This document shows positions 1 through 64,000 of a stretch of 64,000 nucleotides of DNA, one piece after another; within the stretch, counting starts at the first letter, position 1; every line of letters starts with the position of its first letter. The DNA comes from Rebecca billardiae RCC1528 (Eukaryota > Protista > Haptophyta): positions 62,001 through 126,000 of the forward strand of contig OZ251229.1 in assembly GCA_965240325.2 (NCBI GenBank). Direction: 5' to 3'. Both the position numbers and the translations under genes were made by a program. Below the pieces are notes generated by a model that did not search any database, was not told where the DNA came from, and was given only the letters and a program-made list of their open reading frames with translations.

Positions 1-643
1 CGCAGCAGCGCGGGCACGCGCACGCAGCCGGGCACCGACACGCGCGCGAGGTCGTTGCGCACGAGGTCGGCGATCATCAGGTTCTCCGCGCGCTCCTTGG
101 CGGACGCGCCGAGCGCCAGCGCCAGCAGCCGGTCGGCGCCGCGCGTCGCCCCGCGCGGCGCGGTCCCCTTGATGGGCTTGGACTCGGCGAGCAGCACGCG
201 GCCGGAGAGGCAGCCGGGCGCGGGCGGCGCGGACGCGTCGGCGCCGAACGGCACGCCCTCGTCGTCCACCAGCTCCTTCGCCGCCGCCTCCGCCGTGCGC
301 GCGCACACGCGCAGCAGCCGCTCGGGCGACGAGCAGCACACGGCGAGCGCGGGCGCGCGCGGGGGCAGCGCGGGCGCGCGCGCGCAGCCCTCGAGCGCGC
401 CCGCGGGGTCGACGCGGTAGAAGGCGCCGTTGGGCGCGGGGTTGGTGGCGCGCAGCGTGAGGTACAGCGCGAGCGGCGGCAGCGCCCCGCCGCCCCGCCG
501 CTGCGGCGCCTCCGCCCTGAGCTGCTGCGTGAGGCACAGCTCGTACGACTCGCCCGCGCGGATCGCGCCCAGGCACGCGCGCACGGCGCGCACGTACGCC
601 TGCACGCCCTGCGCGGGCACGAAGCGCGCGGCGGGCGCGCACG

Positions 644-675
<32 letters not shown>

Positions 676-2675
676 GGCGGCGGCGGCGGCGCAGGCGCCG
701 TCGCTGCCGCCGCCGCCGCCGCCGCCGCGCGCGCGCGCGGGTCGAGCGGCTGCACGCCGTGCGCGCGCAGGTAGGCCGCGGCCGCGCCGCCGCTGCCGCG
801 CACGGCCGCGCGCGTGGCCGCGCGCCAGCGCGCCGCCTCGGCCGCGTCGGCCGCGCACGCGCCGCCGCCCTCGGCGGCGCGCACGAGGTGGCAGAGGTAC
901 AGCGAGCCGCTGTCGTGGTCGAGCGCCACGAAGCGGTCGGCGAACACCATGCACACGTCGGGCACGTGCGGCGCGCGCGCGGGCGGGGCCGCAGCCGCGC
1001 TCGCGCCGCCGCCGGCGCCGCCGCGCGCGTCGGCTCGCGCGCCGTGCGCGAGCGCCGGGTCGTGCCGCGCCTCGTACCCGACGTAGCCGACGTAGCCGCC
1101 GCGCAGGGCGTCCCACGGCAGGGCGGTGGGCGCGCCGTCGTCCCAGCCGCGCACGTCGCGCGCCTCGTCCAGCGCGTACGCGCCCAGCGCCGCGCGCGCC
1201 ACGCCGAGCACGCCCTCCGCGCCCGCGCGCACCGCGCCGCGCGCGCCCCCGCCGGCGCACGCGCACGCGCACCGCACGCCGCCGCCGCCGCCGCCGCTGC
1301 CGCTCGCGCAGAGCACGCACACGGGCGCGGCCGGCGCGCAGTCGAGCGCGAGCACGTGCGCCAGCGGGCCGCCCAGCCCGCCCGCGAATGAAAAGCGCGC
1401 CGCCATCGCGCCCGCCGTGTCCGCGGGCGGGAGCTCGGCGTCTGCGGCCGCGCGCCCGGCCGGCGCCGCCGCCGCCGCCGCCGCGCCGCCGCGCGGCTCG
1501 GCGGCGCGCGAGCTCGAGTCGAGCCACCACGCGACGCGCTCGTGCGCGTGCAGCGCGACGAACGCGTCGGCCAGGTCCGCCGGCGGCGGGCCGTCCGCGT
1601 CGCCCTCGGCCCAGCGGTCGACGAGCAGCAGCACGCGCTGCGCCCCAGCGCGCTGCGCCCCAGCGCGCTGCGCCCCAGCGCGCTGCGCCCCAGCGCGCGC
1701 GCCACCAGAGGCGCGACCGGAGCGCGCGGCGGCGCCGGCCGGCGGCGGCGGCGCGCGCGCCGCGCCGTCCGCCGCGCACTCCGCGCACGGCGCGTCCGAC
1801 GCGGCGCGGTCGGGCTGGCTCGGCGTCGGGCGCGGCGCGGGCAGCGCGCGCGGCGGCGCGTGCGCGCGCGTGCGCGGCGCGTGTTGCGCCGCAAAGTTGC
1901 GCAGCATCGCGTGGCCGTGCTCCGAGTGCACGGACTCGGGGTGGAACTGCATGCCGTACAGCGGCAGCGCGCAGTGCTCGACCGCCATCACCGTGCCGTC
2001 CGAGGCGAGCGCGACGGCGCGCAGGCACGGCGGCAGCGACGCTTTCTCGATCTCGAGCGAGTGGTACCGCACGACTGTGAACTCGTGGGGCACGCCTCTG
2101 AGCAGCGCGCTGCTGCCGTCGTGCCGCACGCGCTCGAGCATGCCGTGCCTCGGGCCCACCGCCGCGCGCAGCACGCGCGCGCCGCAGTGCACGCCGATCC
2201 CCTGGTGGCCGAGGCACACGCCGAGGATGGGCACGCCCGCGCAGCGCAGCGCGTGCGCGCACAGCCCAAAGTCGGCCGCGCGCGCCGGGTGGCCCGGGCC
2301 GGGCGAGAGCACGACGCGCTCGAACGGGCCGAGCGCGCGCAGCACGCCCGCCCAGTCGGCGTACGCGTCGTTGGTGACGACGATCGTCTCGCCAAAGTGC
2401 GCCGCCTCGACGCAGAGCATGTGGTACAGGTTGTACGTGAACGAGTCGTAGTTGTCGATCAGCAGCGTGCGCCCCGCCGACGGCCGCTCCGCACGCGCGC
2501 GCGCGACGGCCACGCCCTCGGGCGCCGCGCGGCGCGCGGGCGACACGGCGTCGGCGTACGAGCAGACCGTCGCCACGGGCGCGCGGCCGCCCGCCGGCGC
2601 GTCTCCCGCGCCCGGCGCGGGCGAGGCGCCCTCGGCCGGCCGGGCGTCGCCCCTACTCACGAGGAGCATCGTCAT
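1..2675 (-). CDS. pabAB: Bifunctional aminodeoxychorismate (PABA) synthase, PabA-PabB fusion; 3' end runs off the window start
   Basis: Minus-strand frame from ATG 2675 reads LLIDNYDSFTYN, VVLSPGPGHP, ILGVCLGHQG, VVRYHSL and GMQFHPES (class I GATase), then GYVGYVGYE, IRAGESYELCLT, PIKGT and ERAENLMIADLVRNDL (chorismate-binding domain). Absent from the ORF track because no stop lies in the window. Confidence 0.93.
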
Positions 2676-3171
2676 GAAGCATCCACCACGTTCGTCAGCC
2701 GTCCGGCCACACGAGTCCCCCCGGACCCAGGCTGCACCGCGCCACGCCGCGCGGGCGGGAGTCTCGTCTGTCCGAGACTCCTCCCGGGCCTCTCGATCGC
2801 CTGCTTGCAAGCGTTAATAAGCCAAACCAAAGGTCCCTTGATTCCTTTGGTTTCCCAGGCGGACCAGGAGGCCAAGATGAGAAAATCTCGGTGGCTCAGA
2901 AAAAAATCGTCTACTCGATCTTCATCGGCAGTCACTACTGCCGCCCTGCTAGGTATTATGAAGGCGTTACCTGTCACACACGTAGCGCCAGCCGCCGCCA
3001 GCAAGCCAGCTGAGCAGAGCGGCAAGCGCGCACGCGTCCCGCGCAGGGCACACGGCCGGGGACGACTACATCAAGCTAGCTGGCATGATCCCAGTGACGT
3101 CCCGGCGGGGCAGGAACGGTGTGGCAACTGATGAGTTTACCCGCCCCTTCCCTCGGCCCTCCCCCGGGCCG

Positions 3172-3699
3172 TCAGTGCGTCCACGGCGCCATGCCCTTCT
3201 CGTCGAGCGGGATGTTCACGCCGGGCGGGATCTCCGCGCGCCGCACGCTCCACACGTCCACCGCCTCCGCGCCGTACCCCTGCCCGCCGCCCAGCGAGGG
3301 GATGGGCCGCTGCCCAAAGTCGAACTCGGCAAACACGTGCGCCACGCCGCCCTGCAGCTGCACGGCCTCGGCGGACTCGTCGGCGAAGAGCTCGACCCAG
3401 CCCGCGTCCGACGGCGCGTCGTCGTCCTCCGCGACCCGCGCGACCAGCGGCTGCACGTACAGCGTGCAGCCCGTGGTGGCGAGCACCGCGCCGCAGCTGA
3501 GGCCGCGCGCGCCCATCTGCGCCACCACCACGTCGCCCTCGGCCACGTCGTGCACGTCGAGCTCGAGGCGCAACCGGACGCGCGGCACGCGCGCGGACGC
3601 CGCGAGCCGCGCGCCGCGCGCGTGCAGCGCGCCCACGCCGCGGCCGGCGCCGCCGGCGAGGAGCGCGACGAGCAGCGCGCGCAGGCTGGGGTCCGCCAT
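3172..3699 (-). CDS. Hypothetical protein with signal peptide and probable plastid transit peptide
   Basis: 175 aa ORF with ATG start, hydrophobic LLVALLAGG, an Arg/Ala-rich transit-like segment and an acidic globular region with normal coding composition. Confidence 0.7.
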   Translation of the reverse strand: MADPSLRALLVALLAGGAGRGVGALHARGARLAASARVPRVRLRLELDVHDVAEGDVVVAQMGARGLSCGAVLATTGCTLYVQPLVARVAEDDDAPSDAGWVELFADESAEAVQLQGGVAHVFAEFDFGQRPIPSLGGGQGYGAEAVDVWSVRRAEIPPGVNIPLDEKGMAPWTH

Positions 3700-3837
3700 G
3701 CTGATTGATCAGCCTTTGAATCGACAGTTTGACCAAAGGATGAAAGGAATGAAGTTTGACGAGCTATTTGCCTATTTCGGTATTTCCCATTTGAGTACAC
3801 GGATTGCCGACGGGACCACCGGCCGGGCGCTGAGCGA

Positions 3838-5051
3838 ATGGGCGCGCAGCCGAGCTCGCAGCCGCCGGCCGCGGCCGCGGCGGCGGCGGCGGCGTACCCG
3901 CACGTGGCCGCGGTGTTCGACGTGGTGGCCAACGACCCCGCGTGGCGCTTGCCCCTGCTGCGCTTCATCGACGAGCACGCCGCGCTCTTCGCCGACGAGG
4001 GCGCCGAGCCGGGCGGCGAGCGTCCGCACGGGCAGCAGCTGGTGCACGCCGTGTACGTGCGCATGTACGAGGGCCAGCTCGAGGCGGCGCTGAAGCGCGC
4101 GCGCTGCTCGCACGAGGCGTTCGCGGCCGAGCTCGGCGCCGCGCGCGACGCGGGCGTGCCCGAGGCCTCCGTGCTCCTCGACCTGATCGGCGGCGCGGCC
4201 GATCTGCGCGCGTTTGCCAGCCTGATGGCGGCGCGGCACGCGCAGCTGCTTCGCGCGCACGCGCACGGGGAGGGCGCGCCCGCCGGCGAGGGGCCGCTCC
4301 CCGGGCTCGCGCCACCGCGCGCCGCGCCGCCCCGCGCCGCCCCCGACGCCGGCGCCGAGGACGCGCCCTTTGGCTGGCTCGCGGCCGTGCCCGCGGCGGC
4401 GGGCGTGGCGGGTGCGGTGCTCGCGGGCGCGCTCGTGGGCGGCGCGCACGCGGCGGGCGCCGCGGCCGCGCGCGAGGCGGGCGCCGGGCACGGCGCGCGC
4501 GGCGCGGCCGCGGCCGCCGTGCGCGAGGGTGCCGCCGCCGCCGTGCGCGACGGCGCCGCCGCCGCCGCGCGCGCCGCGTGCCGCCGCGCGCCGCTGCCGC
4601 CGGCCGCGCCCTCGCAGCAGCCGGCCGCGCCCGCGCCCGCGCCCCGGCCGGGCGCGCACGCACCCGCAGCGGCGGCGGCGCTGCCGCCCCGGACGGCCGA
4701 GGCCGAGGCGCGTGGGCCCGCCCACCCGGCGTCGCCCGCGCCCGCGCCCGCGCTGGCACCCGCACCGCCGCCGCCCCCAACTGGCCTTGGCGGCCACCCT
4801 GGCCCTGGCGGCGCGGGCGCGCCGATCGCGGCAGCTGCGGCCGCGCCGCCGCCCGAGCCCGCCGGCTCGCGCGCGCGCGCCGCGCCCGGCGCCTCGGAGT
4901 CGGAGCGGTACCGCGAGGAGGAGCGCGGGGCGGGGGCGCGGCCGCTGCCGTGCTCGCCCAGGCAGCACAGCGAGGCGGACGTGGCGCACGCCGCCGCGAT
5001 GCGCAGGCTGGAGCGCATGGCGCAGGCTGCCAAGCAGCAGCCGCAGCCGCA

Positions 5052-5083
<32 letters not shown>

Positions 5084-5307
5084 CGGTGTCGGCCGAGGCC
5101 GCGGCCGCAGCCGAGCACGCGGCGGCGCTCGCCGAGGCTCGCGCCGCCGCCGCGCGCTCGGCGGCGCTGGCCGAGCGCGCGAGCGCGCTCCTCGCCAGCA
5201 GGCGGACGGCAGCGAGCGCGGGTGCGCCCGCTGCCGAGGGGGCGGGCGCGGTGTCCGCAGACGCGTGGGTGGACGAGCTGCTGAGGGAGATCGACACGCT
5301 GCTCTGA
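3838..5307 (+). CDS. BART (ARL2/ARL3-binding) domain protein, CFAP36-like
   Basis: N-terminal WRLPLLRFIDEHAALF...VHAVYVRMYEGQLEAAL...DLRAFASLMAARHAQL resembles the BART domain; low-complexity Ala/Pro C-terminus. Confidence 0.72.
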
Positions 5308-5581
5308 GCAGCAGCTCGGAGCGCAGCAGCAGCAGACACATCTGCTGATGACAGTATACAAAGTCTCGCGATCGTCTGCTAGCTGCTACACGATCGCGTC
5401 GTCGGCGTCGTCTGCTAGCTGCTGGTACTACTGGTACTCGACCTCGTACAATCCCGAATCCGGACTCCGGTGACACCGACTCACACCGAGTCCGAGAGGC
5501 CCGTAGTCAGCAGCAGCAGCAGAAGTGACAGTAGCAGCCGAGTATATAACCGCGCCGCGTAATATATATGGTGGCGGTGTC

Positions 5582-6889
5582 TCACAACGGTGCCATAGTC
5601 GTGGAATAATAAGCAGCAGCCGTCGTCGTCGACCTCGTCGCCCACGCGCACGCGCACGCGAGCAGGGCGCCCAGCGCGGCCCAGCACGCCAGCCGCCGCC
5701 ACGCTGAGCTCGCCGCCGCGTGGCCGGACGCGCCGCTCGCCGCTCCGCCGCGCCCTCCGCGCGTCAACGGCGCGTCGCCTGCGTGCGCGGCAGCACGCGC
5801 GGTGCGCGCGGGGGCGCGCGGCGCAGCCGCTCGCGACTCTCGCGCGCCCGCCGCCGCCGCGCCGCCGCCGCCGCCGCCGTCCGAGCGCGCGCGCGGCGGC
5901 GCGCGCACCTCGCGGCCGGCCGGCCCGACGGCGCCCTCGACGCCGCCCTCGCCGTCGATCACGCCGCCCACCCACTTGGACACCTCCCTCGCCAGCCGGC
6001 GGTTCTGCTGCTGGCTCTGCGCCCTTCGCCGCGCCACCTCGCGCCCGAGCGCCGCCCACTCCGCCTCGGCGGCGCCCGCCGCGCGCGCGAGCCGCAGCCC
6101 GCGGCCGCACGCGGCCTGCGCGCCGCCGTAGTTGGAGCGGCCGAGCTCGGCGCGCGCGAGGACGTACAGCGCCTTGAGCGCCAGCCCGCGCCGCGCCTCC
6201 GCCTCCTCCACGTGCGCCGCGCAGCACAGCGCGCGCTCGGCCCACGCGACGGGCTCGAGGCGCTGCCCCCTGCGCGTTGCCGTGCGCGCGAGGTTTGTGT
6301 ACAGCTGCGCGCGCAGCAGTGCGCAGCGGCCCACGCCGATCAGCGCGCGCGCGGGGAGGCGCGCCTCCTCGTCCTCGGCGGCGGGCCCGGCCTCACCCTC
6401 CGCGCCGTCCGCCTCCGCGTCGACGTACAGCACGTCGACGAGCTCGCCCGCGTCCGCGGTGAGCACGAGCGCGGCGCGCACGTGCTCGGCGCCGCGCCCG
6501 CCCTCGCCTCCGCCCGCCTCGGCGCCAAAGCCCGGGCGGACGAGGACGCGCGCGCCGGCGGAGAGCGCGGGCGGCTCGCAGGCGCGCAGGGCGCGCGTGT
6601 ACGCCTCCATCGCCGCGTCGTAGTCCCCCCTGCGGAAGAGCACGTTCCCCTCCTCCTTGCGCTGCTCCGCGGAGGGCGCGGGCCGCGGCTGTAGCTCAAA
6701 GGGCTCGAGCGGCTCGACGCGGCACAGGGGGAGGCGCAGCTCGGCGCCGTCGGCGTCGAGGAGCGCGTCGACCTCGGCCGCGTCCACCGTGAGGAGCGTC
6801 GCGCGCGCCGCGCGCCCGTCGTCCAGCCGCACGCGCACACGCGCGCCCACTTGCGCGAGCGCGGCGGCGGGCGACGCGTCGGCAGACAT
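5582..6889 (-). CDS. TPR-repeat protein with C-terminal hydrophobic anchor
   Basis: RKEEGNVLFRRGDYDAAMEAYTRAL, LYTNLA and KALYVLARAEL are TPR helices; hydrophobic segment LACWAALGALLACACAW near the C-terminus. Confidence 0.8.
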   Translation of the reverse strand: MSADASPAAALAQVGARVRVRLDDGRAARATLLTVDAAEVDALLDADGAELRLPLCRVEPLEPFELQPRPAPSAEQRKEEGNVLFRRGDYDAAMEAYTRALRACEPPALSAGARVLVRPGFGAEAGGGEGGRGAEHVRAALVLTADAGELVDVLYVDAEADGAEGEAGPAAEDEEARLPARALIGVGRCALLRAQLYTNLARTATRRGQRLEPVAWAERALCCAAHVEEAEARRGLALKALYVLARAELGRSNYGGAQAACGRGLRLARAAGAAEAEWAALGREVARRRAQSQQQNRRLAREVSKWVGGVIDGEGGVEGAVGPAGREVRAPPRARSDGGGGGGAAAAGARESRAAAPRAPARTARAAAHAGDAPLTRGGRGGAASGASGHAAASSAWRRLACWAALGALLACACAWATRSTTTAAAYYSTTMAPL

Positions 6890-6979
6890 TGCTGACGCGC
6901 CAGTTCACAGGAGGCAAGGTCATGCTGGGACGGTCGTTACCCCGGCCTGCCTGCCATCGTGCGCGCAACCCTTCGAACG

Positions 6980-8131
6980 ATGGGGGGGCCGTTGCGCTGC
7001 GGGGGACGACATGCGCTCCTCGCCTCGCTCGCGGTGGCGCTCGCTCGCGTGACGCTGGCGACGACGCCGTCGCCGCCGCCGCCAAGCCCACCGCCGGTGC
7101 CCCCACCGCCGCGCCCGCCGCCGTCGCCGAGCCCGCCGCCGAGCCCGCCCGCGCCGCCGCCGGGCGTGCGTCTCGTCCTCTTCTTCACACTCGCACGCGC
7201 CGACGTGCGCGCGCTCGCCGACGACGCGGGCGCGGGCGCCAACTTCACGTCGGGCGTCGCGTCGTACATCGGCGTGTCCGACACGTGGGCGCGCCTCGTG
7301 TACACGGGCAACACGCAGCTGCGCGTCGCCGTGTTTGACCTTGCCGCCAACGGGGTGAACGTCGAGGCGCGCATGCGCGCGCCCGACCTCGGCGCGCTCT
7401 CCGCCGCGCTCGGCTACGCGGTGCTCGACGCGGGCGTGCTGTACGACTCGCCGCGCCCGCCGCCGCCCGCCAGCCCGCCCCCGCCGCCCAACACCGCGCC
7501 CGTCAGCGTGGACGCCTCGGTGTCGGACGTGCCGGTGGACGGCAGCGTGGCGCCGTGGGAGGTGGGCGTGCCGATCGCGGTCAGCGTGCTGCTGCTGTGC
7601 TGCGGCGTCGGCCTGCTGCTCTACTACGCGCGCAGGACACGCCGCAGCCGCGTGCAGCCGGACAAGGGCGGCGCCGCGCAGGACGCGCAGGAGGGGCTGC
7701 AGGCGGATGTGTGGCGCGCGGAGGACGACGAGCCCACAGCGCAGGCGGCGCAGGCGGACGTGTGGCGCGCGGAGGACGACGAGGAGGAGCACGCCGCCGC
7801 CGATGCGGAGCCACCGCAGCCGGAGCGCGCACAGCCCGCGCCTCCCGAGGGCCGGAAGCGCGGCGGCTTTGGCTTCTTCAGCGCACTCGGCCGGCGCGGC
7901 GGGGGCGGCAGCAGGGCTGCCGCAGGCCGCGTCGTGCCCACGTCGACCGCGGCGGCATCCGCGGGCCCCGAGCTCGCGCGCGCGCACGACGACGGTGCCG
8001 GCGAGCCCGAGCGCGGCGGGGACGAGGGTGGCGAGGGTGACGAGGAGGCGTTCGTGGACGACGAGATCCCGATGGCGGCCGCCTCGCTCCTGCGGCGCCC
8101 CTCGCAGGCGCACCCGCCGCCCGAAAGCTAG
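6980..8131 (+). CDS. Type I membrane protein with Pro-rich (extensin-like) ectodomain
   Basis: Signal peptide ALLASLAVALARVTLA, SPPPP repeats, one TM helix (VGVPIAVSVLLLCCGVGLLLYY-ARR) and an acidic tail with duplicated QADVWRAEDDE. Confidence 0.75.
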   Translation: MGGPLRCGGRHALLASLAVALARVTLATTPSPPPPSPPPVPPPPRPPPSPSPPPSPPAPPPGVRLVLFFTLARADVRALADDAGAGANFTSGVASYIGVSDTWARLVYTGNTQLRVAVFDLAANGVNVEARMRAPDLGALSAALGYAVLDAGVLYDSPRPPPPASPPPPPNTAPVSVDASVSDVPVDGSVAPWEVGVPIAVSVLLLCCGVGLLLYYARRTRRSRVQPDKGGAAQDAQEGLQADVWRAEDDEPTAQAAQADVWRAEDDEEEHAAADAEPPQPERAQPAPPEGRKRGGFGFFSALGRRGGGGSRAAAGRVVPTSTAAASAGPELARAHDDGAGEPERGGDEGGEGDEEAFVDDEIPMAAASLLRRPSQAHPPPES

Positions 8132-8289
8132 GGGCAAGCATGCTCAGCGCACGCGTCGCGCGTCGGCGCGCCGACGGGCTCGGCGTGCTGGCGGACCGGA
8201 TGGCCGAGCTGCAAGTTATATATACGCGATCTCGAGTAATTCTAGCCGTCAAAACCCCATTACTACCGCGTATAGTCGGTATACCGAAA

Positions 8290-10390
8290 CAGACCCCCAG
8301 TTCTGTAGTCAGTAGTGCTGAACCATCATCAGTCGGTGCAAATTCGGCGGCACTGAATGCGTGCAGCATAGAGTAGGGCAGAGTAGGCGAGGGGATGACT
8401 GCGGCCACATGGTCCCCAGTGAGCGCTACAGGCAATCGCGGGCAATAACAGATCGAAGTCAGAGATCTCACGGCTAGTCTCGGTTTCTTAGCCGTTCGGT
8501 AGCCCGAGCGCCTACGGAGGATCTCATCAGTTTCTGCTTAGCTCGGTCCGCCCGCCGCGCAGGCGCGGGGGGCGCAGGGGGGCCGAGAGCCCCCCGCTGA
8601 GTCTTTAGGCCCGGCCGGCCAGGCCGAAGAAAATTTTGGGCCATTTATTTGGAGCAAATCTGATGGCATGATGTTGCATGGATGCTGCGGTGCAGTGGCC
8701 AGGGGCAGGAGTCAGTCCGACCAGGAGAAGTCCGGGACTTGGCCTGTACTCGTAGTCGGGCCGCGCGCCGCGTCCCACGGGCACTGCGCCGGCTCGGCGG
8801 ACCACTCGTCACTGTCAGCCGCGACGACGTAGTCCCGGTTTCTTAGTGTGACTATGCGTATAGCGAACCAGCCAATCGCTAGTCTCAGTTTCTAGGCTAG
8901 ATCGATCCGCAGATAGCAAGCCCCAGTTTCTTAACGTGACAGCTCCTTATTGCCCGCGATTGCCTGTAGATGCCCCACGCATGGGCGCTGGCGCGCCGCG
9001 AGGCGGCCGCAGCCCTCATCCAGGCCTCGCAGGCGGACGGCTGAACGAATTTTTCCGGCGGCGCTACCATCGGCGACGGCTTCATGGGCGGTGACAGTTG
9101 GCGGGCGTCAATCTCGCCTGCCTGAGCTGTGTGCGTCTCTTATTCTTAGTAAACTGTAGGCGCTTCAGAAAGCCCAGTACTGTACTACATAGTAGCGCCA
9201 CCGCCAACTCCGCCTCCGTCGGCCGTGAGCCCGCCATTTTTGTGACTCATTTGAGAGCAGATCTGGGGTTTCAGTCTTTCAGAGCAAAAATCGGATGTTT
9301 CTGGCATCTAGCCGCCGAACAAAACCGCTCGTCGTGGCCGAAGCTTCCATCGGACAACCCGCCAAGACGTGGGGAATCGACGACCAAGCCAGGCCGATGC
9401 CTCGCCGCTCGCCGAGCGACGCATGGCTGCCAAACGTCAACACAACCCAGCACTTTGTGTGCTTGGGCACAGGAGAGGCGGCCGCGAGCCGGGCAACCCC
9501 TGACGGCGTTGGGAGCGACGGTGGATGGAGCGCATGGGCACCCAGGCTCAAGAAGATGATGACGTGAAGCGGGGGTGATCGTCTGCAGCTGCTCCGAGTG
9601 CTCATCCACACACCGGCGGTACGCGTCGCGCCGGCGGGATGTTGCGGCGCGTCATGGATAAGGATGGACACACGGCGGCGATTCGCGAGACGGGGGTGAT
9701 TGGTAGCGCTGGTTATCTCGGCTGTGACGCAGGGCTCTGTCTCAGCCGCCGATGTACCATGGCAGCTCGCGCGATCAAGGTGTCGGGCACACCGGCGGGA
9801 CGGCATACGCACGACAGGATGCGCTCGCGCGCACAACAGTGGTGCCTGGCTGATCGACGACCCAGACTCGAACGCCGACGCTGGGGCGATGGGTCGGCTA
9901 CTTGTGACCGTGTAAGCGATCGAGGTCGAGATCGCAAACATGTGCCCATCCGAAGCAGCGACGTGAGCGTCGGCGTGCCCGACGACTGCCACCGTGAACG
10001 AGCAACGTCGCAAGCTACACACGTGTCGCAACCGTGAGGTATGACGAGCAGCCTATGGTGTCGATTCCGCGCAGGAGCCGTGCGAGCACATTGGGATACA
10101 CTTGCGGTACGCCCAGGATGGCTTCGATGGCGAAAGGGAAGCAGTGGCAGCCCTCCTGAGCCTGATCACTGCGTTTTTGCAGCATACGCACAATATGGGG
10201 GTCCTTTCGGACACGTGCACGCGCGCGCGCGCGAGAGCGGCTGGAGCGGTGACGCCGGTGGGCTCGGGCGCCAACGCCCCAGGCACATATGTGGGGTGAT
10301 GTACCCAGGCTCTCTATCATCGAGCCACTTAGCTTGGTCCCAGGACCTTTATTCAGACTGACGCTAGGCTGAAAACGGTAGTCGCTAATA
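8290..10390. other. Lower-GC non-genic interval, probably a decayed transposon
   Basis: Composition shift, no credible ORF, recurring motif AGYCYCRGTTTCT(T)AR at 8476, 8831, 8881 and 8919; ends at a (TA)-rich tract. No TIR/TSD pair found. Confidence 0.35.
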
Positions 10391-10441
10391 TAATTATTAT
10401 ATATATATATATAATATATATAACAATACTATCTACAATAA

Positions 10442-12466
10442 TTATTCGTCGCCGCGCGCGCCGCCTGACGCGCCGAGTGACGCGCCGCCGCCGGCCGCGC
10501 CCGCCGCCGGGCCGATTGCGCGCAGCGACCCGACGAGCGGGCGACTGTGGGAGCAGAAGGGCCGGAAGCGCTCCAAGGTCGCGCGCACGCCCATCGGCAC
10601 GCCGCCGTCGGCGGCGCTCTGCTGCAGCGCGCGCGTCGCGGCCGGGCGCGCGCCGTCAAAGACGAGCGCCACGAGCGCGCAGATGCTCTTGGCGAGGACG
10701 CGGCCGGTGGCCGGGCTCTGATTCCTGTACAGCTTGCCGCGCTGCTGCGGGTCGAACGGGTAGCCCAGGCGGACGGGCACGCCGTCCGGCGCGACCCGGA
10801 GCGTCATGTTCTCGGCGGCGAGCGCGTGTGCGAGCGAGCGCGCGTCGCGCGCGCCCCCGCTGAGCGCCTTCCGGAGCGAGCGCCAGTGCAGCGTCCGCGT
10901 CGCCACGAGCGAGCCGGGCAGCGCGTCGGGCACGAGCAGCTCCTTGGCGGCGGCGGGCGTGCGCAGCTCGGCGAACGAGCCGTTCGCACCGCCGCCGCCG
11001 CCCTCCCCCGCCGCCGCGTCGGCGCCGCGCGCGCGCAGCAGCTTGGTCTCGCGCGTGTGCAAGAAGGGCGAGAGCCAGAACGCGCGGCTGCCGGGCGCGA
11101 GCTGCTCGAGCCCGCGCAGCGCGAGGAGCTGCGCGAGCATGGCGGCGGCCTCGTCGGGCGGCGCGGCGCGCACGTCGGGCAGGTGCTCGGGCTGCAGGTG
11201 GACCGAGGCGAACGCGCAGCTCACGTCCACCTCCGCGCCCACGTGCGCGCGCACGGCCATGAACTCGCGCATGCAGCCGGCGGGCGACCCCTCGCGCGAC
11301 AGCAGCCGCAGGTTGGCCGCCCGCACCCACTCGAGGCCCGGCGTGGCGTACGGCTCGGCGCGGAAGAGCGGGCGCGGCGGGCCGCGCGCGGGGTCGCCGC
11401 CGGGCGCCGACGCGAGGGCGCGCCACGCGCGGTCGTAGAACTGCGCGAGCTCGTTGTGCCGCACGGCCGAGAGCCCGTGCTCGCACATGTACGCGGGCAG
11501 CGCGCGCACGCCCTCCGAGACGGTCGCGCCCGCGCGCGCCATCGCCTCGGCGAGCGGCGCGAGCAGCGTGGCGTTGTACAGCGTGGAGTGGTCCTCCACC
11601 CAGAGCGAGACGTCCGACGTCCACTCCCGCGCGTCGCCCGCCTCGCGCACCGCCGGCAGCGGCCCGCGCGGCCGCCGCCCGCCCTCCGAGTGCTTCACCC
11701 AGCGGCCGACGTCGACCGCGTGGAACTGGGCGCCCTCGAGCGAGAGCGAGTCGGGCAGCGTCTGGAGGAGCACGGTGTTCATCACGAGGAGCGGGCGCGC
11801 GGGCGTGCGCAGCGCGTCGCGGCACTTGTCCGGCAGCGTGACCAGCCGGCGCAGCTTCATCGCCTCGGCCCTCCTGGGCACGACGCTCAGCGTCGACGGC
11901 GCGCGCGGGTGCGCGCGCGCCGCGGCCTCGGCGAGGAAGCTCGCCGCCCAGCGCTCCGCCATCGCCTCGAAGGGGACGTGCATCGCGTGCCAGGCGGGCA
12001 GCGGCTGGATGTCGCACTGCGCCGAGAGCAGCAGCGGCGGCAGCCGCCCGAGCTCGCGCAGCAGCCGCAGCGCGACCACGCGCGCAAGCCACTCGCCCGT
12101 CGGCCGGTCGAGCTGGAGCACGTGCGCGCCGCGCGTGCGCGCGGCGCGCGCGGTGTCCACGAGGCGCCACGCGCGAGAAAACTCGGCCTCGTACACGAAG
12201 AGCGTCTCCCACCGCGCGCTCAGGAAGCGCTCGAAGCCGTGGCACCCCATGAAGAACTCGCGGTGCGCGAGCACGACCGCGAGCGGCAGCGCGGCCGGCT
12301 CGGCCGGCCGCTTATCGCCCGCGGCCGCGGCGGGCGACTCGTAGTAGTCGTACGCGATCACGTGCACGTCGCGTAGCACGCGCGGCACGGGCCGCTGCTC
12401 GGCGCGCGCGGGCACCGCCGCGCGCGACGCCGCGAGCGCGACGAGCAGAGCGTGGGCGCGCAGCAT
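10442..12466 (-). CDS. Secreted or lumenal hypothetical protein
   Basis: 674 aa ATG-initiated ORF with signal peptide (MLRAHALLVALAASRAA) and globular, aromatic-containing composition; no family recognised. Confidence 0.7.
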   Translation of the reverse strand: MLRAHALLVALAASRAAVPARAEQRPVPRVLRDVHVIAYDYYESPAAAAGDKRPAEPAALPLAVVLAHREFFMGCHGFERFLSARWETLFVYEAEFSRAWRLVDTARAARTRGAHVLQLDRPTGEWLARVVALRLLRELGRLPPLLLSAQCDIQPLPAWHAMHVPFEAMAERWAASFLAEAAARAHPRAPSTLSVVPRRAEAMKLRRLVTLPDKCRDALRTPARPLLVMNTVLLQTLPDSLSLEGAQFHAVDVGRWVKHSEGGRRPRGPLPAVREAGDAREWTSDVSLWVEDHSTLYNATLLAPLAEAMARAGATVSEGVRALPAYMCEHGLSAVRHNELAQFYDRAWRALASAPGGDPARGPPRPLFRAEPYATPGLEWVRAANLRLLSREGSPAGCMREFMAVRAHVGAEVDVSCAFASVHLQPEHLPDVRAAPPDEAAAMLAQLLALRGLEQLAPGSRAFWLSPFLHTRETKLLRARGADAAAGEGGGGGANGSFAELRTPAAAKELLVPDALPGSLVATRTLHWRSLRKALSGGARDARSLAHALAAENMTLRVAPDGVPVRLGYPFDPQQRGKLYRNQSPATGRVLAKSICALVALVFDGARPAATRALQQSAADGGVPMGVRATLERFRPFCSHSRPLVGSLRAIGPAAGAAGGGASLGASGGARGDE

Positions 12467-12760
12467 GAGTCTTGTATGCGGGTAGCGGCGCGGGACCTCT
12501 GTGTGACGAAAGATTTTAATCTCGCTCGTCTATTACAACTCTATGGGGGTATACAGAGTATACTTCTACTACTACCCCCATACGGTGATGCAGTATGACG
12601 AGATAGATCGGCAAAGCGAGACGATCTGATGCAAAAGGATGCAAAAGACCGGGTCCGAAAGCTCCGAAGCAGTTTTTTTCTAGCTATTATTTGAGGCCAC
12701 GCCGTTACGCTCGTCGGCGCGGCTCATTCCGGCGGCACGCGGCGCGCGCGCGGGCCGCGC

Positions 12761-15700
12761 TCAGCCCGCGCGCGCCGCCCGGCCGCCGCCAGGCGCGGGC
12801 GCGAGCCCGCCGCGCAGCACGCCGACGCGCGTGGTGAGCGTGTGCTGCGCCCACCAGCCCGACGCGTGCGCGGACGCGGGCAGCGCGCAGTGCGCGCGCA
12901 GCATGCGCGCGCACACGAGCCGCGCGCACAGCGGGAGCAGCGCGAGCAGCCGGCCGCGCTGCAGCGGCGCGCGCGCCAGCACGCCGGCGAGCATCACCAG
13001 CGCCGAGCACAGGCCGAGGCAGTTGGCGAGCGCCGCGGCGCGCATCGCCGCGGCCGTGTCCGCCTCGGCGCGCGCGCCGCCGCACGGCGCGCGCGCGCCG
13101 CAGCCGAGCGCGAGCCGCAGCGTGAGCGCGGGCGCGGCGAAGCCGAGCGGCGGCAGCGCGAGCGCCGCGCAGAAGAAGGCGGGCGCGAGCGCGAGCAGCA
13201 GCCACAGCACCAGGCCGCTCGACAGCGCGTCCACCGCCGCGCACGCGCACAGCGCGGCGCGCGCGCGCGGCGCGGAGCGCGGCGGCGCGGCGTGGCTCAG
13301 CAGCAGCCGGCGCACCAGCCACGCGGCGCGCGCGCACGCCGCGGCGGCGCGCTCGGCCGCGCTCGCGCTCGGCGGCGGCGGCGGCTCGCGCAGCGCGGGC
13401 GGCGCCACGCGCCCCTCCTCGCCCTCGGCGCGCGCGCCGTCCGCCAGCGCGAGCTCCAGGCCGGCGGGCAGCCGCCAGCGCGACGGCTCGCCGCGGCCCA
13501 GCGCGAGCGCGAGCGCGGCGCGGCCGCCCGCGCGCGCGGCGCCCGCGGCGCGCGCGCCGCCGTGCGGCGCGACCCAGCACGCGCGCGCGCGCACGCCCGG
13601 CGCGCCCGGCGCGCCCGCGCCGTGCTCGGCCGGGTCGGCCACGCCGCAGCACTCCAGCGTGCCCTCGACGCGCGCGAGCGCGGCCGCGAGCTCGCGCGGC
13701 GGCGCGGCGGCGTGCACGCGCGCGAGGGCGGCGTTGAGCGCGTCGAGCGCCGTGGGCGCGCCCCTCCTGCCCGCGCACCGCAGCGCCGCGTGCACCAGAA
13801 AGTCGTCCGAGCCCACGTGGAAGGGCGCGCAGAAGCTGCCGTCGCCGCCGCACACGATGTGCGTGCACACGCGCGCCGCGCCCGCCGCGCCCGCCGCGCC
13901 CTCCGCGCCGCCGCCCTCCTCCGGCGCGGAGCCCGACGCGCCGCCCTCAGCAAATGACGCGCGGCGCGCGCCCGCGCCTCCGCCCGCGCCTCCGCCCGCG
14001 CCTCCGCCCGCGCCTCCGCCCGCGCCTCCGCCCGCGCCTCCGCCCGCGCCGTCCGCGCCGTCCGCGCCGTCGGCGCCGTCGGCCGAGGGCTGCGGCTGCG
14101 CGCCCTCCGCCGCGCCGCCGGACGCGCCGCCGCCGCCCGCGCCGCGCGGCGCGGGCGGCGGCGTGGGCGCGGGCGCGCGCGCCGCGCGCGCGCCGCGCGC
14201 GCCGCTCGCGCCCGCGGCCCGCTCGGCCGCGCCGCCCGCGCCGCCCGCCACGACCGCGGAGAAGAAGTCGATGCAGCCCACGCTCAGGTCGTCCGTGCAC
14301 CCCAGCTCCACGCGGTACGAGTCGCACGGCGCCAGGCCGACGCGCCACAGCGAGCCGCGCCCGCCGTCGCCCGCGAGCCAGGCGCCGTCGACGAGCGCGC
14401 GGCAGCGCTCGAGCGCGCGGCGGCGCACGCGCCTGCGCCACGCGAGCGCGGACGGCGGGTGCAGCGCGCACAGCGCGCCGAGCAGCGCGCCCTCCGCGGG
14501 CGACCACGCCGCCGCCTCGCCCAGCGCGTGCGCCAGCGCCAGGTAGGCGCTCTTGTCCAGCCAGCGCGCCAGCGGCCCGTCCGGCAGCTCGCGCAACGAC
14601 CACGGCGCGCGCGGCTCGTTGGTGCCGCGCAGGTACACGCGCGCGACGTGCGAGCGCGCGCGGTACTGGTGCCGGTCCGAGCGCAGCGCGTCGTGCAGCG
14701 ACAGCAGCGCCGGCCCCGACCCTAACCCTGAGAAGGGCGGAGGCGGCAAAGGGCGGAAGGGCCGGGCCACGGGCGACGGCGGCGCGGGCGATGGCGCGGG
14801 CGCGGGCGCGGGCGCGGGCGGCGATGGCGGCACCGCGGGCGGCACATACGCCGGGGGCGCAGGGCCGCCCTCCTCGCGCCGCGCGCCGTGCTGCGGCGGC
14901 GGCGGCGGCGGCGCCGGCGCCGCCGCCGCCGCGCGGCGCAGCAGCGGCGCGCGCACCGACGGCGGCAGCGCGCGCGCGCGCGCGCGCGCCCGGCGCGCGC
15001 GGCACGCGGCCGCGGCGCGCGCGCAGTCGCCGGGCGCCGACCAGAAGAGGGCGCACGCGCACGCGAGCGCGAGCAGCCCGAGCGCGAGGAGGCGGCCCGG
15101 CCCGCCGCACGCGAGCACGAGGAGCTCGGGCAGCAGCACGCACGCGCCGCGCACGACCGTGCGCGCCGCGTCGCACGCCCACGGGCACGCGTCGGGCGCG
15201 CCGCCCCAAGGCGCGGCCGTGTACCGCGCGTGCGCGGGCGCGGACGTGCACGGCGCGCAGACCGCGCCGCCCGCGCGCGCGCACGTGCCGAGCGCGCACG
15301 GCGTGCACGCGGTCGCGCCGCGCGGCGCGACGTGGCCCGGCGCGCACGGCGCGCACGCCGCCGCGCCGCTCTCGTTGGAATAGCTGCCCGCGCCGCACGG
15401 CGCGCACGCGGCCGCGCGCGCGCGCCGCGCGGCGCTGCCGGGCGCGCACGGCGCGCACGCCGCGGCGCCGGCGGCCGCGGCGCTGCCGGGCGCGCACGGC
15501 GCGCACGCGGTCGCGCCGCTCTCGTTCGCCGCCGAGCCGGCCGCGCACGGCGCGCAGCTCGCGTTCGCGCCGCGCTCGGGCTGCGCGCTGCCGGGCGCGC
15601 ACGGCGCGCACGCGAGCCCCGCCTGGCCGGCGTCGCACTCGGGGCCTCGCACGCTGCCGGCGCGCCCCGCCGCCGCGCCGCCGTAGCCGGGGCCGCCGTC

Positions 15701-17909
15701 GGCGCGCACGCTCGCCTCGTCGGCGAGCGCGACGCGCGGCGCGCGCCGCCCCGCGCCGGGCGCGGAGAGGCGCACGCGCCCGCCCGCGCCGCCGCCGCCC
15801 TGCGGCGCGCCGCCCAGCCCGCCCGCCGCATGCACCGCCGCCGCGCGGTCGAGCGAGATCGAGTCCCGCGCGCACAGCCAGACCGAGCCGCCCGCGCCGC
15901 CGCCGCCCGCGCCGTCCGCGCCGTACGTGCCCTCGCCGGGCTGGCCGTCGGCGGAGACGGTGGCGCCGGCGAGCTCGATCCGCACCGACGCGTTGAGGTG
16001 CACGACGCCGCCGCCCGCGCCGCCGAGCGGCGCGCCGCCGCCCGAGCCGGGCAGTGCGGGCGCGTCGCCGCAGCCGTACGCGCGCCCGCCCGGCGCGGCG
16101 CGCGCCGTGCCGTTGGGCCCGCCGCCCGCGCCGCCCGCGCCGCCCGCGCCGCCGTGCCCGCCGCCGCCGCCGCCGCGCCGCGCCGCCGCGAGCGCCGCGC
16201 CGCCGCCGCCGCCCGCGGGCGGCGGCGCGCCGCCCGCGCCCGGCCCGCGCTGCGCGCCGCAGCCGAGGTTGGACGCGCTCACCAGCCCGCCGCCCTCGAT
16301 CGAGGCGGCGCACAGCAGCACGGACGAGCCGGAGACGACCGTCGACTCCTCGAGGCCGAGCTGCGTGCGCACCTTGAGCTGCACCGCGTACGCCAGCCCG
16401 CCCGCGTCGACGAGCTCGCAGTCGGGCGTGTAGCGCGCGCCGCCCTCCGCGTCGGGCGCGCAGCCGTCGCGCTCGGCGCGCGTCGCCTCCACCTTGCCGC
16501 GCAGCACGGCGGCGCGCGCGACGAGCGTGATGGTCTCGCCGAGCACGAGGCCGAGCGTCTTGAGCAGCACGTACCCCGCCTCGAGCACCATCGGCCCCGC
16601 GCTCACCAGCCTGCCCCCCAGCCGCAGCGCCCCCGCCGCGCGCACCACGACCTCGTCGGCGAGCAGCTGGCTGGCCTCGTCGAGCGACACGTCCTCGCCG
16701 TCGAGCAGCAGCCGCGCGGCCTGCATGGTCGAGCCCTGCGAGAGGCGGATCTCGCGCGCGGAGACGAGCACGCGCGGGAAGGACGGCGGCGGCCGGCCGT
16801 GCGTGCTCGGCGCGTAGTGCTCGCCGTACAGCAGCCCGCCCACCAGCTGGATCGACGAGGCCGCGCGCACGCACGGCGCGGACGCGGGGCCCGCGCCGAG
16901 CGCCGCGCCCGCGCGCACGACGATCGAGTCGAGCGCGCTCGAGGCGCCGAGCGAGCACGTGCCGCCCGCCTCGGCCCAGCCGTTCGCGCACACCACGCGG
17001 CGGCAGCCGCTGTAGAACACCGTCCCCGCCCCGCCCGCGAAGCAGTTTGGCGACGAGCCGCCGCCGGACACGTCGACGCCCACGGACGCGCCGCGCTCGG
17101 CGGCCGAGGAGGAGGGCGCGCGCTCGCAGCCGGGCAGCTCGACGCGCCCGCCGCCGCCGCCGCCGTACGCGCCGTCGGCGGCGCTCGAGCCGTTCCCGCC
17201 GCCGGCGAGGACCACGCCGCTCCCGTTCAGCGCCGCCGCCGCCGCCGCCGTGTGCCGCGCGCCCTCGCGGCGCGCGGGCGGCGCCGTCTGCTGCAGCACC
17301 ACCGTGCCGCCGCTGCCGCCGCCCACCGGCACGGCGCCCGCCGACGCGCCCGCGGCCTCGAGCACGCCGTCGAGCTGCACGCGCTCGCGCACGCGCACGC
17401 GCACGACCCCGCCCCCGCGCGCCGCGCGCGCGCGCTCGAAGAGCGGCGCGCTCGTCCGGCCGGAGCCAAAGCCTGCGGGCGCGGACGCGGCGCCGTACGG
17501 CAGGCCGCCCGCGTTGTACCCGAGGCAGGAGCCGCCCGTGCCGCCGTGCCCCGCGCCCTGGAGGTGCCGGTCGCCGAGCACGTCGTGCGGCGAGTCCGCC
17601 CGCCCCATGCCGCTCGCCGTCACGCGCGCGCCCGCGGGCACGAGCAGCGCGTCCGCGCTCAGGCTCAGGTTGCCGCCGCGCACGGCCGCGCCGCCCTCGA
17701 GCTCGATCGAGCCGGAGGCGCACGCGAGCGCGAAGGCGCACATCGGCTCGGTGCAGCCGATCTCGACGCCCGCCGCCACGCGCACCCCGCCCTCGAGCGC
17801 CACCTCCGCGCCCTCGCGCGTGAGGCGCGTGCGGTTGACGAGGCAGACGAGCGCCAAAGCGCCCGTCTCGTTGAGCAACGCGTCGCACAGGGCGGGGAGC
17901 GGCGGCGAG

Positions 17910-17957
<48 letters not shown>

Positions 17958-18043
17958 GAGGGCGCGGGCGCGCTCGCGACCGCCGCGACGGCGGCCAGCA
18001 GCACCGCGGCGCAGCCCAGGCGGGCGGGCGCGGCCGCCGGCAT
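12761..18043 (-). CDS. Large Gly-rich, Cys-repeat (GCC2/GCC3, ephrin-receptor-like) multi-pass membrane protein resembling the plant At5g11700/At4g32920 family
   Basis: ATG 18043 with signal peptide, GAGHGG/GGGSGG repeats, tandem CAPCAPG repeats, a TM helix, cytosolic SHVARVYLRGTNEPRAPW and several C-terminal TM helices; about 1760 aa. Confidence 0.78.
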
Positions 18044-18182
18044 CCCCTTGTGTGTCGCAAGTGCGTGCCGTGGACGGGGGACGGAGGGCCTTCTCGGGCT
18101 TCTCCCGTGACGACTGTTCAGCGACCCGCCACCCCCGGCACCGGTCGCAACCACCCCGACCGGCCCCTTGCTCGACGGAACG

Positions 18183-19577
18183 ATGGCGGCCGGCAAGCTG
18201 GAGGTTGCGCCGGGGGAGTTTCCGCCGTGGCTGCAAGAGCGCGACGGCAAGCTGGTCTGCGCGCGGTGCGACGTGTGCGTGGTGGCCACCGGGAAGGGGA
18301 TCAAGCAGCACCTCAAGTCCAAGTCGCACAAGCTCCTGCCCAAGGGAGCGCCGGAGCAGCCGGGCGGGGCGTCGGCGCCGGAGGCAAACGGGCCGCGCGC
18401 GCGGTCGCGCGCGTCGGCGCGCGGCGCGCGTGCGCTGTCGGACGACGACGAGACGCTGCAGGAGCTCGCGCGACTGCTCGGCGCCGGCGAGGCGGAGCTC
18501 GGCGCGGGCGCGCGCGCGCGCCTGCCCGAGTACGCGGCCGCGCTCGACGCGTTCCGCGCGGTCGCCCCGTGTGCGCGCGCGTGCCTGCTGCCGCCCCTCC
18601 TGCGCAACCCGCGGCGCGAGTGCCCGGCGCTCGACCGGCCGTTCGTCACGGCGCAGGTCGGCTCGATCCCCGAGCTGCCGGAGAGCCTCGACGACGCCCT
18701 CCGCGCCTACTTCTCCGGCGTGCGCGGGCGCCACCCGAAGGTGGACGTGTGCGAGCGCGCCGTGGCCGTGCACTCGTGGGCGGACGCGCGCCGCGCGCTC
18801 GAGGCGGCCGACGCGGCGGGCTCGCGCTACTGGTGCACGCTCTTCTGCGCGGAGATGGGGCACCCGCCGTGGTGGCCGCGCGACGCCAAGGGCCCGCGCG
18901 GCGTCGGCGAGGGCGCCACCTCCGTCCCGTTCTTCGACCAGATCATCCTCGGGCGCGGCGCCGTGGGCATCGGCCTGCACGCAGACACGTACGCGCCGCA
19001 CGCCGCGCCCGTCTCCACGTGCCTCACGCTGCTGCGCGGGCGGAAGCGCGTGCTCATGCTGCCGCCGAGCACGGGCGACGGCCGCAGCACCTGCCACTGG
19101 CTCGTCGGCGAGCCGTTCCCGCACGACCCGCCGGCCGCGCTGCTCGCGCGCATCGCGTCCGTGGGCGGGTACTGGTTTGAGCTGCAGGTGGCGCCCGGCG
19201 CGGACCCGCTCGCCTTCTTCACGCCCGCGGGCTGGTTCCACTGGCTCGTCGGCGACACGTGCCACGCGCCGGACTGCGCGCCCGACGGCTGCGCGCCGGG
19301 CTGCAGCGACTGGCACGTCGCGTTTGGCGGCAGCTTCTTCCCGCGCGCCGCGCTCGCGCGCGGGCACGCGCTGCCAGCGCGCCGAGCCGCTGAGCCGGAG
19401 CAGTGCCAGCGCGACCGGTACGCCGACGTTGGAGGCGGGGCCGCGCCCTCGGCCAACGCCTGCGCGGGCTGCGCCGATGCGGGCGATGGGGAGGAGGACG
19501 AGGGGTGCCGCCGGTCGGAGTCGGACGCGGGCGGCAGCGCCGCGTCCGGCGTGACGCAGGCCCTGGTCCTGGAGTGA
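18183..19577 (+). CDS. JmjC/cupin Fe(II)-2OG oxygenase-like protein with N-terminal zinc finger
   Basis: CARC...HLKSKSH (U1/matrin-type C2H2), IGLHADT, LLRGRKRVLMLPP and FTPAGWFHW supply the HxD...H triad. Confidence 0.8.
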   Translation: MAAGKLEVAPGEFPPWLQERDGKLVCARCDVCVVATGKGIKQHLKSKSHKLLPKGAPEQPGGASAPEANGPRARSRASARGARALSDDDETLQELARLLGAGEAELGAGARARLPEYAAALDAFRAVAPCARACLLPPLLRNPRRECPALDRPFVTAQVGSIPELPESLDDALRAYFSGVRGRHPKVDVCERAVAVHSWADARRALEAADAAGSRYWCTLFCAEMGHPPWWPRDAKGPRGVGEGATSVPFFDQIILGRGAVGIGLHADTYAPHAAPVSTCLTLLRGRKRVLMLPPSTGDGRSTCHWLVGEPFPHDPPAALLARIASVGGYWFELQVAPGADPLAFFTPAGWFHWLVGDTCHAPDCAPDGCAPGCSDWHVAFGGSFFPRAALARGHALPARRAAEPEQCQRDRYADVGGGAAPSANACAGCADAGDGEEDEGCRRSESDAGGSAASGVTQALVLE

Positions 19578-19791
19578 GAGCACTCGCCCATCATGGAGCC
19601 GTCTCCGTACTACTGCTGCTAGCACTACGACTGCGGTGCTAAAGTACTACTTATACTACTAAGCTCTGAGTAGCAGTACGTAGTGTCTAGTCCCCCATAC
19701 TGCGAGTGTCCGCGCGCTCAAGTCTTGGAGCCGGACCACCGGACTACTCCGCTGCTTAGCTAGCAGTAGCAAAACAACCGTCGGCGCGGAG

Positions 19792-20895
19792 ATGCTGCTG
19801 GACCGACCCGGGCGGAAAGGAAGCAGCATGGTGCTCGCGCGCATGGTGGCGCGCGTCCCGAGCATCGTCACGCTGCCGCTCTTCGGCCCGCTGGTGTCGC
19901 TGCTCGCGCGCAGCTCGTTCGAGATGGTGCACGGCTTCCTGCGCGTTCTCGGCCTCGCGACGCTGCCCTACTCGCTGCGCCACGGCTGGGTGCGCGACGT
20001 GTTTGCGAGTGCGCCGCACCTGCGCGAGGTGCGCGTGGCGGTCGAGATGGCGCTCGAGTGCGGCGAGAACATGCGGCGGTGCCGCGGCGTGCAGGAGTCG
20101 GGCGTGTCGTGGAAGGGCGACTCGGCCGACTCGATCGACCCGGTCACCGAGACCGACGAGGCGAACGAGGCCCTCGTCACGCGCAAGATCCAGCGGCTCT
20201 TCCCGTCGCACGCCATCATCGGCGAGGAGGCGGCCGCGGCGCACGGGCTGCCCGCGCTCACGGACGCGCCGACGTGGATTGTCGACCCGATCGACGGGAC
20301 GACCAACTTCGTGCACGGCAACCCGCTGTGCGTCGTCTCGATCGGGCTGTGCGTCGGCAAGGTGCCCACGGTGGGCGTGGTGTACGACCCCGCGATGGAC
20401 GAGCTCTACGTGGCCACGCGCGGTCGCGGCGCGTACTGCAACGGGCGCATGATCCGCGTGGACGCGGCGGGGGACACGCTCGAGAAGGCGCTCGTGTTGA
20501 ACGAGCCCGGGTACGAGCGCTCGGCCGCGGGCATCGCCAAGATCTCCGCCACCTCGCGCGCGCTGCTCGAGCGCGGCGTGCAGGCGGTGCGCGTGACGGG
20601 CTCGGCCGTGCTCTCAATCATCTGGGTGGCGTGCGGCCGCGCCAACGCCTACTACGCCGGGCTGCACGAGAAGGACTGCCCCAAGCCGTGGGACTGGTGC
20701 GCGGGGTACGTGATCGCCACCGAGGCGGGCGCCACCTTCGCGCGCGTCGACGGCCGCTCGTACGCCGGCGGCCCGCCGCGCACGTCCGAGGCTGCGTTCG
20801 ACATCTACTCGCAGTCGTGCATCGTCGCGTCCACGCCGCAGCTGTGCGCAGACCTGCATGCGCTCATCAAGGACGCGGTCGCAAACGCGCGCTGA
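19792..20895 (+). CDS. IMPA: Inositol monophosphatase
   Basis: DPVTETD, IIGEE, TWIVDPIDGTTNFVHG and KPWDWCAG motifs. Confidence 0.93.
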   Translation: MLLDRPGRKGSSMVLARMVARVPSIVTLPLFGPLVSLLARSSFEMVHGFLRVLGLATLPYSLRHGWVRDVFASAPHLREVRVAVEMALECGENMRRCRGVQESGVSWKGDSADSIDPVTETDEANEALVTRKIQRLFPSHAIIGEEAAAAHGLPALTDAPTWIVDPIDGTTNFVHGNPLCVVSIGLCVGKVPTVGVVYDPAMDELYVATRGRGAYCNGRMIRVDAAGDTLEKALVLNEPGYERSAAGIAKISATSRALLERGVQAVRVTGSAVLSIIWVACGRANAYYAGLHEKDCPKPWDWCAGYVIATEAGATFARVDGRSYAGGPPRTSEAAFDIYSQSCIVASTPQLCADLHALIKDAVANAR

Positions 20896-21712
20896 GGAGC
20901 GGGCGGGCGGGGGCGGGCGCGGTGGGGGGGAGGGCGCGCCGACGCGCGCTCCGCCATTCGGACGGCTCGAATTGCCCCGCACTGGCGCGACACTACCAAC
21001 GCACCGAAGGGCAGGCAGTCGCAGGCCGGCCCCGGCCCCCGGCGCTCGTCGGCGGTGCAGGCGCGGCGTCGTCATCCTTCCGGCGACGATGGTCCGCCGG
21101 GTCATCATCAGCGCAGGCGCGTCGTCATCAGCGGCGTTATTGGCCCGACCGCCGACGAGCCCGAGTCGTATATATATAGTGATGATGCACGACGTACGCC
21201 GCTGACGCGGCACTCGTGACGTCTGACGACTCGGCCCGACGAATATGATGCTGCTGAGACGAATCGAAACGATCGCGATGCGATGATGTTGACCCTGGCG
21301 CGCCGCCGCTAGTAGCAGTAGTAATTAAGTATAGTAGTGTAATATATATATATCGATATATATATATATATATATATACTCGTCTACGACTGCGCGCGGC
21401 GACGAGCGGGAGCCTAAAGTCGTGCGCGCACACTACGCGACGATGATGACGACGACGATATGACGACTTATATTGATGAGACTGAGTCACGATCCGCCAG
21501 CCGCCGACCCAGCAGCCGTCGGCGCCACCGACGGCAGTCGGCACCGTGGCACTTGGCACCCGCGGATGTCGTTGCCAGCGCCGACTTCGTCGGAGCCTGA
21601 TGACTGATGCGCTGATGCGCGCATGAGCGCGACGCGCCGACGCGCTGGCCCCCGACGAGTACCGCGCGCCCCGCCCCGCTGCGCGCGCATGCAGCCTCGG
21701 GTCCCAGAGTAC

Positions 21713-22501
21713 TCAGATGCAGAAGGTGCCGCTCGCGCACAGCTTGACGGGCATCGTGTCAAACTCGCTCTTGTACACGTCGTACGAGGAGGGCGGCAGG
21801 TCGACGGCGTCGAGGTACTCGTCGAGCAGCGCGCGCGCGCCGTCGTACCGCGCGCGCGTGGTCTCGCCGTCCCCCTTCTTCGCGGCGAGCTGCATGCCCT
21901 CGACCTCCTTGAAGAAGCGGCGCGCCTGCTGCACCTGCTTGATGCGCTCGGGCGCCTTTGACGCGTCGATGCGGAACGCGTTGCCGAGCAGGAACATGGT
22001 GAGCTGCATGTCCGCCCAGCGCGAGGTGCGCTTCTCGGGCGACGTGCACTGCTTCTCGTCGCCCACGCACGCGCTCTTCTTGCTCGCGCTCTTGATGAGC
22101 ATGTTGTCGCCGAAGAAGTCTTTGTAAGCGGCCGAGTCGGCACCGCTCTTGATCTCGGGCTCGAGCAGCACAAACTCGTGCACGGCCTCCTGCACGCGGC
22201 CGTAGTACCGGCGCTTCGCCATCGGGATCGACGTGTACTTGCCCGCCGTCGCGCCGCCGCTCGCCCACGCCGCCGCGGGCGAGGCGAGCGCGGCGAGCAC
22301 GAGCAGCCGGCGCGAGACTGCCGAGCCGTCCGCGGGCGCTGCGCGCGCGTGAGGCGCGTCTGCGCTGGCGCGCAGCGCCGAGGCGCGCGCGCATGACCGC
22401 TGCGCCTGCGACCTCACGCCCCCAGGCGCGTACGCCCACGTCTGCGGCGTCGCCAACGCGAGGCACCAGCAGACGGCTGCCGCGGCGCGTCCACCCACCA
22501 T
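21713..22501 (-). CDS. Thylakoid-lumen protein, PsbQ-like helical bundle, tripartite presequence
   Basis: Signal peptide, transit peptide, Tat motif SRR plus hydrophobic stretch and AWA cleavage site; helical mature part ending AAKKGDGETTRARYDGARALLDEYL. Confidence 0.65.
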   Translation of the reverse strand: MVGGRAAAAVCWCLALATPQTWAYAPGGVRSQAQRSCARASALRASADAPHARAAPADGSAVSRRLLVLAALASPAAAWASGGATAGKYTSIPMAKRRYYGRVQEAVHEFVLLEPEIKSGADSAAYKDFFGDNMLIKSASKKSACVGDEKQCTSPEKRTSRWADMQLTMFLLGNAFRIDASKAPERIKQVQQARRFFKEVEGMQLAAKKGDGETTRARYDGARALLDEYLDAVDLPPSSYDVYKSEFDTMPVKLCASGTFCI

Positions 22502-22940
22502 GGTCGGCGCGTGGATGCGCAATCAGCGCCTGCTGTCGTCGGCTGTCGAAGTCGATCCGCTCGACGGCCGTGCGCTGACAAAAAATCCAAAAATCCCTGC
22601 GGGCGCGAGAATGCATTCGCGTCTTCGTTGTCATCGCGATGCTATGACGAATCGGCGTCGCGAATTCTACATGCTGAAAGAATGAATTCTGACGATACGA
22701 TTTCTGGCTGATGATCTGCCAGAACGTGAGAGTCGCGATCTCGAGCCCGCCGTCCGCGGCGTCGGCGGACGGTCGGAGCCATCATTGGCAGGCTTCCGCG
22801 CGGCTGGGACCAGAGTACCAGTGTCACGGACGATGCGCAACCACTAACCAGAGCCCCCGACGAGTGGCGTATCATCACCCGTCGGCTTCCCCGTCACGGA
22901 CACAGCTGCCGCTGGTTGAGCTCGGCCGACTTGCGTCGAC

Positions 22941-23994
22941 GGAGGCCACTCGAGCGACTTCGTGTCAGGCGAGGCAGATCGCGCCAGTGCGAGGCGAGGC
23001 AGACGCTCGCCTGCCTCGCCTCGAGGCGAGGCAGCTAAGCTAGTAAAGCCGCGGCCGAACTTTACGAAAGCCAAATGTCTGCCGAGGCGCCGCCGGTCTT
23101 CGCGCACGGTGACAAGGGCGCGCGAGGGCGCTTCCTCACGATCCCGAAGAGCGCTGCGCGCGGCGTCGCGTTGGCGGCGGCAGCGGCGCTTGGGTGTATC
23201 TTGCCCATTCTGCGTGGCGGCGCGCGCTCATGACGCCTCGGCCGCCGCCACGCCATGCGCGACCAGGCGTGTCGCCTTCTTGACGGGCAGTGCACACGCC
23301 CTTGCAACCGCACAGCCGTGAAGAGCCGAGAGCGTCCGTCGCGAGCACGCCGCCCACGCGGGATGCGTTGTCAGGACTATTCGTATGACACTGGGTGTTC
23401 ACGCTCTGGCATGTGCAAGCCACGATGACCATGGGTAGCAGCTACGACGAGCAATGCTCACCTGCATTTCAGCCGATGACAACCTCTCGTTCAGCGATCT
23501 TGACTGCACTGAACGCATGGCGAACTCGGCGGAGCGCATGCGCAAGGTAGCTTCGTTGATATCACAACGCATCCCGCGTGGGCGGCGTGCTCGCGACGGA
23601 CGCTCTCGGCTCTTCACGGCTGTGCGGTTGCAAGGGCGTGTGCACTGCCCGTCAAGAAGGCGACACGCCTGGTCGCGCACGGCGTGGCGGCGGCCGAGGC
23701 GTCATGAGCGCGCGCCGCCACGCAGAATGGGCAAGATACACCCAAGCGCCGCTGCCGCCGCCAACGCGACGCCGCGCGCAGCGCTCTTCGGGATCGTGAG
23801 GAAGCGCCCTCGCGCGCCCTTGTCACCGTGCGCGAAGACCGGCGGCACCTCGGCAGACATTTGGCTTCCGTAAAGTTCGGCCGCGGCTTTACTAGCTTAG
23901 CTGCCTCGCCTCGAGGCGAGGCAGGCGAGCGTCTGCCTCGCCTCGCACTGGCGCGATCTGCCTCGCCTGACACGAAGTCGCTCGAGCGGCCTCC
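22941..23994. mobile_element. Foldback/MITE-like element with ~431-bp inverted arms and 192-bp spacer
   Basis: 22941-23371 is the reverse complement of 23564-23994 with about four substitutions seen; GG...CC termini; GAC on both outer sides. Confidence 0.85.
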
Positions 23995-24189
23995 GACGGT
24001 GTGAGGCCCGCGGCGGCGGGCCCCGCCGCCTGAACTGTGAGCAGCTGTCGGAGTGGCCGATCAGCAGGGCGGCAGCAGCCGCAGCCGTGGGCTCAAGCGC
24101 GCGTTGGGCGTGGCACGCCGAGCGTCGCCAGCGCGCGCTCCCCCCGCGCCCCGCCCGGCCGCTCGCCCAGCCTCGAGCGCGGCGTGCGC

Positions 24190-24367
24190 GCTCACTGCCA
24201 AGGCAGCTCACTGCCACGGCAGCTCACTGCCACGGCAGCTCACTGCCACGGCAGCTCACTGCCACGGCAGCTCACTGCCACGGCAGCTCACTGCCACGGC
24301 AGCTCACTGCCACGGCAGCTCACTGCCACGGCAGCTCACTGCCACGGCAGCTCACTGCCACGGCAGC
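24190..24367. repeat. 16-bp minisatellite (GGCAGCTCACTGCCAC), about 11 copies
   Basis: Read directly; the period is confirmed by 16-aa periodicity in overlapping ORF translations. Overlaps the NDUFA13 stop codon. Confidence 0.95.
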
Positions 24368-24887
24368 GCCTTGGGCCGCACCCACTCGACCGTCTCAAAC
24401 GTCGAGCTGCCCGCCTCCCAGCCGGGCACGTCGGCCATGAGCTCGCGCTCCTTCGCGTCCATCGCCGCCTTCACCTCGAGGTACCGCTGGTCCTCCTCCG
24501 CCTGCAGGTACGGCAGGATCGTCATCCGGATGTCCGCCTGCTCCACCTTGAGCCGGTTGCGCGCGTAGATGCCGTTCACGCTGAAGTACCAGCCGTACGC
24601 GACGAGCGCGCCCACGCTGCCGATGAGCACGAGGTTGCTCGGGCCCTTGGGCGGGATGTTCTTCTTGTACCGCACCTCCGGGTACCCGCCGGGCGGCGGC
24701 CCGTCCTGCTCCACGCGGGGGCCGGCGCACGCGGGGCCGTGCCGCGCGGGGGTCGGCCGCACACGCGCTCGGGGGCGCGCCCCGGCTCGCGCGCGCGCGG
24801 CTCGCTCACCTGCACGTATGCGGGCGAGGACGACAGCCGCCGACGCGCGACAAGCCGGCGCAGCGGCGCGCGCGCGAGGCCCAGCAT
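24352..24887 (-). CDS. NDUFA13: NADH dehydrogenase 1 alpha subcomplex subunit 13 (GRIM-19/B16.6); exons 24887-24810 and 24705-24352
   Basis: Spliced product reads VQ|DGPPPGGYPEVRYKKNIPPKGPS...ILPYLQAEEDQRY...MADVPGWEAG; GT-AG intron 24809-24706. Confidence 0.93.
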
Positions 24888-25151
24888 GCTCCTGCCGAAC
24901 GCCCCTTGTGTCCGGCGACGCCGCGCAGGCCGCCCCTGAGCTCCTCGACGCGGCTGAGCTCGAGCTCTTGATCAGGCGTCAAGGGCCGAGGAGGCACCGC
25001 CGACCGAGGATGGAGGGTCCGGGGACCGGGAGCGCCGGACTTCAAAAGGTCCAACTCCCGGACTGCACGGCCGAGTGTCTGTTGCGCGTGGGCGTCTCCG
25101 AGCGCACGCGCGGCCGCTCGTCGCGCGTCGGCGGACCACGCGGCGCGCGCG

Positions 25152-26186
25152 ATGGTGCAGGCCGCCTTCGCGCGGCTCGCCCCGTCCCACCCGCACGACA
25201 GCGCGTTCGGGCGCGGCGAGCAGCACCCGATCTTCCACCAGCCCAACACGGGGCACGTGCTGAGCAGGCCGCACTCCAAGCTCGGCCCGACCAGCTTCGC
25301 GGACGCGCACATGGTGCCGATGGGCAGCACGCGCGGCCGCGCGGGCGCGACGACGCTCGACCGCTTCGCCCGCACCTACCAGGACCGCGTCGCGCCGCCG
25401 CCCGGCCCCGCGGCCTACAGCCCGCACCTGCCCTCGCAGTTTGACGTCGCGGGCAGGGGGCGGCCTTCGAGCTCGCACACGCTCGCGCGCCGCGCGTTCG
25501 CGGAGGAGATGCGCGCGCAGCAGCGCGCGAAGCGGCCGCACACCGCGCCGCCGGGCGGCCACGCCCGCGCCGCCCCGGCCGCGCCCCGCCCCGCCCGGCC
25601 GCGCCCGCGCAGCGCGTACCGCCGGGGTGTGCGCATGGAGCCCACGGCGGCGCCCTCGCCCACGCGGTACGCGCCGCTGCCCCGGCCCGACGTCGTCAAC
25701 GTGGCGGGCGCGCCCGCGCTGCTCGCCAGCCGGCACGACGTGGACGTGCGCAACGTGCTGCACGCCTCGCGCGCCGCCAGCCCGCACAGCCTCCCCGCGC
25801 CGCGCACGTACGGCGTGCCGCGCGCGGCCGTGCGGCCCGTCACGCCCGAGCTGCACCGCGTGGCGAGCGCGCCCCTGCGGACGGACTACGCGGGGCGGCC
25901 GCCGCCCGCGCGCGCGAGGGTGGGGGTCGGGCGGCCGCAGACGGCGCCCGTGCTGCTGCGGATGGCGCAAGCTCGAGCAGTCGCGCCGCTGCCGCTGCCG
26001 CCGCGCGCGACGAGCGCCGGGCCCGCGCCGGCGCGCACGGTCGGAGGCAGCACGCTCGCGCACGCTTGGACGCACGCTTGCACGCAGAGCAGCGGCGGCA
26101 GCGGCGCAGCCCGCGCCCACGCCAGGCCGAGTCTGGCGGAGAGCCCGTCGGTCGCGACGGCGATGCTGTCGCGGACATCCTCATAG
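25152..26186 (+). CDS. Hypothetical basic Pro/Arg-rich protein, possibly ciliary (PGP.AY motif)
   Basis: 344 aa ATG ORF with GC3-biased codons, PPPGPAAYSP and repeated RPxTA/RPxSA motifs. Confidence 0.55.
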   Translation: MVQAAFARLAPSHPHDSAFGRGEQHPIFHQPNTGHVLSRPHSKLGPTSFADAHMVPMGSTRGRAGATTLDRFARTYQDRVAPPPGPAAYSPHLPSQFDVAGRGRPSSSHTLARRAFAEEMRAQQRAKRPHTAPPGGHARAAPAAPRPARPRPRSAYRRGVRMEPTAAPSPTRYAPLPRPDVVNVAGAPALLASRHDVDVRNVLHASRAASPHSLPAPRTYGVPRAAVRPVTPELHRVASAPLRTDYAGRPPPARARVGVGRPQTAPVLLRMAQARAVAPLPLPPRATSAGPAPARTVGGSTLAHAWTHACTQSSGGSGAARAHARPSLAESPSVATAMLSRTSS

Positions 26187-26682
26187 CGCGCGGCGTGCGC
26201 GCACCCTGCAGCATCGGTACTCTGCCAGTGGCAGCGCCATGCAGCGCGACCGGCCGGGGCCCTGCCTCGCGCGCCGGCGCCTGCTGCTCGGCGGCCGCTT
26301 CGAACGGCGGCCGGCGCCACGGGTTCGACGCCTGGCGAACAGGTCCACACGGCGTGGGCTTTATTGGCGTACGGCGCTGTGACCTGCTGACGAGTGCTAC
26401 CGACTCCGGCCGTGTATTCGAAGTCGATCCGGTACGAGTATACCGTCCGTCGGCCGCCGGCGCAGACGCGACCGGGCGACTGCTGACGACCGGACACTGA
26501 CGTCACGTGCACTTCAATGACGCTCCGTCAGTCCGTCGCCGTCGCCGTCGGCGTCGGTCGTCGTCGATCTCGGTCGTGCTGGCTGCGTTATTGCCTATTG
26601 GCAGGCCGGCAGCACTATGCAGCAGCGGCTCAGCCGGGCACCGGCACTCGGTCGGATCGCGGAGCCGACTAGGCACTCACTA

Positions 26683-28401
26683 TAGGGGGGCCAAAGTGGC
26701 ACTGTAGCGTTACTGACGGCCACGAGCGCGGGTCCTAGCGAGTGTTTAGAGCTGATTTCGGGCTGGATCATTTGCCCTCTGGAGGGGTCTGGGCCGGCCA
26801 TGTAAAAAAACCAGGTGCACATACCCTGAATATATAGGGCGTAACGGCTAGCATATTTACTTATTAGAATGAGCCTGAACTTATTGGAAACGGTATGTAA
26901 CGGTCGTCCTATATGTGACATATAGACCATGTCGACCTCACTTTGATAGAGCATCTCAGCGAGATCGATCTGAGTCCCCAGCAGCAGCAGGTCCCAACAT
27001 GCGATATAGGCTGTGTACTGGCAGGCTGTCAAATATGTAGTTTCCTAGAAGCCACCGATCGTTACATACCCACTGTGTATATAGGCGCCATGCTGATGAA
27101 TACAGCCTCGTCTGATCTCGAGCTGCGAGATACGTTTTCAGACTGTGTATACAGCCACGCGTACGGCGTATTGCAGACATAGTAGACCCAAAGCACCGGC
27201 CCCACGTCCTTAGCCCGGGAGTGCTCTCGGTCATAGTCAAGGTTTAAAGTGACTCGAGCCAACCGTCACCGCTCCCTGGCCGAGACCTACGAGGCAGGTC
27301 AAATCTGTCGTCGTCGCAGTGCGGCACAGTGCCGAGCATGCGATTCGGCAGCAAACGTCTGCTCCAGGCGGTGGCTGGCGTGTCTGCACCAAACCAGGCT
27401 GGATGGGATTGGTCCATATAGGTACGCACTACCCTGTTCCGCGCTATTTCTGGGCTTAGGGGCGGATATTCGGCCTACAGAGGCTGATCCGGCGCTGTTC
27501 GGCGCTCCTGGCTGGCTGCGCGGAGCCCACCGGCAAGCGCCGGCGTGTGCAAGGTGTCAAGATTGAGACGGTCTCTGACGCTCCCGCCGGTCTTGGGCGC
27601 ACCAGGGTGCATGAGGGCCCATCTGCATCTGCTTCTGCAGGCACGAGCGTCACAGGGGCGCGCTTGCAGGCACGGTCGAGTGCACGTCGGACCTGTCGAA
27701 TGAGCCAACCGCTGCCTGCGAGCACGTCCGCGACGTCCTGAGAGGCGAATGGGAGGCGCCCAGACGCCATCAGAGGGCACACGTGACCCATACCCAACGT
27801 ACTGACCATCGCAAGTGCCACGGCAGGTGCAAACACGGGCCCTACAAGCGGAACATGACAGTTGCGAGCTCCGCGGAGGTGTTGCGCGCGAGCTCGCGCC
27901 GGTCTGCTGACGGCGATTCCGGCGCAGCAGGGCAGGTTAGGCGAGCTGGGCATCCACATACATACATGGGCACTTGGTGCGAGCATCGATCTCAACTGTG
28001 CGAGTTGATCATGAGCCACACCGTGCGGTAGCGTGACGGGCGCACGCAGCGCGCCAATTCAAGCCGGCCGACGCGCGCCGCGCACGGCGCGAGATGGCCA
28101 AGAAGCGGGTGGTGAGCCGCTGGTGGCGCAAAGGCACGGGTCAGTAGCGCCCACCAGCGTCACGCGCGCGCGCACCCGAGACCATCTCGGCGTCTCAAAG
28201 GTCGCGAGCGCGCGGCGGTCCACTGCCTCCGGCCGCTCGCGCTGGAGCGGAACCGAGCTCTGAGCGTCCGAAGGCGTCGGAGCTCGATTTTCGAGCGGGG
28301 TCCGAGAAAAAGGCTCCGCGCCACCCTAAAAGGCCGAGGGCGGAGCGAAAATGCGACGCGACTTTGCTTTTCATTTTTAAATGGGCGGTTTGGCCCCCCT
28401 A
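26683..28401. mobile_element. Non-autonomous TIR DNA transposon with 13-bp TIR and 7-bp TSD
   Basis: Left end TAGGGGGGCCAAA, right end TTTGGCCCCCCTA; CTCACTA directly flanks both ends (26676-26682 and 28402-28408); lower-GC interior without an intact ORF. Confidence 0.85.
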
Positions 28402-28989
28402 CTCACTAGGCCCGTCACTGTACGGTCACTAGTCGCACTGGCCAGTGACTGGCCGCGCGGATCTGCGGAATAATGCATATCGCGCGCCATATTCACTACT
28501 GTTAATGATCTATATGATAATAGTACTAGCTACACTCTCCATGAAGCCTGCCGTAGAGGTATCATGATGTGATGTGACTTCACTACTGAGTCTACTCACT
28601 AGCCAGTACATATCAGTACTCATTTACATTAGTCCGCGCTGCGCGGACCGGGCTCGCTGCTGCTAAGAATCAGCCAGCAGCCCGCAAACTGCGATCGATG
28701 ATGATATCATCAGCAGCATGGCCATCATGTCGTGACGATGACTAGTTCGTCACGACACGACGAGTCCATCGGTCTATCCTGCCATTTTTGCAGGAATCTG
28801 GAGTTTCCAGGAAGAGTGCGGGAAGCTGTAAGTGGGCGCGCACGCGCGCGCGCTCTGATTGGCCGACGTGACACGCCCGATTCCTCGTCATCCCTAGCTG
28901 TTGAGCGGTGCAGTCGGGCCCACCCGACCACGGCCGCCGTGCTGGCGGGCGGCACCCGACCACGGCCGCTGTGCTTGGCGGGCCACCTG

Positions 28990-29200
28990 ACCGCCCGACC
29001 CGACCCGACTACCCGACTGCCAGTGCCACGCCGCGCCAAGACCCCCCCCCCCCACCCGACCGCCCGACCCGACCCGACCGCCCGACTGCCACGCCGGTCC
29101 GGGGCTAGTCCGGACCAGCCCGGGCCATGGCCGCCGGGCGCCGCGCCAAGACCCCCCCCCGACCCGACCCGACCACCCGACTGCCTCGGACTGCCACGCC
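28990..29200 (-). repeat. About one inverted copy of the 185-bp G-tract satellite unit
   Basis: CCGACCCGACC, GCCAAGA-Cn and GGGGCTAGTCCGG are reverse complements of the 31375-32560 array motifs. Confidence 0.85.
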
Positions 29201-29209
29201 CGGCCGCCC

Positions 29210-30550
29210 GTGCTACCACCGGCCGGGGCAAATCGCGCGCGCGCCGGCGGCGACGAGCCGTGCACCCACGAGATTGTGTTCCTCCGCGACGCCGACGGCC
29301 ACAGGGTGGGCGGTCGGCTGCACGTGCCGAGCGCCTCTCTGCCGCGGCTGGACGCGCTCGTCGCGTCGTCGTACGCGCTGCTTGGCGCGCGCGCGCCCAT
29401 GGTCGTCGAGACGTTCGGCGCGCGCGCGCGGTTCGGCGTCGACGTGGATCTGCGCTTCTCCCGCATGCCCTCGTACGACGCCCTCGCCGCGCTGCTCGTC
29501 GACCTCTACGACGCGGCAGACGCTGCGTTCCACGGCGTGCCCCGTCCCGCGCGCGGCCACGCCGTGCACGTCTCGGCGCGCGCGGCGACGCCCTCGCGCC
29601 CCGGGGTCGCCGCGGACGACGCCGGCCTGTTCCGCGCGGGCCTGCACGCCACCTGGGGCGACAGTGCGGTCCTGAGCTCCTCGGAGGCGCAGCGCGTCGC
29701 GCGGGAGCTGGACGTGCGGCTGCAGGCGAGCCCTGTGCGCGCCCTCTTTGCCAAGGCCGAGGTCGATGGGTCGATCTACCGCTCCGGCTTGCGCTTGCCG
29801 TTCACGGCCAAGGCGGACGGCGGCCCGCCCTACCTGCCCGCCGCCGTCGTCGCTGCCGACGGCTCGGGCGTCGTGCGCTGCGCCTGGCTCTCGGCGCTGC
29901 CGGCCGGGCACGCCCTGCGGCAGCGCTGCGAGCCGGCGCGTTGGCTCGCGCTGACGCGGCTGCGCACCGAGCGCTTCGAGTTCGCCGCGAGCGCCGCGGC
30001 GGGCAGCGCCCGCCCCGGCGCGCCGGCGGCGGCGCGGCGTGCGCCGCCGTGCCCGCCGCCCCACCCGCAGGCGCCGCTCTGCGCGCGCGCCGCGGGGCGC
30101 GGCGCGCTCGTCGCGTGGCTCAACGCGCAGCTCGACGCGCACGCGGCCGGCGCAGGCGACGCCGGGCACTGGCCGCGCGTCCAGCGGGTGTACGCAGGGA
30201 GCACGCCGCACGGCCGCATCGCGACGTGCTCGACCACGAGCAGGTGGTGCGAGCGCAAGCGCGGCGAGCATGCGAGCAGGACCGTCTACTACGTCGCCAA
30301 CGCCGACGGCATGGACCTGTGCTGCGGTGATCCCGTGTGCGTCGCCGCTGCTGGCGGCCGGCGCGGCGCGCGCGCCGTTCGCCTCCGGGGGCTACCGTAC
30401 CGCCATCTGCCCAGCGGCGCGTGCGCGCGCGGGTGCTGCGGCCCCGCGCAGCAGCCCGCCCGTGAGGCCGGCTGCGGCACCGCCGCGGCGCTGCCCGCCC
30501 CTGGCCAGACGTTTGCGGCGCTCTGCTCCGACGCCTTCGGCGGAACTTAG
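29210..30550 (+). CDS. Archaeo-eukaryotic primase (AEP) / PrimPol of the NCLDV-herpesvirus clade with C-terminal UL52-like Zn ribbon; start uncertain
   Basis: TH...GGRLHVP N-terminus, motif I RFGVDVD, motif II GLH, motif III DGSIYRSGLRLPFTAK, and SRWC...H.SRTVYY...CCGDPVC; intronless. First in-frame ATG is 29399. Confidence 0.8.
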   Translation: MLPPAGANRARAGGDEPCTHEIVFLRDADGHRVGGRLHVPSASLPRLDALVASSYALLGARAPMVVETFGARARFGVDVDLRFSRMPSYDALAALLVDLYDAADAAFHGVPRPARGHAVHVSARAATPSRPGVAADDAGLFRAGLHATWGDSAVLSSSEAQRVARELDVRLQASPVRALFAKAEVDGSIYRSGLRLPFTAKADGGPPYLPAAVVAADGSGVVRCAWLSALPAGHALRQRCEPARWLALTRLRTERFEFAASAAAGSARPGAPAAARRAPPCPPPHPQAPLCARAAGRGALVAWLNAQLDAHAAGAGDAGHWPRVQRVYAGSTPHGRIATCSTTSRWCERKRGEHASRTVYYVANADGMDLCCGDPVCVAAAGGRRGARAVRLRGLPYRHLPSGACARGCCGPAQQPAREAGCGTAAALPAPGQTFAALCSDAFGGT

Positions 30551-30807
30551 CTGCTGCAGCTAGCTGCTCGGCCGCCGCCACTTGTTAATGTTAGTCTGAG
30601 TTTAGAGTTAGGACGACGACGCGGCAATCAATAACTGTAACAGTCGCGTATCGGTCAGAATGCATCCTCAGCACACAGTGGTCAGTGCGGACGGGCAGAC
30701 GACGTCAGCATTATTATAATATATTCAGAATTATACATATCGGAGTTGGAAGCTGCGCGGCTGAGCGGTCGAACGCCTACGTGCCCACGCTGATGCGCGC
30801 CGGCGCC

Positions 30808-31340
30808 CCCACGCCCCCATTTGTCCACCCGGACAAGGCGCGCGCACGGCGCGGCGGGCAGTCACGGTTGGCTCAGCCGGGCGGGCCGCTCGTGCGCGGC
30901 GCATCGACCCGTCTCCTCGCGCTCGGCGCCGCCCGCAGCGTGCGCGTCCGGCCACGCGCGCCGCGGTCGCGCGGCGAGCGCGCTGGCGACCGAGGGCGTC
31001 GGCCGCGCGACGGCGCGCGCGCGCGCGCCACGCCCCCATTTGTCCACCCGGCGCGGCGCGCGCGCGCGCGCGGGGCCCGCGCGCGCGGCCAAGGTCGTCA
31101 GCCGCGCGACGGCGCGCGCGCGCGCGCCACGCCCCCATTTGTCCACCCGGCGCGGCGCGCGCGCTGCGCGGCGCGGCGACCCGTCCGTCCTCGCGCTGCG
31201 CCGCCCGCGGCGTGCGCACCCGGCCACGCGCGCCGCGGTCGCGCGGCGAGCGCGCTGGCGACCGAGGTCGTCGGCCGCGCGACGGCGCGCGCGCGCGCGC
31301 CACGCCCCCATGTGTCCACCCGGCGCGGCGCGCGCGCGTT
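30808..31340 (+). repeat. Irregular direct repeats (ACGCCCCCATTTGTCCACCCGG core), four copies
   Basis: Core at about 30811, 31030, 31129 and 31302, with shared CCGCGCGACGGCGCGCGCG flanks. Confidence 0.85.
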
Positions 31341-31374
31341 GTGCCCCGGCCGGGCGGCCGGGGCGTGGCCCCGA

Positions 31375-32560
31375 GTCGGGCAGTCGGGTCGGGTCGGGCG
31401 GTCGGGTGGGGGGGGGGGGTCTTGGCGCGGCGCGGCGCGGCGGCCATGGCCCGGACTGGTCCGGACTAGCCCCGGACTGGCGTGGCAGCCCCGGACTGGC
31501 ATGGCAGTCGGGCAGTCGGGTCGGGTCGGGCGGTCGGGTGGGGGGGGGGGGTCTTGGCGCGGCGTGGCACTGGCAGTCGGGCGGTCGGGTCGGGTCGGGC
31601 GGTCCGGGGTGGGGGGCCGGGGGGGTCTTGGCGCGGCGGCGGCGGCGGCGGCCATGGCCCGGACTGGCCCGGACTAGCCCCGGACTGGCGTGGCAGTCGG
31701 GCGGTCGGGTCGGGTCGGGCGGTCGGGTGGGGGGGGGGGGTCTTGGCGCGGCGTGGCACTGGCAGTCGGGCGGTCGGGTCGGGTCGGGCGGTCGGGTGGG
31801 GGGCGGGGGGTCTTGGCGCGGCGGCGGCGCGGCGGCCATGGCCCGGACTGGCCCGGACTAGCCCCGGACTGGCGTGGCAGTCGGGCGGTCGGGTCGGGTC
31901 GGGCGGTCGGGTGGGGGGGGGGGGGTCTTGGCGCGGCGTGGCACTGGCAGTCGGGCGGTCGGGTCGGGTCGGGCGGTCGGGTGGGGGGGGGGGGGGGTCT
32001 TGGCGCGGCGGCGGCGCGGCGGCCATGGCCCGGACTGGCCCGGACTAGCCCCGGACTGGCGTGGCAGTCGGGCGGTCGGGTCGGGTCGGGCGGTCGGGTG
32101 GGGGGGGGGGGGTCTTGGCGCGGCGTGGCACTGGCAGTCGGGCGGTCGGGTCGGGTCGGGCGGTCGGGTGGGGGGGGGGGGTCTTGGCGCGGCGGCGGCG
32201 CGGCGGCCATGGCCCGGACTGGCCCGGACTAGCCCCGGACTGGCGTGGCAGTCGGGCGGTCGGGTCGGGTCGGGCGGTCGGGTGGGGGGGGGGGGGTCTT
32301 GGCGCGGCGTGGCACTGGCAGTCGGGCGGTCGGGTCGGGTCGGGCGGTCGGGTGGGGGGGGGGTCTTGGCGCGGCGGCGGCGCGGCGGCCATGGCCCGGA
32401 CTGGCCCGGACTAGCCCCGGACTGGCGTGGCAGTCGGGCGGTCGGGTCGGGTCGGGCGGTCGGGTGGGGGGGGGGGGTCTTGGCGCGGCGTGGCACTGGC
32501 AGTCGGGCGGTCGGGTCGGGTCGGGCGGTCGGGTGGGGGGGGGGGTCTTGGCGCGGCGGC
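31375..32560 (+). repeat. Higher-order tandem array, ~185-bp unit, about 6.4 copies, strongly G-skewed
   Basis: GGCCATGGCCCGGACTGG recurs at about 31442, 31650, 31835, 32021, 32205 and 32387. Each unit has two GGCAGTCGGGCGGTCGGGTCGGGTCGGGCGGTCGGGT-Gn-TCTTGGCGCGGCG subunits with variable G-tract length. Confidence 0.95.
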
Positions 32561-32654
32561 GGCGGGCGGCCGCCGCCAGCGGCGGCAGCTGGCGGCGCCG
32601 CGGCGCGGCGGCGCGCGCGCGGACCGTCGCTGACTATACAGAGGAATCAAACAG

Positions 32655-34592
32655 TAGCCTGGTCCAAACGCACTGGAGCACTTTCGGGGATTTTATCGCC
32701 AAATGAATGCGGGCCCCTAGGCACGCGCTCACACCCGGAAACAGCGTAACAAATGGGCCCAGCCCGGGCGGAGCAAAAGTTTCGGCCTAAAAATCGCATC
32801 CGCGGCCCGTCGTGAGCGTGCGCGCGCGCGCCGCGGACAACTACGGACACATAGAGAATCGTCAGTCTGAAGGTGGGTAAGTACTTAACCGAAATGAGCC
32901 CAAACGCACGAACTTACTTATTGGCGTACGTCGAGGCGAGCATGAACCTTGGTACAGGCCATTAGGATGGGCTGTGGTCTGTGCGCAAGTGGCCGTACTC
33001 AACTACTGCAAGATCGACAATATTACCCATTTGTACCCGCATAATATGGGCAGTGTACCCGCATAAATATGCGGTCTGGACCTGTATAATTACAATGCCA
33101 CTATGTCGTTACATATTCGCCATAGGTGGGTAGCTGTCCCAGGCTGCACGATTAGTGCGGCGCGCGGGGTGCATTGGTCGGAAGAGGCTCCGCCTGGCCT
33201 TCCGCGCACTCCTGCAGACAAGAAGAGGGCCGGACTCCCACCCGGCCAGGCGTGCGGCAGTCGGTCAGGTGCTGGACCTGGTCTGGAGACCATCTCCTGC
33301 GTGGCGACTGGCCGATATGCGGCACAACGCGCGCCGCCGTGAGCCACACGGCAGGTTCGCAACGGATCCGGTTCGCGTGTCCATGGCGGCGTGCATCGAG
33401 TCATTCAAGCTGTCAAGTCGCGTGCCACGCCCGCCCTTTCACTTGGGGCATCAGTACTGCCTACAACGACGACATGTGCGTCCTTAGATGAGGCATAATC
33501 GCGATTCTAGCTGCCCGTCCAAGGGTCAGATCGCACGTCTTTGCTCGCCCGACAGCCTCAACGGCGGACTGATGTGATCCGCGGGTGACGATGCGACCGC
33601 TTTGAGTGCGCCTACGGCCACCACCGGGGTGGGGATCGTTCATGGGCACCCTCCGCGTGCCATGACATGCTCTGGCCGTGCGTGGTGACATGGCCCACCG
33701 CGCGTAAACGGGAAAGACACCCGAGCACGTGCTTCCGAGCCACCCGAATGGCACAATGTGCCACCCATGGACACCAAACAGGCGCCAGAGCGCAAGCCTT
33801 GCGTGCTGGAGTAGCTGCACGGCACCAAGGAAGACGTATGAGCGCTCTCAACCATCTTCAAGCGACGACTCCGTCGACTCTGCCTCGCAGACCGCGGTAC
33901 GATCCTCGACCTTGTGCTCGCAGCAAAGGCCATGACGGTAAAGCAGCACCCATGCGATGGGAGTCAGCCGGCAGCCACCACACTGCGACTGTACACACCC
34001 AGCCCCGCAAGGCGAGCCATCCTGCTCGCCACCAGCCCGTCATACAGCTCCACGAGGAGCACAAATCGACAGCCGCCGCTCAGGACGACCCATGCGCGAA
34101 CGTGACGGGACTGGCCGGATGAAGCGTTGGCGATGCGCAGCGCGCCCAACGCTGGTGGTGGCATCGAATACATGCTAGGGGTAGGCGGTGGCCGACACGA
34201 GCCGTCGCGTGGCCCGCATATTACCCGAGGTGGCCCGTCTCGAACGCGCGGCGCAACCCAGCAGGTGAGCGTTCGACGCACGCCGTCGGGCAAGAAGTCG
34301 ACCTGGCGACGGACCGCGGGCGGCGGAAGCAACGCAGACATGTCGCTCAAGGTGTGCACGCACACCACCGGGGCACCCGAACGATGTGTCCAGCACTACA
34401 CCTGACATGAGGCGGCGCAGTCGTCCAGTCGAGGCTCTCGAGCCCCTTCCGACCTTCGTCGCGGCGAGCCGTCGGACGGCCGGTGGCGATTTTTGACGAG
34501 CGCGACGAGCAACGAGAAAAATCGGGAGAAATGAGGCGCCCAAAATCCGAAAAAGGCTTTTTCACTGGCGAAAATCGAGATGGACCAGGCTA
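32655..34592. mobile_element. Nested non-autonomous TIR transposon with 12-bp TIR and 7-bp TSD
   Basis: Left TAGCCTGGTCCA, right TGGACCAGGCTA; CAAACAG at 32648-32654 and 34593-34599. Confidence 0.88.
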
Positions 34593-34877
34593 CAAACAGT
34601 GTCGTGCACACTATGGGCAGCCGGTGACTTCCGGGACATGTCCCTACAGAGGGGTAGAAAGCCGCTCAGCCTGGGTATCTGGGGGGTCGCCCCTATGGGC
34701 CCCCTAGGGGCAGGGGGGGAGGGTGCCGTGACACTACAGATTCCTGCAAAAATCACAGGGTACACCAGTCCATCACGGCATATCTAGCAGCGCGCAGACG
34801 AGTGGCAGCGCAGCGCTCCGCGGAGGCGCTGCGCGGGGCTGGCGGCGAGGTCACGCAGCGCCGCCCCACGCATGCGC

Positions 34878-36419
34878 TCAGCCGAGCTGCTGCGCCACCG
34901 CGCCCCCCGCCGCCTCGCCCTCCGCGGCCGGCGCCGCTGCCGCCCCCTGCGCCGCTGCCGCCCCCTGCGCCTCGGCCTCGGCCTCGGCCGTGAGCGCGTG
35001 GACGGCGCGCGCGAGGATCTCCGCGGCGCGGTCGACCTCGGCGGCGGTGGTGTGCCGGCCGACGGAGAGGCGCAGCGTGCCGCGCGCGTACTCCGCGGGC
35101 ACCTTGAGCTCGCCGAGCACGCCCGACACCTTGACCGCCTCCGCCGAGTGGCACGCCGCGCCCGCGGACGCGGCCAGCTCGTGCGCCACGCGCGCGAGCA
35201 CCGCGGCGCCGCGCACGCCGCGCACGCCCACGCTCAGCACGTTGGGCAGAGACGGCCACGCGCCGAGCGCGTCGTCGGGGCCGAAGGCGAGCGGCGAGTT
35301 GACGCGCAGCCGCGCCTTGCCCAGCCGCGCCTCGAGCGCCTCGAGCAGCCGGTCGCGCATCGCCGCGGCGTGCTGCGCGATCGCCCCGCCCTGCTCGTTC
35401 CACACGCGCGCCGCCTCGCCCAGCCCCGCGAGCAGAGGCACGCTCTCGGTGCCCGCGCGCCGCCCGCGCTCCTGCCCGCCGCCGTGGAGCATGTTGGGCA
35501 GCGCGAGGCCCTTGCGCACGTACAGCGCGGCCACGCCCTTCGGCGCGCCGAACTTGTGCCCGACGAGCGTGAGCATGTCCACCTCGAGCTCGGGCGCGGA
35601 GACGGCCACCTTGCCCACGGACTGCGCAGCGTCCGTGTGCACGAGCGCGCGCGGGCACGCGGCGCGCACGGCGCGCGCGATCGCGCCGATGGGCTGGACG
35701 GTGCCCACCTCGTTGTTGGCGTGCATGATCGTGACCAGCGCCGTCTGCGGGCGCAGCGCGCGCGCCACCTCCTCCGGGCTCACGCGCCCCCACCCGTCCA
35801 CGCCGACGCGCGTGACGGTCGCGCGGCCCGCCGCCTCGAGCGCGTCGCAGCACGCGAGGATGGCCGGGTGCTCGATGGTCGAGGTGACGACGTGCGGCGT
35901 CTCGCGCGGGCCGAGCCGCGCGCGCGCGAGCTCGACCGCGCCCACGATCGCCCAGTTGTCCGACTCCGAGCCGCACGACGTGAACACCACCTCCTCCGCG
36001 CCGCACTCGAGCAGCTGCGCGACGGCGGCGCGCGCGCGCTCGACCGCCGCCTTGGTCTGCACGCCGTACGCGTGCGGCGAGGAGGGGTTGCCCCACTGCA
36101 CGCTGAAGTACGGGGCCATCGCGTCGGCCACGTCGGGGTAGATCGGGCACGTCGCCGCGTAGTCCATGTACACGCAGTCCTCCGCGCCCGGCGTCGGCGG
36201 CAGCGGCGAGCCGACCGCGCGCCGAGCGACCGCGGGCGCCGGCACTGGCGTGGGCGCCGCGCCCGCGGCGCTCGCGCGGATGGCGCCGCCGCCTCGCGAG
36301 AGCGGGCGCAGGCCCAGCCGCGCGCGCGTGGGCACGGCCGCGCCGAGCAGCGCGCGCACGGGCGAGAGCGCGTACGCGGCGGCGCTGAGCATGAGGCGGA
36401 GCACGCGCGAGGCCGACAT
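34878..36419 (-). CDS. Group I PLP-dependent cysteine desulfurase / selenocysteine lyase-like (NifS-type) enzyme with organellar presequence
   Basis: YMDYAATCP, WGNPSS, FTSCGSESDN, IEHPAI, MHANNEVG, HTDAAQSVGK, VGHKFGAPKG, GGGQERGRRAGTE and SAGAACHS. Confidence 0.92.
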   Translation of the reverse strand: MSASRVLRLMLSAAAYALSPVRALLGAAVPTRARLGLRPLSRGGGAIRASAAGAAPTPVPAPAVARRAVGSPLPPTPGAEDCVYMDYAATCPIYPDVADAMAPYFSVQWGNPSSPHAYGVQTKAAVERARAAVAQLLECGAEEVVFTSCGSESDNWAIVGAVELARARLGPRETPHVVTSTIEHPAILACCDALEAAGRATVTRVGVDGWGRVSPEEVARALRPQTALVTIMHANNEVGTVQPIGAIARAVRAACPRALVHTDAAQSVGKVAVSAPELEVDMLTLVGHKFGAPKGVAALYVRKGLALPNMLHGGGQERGRRAGTESVPLLAGLGEAARVWNEQGGAIAQHAAAMRDRLLEALEARLGKARLRVNSPLAFGPDDALGAWPSLPNVLSVGVRGVRGAAVLARVAHELAASAGAACHSAEAVKVSGVLGELKVPAEYARGTLRLSVGRHTTAAEVDRAAEILARAVHALTAEAEAEAQGAAAAQGAAAAPAAEGEAAGGAVAQQLG

Positions 36420-36682
36420 GCGCACGAGTAGGTACTGGGCCGCGCCGCGGGCGTGCGTCCTTCCGGACGGAGCCGTCCGGGACGAATAAGCGATCTTTCA
36501 TATATTCTTTTGTCATCGTTTTGTGGTCATCATGATAGAAGAATCCGCTGGTCGTCATTCATCCATCACGGGGCAGCCACATTGTCGACATCTCTCTTTC
36601 TCTCGCGCGCGCGCGCGGCACTCAGGGTGGCTTCACCCTTGCCAGTGGCCGCCGCGCGCCGCGCGGCATCCCGCGGCCAAGT

Positions 36683-37714
36683 TCAGCGCTCGCCCGCGCC
36701 GCCGCGCGTGCGCGGGTCGTCAGTGCCGGGCGCGGGCGGCACGAGCGTGCCCCCGCTGCGCAGCTCGACGAGCGCGGCGGCGCCGCTGAGCAGCGACTTG
36801 GCGAGCCACACGGCCGGGCTCCGCCCCTGCCCCGCCGCCGTCACCGCGGCGTACGCGCCGATCGCGCCGTGAGCCGCCACCACCGTCGCGGCCGCCAGCT
36901 GCAAGTACTCGCGCGCCTCGCCCAGCTGAGCGGCCGGGCGCGGCCCGAACGCGCCCGCGACCAGCCACGCGGCGAAGAGGGCGTTGAGGCGCTGCGGCGT
37001 GGAGAGCTGCACGTCGACGAGCATCTGCTTCTGCGGCAGCTCCTCGTTCGGGTCGCGCTCGGGCGCGGGCGGCTTGACCAGCCCGGCGAGCTTGCTGCGC
37101 GCCGCCTCTCGCGCCTGCTGCTGCCCGGCGCGCGCCGAGCCGGGCGGCGGCGGCAGCTGCGAGAGCTTCTGCACCTCGAGCACGTCCTCGGTGGCGCGGC
37201 GCGCGTTGCCGAGCTTGAGGAAGCCGCTCTGGTCGGCCTTGCGCCAGTCCCAGTTGTCCACCTCCTCGAGCGGCGGCCGCTCCGGCGCGCGCTTGGGCAG
37301 CTTCCAGCGCACGCCCAGCCGCTTGGAGAGCGAGATGTACCCGCCCAGCTCGAGCACCGCGCGCGCCAGGTCGTCGCGGCCCCTGCGCGAGAGCTCGGTG
37401 TACGAGAGCGGGGGTGGGAGGGACGCGTCCGATAGCTCGTCCGCGGGCAGCTCCGCCAGGTACGCGCGCAGCTCCGGCTCGAGCTGCTCGACCGTCTCGA
37501 AGGCGGGCGGCTTCTTGGCCATCATCGTCAGCGCGCGCGCGCAGCCGCGCGCAGCCGCGCGCCGAGCCGAGCTGGGGCGCGCGGCGCGCGCGACAGACAG
37601 CGGCGGCGGCATCGCGGCGGCGACGCAGACGCCCACGGCCGACGCGCCCGCGCGCCCCGCGAGCACAGCCGCGAGCGTCGCGAGCAGCGGCGCGGCGCGT
37701 GCGGCCGGCGCCAT
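36683..37714 (-). CDS. Hypothetical plastid-targeted membrane protein
   Basis: ATG 37714 with signal and transit peptide; ELSRRGRDDLARAVLELGGYISLSKRLG helical motif; hydrophobic C-terminal helices. Confidence 0.7.
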   Translation of the reverse strand: MAPAARAAPLLATLAAVLAGRAGASAVGVCVAAAMPPPLSVARAARPSSARRAAARGCARALTMMAKKPPAFETVEQLEPELRAYLAELPADELSDASLPPPLSYTELSRRGRDDLARAVLELGGYISLSKRLGVRWKLPKRAPERPPLEEVDNWDWRKADQSGFLKLGNARRATEDVLEVQKLSQLPPPPGSARAGQQQAREAARSKLAGLVKPPAPERDPNEELPQKQMLVDVQLSTPQRLNALFAAWLVAGAFGPRPAAQLGEAREYLQLAAATVVAAHGAIGAYAAVTAAGQGRSPAVWLAKSLLSGAAALVELRSGGTLVPPAPGTDDPRTRGGAGER

Positions 37715-37852
37715 CCTTGCACCGACCGTCGGATGACAGGTCGAGCCGCCGCCGAGCCGCGTGGCCCGGTACGGCGTCCGTCCGAGTGTTTCTTCAACTG
37801 CGCCGCGTCCGCGTGGTGGCGCGTTGCCCCGATTCACAGCAGTACAGTAGCA

Positions 37853-38347
37853 ATGGCGACGATGCGGCGTGGGCGTCAACGCATCCGCGCGACCGGCCCA
37901 TATGGCCGCGCTGAGCCCGCCGGCGCGGGGCCCGGCGCGTGGGAGGCGGACCCGCGGCTCGAGCCCACACTCCGTGCGCTCGCGCTCGAGCTCACCGCCG
38001 CGGCGCCCGGCCAGTCCATCAGCGCAGCCGAGCTGGGCGACAAGATCACGACCGCGCTCAAGCGCAAGGGGGTGCACCCCAAGCGCGACGGCAAGATTGG
38101 GAAGCTCTCGCTCTACATGCGCGTGCGCCATGGCGGCTGGACGTCCTACCTCGCGCAGCTCGCGCTGCCCGGGCTGAGGTACGACGCCGCCACGCAGACG
38201 CTCGCCGCCATGCAGCGCGGCTCCGAATTGGCGAGCGGGGGCGCGAGTGGCGCCGATGCCGCTGGGCCTCGGCTGGGCTCTGCGCCGCGCGCACGATCAG
38301 CATCGTGCGCCCCAGATGTCGACGAGCTGGACCTCTCGAAGCTCTGA
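37853..38347 (+). CDS. Small basic hypothetical protein, possible winged-helix
   Basis: ATG 37853 with coding-like codon usage; ISAAELG...YMRVRHGGWTSYL resembles a winged-helix/LOTUS pattern. Confidence 0.55.
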   Translation: MATMRRGRQRIRATGPYGRAEPAGAGPGAWEADPRLEPTLRALALELTAAAPGQSISAAELGDKITTALKRKGVHPKRDGKIGKLSLYMRVRHGGWTSYLAQLALPGLRYDAATQTLAAMQRGSELASGGASGADAAGPRLGSAPRARSASCAPDVDELDLSKL

Positions 38348-38687
38348 GGAGACCGTCCACCACGAGCGCGCAGCGTGACTCGATGGTACTTCTAACTTCC
38401 GAACCACCCGCCAGCACAGTATCTACTGTATGAGGCTATGAGCAGTCGTATTACGTCGCGGCGCCGTCGTCTCGTCCGATGACCGATCAGTGAAATCAGC
38501 ACCAATAGCGCTCTTAGATCGTCGCGACATCGTTGAACTAGCGTCCTGCTAGTATCATGATCATCGTCTTGAAATCGTAGTAGTCCAAGAACTCTGCCGT
38601 CAGCATATCATCGCGCGCGGCGAAATCGATGAAGATTACGCTGTACTGTACGTCTACGACTAAAACTCTAAAAGGAACTCCGAACTC

Positions 38688-39989
38688 ATGACAGTCAGCA
38701 TGGCGGACTCATGCACGATCGCCGCGAATGTCCCCGCAGCGGCGACCTTCTCCATCTTCTCCGACACGGCCTGTGGGCGTGGCGTGCGCGCCGGCGTTGC
38801 TCTGCGGCCTGGTGAGCACGTGGCCACAGCGCACGCCTTCGCCATCGGCGTGGCGCCGACGCACTGCGCGCGCTGTCTCGCGCGCTTGCGCAGTGGCGGC
38901 CCCGCGTGCGCGGGGTGCGGCATGTCGTACTGCAGCGAGCAATGCGCCGCGCACGACGCGCGCGGGCACTCGGCCACCGAGTGCGCCCTCCTGGCACGGC
39001 TGGCGCGCGCGTCCGAGTGGCACACGCCGCTGATGCGGCTGCTCGTGCGCGTGCTCGCGCGCATGGCGCAGCACGCGCCCACCACGGCCGACGGGCGCGC
39101 CACCGCGGAGACGCGCACCGCGGACGCCATCTGCGCGCGCGTCCGCTCGGCGCCGTCGAGCGCCGATCTCCGCGCGGACGACGTCGCGTTGCTCGACGCG
39201 TGCCGCCAGCAGATGCCCACCTCCCAGTACGGCCGCGTGATGGCCACCTCGCACTTCCTGCAGAGGCTGGCGAGGCGCGCGCTGCCGGACGCGCCCGCCG
39301 CGCTGCCCGCGGACGTCCCCGGCGTGGTCTGCCGCGTGCTGCACAACGGCTTCGGCCTCCGCGCCGCCGACGCCGACGGCTCGGAGCCCGTCGGCTGCGC
39401 GCTCTTCCCGACCGCGAGCTTCTTCAACCACGCGTGCGCGCCGAGCTGCTGCGTGCTGCGCGAGCCGGGCGCGCCGGCCGTGCTGCGCGTGTGCGCGGCG
39501 CGCGCGGTGCGCGAGGGCGAGGAGCTGAGCATCAGCTACATCGACCTGCGGCTGCCGCGCGCGGAGCGCCGGGCGCTCCTGCGCGAGAGCTACAGCTTCG
39601 AGTGCGCGTGCCATCGGTGCCGCCACGACCTGCCGTGCGCGCTGCAGCTCTGCCCCGCGCGCAGCTGCGCGGGGCGCGGCGTCCTCGTGCCCGCGGCAGA
39701 GGCAGAGGGCGCGCCGCACGCGGACGGCGGCGGCAGCGCCGGCCGGGGCGTTGGCGGCGGCTGCGCATGCGTGGCCGGTGCGGCGCGCCCGCAGTCGCCG
39801 TCGCAGGCGCAGCCGGAGCAGCCACATCAGGCGCCCGACGCCGCCACGCAGCCCGAGGTGACAGCGGAGCAGGCTACGCTGCGGTGCAGCTCCTGCGGCG
39901 TCCTCCGCAGCCGTGCGCGCGCGCACACGGCGGCACAACTGAAACGGTGCGCGCAGCCACGGCCACAGCAGCCACAGCAGGCACGTTGA
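38688..39989 (+). CDS. SET and MYND domain lysine methyltransferase (SMYD family)
   Basis: GRGVRA, MYND CARC..CAGC...YCSEQC...H..EC, FFNHACAP, GEELSISY and post-SET FECACHRC. Confidence 0.92.
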   Translation: MTVSMADSCTIAANVPAAATFSIFSDTACGRGVRAGVALRPGEHVATAHAFAIGVAPTHCARCLARLRSGGPACAGCGMSYCSEQCAAHDARGHSATECALLARLARASEWHTPLMRLLVRVLARMAQHAPTTADGRATAETRTADAICARVRSAPSSADLRADDVALLDACRQQMPTSQYGRVMATSHFLQRLARRALPDAPAALPADVPGVVCRVLHNGFGLRAADADGSEPVGCALFPTASFFNHACAPSCCVLREPGAPAVLRVCAARAVREGEELSISYIDLRLPRAERRALLRESYSFECACHRCRHDLPCALQLCPARSCAGRGVLVPAAEAEGAPHADGGGSAGRGVGGGCACVAGAARPQSPSQAQPEQPHQAPDAATQPEVTAEQATLRCSSCGVLRSRARAHTAAQLKRCAQPRPQQPQQAR

Positions 39990-40196
39990 TTCACGCCTGG
40001 CTGGAGAAGTCGTAGTGGATGCACTGACAGCTCACGGTGAGTCGATGCCACTGACACAAGTTTCAAGGGAGTGCGGCATGCCGGCACTATGAACGATGCT
40101 GCGCGCACGTCTGATCAACTAGAGTCCGGACGAGTCGGCCCAAGTCGGCCCCGGAAAGTGAAGTCGGCGGCGGCTGTGGCCGATCGCAAGGGCACG

Positions 40197-40947
40197 ATGG
40201 TGGTGGTGTGCGCTGCGCGCGGGGAGGCGCCCCTACTCTCGGCGCGCACGCCGGGCGGCTTCGGCGGCGCGCGGCTGACGCGCGCCTATGCGCGTGCGTG
40301 CGAAGCAGGGCGACATTCCCTCCGTGACGTGCATCCTGATCCTCGACGCGGACGGCGGGCGCATCTGCTGCAAGTACTTCACGCAGGACTTCCCGACCAT
40401 CGCCGAGCAGCAGGCGTTCGAGAAGAAGGTCTTCGACAAGTCGCACCGCACCAACGCCAAGACGGAGGGTGCGACGCACCGCCGTCGGATGCCGCCCGCC
40501 TCCGTCGCCCCGCGTCGCGCCTCCCGCCCCTCACGCCCTCCCGCGCGCGCGCGCTGTGCGCGCGCAGCCGAGATTGTGCTCTTCGACAGCCTGGTGACTG
40601 TGTACAAGAACTCGTCGGACGCGTGGTTCTTCGTGGTGAGCAGGCAAAGCGAGAACGAGCTGATCCTCACCAACGTGCTCGGCGCGCTCACCGACGCGCT
40701 CATGACCACCCTGCGCCAGCTCGACAAGCGCAGTATGCTGGACAACTACGAGTCCGTGCTGCTCACGATCGACGAGCTGATCGACGGCGGGATGATCCTC
40801 GAGACGGAGGCGTCGGCGATCGCGAGTCGCGCGGGGATGAAGGCCGCGCTGAGCGAGCCGATCGCGCAGAGCGACTCGCACGGCAGCAGCTTCTCCGCAG
40901 CCTTCTCCTCGGCGAAGGAATCGTTTGCACGCTCGCTGATGCGCTGA
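40197..40947 (+). CDS. COPZ: Coatomer subunit zeta; exons 40197-40199, 40309-40468 and 40568-40947
   Basis: ILILDADGGRICCKYF, QQAFEKKVFDKS, ENELIL, LLTIDELIDGGMILET and AFSSAKE; two GT-AG introns keep the frame. Confidence 0.92.
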
Positions 40948-41753
40948 GGCGGGAGCGAGCGAGCGCACACGCGCGCACGCGCGCACGCGCACACGCTGGG
41001 GGCGCGCGGCTGGCCGGGTGTCAGGGCGCGCGGCAGAGCACCCCGGGGCCCACCGCGAGGCTACTGTGCGCCGTCAGCTCGTCAGGCGCGGGGACGAGCC
41101 GCCTGGCAAGGCCGCGCGGGCGCCGCCTGCCGACGCGGGTGCGCTTGATCAGCTGCGTACGGCAAGCCGCCAAGCGCAGTTCACGGACGCGCGGTGCTCG
41201 CGTCAGAAGCATCCGCCTTTGCCAAGCGGCACTCGTCCACTGCGAGCGCGAGCGGCCGAGGGGGGCATCGCCGCAGCCGGGCACCCTCGTCTTCGGGCTC
41301 GGCCCTCACGCCGGTGTCTCTCAAGGCGCGACGCGCCGGCGGCCTGGCGGCGCCTGGCCCGCCGATGTCGATGACACTTGACAGGGTGGCCGGCAGGAAC
41401 TAGAAGCCTGAGGTCGATGATCCCGTCTCAGTACAGCCTCGCTACACATCTATCGCGCATGCGATCAGATGGCGTGCTGCGCTCTGGCACCGGTTCGAGA
41501 ATCGAGTGACTGTGAGCAGTGGCCGCCGGTCCGGCGACACTTCAGGCCGGGACCGGTACGGGCTACCGTACGCGGTCCGGCGCGGGCGGCGGCGGCCTTA
41601 AGTGACGCGGCGGCACTACTCTCACTAGGCCGGGCACGGCGCGCGCGCGGGCCACGGGCCCACGGAGCACTCACACTGCACGCGGGCAGAAGCCAGTCAT
41701 CACACCGCGAGTCGTACTGGTCACGGTATAGTATATATATATATATATATATA

Positions 41754-43728
41754 TGATTAAACTTTTCTGAGGATAGCGCACCAGCAATTTCCCTTGACCG
41801 CCATCCGGGCCGAAGTGGCGCAAAATGGCGGTTGCCCCGTTTGGGCGCCCTTCCGCGCCTTCGAGCGGCTCGTGCGCGTCGGGAAGTGCGCCGAAGCGTA
41901 TCCGGAGCATGCTCCATCGACGCGTCGCACTGCCGGGCCCTCGCATGCGAGCCCATGCCGACGTCTGAGTGCGCCTCGCTGCGCACGGTACAGCTTGACG
42001 GTACACGGCACGATTCGGCCGCGAGCAGCCTCGTGCGCGCGACCGAGCCAGAGGTGGTCGTCGAGAGTAGCACGAGCGGCGGCACACAAGCGGGCCTGGT
42101 CGTTGCCGAATATCTGACGCACCAATCGACCTCGCCCAGCGCCATCTGCTCGTTTGCGCACGTGTCGGAAAGAATGCGCAGCTGCCTGCAAACGCCGAGC
42201 GCGCAGATGAGGCGTGGGCGAGCGAAGGGGCGGCGAGGGCCGGCGCGTGCGCGCGCGTAAATTCGAGCCTCCCCATACGCATCGAAACACACCGCGCTCG
42301 CTCGTCGAGCTGCGCACGGGTATCGGTGCGCGCGCGCCAACGCGGCGCGCCGTGAACGCGCCCGGCGAATGCACACCTGCTCGCGCGCGCACGCGCACGT
42401 GATGGACCGAGGAGGCCGCGCGAGCATGCGCGATGTGTCTGGATGGAGCGTGTAGGAGGTGTAGGCTGCGCTCCGCACGCGCTCCGCCACCGTGCACCGC
42501 GCTGCCCCTCGTCCACGCGATCGCCGCCGAGCCCAGATTCAAACGCGCGCGAGCGCTCGAGCGCACCTCCGGGCAGCAGTCGCAGCTATCGTGACGAAGG
42601 CGTGGCGAGAGGCAGATGTGCATGGCAAGTATCGTCATTGTGGTGCCCATCACGCGCACACTCTCGCGCATGCTCGCTGCACCACCTCGTCGCGCCCACG
42701 TGCAGCGCGCGGGGCGCGCTTCGTGCCCGGAGCAGCTGCGGAGCGGCTGCCGCGCGCAGTGCGCGCGGCGAGTAGGGCTCAGCCAATGGTCCGAGGGCGA
42801 GCCGGCCGAGCGTCGTGCGTGACGCACACGGACCTGGTGCAACGCCGCGTACCACTCGCAGCCACCATCGCGCCCGTACCAGCGAGCTGTGGCCGCCGCC
42901 GACACCCCAAAGCAGCCCAGCCGTCAGCGCGCGACAGCCGACGAGCGTCAGCGCGCGACGCGCGCGTGCACCACCGTGATGAGCACGGATGAGCGCGCGC
43001 GCCCGTGTCGTAGCTCAGGTGGGGTCCCCCGATCGCACGCACCACCGCGCTGCCACGCCTTCGACCATCTTGTGTCACCACGCGGGCACACGCCGGGCAG
43101 GCGGCGGGGCAGCCCGCTCGGCAAACGGTCAGCGCGCAGCGAGGATGGAGTCCGGCGAGGGGCGACCGGAGTGTCCGGCGCGACGGAGGTGGTCCACGCC
43201 GTGGTCGCCGACGCGTTCCTCACCACCTCCGAGGCCGTGGTGGCCGCCCGGGAGAAGGAATGCTCCCAGTCGCACCCTTTGCAGTGCTCCTTTGCGCGTG
43301 CACGCAACGGCGAGGAGCGGAAGCGTTAGAGGGCACTTTTTGTGCAGTTCAGGCGTTCTTTCCCCAAAATGTAGAATGCGCGGAGAAGTGCCCTCTAACG
43401 ATTTTCGTGTGCAGCCGTGCCGCGCGCGCGAGGAAGGCCACATGCGGCTCCTTGCACATCTGCTGCAGATCGGCTCGTGCTCGGCGAGCGCGGCGAGGAG
43501 GAAGGTGCGCGCTCGCGAGCTGGCGCACCTGGGAGTCCTCGCGGCCTCCGAGCAGAAAGAGCGCGTCGAGCGCAACGCCGCAGGTCGCACGGTCGCGATC
43601 TCGCGAGAGCGGTGGTGCGAGGGCGGGCCTCGCCATCGCGCGTTTCTGCGTCCAAACGCGGCCTCCGTAAAATCCGGATGGCGGTCAAGGGATTTTGCTG
43701 GTGCGCTATCCTCAGAAAAGTTTACACA
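41754..43728. mobile_element. Non-autonomous TIR transposon (~55-bp TIRs) inserted in a (TA)n tract
   Basis: TAAACTTTTCTGAGGATAGCGCACCAGCAA..TCCCTTGACCGCCATCCGG on the left and its reverse complement at 43674-43724; TG...CA ends; TATATA on both sides. Confidence 0.9.
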
Positions 43729-44324
43729 TATATATACGTACGTATACGTGACGTCGTCATATCATCGACGATCATATCATCGTCGTAGTATCATACATGA
43801 GCAGTAGAGTAGCAGCGCTGCCGCGTAAACTTGCCTGCGGCTGCGGTCCGCGGGAGTCCGCCGCCGCCGGGTGGCTGGCGCGGCCCGCGCGGCCCGGTCG
43901 GGCTACCGCCGCGGATGCAGGCTGCCGGGCACCGCGACGATGGCATAGAAGTCATCACTCAACGCAACACGCCGTGACCATGCACGCTGCGGTGACGCTG
44001 CCACTGTTAGACTTAGCAGACTCAGCGTCTGTGCGGGTGCGGCACCGGGCCCGTGCTGCATGGCGAATGCACGGCCCGGCCGCACGCCGAGCCGCGGGAC
44101 TCCTCGAGCCGCTCCGTCTGCCTCCGCAGCAAGGTCGGGAGGCTGCATCAGGGCTTGTCGTCATTAGGCTGCATGGCAGCGCAGCGCAGCGCGCGGCCGT
44201 GGCATGCAGCGTAGCATTCGTAGCACAGAGACAGTCAGAGTCTGACAGAGCAGCGCGGCGCCGAGGAGGCCAGCCGCCGGTGGCGCCCGCACGACCGGCT
44301 GTGCCGCACGCGCGCGGGCGGGCG

Positions 44325-45189
44325 TCAGAGCACCCCGAGCGCCATGCCGCCCATCTCCTGCATCGCGGCCTGCCCGCGTCGTGTGTCGCCCATCCCCGCC
44401 CCGCCGCGCGCCTGCTTGGCGCTCGCGGCCGCAAAGTTGGAGAGGTCGGTCGTGCGGTGCCGGAAGCGCGTCTCGCCGATCGGCTTGAGCAGCCCCTCCT
44501 CCCAGCCCACCACGTGCGACTCGAGCATGGGCTGCTTGTACTGCTGCTGCGGGCCCGTCCTTCGCCTGTGGTGCCGGATCAGGTCGGCGTGGAACAGCCC
44601 GGCTGACTTGTACTCCGTCATCGGCACGACGAATGAGCCGTCCGCTTGCTCTGCGCAGAGGGGGGGCAGGGGGGGGCAGGGGGGGGGGCACGGCTACTCA
44701 AGCGGGCGTCCGGGCTTGGACAGGGCGGCGCGCGGCGCGCGGCGCGCGCACCCGTCGCCCCACGAATCCCGTCCACGAACTCGTCCCACGTGATGTACCC
44801 GTTCCCGTTCCGGTCGAGGTACTTTGAGAGGACGTGCAGCTCGTGCTCGGGCACCTCCTTGTTGCCGTACGTCGTCAGCAGGTTGCGCAGCTCCTGCATG
44901 TCGAACATGCCGTTGCCGTCGGCGTCGTACACGTGGAAGAGGTGGAACAGCTCCTGCGCGCGGGCGTGCCGGGCGCGCGGACGCGCCGTGCGCGCGGCGT
45001 CGGCGCGCGCGCGCCGGCGCGGCCCCGAGGCCGCGGGCGCACAGCGCGCGCGCCGCGCGCGCCGATCGCCGCGCGTGCGCTGACCACCCAATCCTCCTTA
45101 CTGCGCACGTTGAGGATGCTGCGCACGTTGGCACGGAACGGCCCGTCCGTGTCCAGGCCCGCGAGCGCCGTCAGACCGAAGAAGGCCAT
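44325..45189 (-). CDS. EF-hand protein, three exons; possibly a ciliary microtubule inner protein
   Basis: MAFFGLTAL... exon 1; EF-hands DADGNGMFDMQE and DRNGNGYITWDE in exon 2; exon 3 ...KQPMLESHVVGW; GT-AG introns restore the frame. Confidence 0.8.
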
Positions 45190-45443
45190 CGCCGGCCGCC
45201 GTGCGTGCGCAGCCCCGCGCAGCCTGCCCCGCTACGACACGCTGATTCCGAAACGTGTGTCGTGAGGGGCTGGGCGTGAGTTCTCTAAGCGGACCCGCCG
45301 TTACTCGGGCGCCATCGCGTCGGTTTCACGCCGCCATCGTCGGCCTGGCCACTTCCTGCAGGGCGGGCGGCAGCGCACCTCCTCGCCTCCTCGACGGGCG
45401 CGCGCGCGCGCGGCTCTCGGCGCGGCGGCGCGGCCGTGCGCCC

Positions 45444-46987
45444 ATGGTGAAGCGCGTGGGCCAGTATGAGATCGGCCGCACCCTCGGCGAGGGCACCTTC
45501 GGCAAGGTGAAGGCCGCGACCAACGTGGACACGGGCGAGCGCGTGGCGATCAAGATCCTGGACAAGGAGAAGATCCACCAGCAGAGCATGGGCGCGCAGA
45601 TCAAGAAGGAGATCAACGTGATGAAGATGGTGAAGCACCGGCACGTGGTCAACCTCAACGAGGTGCTCGCCTCGAAGACCAAGATCTTCATCGTCCTCGA
45701 GCTCGTCACGGGCGGCGAGCTGTTTGACAAGATTGTCGCCGCCGGCCGGTTCGACGAGCCGACCGCGCGCAAGTACTTCCGGCAGCTGATGTCGGGGGTG
45801 GACTACTGCCACCGGCAGCAGGTGTGCCACCGCGACCTCAAGCCCGAGAACCTGCTGCTCGACGAGACGAGCTCGCTCAAGATCTCCGACTTCGGCCTGT
45901 CCGCGCTGTACGGCACCGACCAGGACTCGACGCTGCTCAAGACGACGTGCGGCACGCCCAACTACGTCGCGCCCGAGGTGCTCGCGGACAACGGGTACTC
46001 GGGGTTCGCGGCGGACATCTGGTCGTGCGGCGTGATCCTGTACGTGCTGCTCGCCGGCTTCCTCCCCTTCGACGAGCCCGCCATGTCCGTCCTCTTCCGC
46101 AAGATCATGAAGGGCGACTTCACGTACCCGTCTTGGTTCACGCGGCAGGCCAAGGAGCTGCTGCAGACCATCCTCGTCACCGACCCGAAGAAGCGCGCGT
46201 CGATCGAGGAGATCAAGGCGACGGCGTGGTACCGCGAGGGCGGCTTCACCGAGGACGAGCTGCGCGCCGAGGACGGCACGGGCCTCGACCCGTCGCCCGA
46301 CGAGATGGACATCGGCGTCGCGGACGACGCGGCGGACGAGGGCGCGGAGGGCGACGCGGACGACGTCGACCTGAACCCGCAGAAGTGAGCCAGCCCGCAG
46401 CGGGCGCGGGCAGACGCGCGCGCCGCCGCCACGCACGCCGCGCTGAGGCGCCGCGCGCCGCGCCGCCGCGCCGCCCGCGCGCAGAATCAACGCGTTCGAG
46501 CTGGTGACGCTGCTGGGCGGCATCGACCTGACGCCGATGCTGGACAAGGACGAGAACGCGCGCGTCAAGCTCACGCGCTTCGCCACCAAGGTGCGCGCAG
46601 GAGGAGGAGGGGGGGCGGGGGCGGGCGGGGCGGGCGGCGGGCGCTGACGCCCGCGTGCGCGGTGCGCGCCCCGCGCAGCTCTCGGCGTCCAAGGCGGTGG
46701 AGGAGCTGGTGGCGGCGCTGGACGCGCTCGGCATGAAGCACGAGAAGGTGAACCAGTTCAAGCTGACAGTCACGTTTGACACGCCCGCGGGCGAGGGCAC
46801 GATGACGGCGCAGGCGTTCATCCTCGCGCCCGGGCTGCACCTGCTCGACTTCAGGCGCGGACAGTCAGACTACCTCACCTACTACAAGAAGTACTGCGTG
46901 ATCAAGGAGAAGCTCGCGCACATCGTCGACCCGATCGAGACCTCGTACGCGCAGGGCGAGGCGGAGCGGCCGGCGGCGCCGACATAG
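45444..46987 (+). CDS. CIPK: CBL-interacting (CIPK/SnRK3-like) Ser/Thr kinase; introns 46385-46484 and 46591-46678
   Basis: GEGTFGKV, HRDLKPEN, DFG and TTCGTPNYVAPE, followed by the NAF motif INAFELVTLLGGIDL and TRF. Confidence 0.92.
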
Positions 46988-47923
46988 CCGCAGACGCCGG
47001 CCGCACTCTGAGCAGACTGATCGCGGCTGGTAGTGGTGGGCTCGGTCTGTCGGCGTCGTCTGCCGCCGTGGCAGCGGGCGCGGCTGCTGGTCGGAGGCGT
47101 GAAGGCCACCGCCCATGCGGACGCAAAATGCGGCTCCCGGCGCGGGTGGCGGCTCGCACTCGCTGGCAGCCGGCGCAGCCGTGAGCGCCGGCATAAGCAT
47201 TGCGGCCGGCGGCCGGGCCCGGCCGTCCAGCGCCAGCGCCCCCGGGGCCCGGGCCCGGCCCGCCGGCCCGCGGCGGGCCCGCCACCGGATATGATGATGA
47301 CTATGAGGCGGAGTTGGCCGTATAGTACGTCGTGGCCTGACCGATGTCTGATAATATATTCGTCTCTGAATACGCCTACGGACAATACGGTTCCCTTAGA
47401 TGCCGAGCAGGACCGCCTTGATAAAGGGCCCCGTGGCCCGTTATTGGCGGGCTGGCCGCTTGGCGTTGCCGTTGGGCGCCGCGGGAAGCCGGGAATGCCC
47501 GAATGGGATTGGCCTTGCCCTTGGCCTTGGTGACTAGGTGAGTTGCCAGTTCAGGGCGCGGCCCGCCCGCCGCGCCGCGGATGATAATAGCGCGACTAAA
47601 TCACTCACTACTGTAGACTAATGACTTGAATCCTGACCGTGTCCGTGTCGCCCGTATCGTCAAATAACAGCAGTAGATTTTCACATGTCGTACTACATGC
47701 CGCAGCAGCGTCAGTCTTAGCACCGGGCACACGTGTGACACGTTCGCACCGATCGACCCGCGCCCGAGCCATCCACTATCCAGGCCCAGCCCACCTGAGC
47801 TGAGGCCGAAGACTGACACCGGGCCGCGCGGTTCCGGGCCGCACGGCTGAGACTCCTCGATGGCCGAGCGCGACGCCGGTCCGCCGCGCCCGGCACGGCG
47901 GGCGTTAGGCGACACGCGCGCGC

Positions 47924-48578
47924 CTAGTCCTCGTCCTCGTCCTGCTCCGTGTCGTGGATGTTGTAGTAGCGCAGCTCGTAGGACGCCTTGGAGTTTGCGA
48001 CCACGTGCAGCCAATCGCGCAGCTGCTGCTTCTTCAAGTACTTCTTGCTCAGGTACTTGAGGTAGCGCTTGGAGAGCGGGATCTCCGAGGTGACGGAGAG
48101 CTTGCTCTTCTCGCGCTCGATGCGCACGTTCTCCCCAAGGTTGCCCGTCTTGCCGCCCACCTTGATCCTGTCCTGCAGGAACTTCTCCTGCGCAGCGCAC
48201 GCGGCCGCGCAGCAGAGCCAAGGCCGGCCGCGCGCGCGCTCGGTGAGCCCGTGGCGCCAAGGCGGCGTGCGCGCGCGCGAGCAAGAGGCGCCGCGTCGGC
48301 CACGCACAAAGGACGCGGCATCCATGATCGCATCGTCCACGGGCTGCGAGCAGTCGATCACGTACTTGAGCGACTTCTTCGCCTTTGCCTGCGTGGCCGC
48401 CTTTGCGCTCTTCTTGATCTGCGCGGCGCGCGGCGCGAGGGGCGCGCCAGGCGGGCCGAGGCGAGAGGAGGCGTCGTGAGCGAGGTCGAACATCCAACCC
48501 GCGGTCCAGAGCGCCAGCGCGGCCCCGGCGGGCGCCGTGCGCGCGCCCCGAGGGCTCACGGGCGCGCACCGCCGGCAT
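47924..48578 (-). CDS. RPL22: 60S ribosomal protein L22 (eL22); introns 48569-48419 and 48307-48188
   Basis: [53 protein letters not shown] and YELRYYNI. Confidence 0.96.
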
Positions 48579-48820
48579 GGCTCCAACGAGCTCGCGTTGC
48601 CACGTGCGCCAAGCCGCCAACAGGCCTTGCCCAGCGAGTGACAGAATATGGGGCGCCGCAGTCCGGTGGCTGGCTCGGGTCCGGGGTTTGCTCAAGAACT
48701 TGTGGCGCAGATTTCGTCAGCTCTCTCCTTTTGCGAAGCGCCAAGCGGCCAAGGCCGGATCTGACGACGCCGGCCGCCGCCCATTCGCTCGCGGCGGGCC
48801 AACCGGCGCGCGCGCTCGCC

Positions 48821-51800
48821 ATGTTCGCGCAGTTCAAGAGCGCCGTGGGCGAGCTGCACCTGCAGGTGCTCAAGCGGTTCTGCAAGTTCGTCCTCGTCCG
48901 GCTGCTCGGCCGCTTCATCGCCACCGAGATCGACCTGCAGAAGCTCAACTTTGAGGTGGGCTCGGGCACGGCCGAGCTCGAAGACCTGCACGTCGACGCG
49001 CGCATGGTGAACAGCCTGCTCGGGGACTCGCCGCTCGTGTTCCTCTCCGGCGTGATCGGGCAGGCGCGCCTCGCCGTGCCCTGGCGCGGCCTGCTCAGCG
49101 GCGAGCCCGCCTCCGTCTGCCTGAGCGACGTGCGCGTCACGCTCGCGCCCGCCTCCGCCTCGCGCGCAGCCGGCGGCGCCGCGGGCGCGCGCATGATGCG
49201 CAGCAGCCTGATGCAGGAGTTCAGCACGCCGAGCCTGCTGGCCAAGTCGATGTGGACCGACGAGCTCGAGGACGAGGCCGCCGCCGCCGCCGCCGCCACC
49301 GAGCCGCCGCCCGCGCCGCCCGGCGGCGGCAGCGGCGGCGCGTCCGAGCGCGGCGCGGGCGGCGCGGACGCGCCGGACGAGCTGGCCTCGCAGGCGCAGC
49401 AGATGCTCAGCCGGATGATCGGGCAGCTGGTGTGCGGCGTGCACCTCCGCATCGAGCGGCTCACCGTGCGCGTGCCGCACGACGGCCGCGTCCTCGTCCT
49501 CACGCTCGAGAGCGCGAGCGTGGGCGACGCGCCCGAGCGCGCGCACGCGGACGGCGCGGACGGCGCGGGCGGCGCGGACGGCGCGCCGGACGGCGAGGCG
49601 GAGGCGGCGGGCGCGCTCGGGGCGGCGTCGGCGGCGGCGGCGGGCGCGGGCTCGGCCGGCGGCGACGACGCCGGCGCCGCGCCCCCGCCCGCCGACGACG
49701 GCGTGCCCCACGCCGTGTGCAAGCGGCTGGTGCTGGTGCGCGCGCGGCTGCACCTCTGGCCGCACGGCACTGAGCCCAGCGACCACCACCACGCGCGCCG
49801 CCACGCACAGGGGGGCCAGGGGCAGCGCGGTGCGCGCGCGCAGCCGGGCGCGCGCGGCGGCGGCTCGGAGGGCGCGGAGGGCGCGGAGGGCGCTCCCTCC
49901 GGCTGCTCCGCGCTGATTGGCCAGATGGCCATGGGTCAGGGAGGCGACAGCGTGGACGTGCGGCTCAACCTGCGGCAGCCGCAGCAGCAGCCGCAGCACG
50001 GCGGCGGCGCGGACGGCGGGGCCGCGGCGGACGGCGGCGCGGACGGCGCGCCGCGCGCCGCGGCGGCTGCGGGCGCGGGCGGCGGCGCCGCGCCCTCCGA
50101 GCCGCCCGCGCGCATCGACCTCTCCGCCGAGCTGCGCGCCGTGCACCTCGCACTCGACGGCGAGCAGCTCGCGCACCTCGGCGCGCTGATGGCCGCGGCC
50201 GCGCGGCCGCCGCGCGCGCCGCGCGCGGCCGCGCTGCCGGCGCCCGCCGCGGCGGCGCCCGCCGCCGCCGCGGAGAGCGCGGCGGCGCGCGGCGCGGCGC
50301 CTCCGAGCGCGGCGCGCCCCGCCCCGCCGCCGCCCGCCGCCTCGCCCGCCCCGGCCGCGCCCGCCGCCGCCGGGTGCGTGCGGCTGCGGCTGCGGCTGGG
50401 CTGCGCCGGGCTGCTCGGGCTGGGGCCCCCTGCTGCGGCTGCGGCGGTGGGGCTGGGACAGCCGCAGCCGCGCGCGGAGGGGGCGGCAGCGTGCGCGGGC
50501 GCAGAGGGTGGCGCGCAGCAGGTGCAGCAGCAGCCGCAGCTGCAGCGGCACGTGCTCGCCCTCGGCCTGCGCGCGCTGCAGCTGGACGCGCTGCTGCGCA
50601 CGCACACGCACACGCACACGCACACGCACACGCACGCGCACCAGCTCGGCGCGGACCAGGGCCACGGTGACGGCGCGTCGGCCGAGCCGGCCGGGTCGGG
50701 CGCGGAGGCCGGCCCCCCGGAGGCCGGCCCGCTGCTGCGCGTGCGCGCGAGCACGCGCGAGCTGGGCCTCGTCGAGTGCCTCGCGCCGTGCACGCAGCCG
50801 CACGCGCACCGCCCCTCGCAGCACCGCCCCTCGCCGCCGCTCTCGCCCGCCGCGCAGGAGCGGCGCGCGCCCTCCGCCGCCGCCCCGCCGCCCGCCCCGC
50901 CGCCGGGCGCGCGGCTCCTGTCGCTCTGCCGCTGGCTGGGGCTGGATCTGCGCGACGGAGGCGAAGGAGGGCTGGGCGCGCGCGTGGCGGGGCCGGGCGG
51001 CGCGCTGGGCGGGCTGGGCGCGGACGGCGCGGAGGGCGCGGAGGGCGCGGAGGGCGGCTCGCTGCTGTCGCTGTGCGAGGGCGGCTGCCTCTCACTGCAG
51101 CTCCTGGCGCAGGGGCAGGGGCAGCAGGGGCAGCAGGGGCAGCAGCACGCGGGCCCGCCGCCCGGCGCGGCCGACGGCTCGCGCGACACGCCCGACGCGC
51201 CCGTGTGCGCACTCGAGCTGTGCGTGCGCCAAGCGCCACCGCCGTGCGCCGCCGACGCGGCGCGCGCGGCGGTGGCCGCGGCGGTGGCCGCGGCGGACGC
51301 GGCGGGCGCCAGCGCGACGGGCGCGCAGCTCCTGGCCGCGTCCGCGACCGCGGCCGCGCTCACCGCGCCCGCGCACCCGCGCTCGCCCGGCCGCGACGGC
51401 GCGCGCGCCCCCGCCGCGCCGCTGGACGGCGCGCTGAGCGTGAGCGCCGCGCACGTGCACGCGCACTGCGACGCGCGCGGCCTCGCGCTGCTGGCCCGGC
51501 TGCGGGCGCACGCGGCCGCGCACGGCGCGGGCGGCGCGGGCGGCGCGCGCGGCGCGCGGCGCTCGGACGAGGCGGGGTGCGCGCCCATGGGCGGCGCGTG
51601 CGCCTCCGCCTCCGCCTCGCCGCTCGACGCGCTGGGCGCGGCGGATGCGGCGGCGGCGGCGCCCGCAGCGGCGGAGCAGGGCGCGCCGCCGCGCTGGCGC
51701 GTGCGCTGCAGCGGCCGCGCGCTCGGGCTGAGCGCCGCCGTGCTCTGGGCGGCCGAGGGTGCGGCGCCGGCGGCAGCGGCGCAGGCGGCCGCGCCCGCCG

Positions 51801-54800
51801 CGCCCGAGCAAGCGGCCGCGCCCGCCGCGGCCGCGGCCGCGGGCCGGCGCGGCCGCGGCCGGCGCGGCGCCGGCCGCGCGCGCGGCGGCCTCGCGGCCGT
51901 GCGCGTGCAGCCCGCGGACGGCGCGGCCGCGGCCGACGCCGCCGGCTGGGGCGAGGGCGAGGGCGGCGGCCACTGGGCCGACTGGCGCGCGCGCGCGCCG
52001 GCCGAGGCCGCGCCGCCCACCGCCGCGCGCCCCGGCCGCAGCGGCGTGCGCGGCGTGCTGCTTCTGCTCGAGCGGCCGCACGCGCGGCTGTGCTGGCTGT
52101 GCGCGGCGCACGCTGGCGGCGCGCCGCTCGCCGCGTCGCTCGGCGTGGGCCAGGCCGTGCTGTGCCGGCACGCGGAGCCGGCGCAGCCGCCGCCGCCGCC
52201 GGGCTCGCAGCACGCGCGCTGGCTCGCGGCGTGGGGCGGCAGCGCGCGCGCGCTGCCGCCGCCGCCCGCCGCTGCGGGTGTGCGCTGGCACGCGCTCGCG
52301 TGCGTGCGCGGCCGCTGCTCGGCGCACGCGCGCGTGATGCTGCCCGCCGAGGCCGCGCCGCCGCCGCCGCTGCGCGACGCGCTGCCGCCGCCGCAGCCCG
52401 AGGCCGCGCGCGCGCACGCGCGCGCGTGGGCGCGCGCGCCGCCGAGCGCCGGCCCGGCGGACGGCGCGGCGCCGGGCGCGGACGCGGTGGGCGCGTGCGG
52501 CGCGTGCGCGTGGTGGCCCGCGGGCGCGCGCCCCGCGCCGAGCGCCGCCGAGCTGCAGCGGCTCGACGCGGCGTGGCCGTTCGAGGAGCGCGCGGGGCAC
52601 CACGCGCACGCGGCCGAGCGCGGCGCGGCCGAGCGCGCCGAGCGGCCCGGCGCCGCGGACGCCGCGGCCGCGGCGGCCGCGGCCGGCGGCGCGCGCGGCC
52701 GCGGCGCGCGCGGCTGCGCCGAGGGGTGCGCGCCCTCCGCGCACCCCGAGCCCGCCGAGCCCGCCGCGGCCGCTGCGTCCGAGGGCGTGCTCACGCACGT
52801 CGACCGCGAGGAGGAGGAGGCGCTCTCGGCGTTCGAGGCGCAGCTCGGCGCGCGCTGCGGCGCGGACGTGGAGCTGCGGCTGGGCCACTGCAGCGCCGCG
52901 CTGGGCGAGGCGGACGCGCCGTTCGTGGGGCAAGCGCACGCGCTCGCGCGTGCGCTCAGCGCGGCGGCGGCGGAGGCGGCGGCGGAGGCGGAGGCGGCGA
53001 GCGCGGCGCGGCGGCACCGTGCGGCGCGCTCCGCCGGGGCCTACCTCTCCGCCACCACCGCCGCCACCGCCTCGATTCACACGGCAGCGTGCGCCTCCGC
53101 GTGCGCCTCCGCGTGCGCGCAGCAACAGCAGCAGCCGCAGCAGCCGCAGCCAGCCGGGCGCGCTGCGTGCGCGCGGCCGCGCGACGAGCCGCGCTCGGCC
53201 GCGCTGTGCGCCGCGTCGGGGTGCGCGTCGCAGCTGAGCTGCAGCAGCGCGCTCTTCCACTCGGCCGTCGAGGGGCAGAGCTTCTGCTCCGCAGCCGCGT
53301 CGGCGGACGGCTGGGGCCAGAGCGGCGGCGCGCCCGGCGCGCCCGGCGCGCACGCCTCGGCGGCGCGCGGCGCAGGGCCGCTGGGCGCGCCGTGCGGCGC
53401 CGGCGGCTTGGACGGCGAGGGGTGCGGCGCCGTGCCGTTCGGCGCGCCCTTCTCGCCCTCCGCGGCGACGAGCAGCGGCGAGCGCTCGCCCGCCGACGCG
53501 CCCTCGCCGCCCGACGCCGACGCGGCCGGCCTGGCGCTGCGGCTGCCGCCGTGCGCGCTGCAGTGCGCGCTGCCGTGCGGCGCAGCCCTCCCCCTGGGCG
53601 CCCCTTCGCCGTGCGCCCAGGGGGAGGGCTGCGCGCACTGCGCGCACGCGGACGAGGGCGCCGCCTCCGCCGGCGCCGCGTCGACGGCGTGCACCGCCGA
53701 GCCCGCGCTGCGCGCAGTGCAGGCCTCCCCCTCGGCCTGCGGCTCTTTGCGCGCGCTGCTCGACGGGCCGGCGGGCGTGCACTCCGCCCTCGTCTTTGAG
53801 CCGGCCGACGGCGCGTGCGGCGCGTGCGGCGGCGGTGGCGGCGGTGGCGCGAGCAGCGCGGCCGCGCTGCTCGACGGGCGCGCGGCCGGCCGGCGCAAAG
53901 CGCACTTTGCGTTCGGGCTGGGCGAGGCCAGCGCGGCGGCGGCGGGCGCGCCGCCCTCGCCCACGCCGCCGCCGCCGCCGCCCTCGCCGCCCTCGCTCGC
54001 GCTGTGCACCGCCGACGTCGGGCTGTGCGAGCTGCTCCTGCACGCGCACGGCGGCTGCGCGCGCGCGGCCGCGCCCGCGGCCGCCGGCGCGGCGCCGGCG
54101 TCGGCGGAGGCCGAGGCGGAGGCGGCGGGCGAGGGCGCCGACGCGTGCTGGCAGCTGCTCTGCGCGGGCGCGCGCGTGTCCGCCGGCCTCTCGCGCGGGC
54201 CCGGCCCCGCCCCGCCCGCCACCTCGCACGTGTGCGCCTCTGCGTGCGAGCTTGAGCTGCGCTGGCAGCGCGCGCCGCACGCGCCCGCGCTGCGGCTGCT
54301 GCACCGGCCGGACTGCCTCGGGCTGGCGAGGCTGGCGCGCGGCGGCGGCAGGGGCGGCGGGGCGGAGGAGGCGCGCGGGGGCGCGCACCCGCACGCCGCC
54401 GGGCTGCCCGCCGCGCTCGCCGTGCGCGCGCGCCTGCACACGCCGCCGCACGGCGCGCCGCGCGTGCTGCCGAGCGTGCACGTGAGCGCGTGCGGCCTGC
54501 TTGCAAACGTCGTGCCGCCCGCGCTGCGCGCGCCCGCGCTCGAGCCGCTCAGCGCGCTGGCGCGCGCGCTGGCGCGCGAGCTGCGCGCGCCGGCGGGCGC
54601 GGCGGCGCCGCCCGCCGCCGCGGAGGCGCCCGCCGCCGCGTCCGCCGAGCCGTCGCCGTCGCCCTCGCCGTCGCCGTCTGGGCGCGCGCTGCCGTGCTTG
54701 CTGCTGCTGGCGGTGCGCCACTCGGCGCTGCGCTTCAGCAGCGGCGCGGGCGGCGGCGGGGGCGGCGGCGCAGGGGGCGGGGAGGCGGCGGCGGCGGAGG

Positions 54801-57800
54801 GCCCGCCGCTGCACGGCGCGGCCGCGCCCCCCTCGTGCGGCTCCCTGCTGCTGCTGCTGCACACGTGCCGCCTCAGGGCCGCGCCCTCCGTCCCCGCGCC
54901 TGGGTGCGCCTCAGCGCTCACTCTCTCGCTCTCGTGCGACGCGGCTGAGCTGCACGCGCTGCGCGGGGAGGAGCCCTCGCACGCCGAGCTGGTGGGCGAG
55001 TGGAGGGAGGCGGCGTGCGCGGCCGCGCCCCTCGAGCTGATGCAGTGGTGGCTGCACGCGGCCGGGTACGCCAAGGTGGGCGTGTCGCACTGGCTGCAGC
55101 TGCACGGCACGCGCGCGCCAACGCCTGCGCACGCGCACGCGCGCACGCACGCGGAGGGCGCGGAGGGCGCGGAGGGCGCGGAGGGCGCGGCCTTGGCGCT
55201 CCCCTCGCACCGCGTGGCCGTGGAGCTGAGCAACGAGCGGCTCGACCTGATCAGCACGGCGGACTCGACGGCGGTCAGCCTGGCGCTGCTGCACGCGCTC
55301 GGCGCGCAGCTCGGCGGCGGTGGGGGCGGCGCGCGCGGCGGGGGCGCGCAGCAGCAGCCGAGCGCGCGCGCGGCGGCCGGGCCGCAGCCGGCGCGCGCGC
55401 CGCGCGAGCGCCGCGGCCGGCGCGCCGACGGCGGGCGCGGGCGCGGCGGCGGCGGCGGCGGGTGCGCTGAGCGCGGCGGCGCGTTGGGCGGAGGGTGGTA
55501 CGAGGCGGAGGGGCCGGCCATCCTCGAGCACCCCTCGCCCTCGCCCGCGCACGCGCAGGGCGGGCGCGCGGGCGCCGCCCTGCCGCCCGCGTTTGTCCCG
55601 TTTGAACACGTGCCCTGGGCCGAGCACAACGCGCAGCACAGGGGCGGCGCGGCGCATCAGCCGGGGTGCGGCGGCGGCGGCGGTGCGTGCGGCGTGCTGC
55701 GCACCGCGGCGGGCGGCGCGATGTGTGCGCAGTCGGTGGAGCAGGTGGCGCGCTGGCTGCCCGCCGAGGGCGCGGAGGGCGGCGCCGACGCCGGCGGCGC
55801 GCCGCCCCCTGCGCCCTCGGCCGCGCCGCGCTCAGCGGCGGGCGCGGCGGGCGCGGCGGTGGCGGCGCCCCCCGCCTCGCAGCAGCAGCCGGCGCAGCCG
55901 CAGCCGGCGCAGCCGGCGCAGCCGGCGCAGCCGGCGCAGCCGGCGCAGCCGGGCGTCGGGCGCGCGCGCGCCATCGTCGTGTCCGCGCCCCGCGTGTTCG
56001 GTGGCTCGCTGATCGAGGACCACGTGCCCACGCCGCCGCCTCAGCCGGAGCTGGGCGAGCCGAGCGCGCAGCCGGGCGCACACGGCGCGGGCGTGTCCGC
56101 AGCCGCCGCCGCCGCCGCCGAGCCGAGCCCGCCCCTGAGCGTGCTGAGCGTGCGCGTCTCGCGCTTCAACTGCAGCTGGGCGCTGCACGCGGGGCGGGAC
56201 TGGGAGGAGGAGGGCGCGCACCCCGACACAGCGGAGGAGGAGGCGGAGGCGCGGGCGCGCGCCGAGTGGGGCGCGGACGGCGCGGGCGGCGCGCGCGCGG
56301 CCGACGGCGCCGACGGCGCCGCCGAGGCCGGGTGCGGCGTGCTGCTCGGCCGCGTGCTCGACTCGTACGCGCAGAGCCCGCCGCGCCGGCCGCGCGCGCA
56401 CGGCGGCGCGGCGCGCGGCCGGCCGCGCCCCGCCGCGCCCCGCCGCACGGACGTGGTGGTCGAGCTGCGCGTGCGCAAGGCGGCCGCTGCGTACGACCAG
56501 TACGCGCCAGCGCAGTACGCGCCAGCGCGCGCGGCGCACGCGCAGGTTGGCGCTGCGCCGCGCGTGGGCTCCTCGCTGTGCGTCGAGGCGGAGGCGGTGG
56601 AGGTGGAGGACAGGCTGGCCAACTCCACGTGGGCCAAGATGCTGTGCGCGCACCGCAGCTGCGCGCACCCCTCGCCCATCGAGCGCACCAAGATGATGCG
56701 CGTCACGGTGCGCTGGGCGGACGGGCCGCCGCGCGCGCACGAGGAGGAGGGCGCGCACGACGCGCGCCGGGGCGCGCGCGCGCACCCGTCGCCCGCGGCG
56801 CGCGAGGCCGCGCCGCCCGCGCCGCTGCCCGTGCTGCTCGCCCGGCTCGAGCTCTGCCCGCTGCGGCTGCACCTCGACCAGGACGCGCTCGAGTTTGTCG
56901 CCAGCTTTGCGGCGCAGGCGAGCGCGCAGCTCATCAGCGCGCAGCTCGAGCACGCCGAGCGCGGCACGCGCGCGGGCGCGCGCGCCGCGCCGCACGCCGG
57001 CGGCGAGGCGGCGGCGGCGGGCGGCGGCGCGTCGTGCCGCGCGGAGCCCTCCTCGGCGGCGGGGCACGAGGGGGGTGCGGCCGAGGAGGGTGCGGACGAG
57101 GAGGGCGCGGACGAGGACGGCGCGGGCGCCGAGTCCTCGGGCTCGGAGGCGGAGGGAGACGCGGAGGCGGAGGCGCGCGCTGCCGGCCACCCCGCCATCC
57201 TGCGCGCGGAGGTGTGCGAGCTGCACCTGTGCGTGGACTACAAGCCGAAGCGGTGCGACCTCACGCGCGCGCTGAGCGGGCAGGGCGTGGGCCAGCTGCT
57301 CAACCTCTGCCCGTGGGAGGGCGTCGAGCTGCAGCTCGCGCGGCAGGTGGTGCGCGCCGTGCGCGCGGGCTGGGGCGCGCTCGCCGTCGAGCTGGGCGAG
57401 TGCTGGGGCGCGCAGCTCTCCGAGCAGCTGGCGGGCAACCTCGCGGCGGTGCAGCCGCTGCGCCCGCTCGCCTCGATCGGCGCGGGCGCGCGCGAGCTCG
57501 TGCGCGCGCCCGTCGCGCAGTACCGCCGCGAGAAGCGCGTGCTGCGCGGGCTGCGGCAGGGCGGCGCGTCGTTCGTGCGCGCGCTCGCGCTCGAGGCGCT
57601 GGCTCTGTCTGCGCACGCGGCGCTGCACTCGCAGCTGCTGCTGCAGCACGCGGACGCGGCGCTGGCGGGGGCGGAGGGCGCGGAGGGCGCGGGCGGCGCC
57701 GGGCCCGCGCCCGCGCCCGGCGGCGGCGCCGGCGGCCAGCTGCTCTCGCCGCGCGCCGAGCAGCCCGCGGACGCGCGCGAGGGCCTGCAGCAGGCGGCGG

Positions 57801-57970
57801 GCAGCCTCGCGCGCGCCGTGCGCTCGTCCGCCACCGCAGAGTCGCGCGCGCGCCGCGTCGTGCGCCCGCTGATCGGCGTGTCCGAGGCGGTGAGCAAGTC
57901 GCTCTTCGGGCTGCAGAACGAGCTCAACCCCGGCCGCGCGGAGGACGTGCGCGACAAGTACAAGCACTGA
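48821..57970 (+). CDS. ATG2: Autophagy-related protein 2 (chorein/RBG lipid-transfer protein), about 3050 aa
   Basis: Chorein-N KRFCKFVLVRLLGRF, PLRLHLDQDALEF, VDYKPKR, GLRQGGASF, QPADAREGLQQA and terminal DKYK. Confidence 0.9.
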   Translation: MFAQFKSAVGELHLQVLKRFCKFVLVRLLGRFIATEIDLQKLNFEVGSGTAELEDLHVDARMVNSLLGDSPLVFLSGVIGQARLAVPWRGLLSGEPASVCLSDVRVTLAPASASRAAGGAAGARMMRSSLMQEFSTPSLLAKSMWTDELEDEAAAAAAATEPPPAPPGGGSGGASERGAGGADAPDELASQAQQMLSRMIGQLVCGVHLRIERLTVRVPHDGRVLVLTLESASVGDAPERAHADGADGAGGADGAPDGEAEAAGALGAASAAAAGAGSAGGDDAGAAPPPADDGVPHAVCKRLVLVRARLHLWPHGTEPSDHHHARRHAQGGQGQRGARAQPGARGGGSEGAEGAEGAPSGCSALIGQMAMGQGGDSVDVRLNLRQPQQQPQHGGGADGGAAADGGADGAPRAAAAAGAGGGAAPSEPPARIDLSAELRAVHLALDGEQLAHLGALMAAAARPPRAPRAAALPAPAAAAPAAAAESAAARGAAPPSAARPAPPPPAASPAPAAPAAAGCVRLRLRLGCAGLLGLGPPAAAAAVGLGQPQPRAEGAAACAGAEGGAQQVQQQPQLQRHVLALGLRALQLDALLRTHTHTHTHTHTHAHQLGADQGHGDGASAEPAGSGAEAGPPEAGPLLRVRASTRELGLVECLAPCTQPHAHRPSQHRPSPPLSPAAQERRAPSAAAPPPAPPPGARLLSLCRWLGLDLRDGGEGGLGARVAGPGGALGGLGADGAEGAEGAEGGSLLSLCEGGCLSLQLLAQGQGQQGQQGQQHAGPPPGAADGSRDTPDAPVCALELCVRQAPPPCAADAARAAVAAAVAAADAAGASATGAQLLAASATAAALTAPAHPRSPGRDGARAPAAPLDGALSVSAAHVHAHCDARGLALLARLRAHAAAHGAGGAGGARGARRSDEAGCAPMGGACASASASPLDALGAADAAAAAPAAAEQGAPPRWRVRCSGRALGLSAAVLWAAEGAAPAAAAQAAAPAAPEQAAAPAAAAAAGRRGRGRRGAGRARGGLAAVRVQPADGAAAADAAGWGEGEGGGHWADWRARAPAEAAPPTAARPGRSGVRGVLLLLERPHARLCWLCAAHAGGAPLAASLGVGQAVLCRHAEPAQPPPPPGSQHARWLAAWGGSARALPPPPAAAGVRWHALACVRGRCSAHARVMLPAEAAPPPPLRDALPPPQPEAARAHARAWARAPPSAGPADGAAPGADAVGACGACAWWPAGARPAPSAAELQRLDAAWPFEERAGHHAHAAERGAAERAERPGAADAAAAAAAAGGARGRGARGCAEGCAPSAHPEPAEPAAAAASEGVLTHVDREEEEALSAFEAQLGARCGADVELRLGHCSAALGEADAPFVGQAHALARALSAAAAEAAAEAEAASAARRHRAARSAGAYLSATTAATASIHTAACASACASACAQQQQQPQQPQPAGRAACARPRDEPRSAALCAASGCASQLSCSSALFHSAVEGQSFCSAAASADGWGQSGGAPGAPGAHASAARGAGPLGAPCGAGGLDGEGCGAVPFGAPFSPSAATSSGERSPADAPSPPDADAAGLALRLPPCALQCALPCGAALPLGAPSPCAQGEGCAHCAHADEGAASAGAASTACTAEPALRAVQASPSACGSLRALLDGPAGVHSALVFEPADGACGACGGGGGGGASSAAALLDGRAAGRRKAHFAFGLGEASAAAAGAPPSPTPPPPPPSPPSLALCTADVGLCELLLHAHGGCARAAAPAAAGAAPASAEAEAEAAGEGADACWQLLCAGARVSAGLSRGPGPAPPATSHVCASACELELRWQRAPHAPALRLLHRPDCLGLARLARGGGRGGGAEEARGGAHPHAAGLPAALAVRARLHTPPHGAPRVLPSVHVSACGLLANVVPPALRAPALEPLSALARALARELRAPAGAAAPPAAAEAPAAASAEPSPSPSPSPSGRALPCLLLLAVRHSALRFSSGAGGGGGGGAGGGEAAAAEGPPLHGAAAPPSCGSLLLLLHTCRLRAAPSVPAPGCASALTLSLSCDAAELHALRGEEPSHAELVGEWREAACAAAPLELMQWWLHAAGYAKVGVSHWLQLHGTRAPTPAHAHARTHAEGAEGAEGAEGAALALPSHRVAVELSNERLDLISTADSTAVSLALLHALGAQLGGGGGGARGGGAQQQPSARAAAGPQPARAPRERRGRRADGGRGRGGGGGGCAERGGALGGGWYEAEGPAILEHPSPSPAHAQGGRAGAALPPAFVPFEHVPWAEHNAQHRGGAAHQPGCGGGGGACGVLRTAAGGAMCAQSVEQVARWLPAEGAEGGADAGGAPPPAPSAAPRSAAGAAGAAVAAPPASQQQPAQPQPAQPAQPAQPAQPAQPGVGRARAIVVSAPRVFGGSLIEDHVPTPPPQPELGEPSAQPGAHGAGVSAAAAAAAEPSPPLSVLSVRVSRFNCSWALHAGRDWEEEGAHPDTAEEEAEARARAEWGADGAGGARAADGADGAAEAGCGVLLGRVLDSYAQSPPRRPRAHGGAARGRPRPAAPRRTDVVVELRVRKAAAAYDQYAPAQYAPARAAHAQVGAAPRVGSSLCVEAEAVEVEDRLANSTWAKMLCAHRSCAHPSPIERTKMMRVTVRWADGPPRAHEEEGAHDARRGARAHPSPAAREAAPPAPLPVLLARLELCPLRLHLDQDALEFVASFAAQASAQLISAQLEHAERGTRAGARAAPHAGGEAAAAGGGASCRAEPSSAAGHEGGAAEEGADEEGADEDGAGAESSGSEAEGDAEAEARAAGHPAILRAEVCELHLCVDYKPKRCDLTRALSGQGVGQLLNLCPWEGVELQLARQVVRAVRAGWGALAVELGECWGAQLSEQLAGNLAAVQPLRPLASIGAGARELVRAPVAQYRREKRVLRGLRQGGASFVRALALEALALSAHAALHSQLLLQHADAALAGAEGAEGAGGAGPAPAPGGGAGGQLLSPRAEQPADAREGLQQAAGSLARAVRSSATAESRARRVVRPLIGVSEAVSKSLFGLQNELNPGRAEDVRDKYKH

Positions 57971-58399
57971 GAGTGCACTGACGACAGCGCGGACAGCTGG
58001 CGTTTTGCGTCGGCCATCTCGCCGCGGGCCGGTGCACTCGGGCGCTGCCCACCGCATGGGAGCAGCAGCAGCATCTCCATACTGATGACGCCACAATGGC
58101 CCAGCCAGCCTCAGGCGCAAGGCGCCCGGCAATCCCAGGATCAGCGGTGCAGCATGAGCCATGAGATGTCGCCTGGCGACCTGGGCGGAAGCCATCGTGT
58201 TCGTGAGCGGCGGTCGTGAGGGACTGAGGGTGCCGATTGCCCGATTGCCGAACTGCAGAAGAAAACTTGCACCATCAAAAAAGCTTCGCGCCGCGCGGCT
58301 TCGAGAAGCTTGGATGCCGCGCCGCGCTCTCCTCGCGGCCTTCGCACACGCTCCCGCCCCGGCCGGAGAGCGCGCGGTGTCGTGCGGGGGCGCGCGCTG

Positions 58400-60117
58400 A
58401 TGAGCCGTCTTGCCGTCACGGGCTGCTGGTCGCTCGCGCTCGTGGGCTCGGCCGCGGCGGCGCTGGTGCCCGGCACGGGCGGCGCGGCGCGCGCGCGCAT
58501 GCCCACGCGCGTGCGCGTCTTCGACAAGCTCTTCTCCGCCGTGAGCGCGGGCGCGCCGTCCGCGCCGATGCGGACCGACCTGCGCGCGCTCGGCGCGGCG
58601 CCGAGCGCGCCGTCGTGGGAGGCGCTGCGCGAGCGCGCGCTGGGCACGCCGACGGGGGCGCGGCTCGCGGCCGAGGACGAGGCGCGCCGCGCGGGCGGCG
58701 GCCCTGCGCACCGCGCCTCCACCCTCCGCCTGTTTGGGCGGCCCGAGTCGGAGGTGCGTCTGACGCTGTACCGAGACAGCGCCGCGTGGTGCCCCTACTG
58801 CCAGAAGGTGTGGCTGCAGCTCGAGCTGAAGCAGGTGCCGTACCGCGTCGAGCTGATCAACATGCGCTCGTACGGCGACAAGCCCGACGCCTTCCTCGCC
58901 AAGGTGCCCGGCGGCCTCCTCCCGGCGATCGAGCTGGACGGCGCTCTGCACACGGAGTCGTTGCTCATCATGCAGCTCATCGAGAGGGCGTTCCCCGAGG
59001 CGGCGGCGCTGCTGCCGCAGGAGGAGGGGGCGCTGCGCCGGGCGAACGAGCTGCTCAAGCTCGAGCGCGAGCTCTTCGCGCACTGGTGCCAGCTCACCTT
59101 CCGCCCCGGCCTCTCCGCCGCCGGCGCGTTTGAGCGCGCGCTGGATCGCGTGGACGGCGCGCTGGCGGAGGCGGAGGGGCCGTGGATGCTCGGCGGGGAG
59201 CGGCCGTCGCTCGTCGACCTGCAGTACGTCTCGCATGTCGAGCGCATGGCTGCGTCCGTGCCCTACTGGAAGGTGCGCCGCGCCCGCCCGCCCGCCCCGC
59301 CCCCGCGCCTCGCGACCGTGCACACACCGCGCGCGCCGCGCGCGTGCCCGCGGCCGCCTGAGCGCGCGCGCGGTGGGTGCGCGCGCGTGCGTGCGCGTGC
59401 GCGGCGCCGTGTGCGCAGGGGCTGGTGGTGCGCGGCCGGAGGGAGGCCGACGGCTCCCTGCGCTGGCCGGCGATCGAGCGGTGGTTCGAGGCGTTCGAGG
59501 CGCTCCCCGCGTACATGGCCACCAAGTCCGACTGGTACACGCACGTGCAGGACATCCCGCCGCAGTACGGGCCAGGCCAGCCGGCGGGCGAGTGCGCCGC
59601 CTTCCGACGGTCCATCGACGGGGAGGGCGGCGCGTGGCGGCTGCCGCTGCGGCCGACGGCGGCGTCGGAGCACCCGGCGGACGTGCTGCAGCCCGGGTGG
59701 GAGGCCTTCGAGCAGGGCGCGCCGCACGAGGCCGCGTGGCGCCTCATCGCCAACCACGCGCCCGTCACGCGCTTTGCGCTGCGCGGCGCGGGCGCGCCGG
59801 GCGCCAAGCGGTTTGGCGCCGCGCTCGCCGACCCGTATGCCACGCCGGCGCAGGGCGAGATCGAGGGCGACGTGGACGCGCTGCTGCGCCACGTCGCGGC
59901 GTGGCTGCTCGACGCCAAGCCCACGCCCGACGACGCCGCGCTCGCCGCCGACCTGCGCGCCGGCGACGAGGGCGGGCGCGAGCCAGCGGCCGCGTGCGCG
60001 CGCTACCTGCGCGACCGCGTGGGCGTGCCGCGCGACATGTCCTACCCGGCCGCGCGCCAGCTGCGCGCGCACCTCAACTGGGCCGCCGACCAGCTCTGCG
60101 CGCAGGCGGGCGCGTGA
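58400..60117 (+). CDS. Glutathione S-transferase-like protein (CPYC), probably plastid-targeted; intron 59273-59418
   Basis: YRDSAAWCPYCQKVWL, INMRSYGDKP, GLLPAIELDG, TESL, SLVD, KSDWYTH..DIPPQYG and YLRDRVGVPRDM. Confidence 0.9.
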
Positions 60118-60430
60118 GCAGACGCGCCGCTCTCCCAGTCTCAGCCAACCCTTGGGGGCCTGCCATTCTAAAGTGAGTTAGGGTTCTCAGACGAACTGGA
60201 CGAAGGACAGGCCTGTCGGTGTGGCTGTGAGTGATCAGTGAGTGGCGGTGCCTTCGCCGGACCAAGGGCCGTGGCCGGACGAAAGGACCATCAAATACCG
60301 CGGACGGCGGCCGCCAGGCGCCAGCGGGTGCGCAGCGGCGGCCAGCCGCTAGCCGCCAGCGCACAATTATTCGCTCGCGGCGACCAACGGTCATCCGCGA
60401 CTGCGAGCGACGGGCAGCACAACGGGCTTG

Positions 60431-62065
60431 ATGGCGACGGAGGCGCTGCCACCCACCGCGCCGCTCGGCGAGCGCAACGCCGAGTCGATCATCGAGCCTG
60501 GCGCGAAGGCTGGCGCCACTCCGGAGCCCAGCGCGGCGCCGTCCGCCCGCATCGAGGACGTGGACAGCGAGGACGAGGCGGCGGGCGCGGACGCGGACGC
60601 GGCGGAGAGTGCGGCCGCGCCCGCGCGCGCAGAGCCGGCGCCGCCGGCCGGCCCGCCGTCGGCCGCGGTGGGGAGGCGCACGAAGCGCACCGTCGATCGC
60701 TTCGAGGCCGACCTGCCCGAGACGTCCAAGCTCGTCATCGTCCCGGGCAAGGGCCGGCCGCTCGGCGAGATCGAGAACGCTGCCTTCCGCATCGGCAGGC
60801 TGCCCGCCAAGTCGGAGACGCTGAAGAAGCTGCACGCGCTGTGCTTCGGCCGGCCGGGCGTGGCGACGCAGCTCAAGAAGAACCTGCGCGCGTTCAGCGG
60901 CTTTGACGCGCCCGAGAAGGCGGCCAAGGCCACCGCCGCGGCCGAGCGGTGCACGGGCGCGCTGCTGCGCGAGCTGCTGACCGTGCTCGACCTCGAGCTC
61001 TCGGGCACCAAGGCGCAGATGGTCGCGCGCCTCGTCGGCTTCCTCGCCAAGCCGCACGCGTCGGGCCGCCGCTCGCTCGCGGCGAAGGCGGCGGAGAAGG
61101 TGCGGCGCCGCCGCGCGCGCGCGCGCGCCTCCGCTCGTCCGCTCGTCGCGTGCGCGGTCTGGGTCTGCCCGGCGCCCGGCGCGCCTCGCTCGCTCACGCG
61201 CGCCGCGCACGCACACCTCGCGAATGCGTGCGCGCGCCGCCCCGCGGCGCCGCAGAAGCGGCGCGCGGAGAAGCGGAAGCGCGTGGTGGAGAAGGCGGCC
61301 GCCAAGGCTGAGCGCGCGAAGAAGCTCGCGCGCAAGGCTCCCGCCGCCTCGGCGCCCTCCGCGCCGCCCACGCCTGCGCCGAGCGGGCTCGAGTGCTACC
61401 TGCGCGCGCGCCTGCCCAAGCTGCGCGAGTCCAACCCCGCCGTGGCGGAGGCGCAGCTGCGCGAGCACCTCGCGGCCAAGTGGGACGCGCTCGACGAGGC
61501 GAAGCGCGCAAAGTACGAGGTGCGCAGCACGCCGTGCGCCGGCGCGCAAGGGCGCGCGCGCCCGGGCGCGCGCGGCGCACCCAACCACCACAACCAAACG
61601 GCCCAACCGACCTCCCGTCCTCTGCCTCGGTGTGCGCAGGAGGAGGCGGCGGAGGCGCGCGCGGAGCTCGAGGCCGCGAAGAAGCAGCAGGCCGCCGCTG
61701 CGCGCGCCTCGAAGGCCGCCAAGCGCGACGCGGCCGCGAGCGGCAGCAAGGCGGGCCGCAGCGCTGTGCGCGTGGAGCAGCGGCAGCAGCTGGACGAGCT
61801 CGAGCAGGACTCGGAGGAGGAGCCGGACTCGGAGGAGGAGCCGGGCTCGGAGGAGGACGAGGCGGAGGAGAAGGAGGGAGACGAGCGGGGCGCGAACTTC
61901 GAGGAGCTCGGCGATGCGAGCGGCGAGGACCCTGCGCGTGTGGAGGAGGCGGAGAAGACCACGGCCGACACAGCCGCGCCTGCGGCCGCCGCGCGCTCGG
62001 AGGCCGAGGGGGACGCGGATGCGCAGTGCTCCGAGTCCGAGTCTGATGACGATGCCGACGAGTGA
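60431..62065 (+). CDS. DEK-like chromatin protein (SAP domain) with HMG-box-like domain and acidic tail; introns 61100-61255 and 61520-61639
   Basis: GKGRPLGEI, LKKLHALCFGRPG, KKNLRAFSGF and LDLELSGTKAQMVARL (DEK/SAP); PSGLECYL...LRESNP...LAAKWDALDEAKRAKYE (HMG). Confidence 0.82.
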   Translation: MATEALPPTAPLGERNAESIIEPGAKAGATPEPSAAPSARIEDVDSEDEAAGADADAAESAAAPARAEPAPPAGPPSAAVGRRTKRTVDRFEADLPETSKLVIVPGKGRPLGEIENAAFRIGRLPAKSETLKKLHALCFGRPGVATQLKKNLRAFSGFDAPEKAAKATAAAERCTGALLRELLTVLDLELSGTKAQMVARLVGFLAKPHASGRRSLAAKAAEKVRRRRARARASARPLVACAVWVCPAPGAPRSLTRAAHAHLANACARRPAAPQKRRAEKRKRVVEKAAAKAERAKKLARKAPAASAPSAPPTPAPSGLECYLRARLPKLRESNPAVAEAQLREHLAAKWDALDEAKRAKYEVRSTPCAGAQGRARPGARGAPNHHNQTAQPTSRPLPRCAQEEAAEARAELEAAKKQQAAAARASKAAKRDAAASGSKAGRSAVRVEQRQQLDELEQDSEEEPDSEEEPGSEEDEAEEKEGDERGANFEELGDASGEDPARVEEAEKTTADTAAPAAAARSEAEGDADAQCSESESDDDADE

Positions 62066-62266
62066 GGCCGAGTGGTGTCATGCGCTTCCCAGCCGGTCTG
62101 CGGTGGCGGTGCCAGAGCGCCGCGTCACCCGAGGCTCGCGACTGACGGGCCGTCCACGCGGCTGGGCCGCACGGGCCGGCAAGCCCTCACTCACTCCCAG
62201 AGCCCACCGAGTCATCGCAGTCCGGGCGACACGGTTACGGCGCGCCGGTTATTATTTAGTAACCTC

Positions 62267-62353
62267 GTCTCTCTCTCTCTCTCTCTCTTACCGTCTCTCG
62301 TCTCTCTCTCTCTCTCTCTCTCTGTACAGCATGCTGAATATATATATATATAT
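62267..62353. repeat. (CT)n and (TA)n microsatellites
   Basis: Read directly; similar (TA)n tracts lie at about 10390-10421, 21342-21378 and 41732-41753. Confidence 0.9.
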
Positions 62354-62487
62354 AGCAGTGCGAGTTTTGCCGGTCGGACGGTCGGACTGTCTGTCGGTCG
62401 GTACGTCATCATGATCCGCGTGCGGCGTGGCGCCGCAGCCGACTGACTGTGACGTACGCCGCAGTGTAGTCGTCGTCATACATCCGC

Positions 62488-64000
62488 CTACATGGTGGCG
62501 TGCCGCCGACTTTTGCGCTGGGTCTGCCGGCGTGTGCCCGCCCACGGCGCCGTCGAGATCTCGGGGCCCTCGCCGTCGCTCTCGCTCGCCTCCGACGCGG
62601 GCGCGCTGCCCCGCGCCGAGCCGCTCAGCTCGTCGGTGCTCGCGTAAACACGGCCGCGCGCGCCCCTTCCCCGACGGCTGTGCGCGGAATGCGACCGCTT
62701 CGTTCCCGAGCCCAGCGAGGCGGCGTGGGAGGCGGAGGCGAAGGGCGAGGAGGAGCTGCTCGTGCTGGCGATGGACGAGAGTCTGGAGCGCGCGCACACG
62801 CTGTCGCCCTGCACCGGCGAGATGATGTGCCGAACCTTTGGCGGCGAGCGCCGGCCGTCTACCGCCGCCGCGGCGCGCGCGACCGCGCTGCCCAGTAGCT
62901 TGTGCACCTGCGCGTTGAAGCGGTCGAAGCCCTCGAAGGTCGCGTCGATGGTCGTGAGCAGCCGGTCAGAGTCGGACTCGAGCGTGCAGCGCGCGTGCCG
63001 CACGTCAAAGGTGCTCACGTCCACCTCCTTCGCGCCGTTGAGCGGCATCCACTCCACCTGGTCCGGCTCGCCGCCCGCCATCGTGAAGACGGCGAGCTCC
63101 ATCACGCACCACAGCCGCTCGGTGTACGTGTCGCCCACGAGCGCGAGCAGCGAGCGGCAGCCCGCAAGGTACACGGGGAGCATCTGCAGCGACTCGCTGA
63201 TGGCGGACTGGTCGATGCACAGCACGTCCAGCCAGATCGTGGGCTCGCGGCGGTGCTTCGCCTTGAAGCGCTCGCGCCAGCGCTGCAGCGCCGCCCACTT
63301 GGCGTCCGGGTCGTCCGACCAGCTGCGCGCACAGCCGGGAGGGGAGGGAGCTGCTCAATGGCGCGGGCGGCGCAGAAGCGAGGGAGAGAGAGGGGGGGCG
63401 GCGCGGGCGCGGCCGCCGGGCGCGGCGCCGCGGCGGGGCCGCGCGTGCCTGTGGCTCACGAACGCATCGATCTGGCCGTACTCGGCCACCACCCACGCCG
63501 GGCCGAGGCCTGCCTCGAGGTCGGTCAGGTCGGTGGCCCTGCTGTCCGCTTTGCTGTCCCTGTCGGGAGCCGCGGTGCCGGCCGAGCACGCAGCGCCGGC
63601 CGCGCACGCACTCGCGTCCTCCGGCCAGACTGCGGAGGGGCGCGAGGACGGGGGCGCGCTCAAGCAGAAGCTGCCGCCGCCGTCTGCGCTGCACACGCTC
63701 GGTCGGATGCTCCGCACGATGAAGCTCGGGATGGACTCCAACTCACGCGTCGCTGACCTTGACGAGTCCTTCGACGCGCCCTGCGAGCCCTTGAACGAGT
63801 TGGAGGCGGGGGGCGTGTCCGCAGGAGAGGAGTGTCCCATCGGCCCTGCTGGTCCCATCCCCGCGCTCGGCGCGCGCACGCGCGAGCGGCGCAGCGGCGG
63901 CTTCGGCTTGAGGTGCGCGCGTTTGAGCCGGTCGAGTGGCACGCAACGCAGCGACCCCAGCGCCATCGCCATCGTCTCGGCCGGCGAGCGCTTTCCCCCG
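62488..64000 (-). CDS. TIR/HET-like domain protein (FxSHSW family), 5'-partial; GC-AG intron 63448-63323
   Basis: Spliced product reads DAFVSHSWSDDPDAKW...IWLDVLCIDQ...LPVYLAGC...TYTERLWCVMEL; the frame is open to the window end. Confidence 0.82.

Follow-up and report, generated by a model that had tools for sequence, protein, structure and literature searches.

Structure of the locus and ends of the element

The stretch analysed here, called the window below, comprises 64,000 nucleotides of nuclear DNA from an alga with very high GC content, apparently a haptophyte resembling the pavlovophytes. It contains an element of 5996 bp (28771-34766), a single insertion in the very GC-rich chromosome. 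The insertion site is intergenic DNA just 3' of the class V aminotransferase gene (34878-36425, minus strand), the right target-site duplication (TSD) lying about 100 bp past the stop codon of this gene. The element is bounded by terminal inverted repeats (TIRs) and is composed of the following features, given with coordinates and, where defined, strand.

28763-28770: left TSD copy, AGTCCATC, the same 8-mer being found outside both TIRs
28771-28800, plus: left TIR, 30 nt, with the 17-nt exact core at 28784-28800
28801-28982: left subterminal non-coding region with a 32-nt tandem repeat in 1.9 copies (28921-28983)
28983-29195, minus: C-rich block equivalent to about 1.15 units of the 184-nt G-rich repeat in inverted orientation
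29210-30550, plus: frame of the primase-polymerase, an archaeo-eukaryotic primase (AEP), 446 codons as listed, identified by codon periodicity, motifs and relatives
29258-29854, plus: AEP catalytic core, residues 17-215, identified by invariant columns of alignment A2, hhalign and fold
30227-30364, plus: UL52-type zinc finger, C347-x6-H354-x17-C372-x4-C377, aligned to the Herpes_UL52 stretch of relatives
30551-30892: spacer 3' of the stop codon, AT-rich at about 30580-30760
30893-31340, plus: direct repeats of 99/173 nt with a 24-nt motif
31356-32571, plus: tandem array of G-rich repeats with a period of 184 nt, 6.0 copies, the match over 31471-32571 being 97%
32655-34592: nested TIR element of 1938 bp, non-autonomous, its TIRs perfect over 12-13 nt, flanked by a TSD
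34600-34736: right subterminal non-coding region
34737-34766, minus: right TIR, 30 nt
34767-34774: right TSD copy, AGTCCATC

The two TIRs match at 26 of 30 positions, and the similarity stretches to about 37 nt at 84% (blastn); past the TIR, the left and right subterminal regions are not similar. The exact core is present at 28784-28800 on the plus strand and, inverted, at 34737-34753 on the minus strand. These are its only two sites in the window, and at up to three mismatches no further matches were found there, with zero expected by chance. The imperfect TIRs of about 30 bp with a 17-bp perfect core had been correctly recognised in the preliminary description. It placed the ends at 28777 and 34760, with TA on both outer sides. 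TA is indeed present at both ends, but it lies inside the TIR, while the true TSD is the perfect 8-bp direct repeat AGTCCATC abutting both TIRs, and its position moves the ends to 28771 and 34766. The random frequency of an 8-mer flank match in the window is 2.5e-4, although a chance of about 1e-3 to 1e-2 is more appropriate, as the junction was picked post hoc. The combination of 30-nt TIRs with a perfect 8-bp TSD indicates that the whole 6-kb unit was inserted in one event.

Since TA is within the TIR, the element is not a TA-duplicating one, and a Tc1/mariner-like reading, implied by TA as the duplication, is not supported. The 8-bp TSD would be compatible with the hAT superfamily, but the ends start with GG, unlike the typical terminus of hAT elements, and there is no transposase to classify. 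Duplications of 8 bp are also made by Merlin, MULE, P and Zisupton elements.

In line with the preliminary description of the element, Pfam detects no transposase or integrase domain in its ORFs, nor in those elsewhere in the window, and hence the element is non-autonomous at best. The remaining non-coding islands likewise yielded nothing with Pfam. The window contains three more elements with TIRs and TSDs and without coding capacity (26683-28401, 32655-34592 and 41754-43728), which makes trans-acting transposases plausible. The second of these is the nested 1.9-kb insertion already seen in the preliminary description. It has perfect TIRs, is flanked by the 7-bp duplication CAAACAG (32648-32654 and 34593-34599), and shows no coding periodicity; its ORFs have no Pfam domains. 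This second small TIR element struck the 6-kb element later. The AEP element itself is seen in a single copy in the 64-kb window, and its TIRs yielded single chance matches only in metagenome and viral contigs (the host genome not among them).

An altogether different interpretation would be that the locus is not one element, but a domesticated host AEP gene situated between two unrelated copies of a short repeat. The region being a nest of small TIR elements agrees with that, as does the host-like codon composition of the frame (see below). However, a perfect 8-bp direct repeat stands exactly outside the inverted ends, the 17-nt core is confined to these two places in 64 kb, and no orthologue was retrieved from the annotated proteins of the nearest named relative. 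We consider this interpretation highly improbable.

The primase-polymerase frame and its relatives

Coding periodicity inside the element is confined to one stretch, 29.1-30.3 kb on the plus strand, corresponding to the AEP frame. The frame has no internal stops and no frameshifts relative to its relatives, the tblastn matches following one frame only. Two other frames over this stretch are also open, for 352-532 codons; DNA with 78% GC yields long open frames by chance, and hence the term "intact ORF", applied in the preliminary description, needs qualifying. It holds for the lack of stops and frameshifts, but the frame has one defect, as there is no in-frame ATG upstream of the conserved N-terminal core. 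In four full-length relatives, the Met start is situated 11-81 residues upstream of this core. The GC content at codon positions 1, 2 and 3 is 0.78, 0.64 and 0.92, resembling the host genes; the third-position value (GC3) is 0.92-0.94, compared to 0.92-0.98 in the latter.

The catalytic residues, that is, D78 and D80 of motif I (DxD), H146 of motif II and D186 of motif III, occupy invariant columns of alignment A2, the NCLDV members included. The ligands C347, H354, C372 and C377 of the C-H-C-C zinc finger of the UL52 type are all retained. Judging by the sequence, the AEP may be translated: every family-invariant catalytic residue and zinc ligand is kept, yet a canonical start before the core is absent. 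The AF2 model has a mean pLDDT of 67, and 70-88 in the core.

The family is extremely rare and patchy. A search of 1.84 billion representative proteins produced only 8 matches, and the AEP clade, with 6 small clusters in this set, is itself almost unsampled. No orthologue is seen in the annotated proteome of Diacronema lutheri, the nearest named relative, which belongs to the same protein collection. The close relatives have 33-47% identity and reside on short contigs; some of them are fragments, and several are truncated copies. These contigs share with the element only the ORF, and the flanks are not shared; in particular, the 3' spacer does not significantly resemble the sequences downstream of the ORF in the relatives. 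The two most distant matches adjoin NCLDV capsid genes and contain the Pfam domains AEP_C962R, Herpes_UL52 and PPL4. Two of the viral proteins, P0007 and L037, match Herpes_UL52 across the stretch homologous to the zinc finger of the window frame.

The window ORF itself matches no Pfam family at E <= 1, and therefore its clade membership rests on the relatives, profile-profile comparison and fold. Alignment of the GC-rich AEP clade with the NCLDV clade by hhalign has a probability of 99.1% (E 1.5e-18, 278 columns). The best Foldseek matches are HSV-1 UL52 and the N-terminal domain of AsfvPrimPol (E 3e-7 to 1e-5, TMt 0.5-0.6), and matches are also produced by AEPs of medusavirus, Feldmannia virus, pandoravirus and pithovirus (E down to 3e-12, up to 1e-8). 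Cellular PrimPol (human PRIMPOL/CCDC111) also combines an AEP core with a UL52-like zinc finger and belongs to the same NCLDV/herpesvirus clade of AEPs. It was not retrieved among the 1.84 billion representatives, the PDB sequences or the top 50 PDB fold matches. Taken together, these data support the assignment of the window AEP to the NCLDV/herpesvirus clade and its distinction from family B polymerases and cellular PrimPol. It is a stand-alone AEP, and so are its nearest identifiable kin, which are encoded by algal-type giant viruses. The claim that the sole gene of the element is a giant-virus-type AEP is thus borne out by the motifs, the C-H-C-C zinc finger and the single stretch with periodicity, and its proposed clade by the profile and AF2 fold comparisons (UL52, AsfvPrimPol and NCLDV AEPs).

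Internal repeats and the role of the primase-polymerase

The inverted G-tract blocks reported on either side of the ORF are real: the C-rich block at 28983-29195 and the array at 31356-32571 are complementary over up to 157 nt at 96%. These G/C-tract arms are distinct from the outer TIRs, being situated about 180 nt inside them, and the array is expanded on one side. In a scan of the window, the G-tract motif is confined to the element. The 24-nt motif is present in four copies, three in the direct repeats at 30893-31340 and a solitary one upstream at 30809. The AT-rich spacer after the stop codon is set in DNA otherwise having 70-85% GC.

This arrangement could be explained if the inner cassette (approximately 28983-32571, consisting of the AEP, the spacer and the inverted repeats) were left over from a small virus-like replicon or an endogenised piece of a giant-virus genome, which landed in, or was later enclosed by, an ordinary MITE-like element, so that the outer TIRs would be unrelated to its origin. 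Long inverted arms built of tandem sub-repeats and separate from the TIRs, the AT-rich spacer in GC-rich surroundings, and the fact that the AEP kin are conserved syntenic NCLDV genes all agree with that. However, neither a TSD nor a sharp boundary can be defined around the cassette, its codon composition is fully host-like, and no other viral gene (capsid, packaging ATPase or helicase) is present in the element or the window. Moreover, subterminal repeat arrays are common in ordinary class II transposons. Hence we regard a viral relic as unlikely.

The long inverted repeats bracketing the ORF would also agree with a reading in which the AEP is a core gene rather than cargo, and the element represents an undescribed family of small TIR elements in GC-rich haptophytes. 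The AEP would then prime or copy the element, either in a copy-out-like transposition or in a satellite replicating during giant-virus infection, with integration borrowed in trans from another element or a virus. The frame is the sole coding region. Its core and zinc finger are complete and retain every invariant residue, stops and frameshifts are lacking, and the codon periodicity is strong. The rarity and patchiness of the family, exemplified by its absence from the D. lutheri proteome, are typical of mobile or viral genes, and the truncation of several relatives fits as well. At the same time, the conserved core has no in-frame ATG ahead of it, no relative provides a second copy, a common TIR or a common flank, and an AEP by itself offers no integration route. 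A TIR plus a TSD of fixed length is characteristic of transposases of the DDE type, yet none is encoded here. The literature was searched and no precedent was found. We therefore assign a low probability to this explanation too.

With a chance somewhat better than even, the element is a non-autonomous class II (cut-and-paste) transposon, moved in trans, with an AEP derived from a virus as its passenger. Its TIRs would be recognised by a transposase acting in trans, which would cut with an 8-bp stagger. An AEP of viral ancestry would have been picked up by the element or enclosed in it, and would have resided in the GC-rich DNA long enough to acquire the host-like codon composition; for transposition it would be dispensable. 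The evidence available leans towards such a passenger gene: the core is not preceded by an in-frame ATG, unlike in the four full-length relatives, the relatives have the ORF in common but not the flanks, GC3 is host-like, and the other non-autonomous TIR elements in the window make transposases acting in trans plausible.

Several observations do not sit easily with passenger status. Only one copy is known, and hence neither a family nor a donor locus is seen. The whole core and zinc finger, the lack of stops and frameshifts and the clear periodicity would also fit a gene that selection maintains because it benefits the element, simple capture leaves the 96% inverted blocks around the ORF unexplained, and fragmentary relatives on short contigs are equally expected from a decaying family of AEP-bearing elements. 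Nothing found indicates a role of the AEP in the propagation of the element itself, and one copy cannot separate a helper from a passenger.

Comparison with known systems

The Pack-type elements of plants (Pack-MULE, Pack-CACTA) likewise have TIRs and a TSD, lack a transposase, are moved in trans and contain an acquired gene. Captured genes in such elements are usually fragments or chimeras, and the missing start codon of the window AEP fits a captured piece. On the other hand, the window element carries a replication enzyme of viral type, its core and zinc finger complete, rather than a fragment of a host gene. It resides in a haptophyte-like alga, has a TSD of 8 bp and ends that begin with GG, and is represented by one copy, with no donor locus known.

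The stand-alone giant-virus proteins with an AEP domain and the UL52 zinc finger (PF23162 and PF03121; P0007, P0008, P0013-P0023 and L037) have the same domain order, motifs and fold as the window AEP, whereas the identity is only 23-32%. Their genes are syntenic on NCLDV contigs, beside those for the capsid, NUDIX and DUF5832, the proximity of AEP to DUF5832 being retained at 54% GC and 69% GC alike. In contrast, the window AEP is a solitary gene within a transposon of a cellular chromosome, has host codon composition and falls below the Pfam threshold on its own.

Like the window element, the Polinton-like viruses and virophages integrated in protist genomes are bounded by TIRs and occur in algae, and some of them encode an AEP-type primase (PMC4642659, PMC10120064). 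They differ in having 14-40 kb, capsid genes, a packaging ATPase and their own integrase or tyrosine recombinase, none of which is found in the element or the rest of the window, and in the fusion of their AEP to a superfamily 3 helicase, which the window element lacks. Polintons/Mavericks and casposons share with it the idea of a transposon carrying a DNA-synthesis enzyme, but rely on family B polymerases and their own integrase (rve or Cas1), whereas the window element has neither. Teratorn of medaka, a piggyBac-like transposon fused with the genome of a herpesvirus, is TIR-bounded as well and has viral replication genes of the same broad AEP clade (PMC5601938). Found in vertebrates, it spans 180 kb and comprises a whole viral genome together with its own piggyBac transposase, whereas the window element is limited to 6 kb with a lone viral-type gene and has no transposase.

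Gene traffic between giant viruses, transposons and algae is known mainly at two scales, that of whole endogenised viruses or Polinton-like viruses and that of small transposons, the latter having colonised a giant-virus genome (PMC4495683). Here a lone viral-type replication enzyme, catalytically complete by sequence, is situated within a small transposon bearing the marks of transposition, and a giant-virus/herpesvirus-type primase-polymerase as the sole gene of a transposon is an unusual combination. Such an element would be a compact vehicle for spreading a viral replication gene within the host genome and perhaps back to viruses. In the case of a one-off capture, the element would be a modest yet clean haptophyte example of a Pack-type transposon that took up a viral gene. 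If more copies exist, all with the AEP, this would be the first family of eukaryotic TIR transposons based on an AEP and not on a family B polymerase.

Ends of the element and its mobility

The 17-nt core of the terminal inverted repeats (TIRs) occurs exactly twice in the window, in inverted orientation (28784–28800 and 34737–34753); no further match is found at up to three mismatches, the number expected by chance being zero. The repeats themselves (28771–28800 and 34737–34766) match at 26 of 30 positions, and the complementarity runs outward through the TA that the preliminary description had placed on the outer sides. The imperfect TIRs of about 30 bp with a 17-nt core are therefore as described there, while the limits of the element, given as 28777–34760, have to be moved to 28771 and 34766, which makes 5996 bp.

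The 8-mer AGTCCATC is situated in direct orientation immediately outside both TIRs (28763–28770 and 34767–34774). Hence TA is not the flanking duplication, as had been assumed, and a Tc1/mariner-like element is ruled out, TA lying within the TIR and the duplication being 8 bp long. Duplications of this length fit enzymes of the hAT, Merlin, MULE, P or Zisupton type. At random position pairs in the window a match of flanking 8-mers has a frequency of 2.5e-4, the fairer chance figure being roughly 1e-3 to 1e-2, since the junction was picked after being seen. Together, the TIRs and the 8-bp duplication are the signature of one event in which the 5996-bp unit was transposed as a whole. That the structure is not one element at all is very improbable, as the perfect duplication speaks against its being composed of more than one. 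Short palindromes, which may be left over from a further element, are seen in the left flank (28690–28760), just ahead of the duplicated 8-mer.

The window holds no second copy of the TIRs, of the internal repeats or of the archaeo-eukaryotic primase(-polymerase) (AEP) frame, nor any fragment of the latter. A 23-nt TIR pattern had one match among metagenome contigs (L008), which is AT-rich, with no inverted partner and no other similarity, and was ascribed to chance. Nine single matches of the 17-mer in IMG/VR, on unrelated contigs and likewise with neither an inverted partner nor other similarity, were rejected.

As stated in the preliminary description, no recognisable transposase or integrase is found in the ORFs of the element. 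Judged by the Pfam domains of ORFs, a transposase is also absent from the insertion nested in it and from the remaining low-GC islands in the window. Two of the TIR elements in the window lie outside the element:

Other TIR elements of the window
26683–28401: non-coding TIR element, 1719 bp, about 370 bp left of the element; 13-nt perfect ends starting TAGGGG, 7-bp duplication CTCACTA
41754–43728: small TIR element, about 1975 bp; ends of roughly 21 nt, TA-rich target

The ORFs of the former have no Pfam domain. The latter lacks a transposase domain, resembles the other elements of the window nowhere in its interior, and has a duplication of ambiguous length due to the (TA)n context. The presence of small non-coding elements with TIRs and target-site duplications (TSDs) but no transposase means that trans-acting transposases evidently exist in this genome.

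What is observed is a unit inserted in one event, ending in TIRs and flanked by an 8-bp TSD, which contains a single AEP frame of the NCLDV/herpesvirus clade but no transposase and later received the nested insertion. On balance, we favour the reading that the element moved in trans: it would have been transposed by a transposase supplied from elsewhere, and the AEP, of viral ancestry and probably long resident in GC-rich DNA, would have been carried along as a passenger.

The primase frame and its relatives

The AEP frame itself (29210–30550) has no match in Pfam, in PDB sequences or in a word-indexed protein search. Relatives came only from searching 1.84 billion representative proteins exhaustively with HMMER, which yielded no more than eight matches; six of these, with 33–47% identity, are on contigs that are short and GC-rich and stem from metagenomes or assemblies of read sets. 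Several relatives are fragments of 114–281 residues, compared with 358–509 in the full-length ones. The closest relative is a single locus seen in three read sets (contigs L002, L003 and L022, 96–99.9% identity), and of an AEP it retains no more than the C-terminal two-thirds; in L002 the similarity begins only at motif III. On both sides of the AEP remnant, L002 has copies of a GC-run motif of roughly 50 nt, direct as well as inverted (300–460, 1256–1314), and this contig starts with putative sequencing adapter.

The two most distant matches, the proteins P0007 and P0008, both adjoin NCLDV major capsid genes. The Pfam family AEP_C962R is matched by these two and by a third relative, P0004, Herpes_UL52 by P0007, and PPL4 by P0007 and P0008. 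A stand-alone gene with both the AEP and the UL52 finger domains is situated at L037:2935–4707 (IMGVR_UViG_3300044540_000305, an 88-kb IMG/VR contig with 69% GC), where it adjoins DUF5832; the same arrangement is seen in two NCLDV contigs with 54% GC (L004 and L020). As L037 is a giant-virus contig, very GC-rich viruses with this gene exist, and viruses of that kind could have been the donor.

In a profile–profile comparison, the GC-rich clade matched the NCLDV clade at 99.1% probability (E 1.5e-18); the match covers 278 columns and extends from the N-terminal strands as far as the zinc finger. The AlphaFold2 model, with mean pLDDT 67 and 70–88 in the core, has as its best fold matches in PDB the HSV-1 UL52 and the N-terminal Prim/Pol domain of the ASFV PrimPol; among viral models, these are the AEPs of medusavirus, a phaeovirus, pandoravirus, pithoviruses and others. 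With the sequence profile, the poxvirus D5-type primase domain was the only match in PDB (E 0.05), and cellular PrimPol, considered as the alternative, was returned by none of the protein, PDB and fold searches with this frame. All family-invariant residues are kept, namely D78, D80, H146 and D186 as well as the zinc ligands C347, H354, C372 and C377. Hence by motifs, profile comparison and fold the protein belongs to the NCLDV/herpesvirus AEP clade, as had been proposed from its motifs, while by itself it stays below the Pfam threshold.

The completeness of this catalytic apparatus counts against the AEP being a passenger. Together with the inverted blocks considered below, it leads us to keep two alternatives. 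In the first, which we regard as unlikely, the AEP would be the central gene of a family of elements not described so far.

The preliminary description had called the ORF intact and intronless. Indeed, it has no internal stops and no frameshifts relative to its relatives, every tblastn match falling in one frame, but it has one defect, as there is no in-frame ATG before the conserved N-terminal core. In four full-length relatives, Met is situated 11–81 residues upstream of this core. The lack of ATG may be real, a matter of assembly or due to an unrecognised splice. The GC content at the codon positions (0.78/0.64/0.92) is like that of host genes, and at such GC the openness of the frame means little, as this stretch also has other frames that stay open for 352–532 codons.

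The contigs of the relatives have only the ORF in common with the window. TIR-like sequence is absent from all of them and from the aminotransferase locus of Diacronema lutheri, and neither blastn nor shuffle-controlled local alignment (z ≤ 2.6) finds significant non-coding similarity between the window and the relatives. A motif apparently common to the 99/173-nt repeats of the element and the flanks of the L002 remnant was rejected, as the pattern had been written after both sequences were seen; for its 13/14 match, about three are expected by chance at these stretch sizes.

Interior repeats and known systems

Codon periodicity inside the element is limited to 29.1–30.3 kb on the forward strand, in the frame of 29210–30550. 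The rest of the interior contains the following features, as well as an AT-rich spacer and the 99/173-nt repeats, both placed between the AEP frame and the G-rich array.

Repeats and nested insertion of the element
28983–29195: C-rich blocks upstream of the AEP frame, inverted copies of the G-rich unit
Downstream of the AEP frame: G-rich tandem array, 184-nt unit in 6.0 copies, 97% matches in 31471–32571
32655–34592: nested TIR element unrelated to the outer one, 1938 bp; 12–13-nt perfect ends, 7-bp duplication CAAACAG

Both the inverted G-tract blocks on either side of the ORF and the nested 1.9-kb insertion had been noticed earlier and are borne out, the former by inverted arms of up to 157 nt with 96% complementarity, the latter by its own perfect TIRs and duplication. 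All 15 occurrences of the G-tract motif in the window are inside the element. The nested insertion shows neither a coding signal nor any ORF with a Pfam domain. Subtracting it leaves about 4.05 kb, which is arithmetic only, the pieces having been compared separately and nothing joined. In the 184-nt repeat, the G-runs vary between copies, from about 10 to 15 G (31374–32571), and are of the type prone to length errors in assemblies; the G-rich strand could form putative four-stranded structures.

The inverted blocks around the frame have no explanation if the AEP is a passenger. In the second alternative, equally improbable in our judgement, the inner cassette would be what is left of a small replicon of virus-like type or of an endogenised viral fragment.

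In its working, the element resembles Pack-type non-autonomous transposons. It cannot be classed with Polintons, Polinton-like viruses or virophages, as capsid genes, an ATPase and an integrase are all lacking (PMC4642659, PMC10120064). A transposon with this class of primase exists in Teratorn, a transposon–virus fusion; unlike the element, however, Teratorn is 180 kb long and has its own transposase (PMC5601938). Small transposons within a giant-virus genome offer a possible exchange route (PMC4495683). In the full texts searched, a small TIR/TSD element with AEP as the sole gene is nowhere described, although absence there is not proof of novelty.

Chromosomal setting

The DNA of the window is nuclear and comes from a very GC-rich eukaryote. 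The GC content is 60–88% in 2-kb windows, the exons are long, and third-codon-position GC is 0.92–1.00. No tRNA or Rfam families are found in the window, and the neighbours of the element are ordinary cellular genes:

Cellular genes of the window
19792–20895: inositol monophosphatase
34878–36425, reverse strand: class V aminotransferase / cysteine desulfurase-like gene
38688–39989: SET-domain protein
45255–46388: protein kinase
47954–57970: ATG2

The best named match of the aminotransferase beside the element is a D. lutheri protein (74% identity), whose locus has a similar GC content (0.706). Judged from this one marker gene, the host would be a pavlovophyte-like haptophyte. The two loci have no gene order in common around this gene, and hence there is no orthologous empty site to compare. 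Two long frames of the window are without any Pfam family. Very long uninterrupted frames, of 1962 and 3338 codons, are present, and extreme codon bias is seen across the window, for instance at 10442–12466, 12761–18649 and 47954–57970.

Follow-up and report, generated by a model that had tools for sequence, protein, structure and literature searches.

A primase-polymerase homologue in GC-rich nuclear DNA

The GC content of the window, i.e. the whole stretch of 64,000 nucleotides analysed, ranges from 63 to 86%. Its genes are long uninterrupted ORFs with GC3 of 0.91–0.98, and their products include GATase/chorismate-binding, BART, inositol monophosphatase, class-V aminotransferase, SET, protein kinase and HMG/SAP proteins, as well as a 3,353-residue ATG2-like protein. 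Since these long, high-GC3 ORFs encode ordinary eukaryotic proteins, we identify the window as eukaryotic nuclear DNA that is rich in GC and poor in introns. A search of the whole window against Rfam gave no match. The ORF studied here, a homologue of AEP primase-polymerases, is located within a 6-kb insertion, around which genes of ordinary eukaryotic families are found (Inositol_P, Aminotran_5, SET, Pkinase and ATG2). The features of the locus are listed in Table 1.

Table 1. Features of the AEP locus and of the insertion that carries it (positions in the window)
Feature	Position	Strand	Remarks
Left 8-bp target-site duplication AGTCCATC	28763–28770		Direct repeat, both insertion ends
Mobile-element insertion, bounded by terminal inverted repeats, 5,996 bp	28771–34766		Polymorphic
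Left terminal inverted repeat, ~30 nt	28771–28800	+	26/30 matched to right end
Left repeat arm, ~1.4 units of 184-bp repeat	28983–29246	+	C-rich, GC skew −0.33
AEP primase-polymerase homologue	29210–30550	+	446 codons plus stop
AEP catalytic domain	29258–29965	+	Residues ~17–252
Motif I, FGVDVD	29432–29449	+	Residues 75–80
Motif II, GLH	29639–29647	+	Contains H146
Motif III, DGSIYRSGLRLPFTAK	29765–29812	+	Contains D186
UL52/PrimPol-type CHC2 zinc-finger domain	30173–30397	+	Residues ~322–396
Zinc-finger ligands C347, H354, C372, C377	30248–30340	+	
AT-rich stretch directly 3′ of AEP stop	30560–30760		GC 0.44–0.52
Four same-strand copies of 23-nt motif CACGCCCCCATTTGTCCACCCGG in 99-nt repeats	30810–31323	+	
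Right repeat array, ~6.5 units of 184 bp	31359–32571	−	G-rich on + strand, GC skew +0.38
Right-hand interior	32572–34736		GC ~0.6, no recognisable gene
Right terminal inverted repeat	34737–34766	−	End alignment
Right 8-bp target-site duplication copy AGTCCATC	34767–34774		~105 nt 3′ of Aminotran_5 stop
Aminotran_5 host gene, cysteine-desulfurase-like	34878–36419	−	Pfam

Compared with its family, the AEP ORF contains no internal stops and no frameshifts, and it is aligned in one tblastn frame with the intact relative L004. The stop-to-stop frame around it extends from 28991 to 30547. An earlier reading made from the sequence alone (hereafter the sequence-only reading) had pointed to the lack of stops, and translation bears this out; however, the observation carries little weight, since at 78% GC three of the remaining five reading frames over this region are also open over more than 350 codons (358–541). 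The coding signal of the ORF is real and its codon usage is host-like, in line with the host-like high GC content that had also been noted. GC content at codon positions 1/2/3 is 0.78/0.64/0.92, a pattern found in the identified genes of the window, and the CAI calculated with host weights is 0.63, compared to 0.63–0.78 for host genes and 0.23–0.40 for the other open frames.

As listed, the ORF starts with GTG, and its first 12 codons overlap the left repeat arm. An in-frame ATG was sought 5′ of the conserved N-terminal block, as far as the upstream stop, and none was found. The earliest one, at 29399, lies immediately 5′ of motif I and corresponds to a conserved internal methionine of the relative P0002; in terms of the AlphaFold model described below, a protein started there would be missing the N-terminal helix and the two N-terminal strands. 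Translation may begin at a non-AUG codon or in an upstream exon (the ORF was read without an intron, none being predicted by the tools used and none assumed). Because no in-frame AUG precedes the conserved N-terminal strands, the window copy may be silent or newly disabled. The description of the gene as intact is not upheld, given this missing ATG and the fact that open frames are uninformative at such GC content.

Three AEP catalytic motifs and a C-terminal cysteine/histidine cluster had been recognised by the sequence-only reading, and all are present at the positions given in Table 1. In an alignment of 20 family sequences, D78 and D80 of motif I are kept in 15 of 15 sequences, H146 of motif II in 16 of 16, D186, Y190, G193 and R195 of motif III in 18 of 18, and the zinc-ligand columns C347, H354, C372 and C377 in 19–20 of 19–20. 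These residues agree with the AEP patterns hhhDhD/E (motif I), sxH (motif II) and hD followed by Y..G.R (motif III). The ORF retains all invariant and near-invariant columns of the family: T19, H20, G35, H38, V39, P40, V66, E67, D78 and D80 in the N-terminal part, and H146, D186, Y190, G193, R195, K201, Y208, P210 and the four zinc ligands in the remainder. Since every such column is retained, the motifs are, on the evidence of the alignment, not chance look-alikes. The spacing of the zinc ligands (C347-x6-H354-x17-C372-x4-C377) fits the pattern C-x(4-7)-H ... C-x(4-5)-C located 3′ of the AEP domain. The module belongs to the CHC2 fingers of the UL52/PrimPol type and is not a classical ribbon; the zinc-binding nature proposed earlier thus stands, and the ribbon does not. 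Overall, the protein is built from three parts: an AEP domain, whose active site is of the form DxD...H...D, a linker of low complexity and the CHC2 finger.

Relatives and predicted fold of the protein

No match to the ORF itself was found in Pfam (at E ≤ 1), PHROGs, PDB sequences or a word-indexed protein search. The blank result of these direct searches is due to divergence and composition and not to absent homology. An exhaustive HMMER search of 1.84 billion proteins revealed eight relatives at E ≤ 1e-3, the best at 1e-37 and the next at 6e-33. Six of the eight are encoded on short GC-rich contigs. The two others, P0007 and P0008, come from giant-virus contigs, where they adjoin NCLDV capsid genes; a viral gene order (capsid, NUDIX, small ORF, AEP, DUF5832, cap methyltransferase, WLM) is conserved on five contigs, and the Pfam families found on the contigs of the viral relatives are typical of phycodnaviruses and prasinoviruses. 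The ORF is 24–32% identical to relatives of the viral group and 45% identical to P0001, which is encoded by the contig pair L008/L009. No match was obtained in IMG/VR, scanned both with the ORF and with the high-GC alignment. The window's AEP is also absent from a collection of 15 billion proteins, in which the product of its Aminotran_5 host neighbour is present. With eight relatives among 1.84 billion proteins, the family is very rare, tiny and patchy.

Pfam family AEP_C962R (PF23162) matches P0008 at 7.6e-25 (88.7 bits), P0007 at 1.5e-13 (51.8 bits) and P0004 at 3.4e-6 (27.8 bits), the cut-off being 23 bits. P0008 also matches Pfam PPL4, and the stretch of P0007 that is homologous to the finger of the window protein matches Herpes_UL52 (PF03121) at 21.4 bits with a cut-off of 21. 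The window ORF itself hits neither AEP_C962R nor Herpes_UL52, so that the profile search suggested earlier succeeds with the relatives and fails with the ORF. Comparison of the GC-rich group (alignment A5) with the viral group (alignment A4) using hhalign resulted in a probability of 99.2% and an E-value of 7.7e-20 over 273 columns, spanning the proteins from the N-terminal block through the zinc finger. The putative link of the window ORF to the AEP_C962R family is transitive, through HMMER and hhalign. When the family profile was compared with the AEP domain of poxvirus OPG117, motifs I–III were aligned with a weak E-value of 0.076.

An AlphaFold2 model built with the 20-sequence alignment had a mean pLDDT of 72 and is only moderately secure, the alignment being shallow; a single-sequence model (pLDDT 37) was useless. 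In the alignment-based model D78 and D80 are located on strand E76-83, H146 on E141-148 and D186 on E182-186. Foldseek comparison with the PDB revealed the Prim/Pol domain of AsfvPrimPol (8iqb/8iqc) as the best match, with E-values of 6e-7 to 1e-6 and target TM scores of 0.61–0.66, followed by HSV-1 UL52, with the alignment spanning both the AEP and the zinc-finger domains. In BFVD, C962R-like and D5-like primases were matched, both from many giant viruses and from herpesviruses of fish, frogs and molluscs. The probability was 1.00 throughout for the top matches (AsfvPrimPol, HSV-1 UL52 and NCLDV primases). The viral type of AEP assigned by the sequence-only reading is thus supported by the hhalign comparison, by the families matched by the relatives and by a predicted model with an AEP fold; a structure prediction lacking this fold, which that reading had named as a refutation, was not obtained. 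Judged by its motifs and predicted fold, the ORF is a genuine standalone primase-polymerase homologue of the NCLDV/herpesvirus-type AEP clade.

The standalone AEPs of prasinovirus-like viruses (the P0008/P0007 group, ~350–420 aa, AEP_C962R and PPL4) belong to the same length class as the window protein and share its two modules, from the N-terminal TH...LHVP block through the CHC2 finger. Their genes occupy a conserved place between capsid/NUDIX and cap-methyltransferase genes and have GC3 of 0.60, whereas the window gene, with GC3 of 0.92, is found in a transposon-like insertion in cellular DNA. The Prim/Pol domain of ASFV C962R (AsfvPrimPol) has the same fold as the predicted model, and the AEP domain of poxvirus D5/OPG117 aligns with the window family as described above; both of these proteins carry a helicase C-terminus, in contrast to the window protein, which has a UL52-type finger instead and contains neither D5_N nor an SF3 helicase. 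In herpesvirus UL52 and eukaryotic PrimPol (CCDC111), as in the window protein, the AEP domain is followed by a C-H-C-C zinc finger, but UL52 is much the larger protein, and the window gene has no gene for a helicase partner nearby. PrimPol was not returned by PDB sequence or profile searches and is not among the Foldseek matches listed; orthology to the cellular enzyme is unsupported for this reason. In addition, a PrimPol orthologue would be expected at a fixed syntenic host locus, whereas this locus is polymorphic for presence or absence. On sequence and model, the window protein is predicted to share its mode of action with the enzymes of PrimPol type known from giant viruses, from herpesviruses and from mobile elements of prokaryotes.

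A polymorphic insertion with transposon-type ends

On both sides of the insertion, terminal inverted repeats (TIRs) abut an 8-bp direct repeat. Within the window, the 17-nt TIR core ATTTTTGCAGGAATCTG occurs only at 28784–28800 (+) and 34737–34753 (−), with 0 occurrences expected. Two Logan contigs, L006 (ERR14847151) and L007 (ERR14847148), encode the Aminotran_5 protein without a single residue changed. Both contigs match window positions 37791–34764 at 99.8% and then continue directly with 28770–28637 at 100%. At the junction 28770 is joined to 34775 with a single copy of AGTCCATC, i.e. the contigs contain the empty site. A spliced intron was considered as the source of the junction and rejected, as there is no GT...AG within the 8-bp ambiguity and the TIRs abut the repeat. 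Because of the target-site duplication, the abutting TIRs and the empty site in L006 and L007, we conclude that 28771–34766 is a transposon-type insertion that was recently mobile and is polymorphic between the window genome and two read sets. The absence of the window's AEP from the protein collection that contains its Aminotran_5 neighbour is consistent with this polymorphism. The two read sets are independent and may represent another strain, another haplotype or the same culture.

A search for a second copy of the element in the window by means of the TIR core found none. When JGI metagenomes were scanned with the TIR pattern, a single match was obtained; the contig concerned has 47% GC and is otherwise dissimilar, and the match was rejected as a chance occurrence rather than a further copy. 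One copy of the element is known, and the contigs of the AEP relatives are too short to reveal TIRs around another AEP.

From left to right, the insertion consists of the TIR, 212 nt, the 264-nt repeat arm, the AEP ORF, the AT-rich 200 nt, the copies of the 23-nt motif, the inverted 184-bp array, a 2.2-kb interior and the right TIR. According to self-BLAST and an inverted-repeat search, the left arm is 82–96% identical to the array at 31359–32571 in inverted orientation; TRF analysis of this array gave a period of 184, 6.0 copies and 97% matches. Since the GC skews of the two arms are opposite in sign, the G-rich strand faces outward on both sides of the AEP gene. The 23-nt motif was matched four times against 0 expected and is absent elsewhere in the window. 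A related motif, in which a (GC)n run precedes GCCCCATTTTTCCAC, borders the fragment of an AEP gene on L008/L009; it was found neither elsewhere in the window nor in the other loci.

The ten longest interior ORFs of the insertion were searched against Pfam, and neither a family nor a transposase was found. A word search of called proteins with a 151-aa ORF from the right-hand interior yielded no relatives, and no capsid, packaging ATPase or other viral core genes were detected in the insertion or among the neighbouring genes. The AEP is the sole recognisable gene of the element, which is at best non-autonomous. A drop in GC like that after the AEP stop is also seen 3′ of many host genes in the window. 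TGTAA, considered as a poly(A) signal, was dropped, as other genes of the window have no such feature.

Origin of the AEP gene and affinities of the insertion

The condition of the relatives is heterogeneous. An intact, ATG-initiated relative is present on L004. L005, which comes from the same run as L006, and L009 each contain at least one frameshift, and the 5′ part of the AEP is missing from L008. L010 (ERR14847149) has several frameshifts, its four segments lying in four frames. The diverged paralogues P0004 and P0003, from the run series shared with the empty-site contigs, are frameshifted. Broken AEP copies have lower GC3 (0.76–0.79) and CAI (0.38–0.43) values. Third codon positions of the window ORF are 48–51% identical to those of L004, L008 and L010, which is the random level for a position occupied by G or C only. 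Since synonymous sites are saturated against all relatives, dN/dS says nothing about present selection; past constraint somewhere on the AEP lineage can be inferred from the ~20 invariant residues kept at 55–60% divergence. The sequence-only reading had proposed that the gene possibly remains under selection, unlike the decayed interiors of neighbouring transposons. Our data do not support this proposal: the AEP itself is inside an insertion bounded by TIRs and target-site duplications and absent from two read sets, paralogues of the same run series are frameshifted, and synonymous sites are saturated.

Our best explanation of the locus as a whole, to which we assign a probability of about 0.5, is that the AEP is a member of a selfish-DNA lineage resident in GC-rich eukaryotes and not a fixed host gene. 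We favour it because the family is tiny and patchy, members from the same series are diverged or decaying, the locus is dispensable and a related motif accompanies the gene. That the AEP forms part of a selfish element is more likely than that it is a functioning gene of the host. Such a lineage would either descend from the standalone AEP gene found in prasinovirus-like giant viruses or have a common ancestor with it. Because the element encodes no transposase, it would have been integrated in trans by an enzyme encoded elsewhere. A full-length protein would hold the single-stranded template via its zinc finger, and would start and extend primers at the metal site formed by three acidic residues, plausibly on the element's own repeat arrays. 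The clean frame of the window copy may reflect a young insertion rather than selection. Against the selfish-lineage explanation, a multi-copy family with these ends is unsupported, with one copy known, the metagenome match due to chance and no relatives of the right-hand interior among called proteins, and host-like codon usage also fits a long-resident host gene that was captured later. The motif found in related forms in the element and on L008/L009 may be a dispersed repeat that has nothing to do with the AEP.

Capture is the main rival. A non-autonomous cut-and-paste transposon would have taken up a formerly viral, resident AEP by transduplication; the AEP would have no role for the element, and the arrays would be ordinary satellite DNA. 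This scenario, which we regard as possible if doubtful, fits the absence of a transposase from the element, a codon usage as host-like as that of true host genes, and the fact that the element shares no non-coding sequence with other AEP paralogues; the position of the 5′ end of the ORF under the repeat arm, without an in-frame ATG, is also as expected for a captured non-functional piece. It does not readily account for a single frame that holds all conserved domains and has its own AT-rich 3′ region, for arrays that are symmetrical around the AEP gene, or for the related repeated motif beside the 45%-identical relative. Alternatively, the inner module of the insertion may be seen as a minimal replicon and not as cargo, with inverted G-rich arrays, an iteron-like 23-nt motif and a standalone PrimPol priming its own repeats, which spreads in transposon ends or during giant-virus infection. 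We consider this unlikely; if true, it would be a previously undescribed eukaryotic selfish DNA, kin to giant-virus satellites such as transpovirons.

That an ancient viral PrimPol was domesticated and serves the host, e.g. in repriming at stalled forks, under purifying selection, seems quite unlikely to us. The catalytic residues and zinc ligands are indeed all kept although the nearest relative is 55–60% diverged, host-like values were obtained for GC3 and CAI, and the relative on L004 is intact and ATG-initiated. However, the locus is dispensable, since it is absent at the allelic site in two read sets, the AEP lies within TIR and target-site-duplication bounds, its conserved N-terminus is not preceded by an in-frame ATG, and paralogues have decayed; eight relatives in 1.84 billion proteins are not what a conserved host function would leave. 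Domestication is possible for the past of the family and unsupported for the window copy. An endogenous giant-virus fragment is very improbable and was rejected as largely refuted. The most distant relatives do adjoin capsid genes on giant-virus contigs, but no further viral gene is present in the insertion or within 20 kb, where the neighbours are ordinary eukaryotic genes, the insertion is just 6 kb long with transposon-type ends, and its AEP has a host-like composition, compared to GC3 of 0.60 and CAI of 0.24 for the viral homologue.

Giant viruses have AEPs of the PrimPol type among their core genes, and in many mobile elements of bacteria and archaea such enzymes act as the replicase. If the AEP is regularly associated with the element, small algae would offer a link between the replication genes of giant viruses and cellular transposons, and a new and very rare protein family would gain a biological context. 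If the AEP was merely captured, the locus would still be a clean, dated case of recent insertion polymorphism, in which a complete virus-derived gene is moved about a compact genome.

Transpovirons, polinton-like viruses, virophages and prokaryotic PrimPol elements resemble the insertion in their small size, inverted repeats and a primase-type replication gene, and the giant-virus-associated selfish DNAs also share its kinship to giant-virus genes. Unlike them, the insertion encodes neither a capsid protein nor a packaging ATPase, a helicase, a polymerase B or an integrase; it is known in the integrated state, with ends of transposon type, and not in a free form. A limited literature search found no eukaryotic TIR element that is defined by an AEP or has one as its sole gene. 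The insertion carries the hallmarks of class II transposons. Target-site duplications of 8 bp are known in hAT, P, Merlin, Zisupton, Novosib and some Mutator elements. With non-autonomous TIR DNA transposons, including Pack-type elements, the insertion shares short imperfect TIRs, an 8-bp target-site duplication, a precise empty site and the lack of a transposase; it differs in its passenger, for which the literature searched offered no counterpart: a complete viral-type replication gene between inverted tandem arrays.

The AEP gene outside the insertion

On five giant-virus contigs (L001, L002, L003, L012 and L013) a standalone AEP (viral-type primase-polymerase) gene was found within a conserved block consisting of capsid, NUDIX, a small ORF, AEP, DUF5832, cap methyltransferase and WLM. 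This conserved arrangement points to AEP being a stable single-copy gene in the viral lineage to which these contigs belong. In the Logan contig that carries the AEP relative P0001 (L008), positions 1–25 appear to be a sequencing-library adapter, and the next 100 nt are AT-rich; the sequence of the contig's 5′ end is not to be trusted.

A scan of JGI metagenomes with the TIR pattern of the insertion produced a single match, at positions 2155–2177 of a contig with a GC content of 47% (L011). Apart from this match, no similarity between the contig and the window was detected. Since the contig is otherwise unlike the window, the match was rejected as a chance occurrence.

Left flank of the insertion

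The approximately 2.5 kb immediately to the left of the insertion (window 26200–28770) have a GC content of 44–70% and contain no credible ORF; this stretch could represent either intergenic DNA of the host or the decayed remains of an older repeat. The Logan contigs carrying the empty site, without the insertion, terminate within this segment, at position 28637. Further to the left lie a microsatellite and a foldback-type structure, whose arms are 99% complementary. A quick look at the ends of the latter revealed no obvious target duplication.

Features of the window outside the insertion
Feature	Window positions	Strand	Description
695-aa ORF	10445–12529	-	host coding signature
1,981-aa ORF	12764–18706	-	host coding signature
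Foldback-type structure	22937–23998		two 435-nt arms, 192 nt between
16-nt microsatellite GCTCACTGCCACGGCA	24190–24367		11 copies, 99% identity
404-aa ORF	24972–26183	+	host coding signature
537-aa ORF	36686–38296	-	host coding signature
3,353-codon uninterrupted ORF	47909–57967	+	ATG2 C-terminal region, VPS13-like N-terminus

Long open reading frames

Four long ORFs carry the coding signature of the host genes, and their products are proteins that are either specific to the lineage or highly divergent. No Pfam family was found for the 404-, 537- and 695-aa products, and the sole Pfam match of the 1,981-aa product, Ephrin_rec_like, was below threshold (18.9 bits versus a cut-off of 23.1). The ATG2-like ORF has a GC3 of 0.94, and the surrounding DNA reaches 86% GC. 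An uninterrupted frame of such length in such DNA shows that the genome is intron-poor and GC-extreme.
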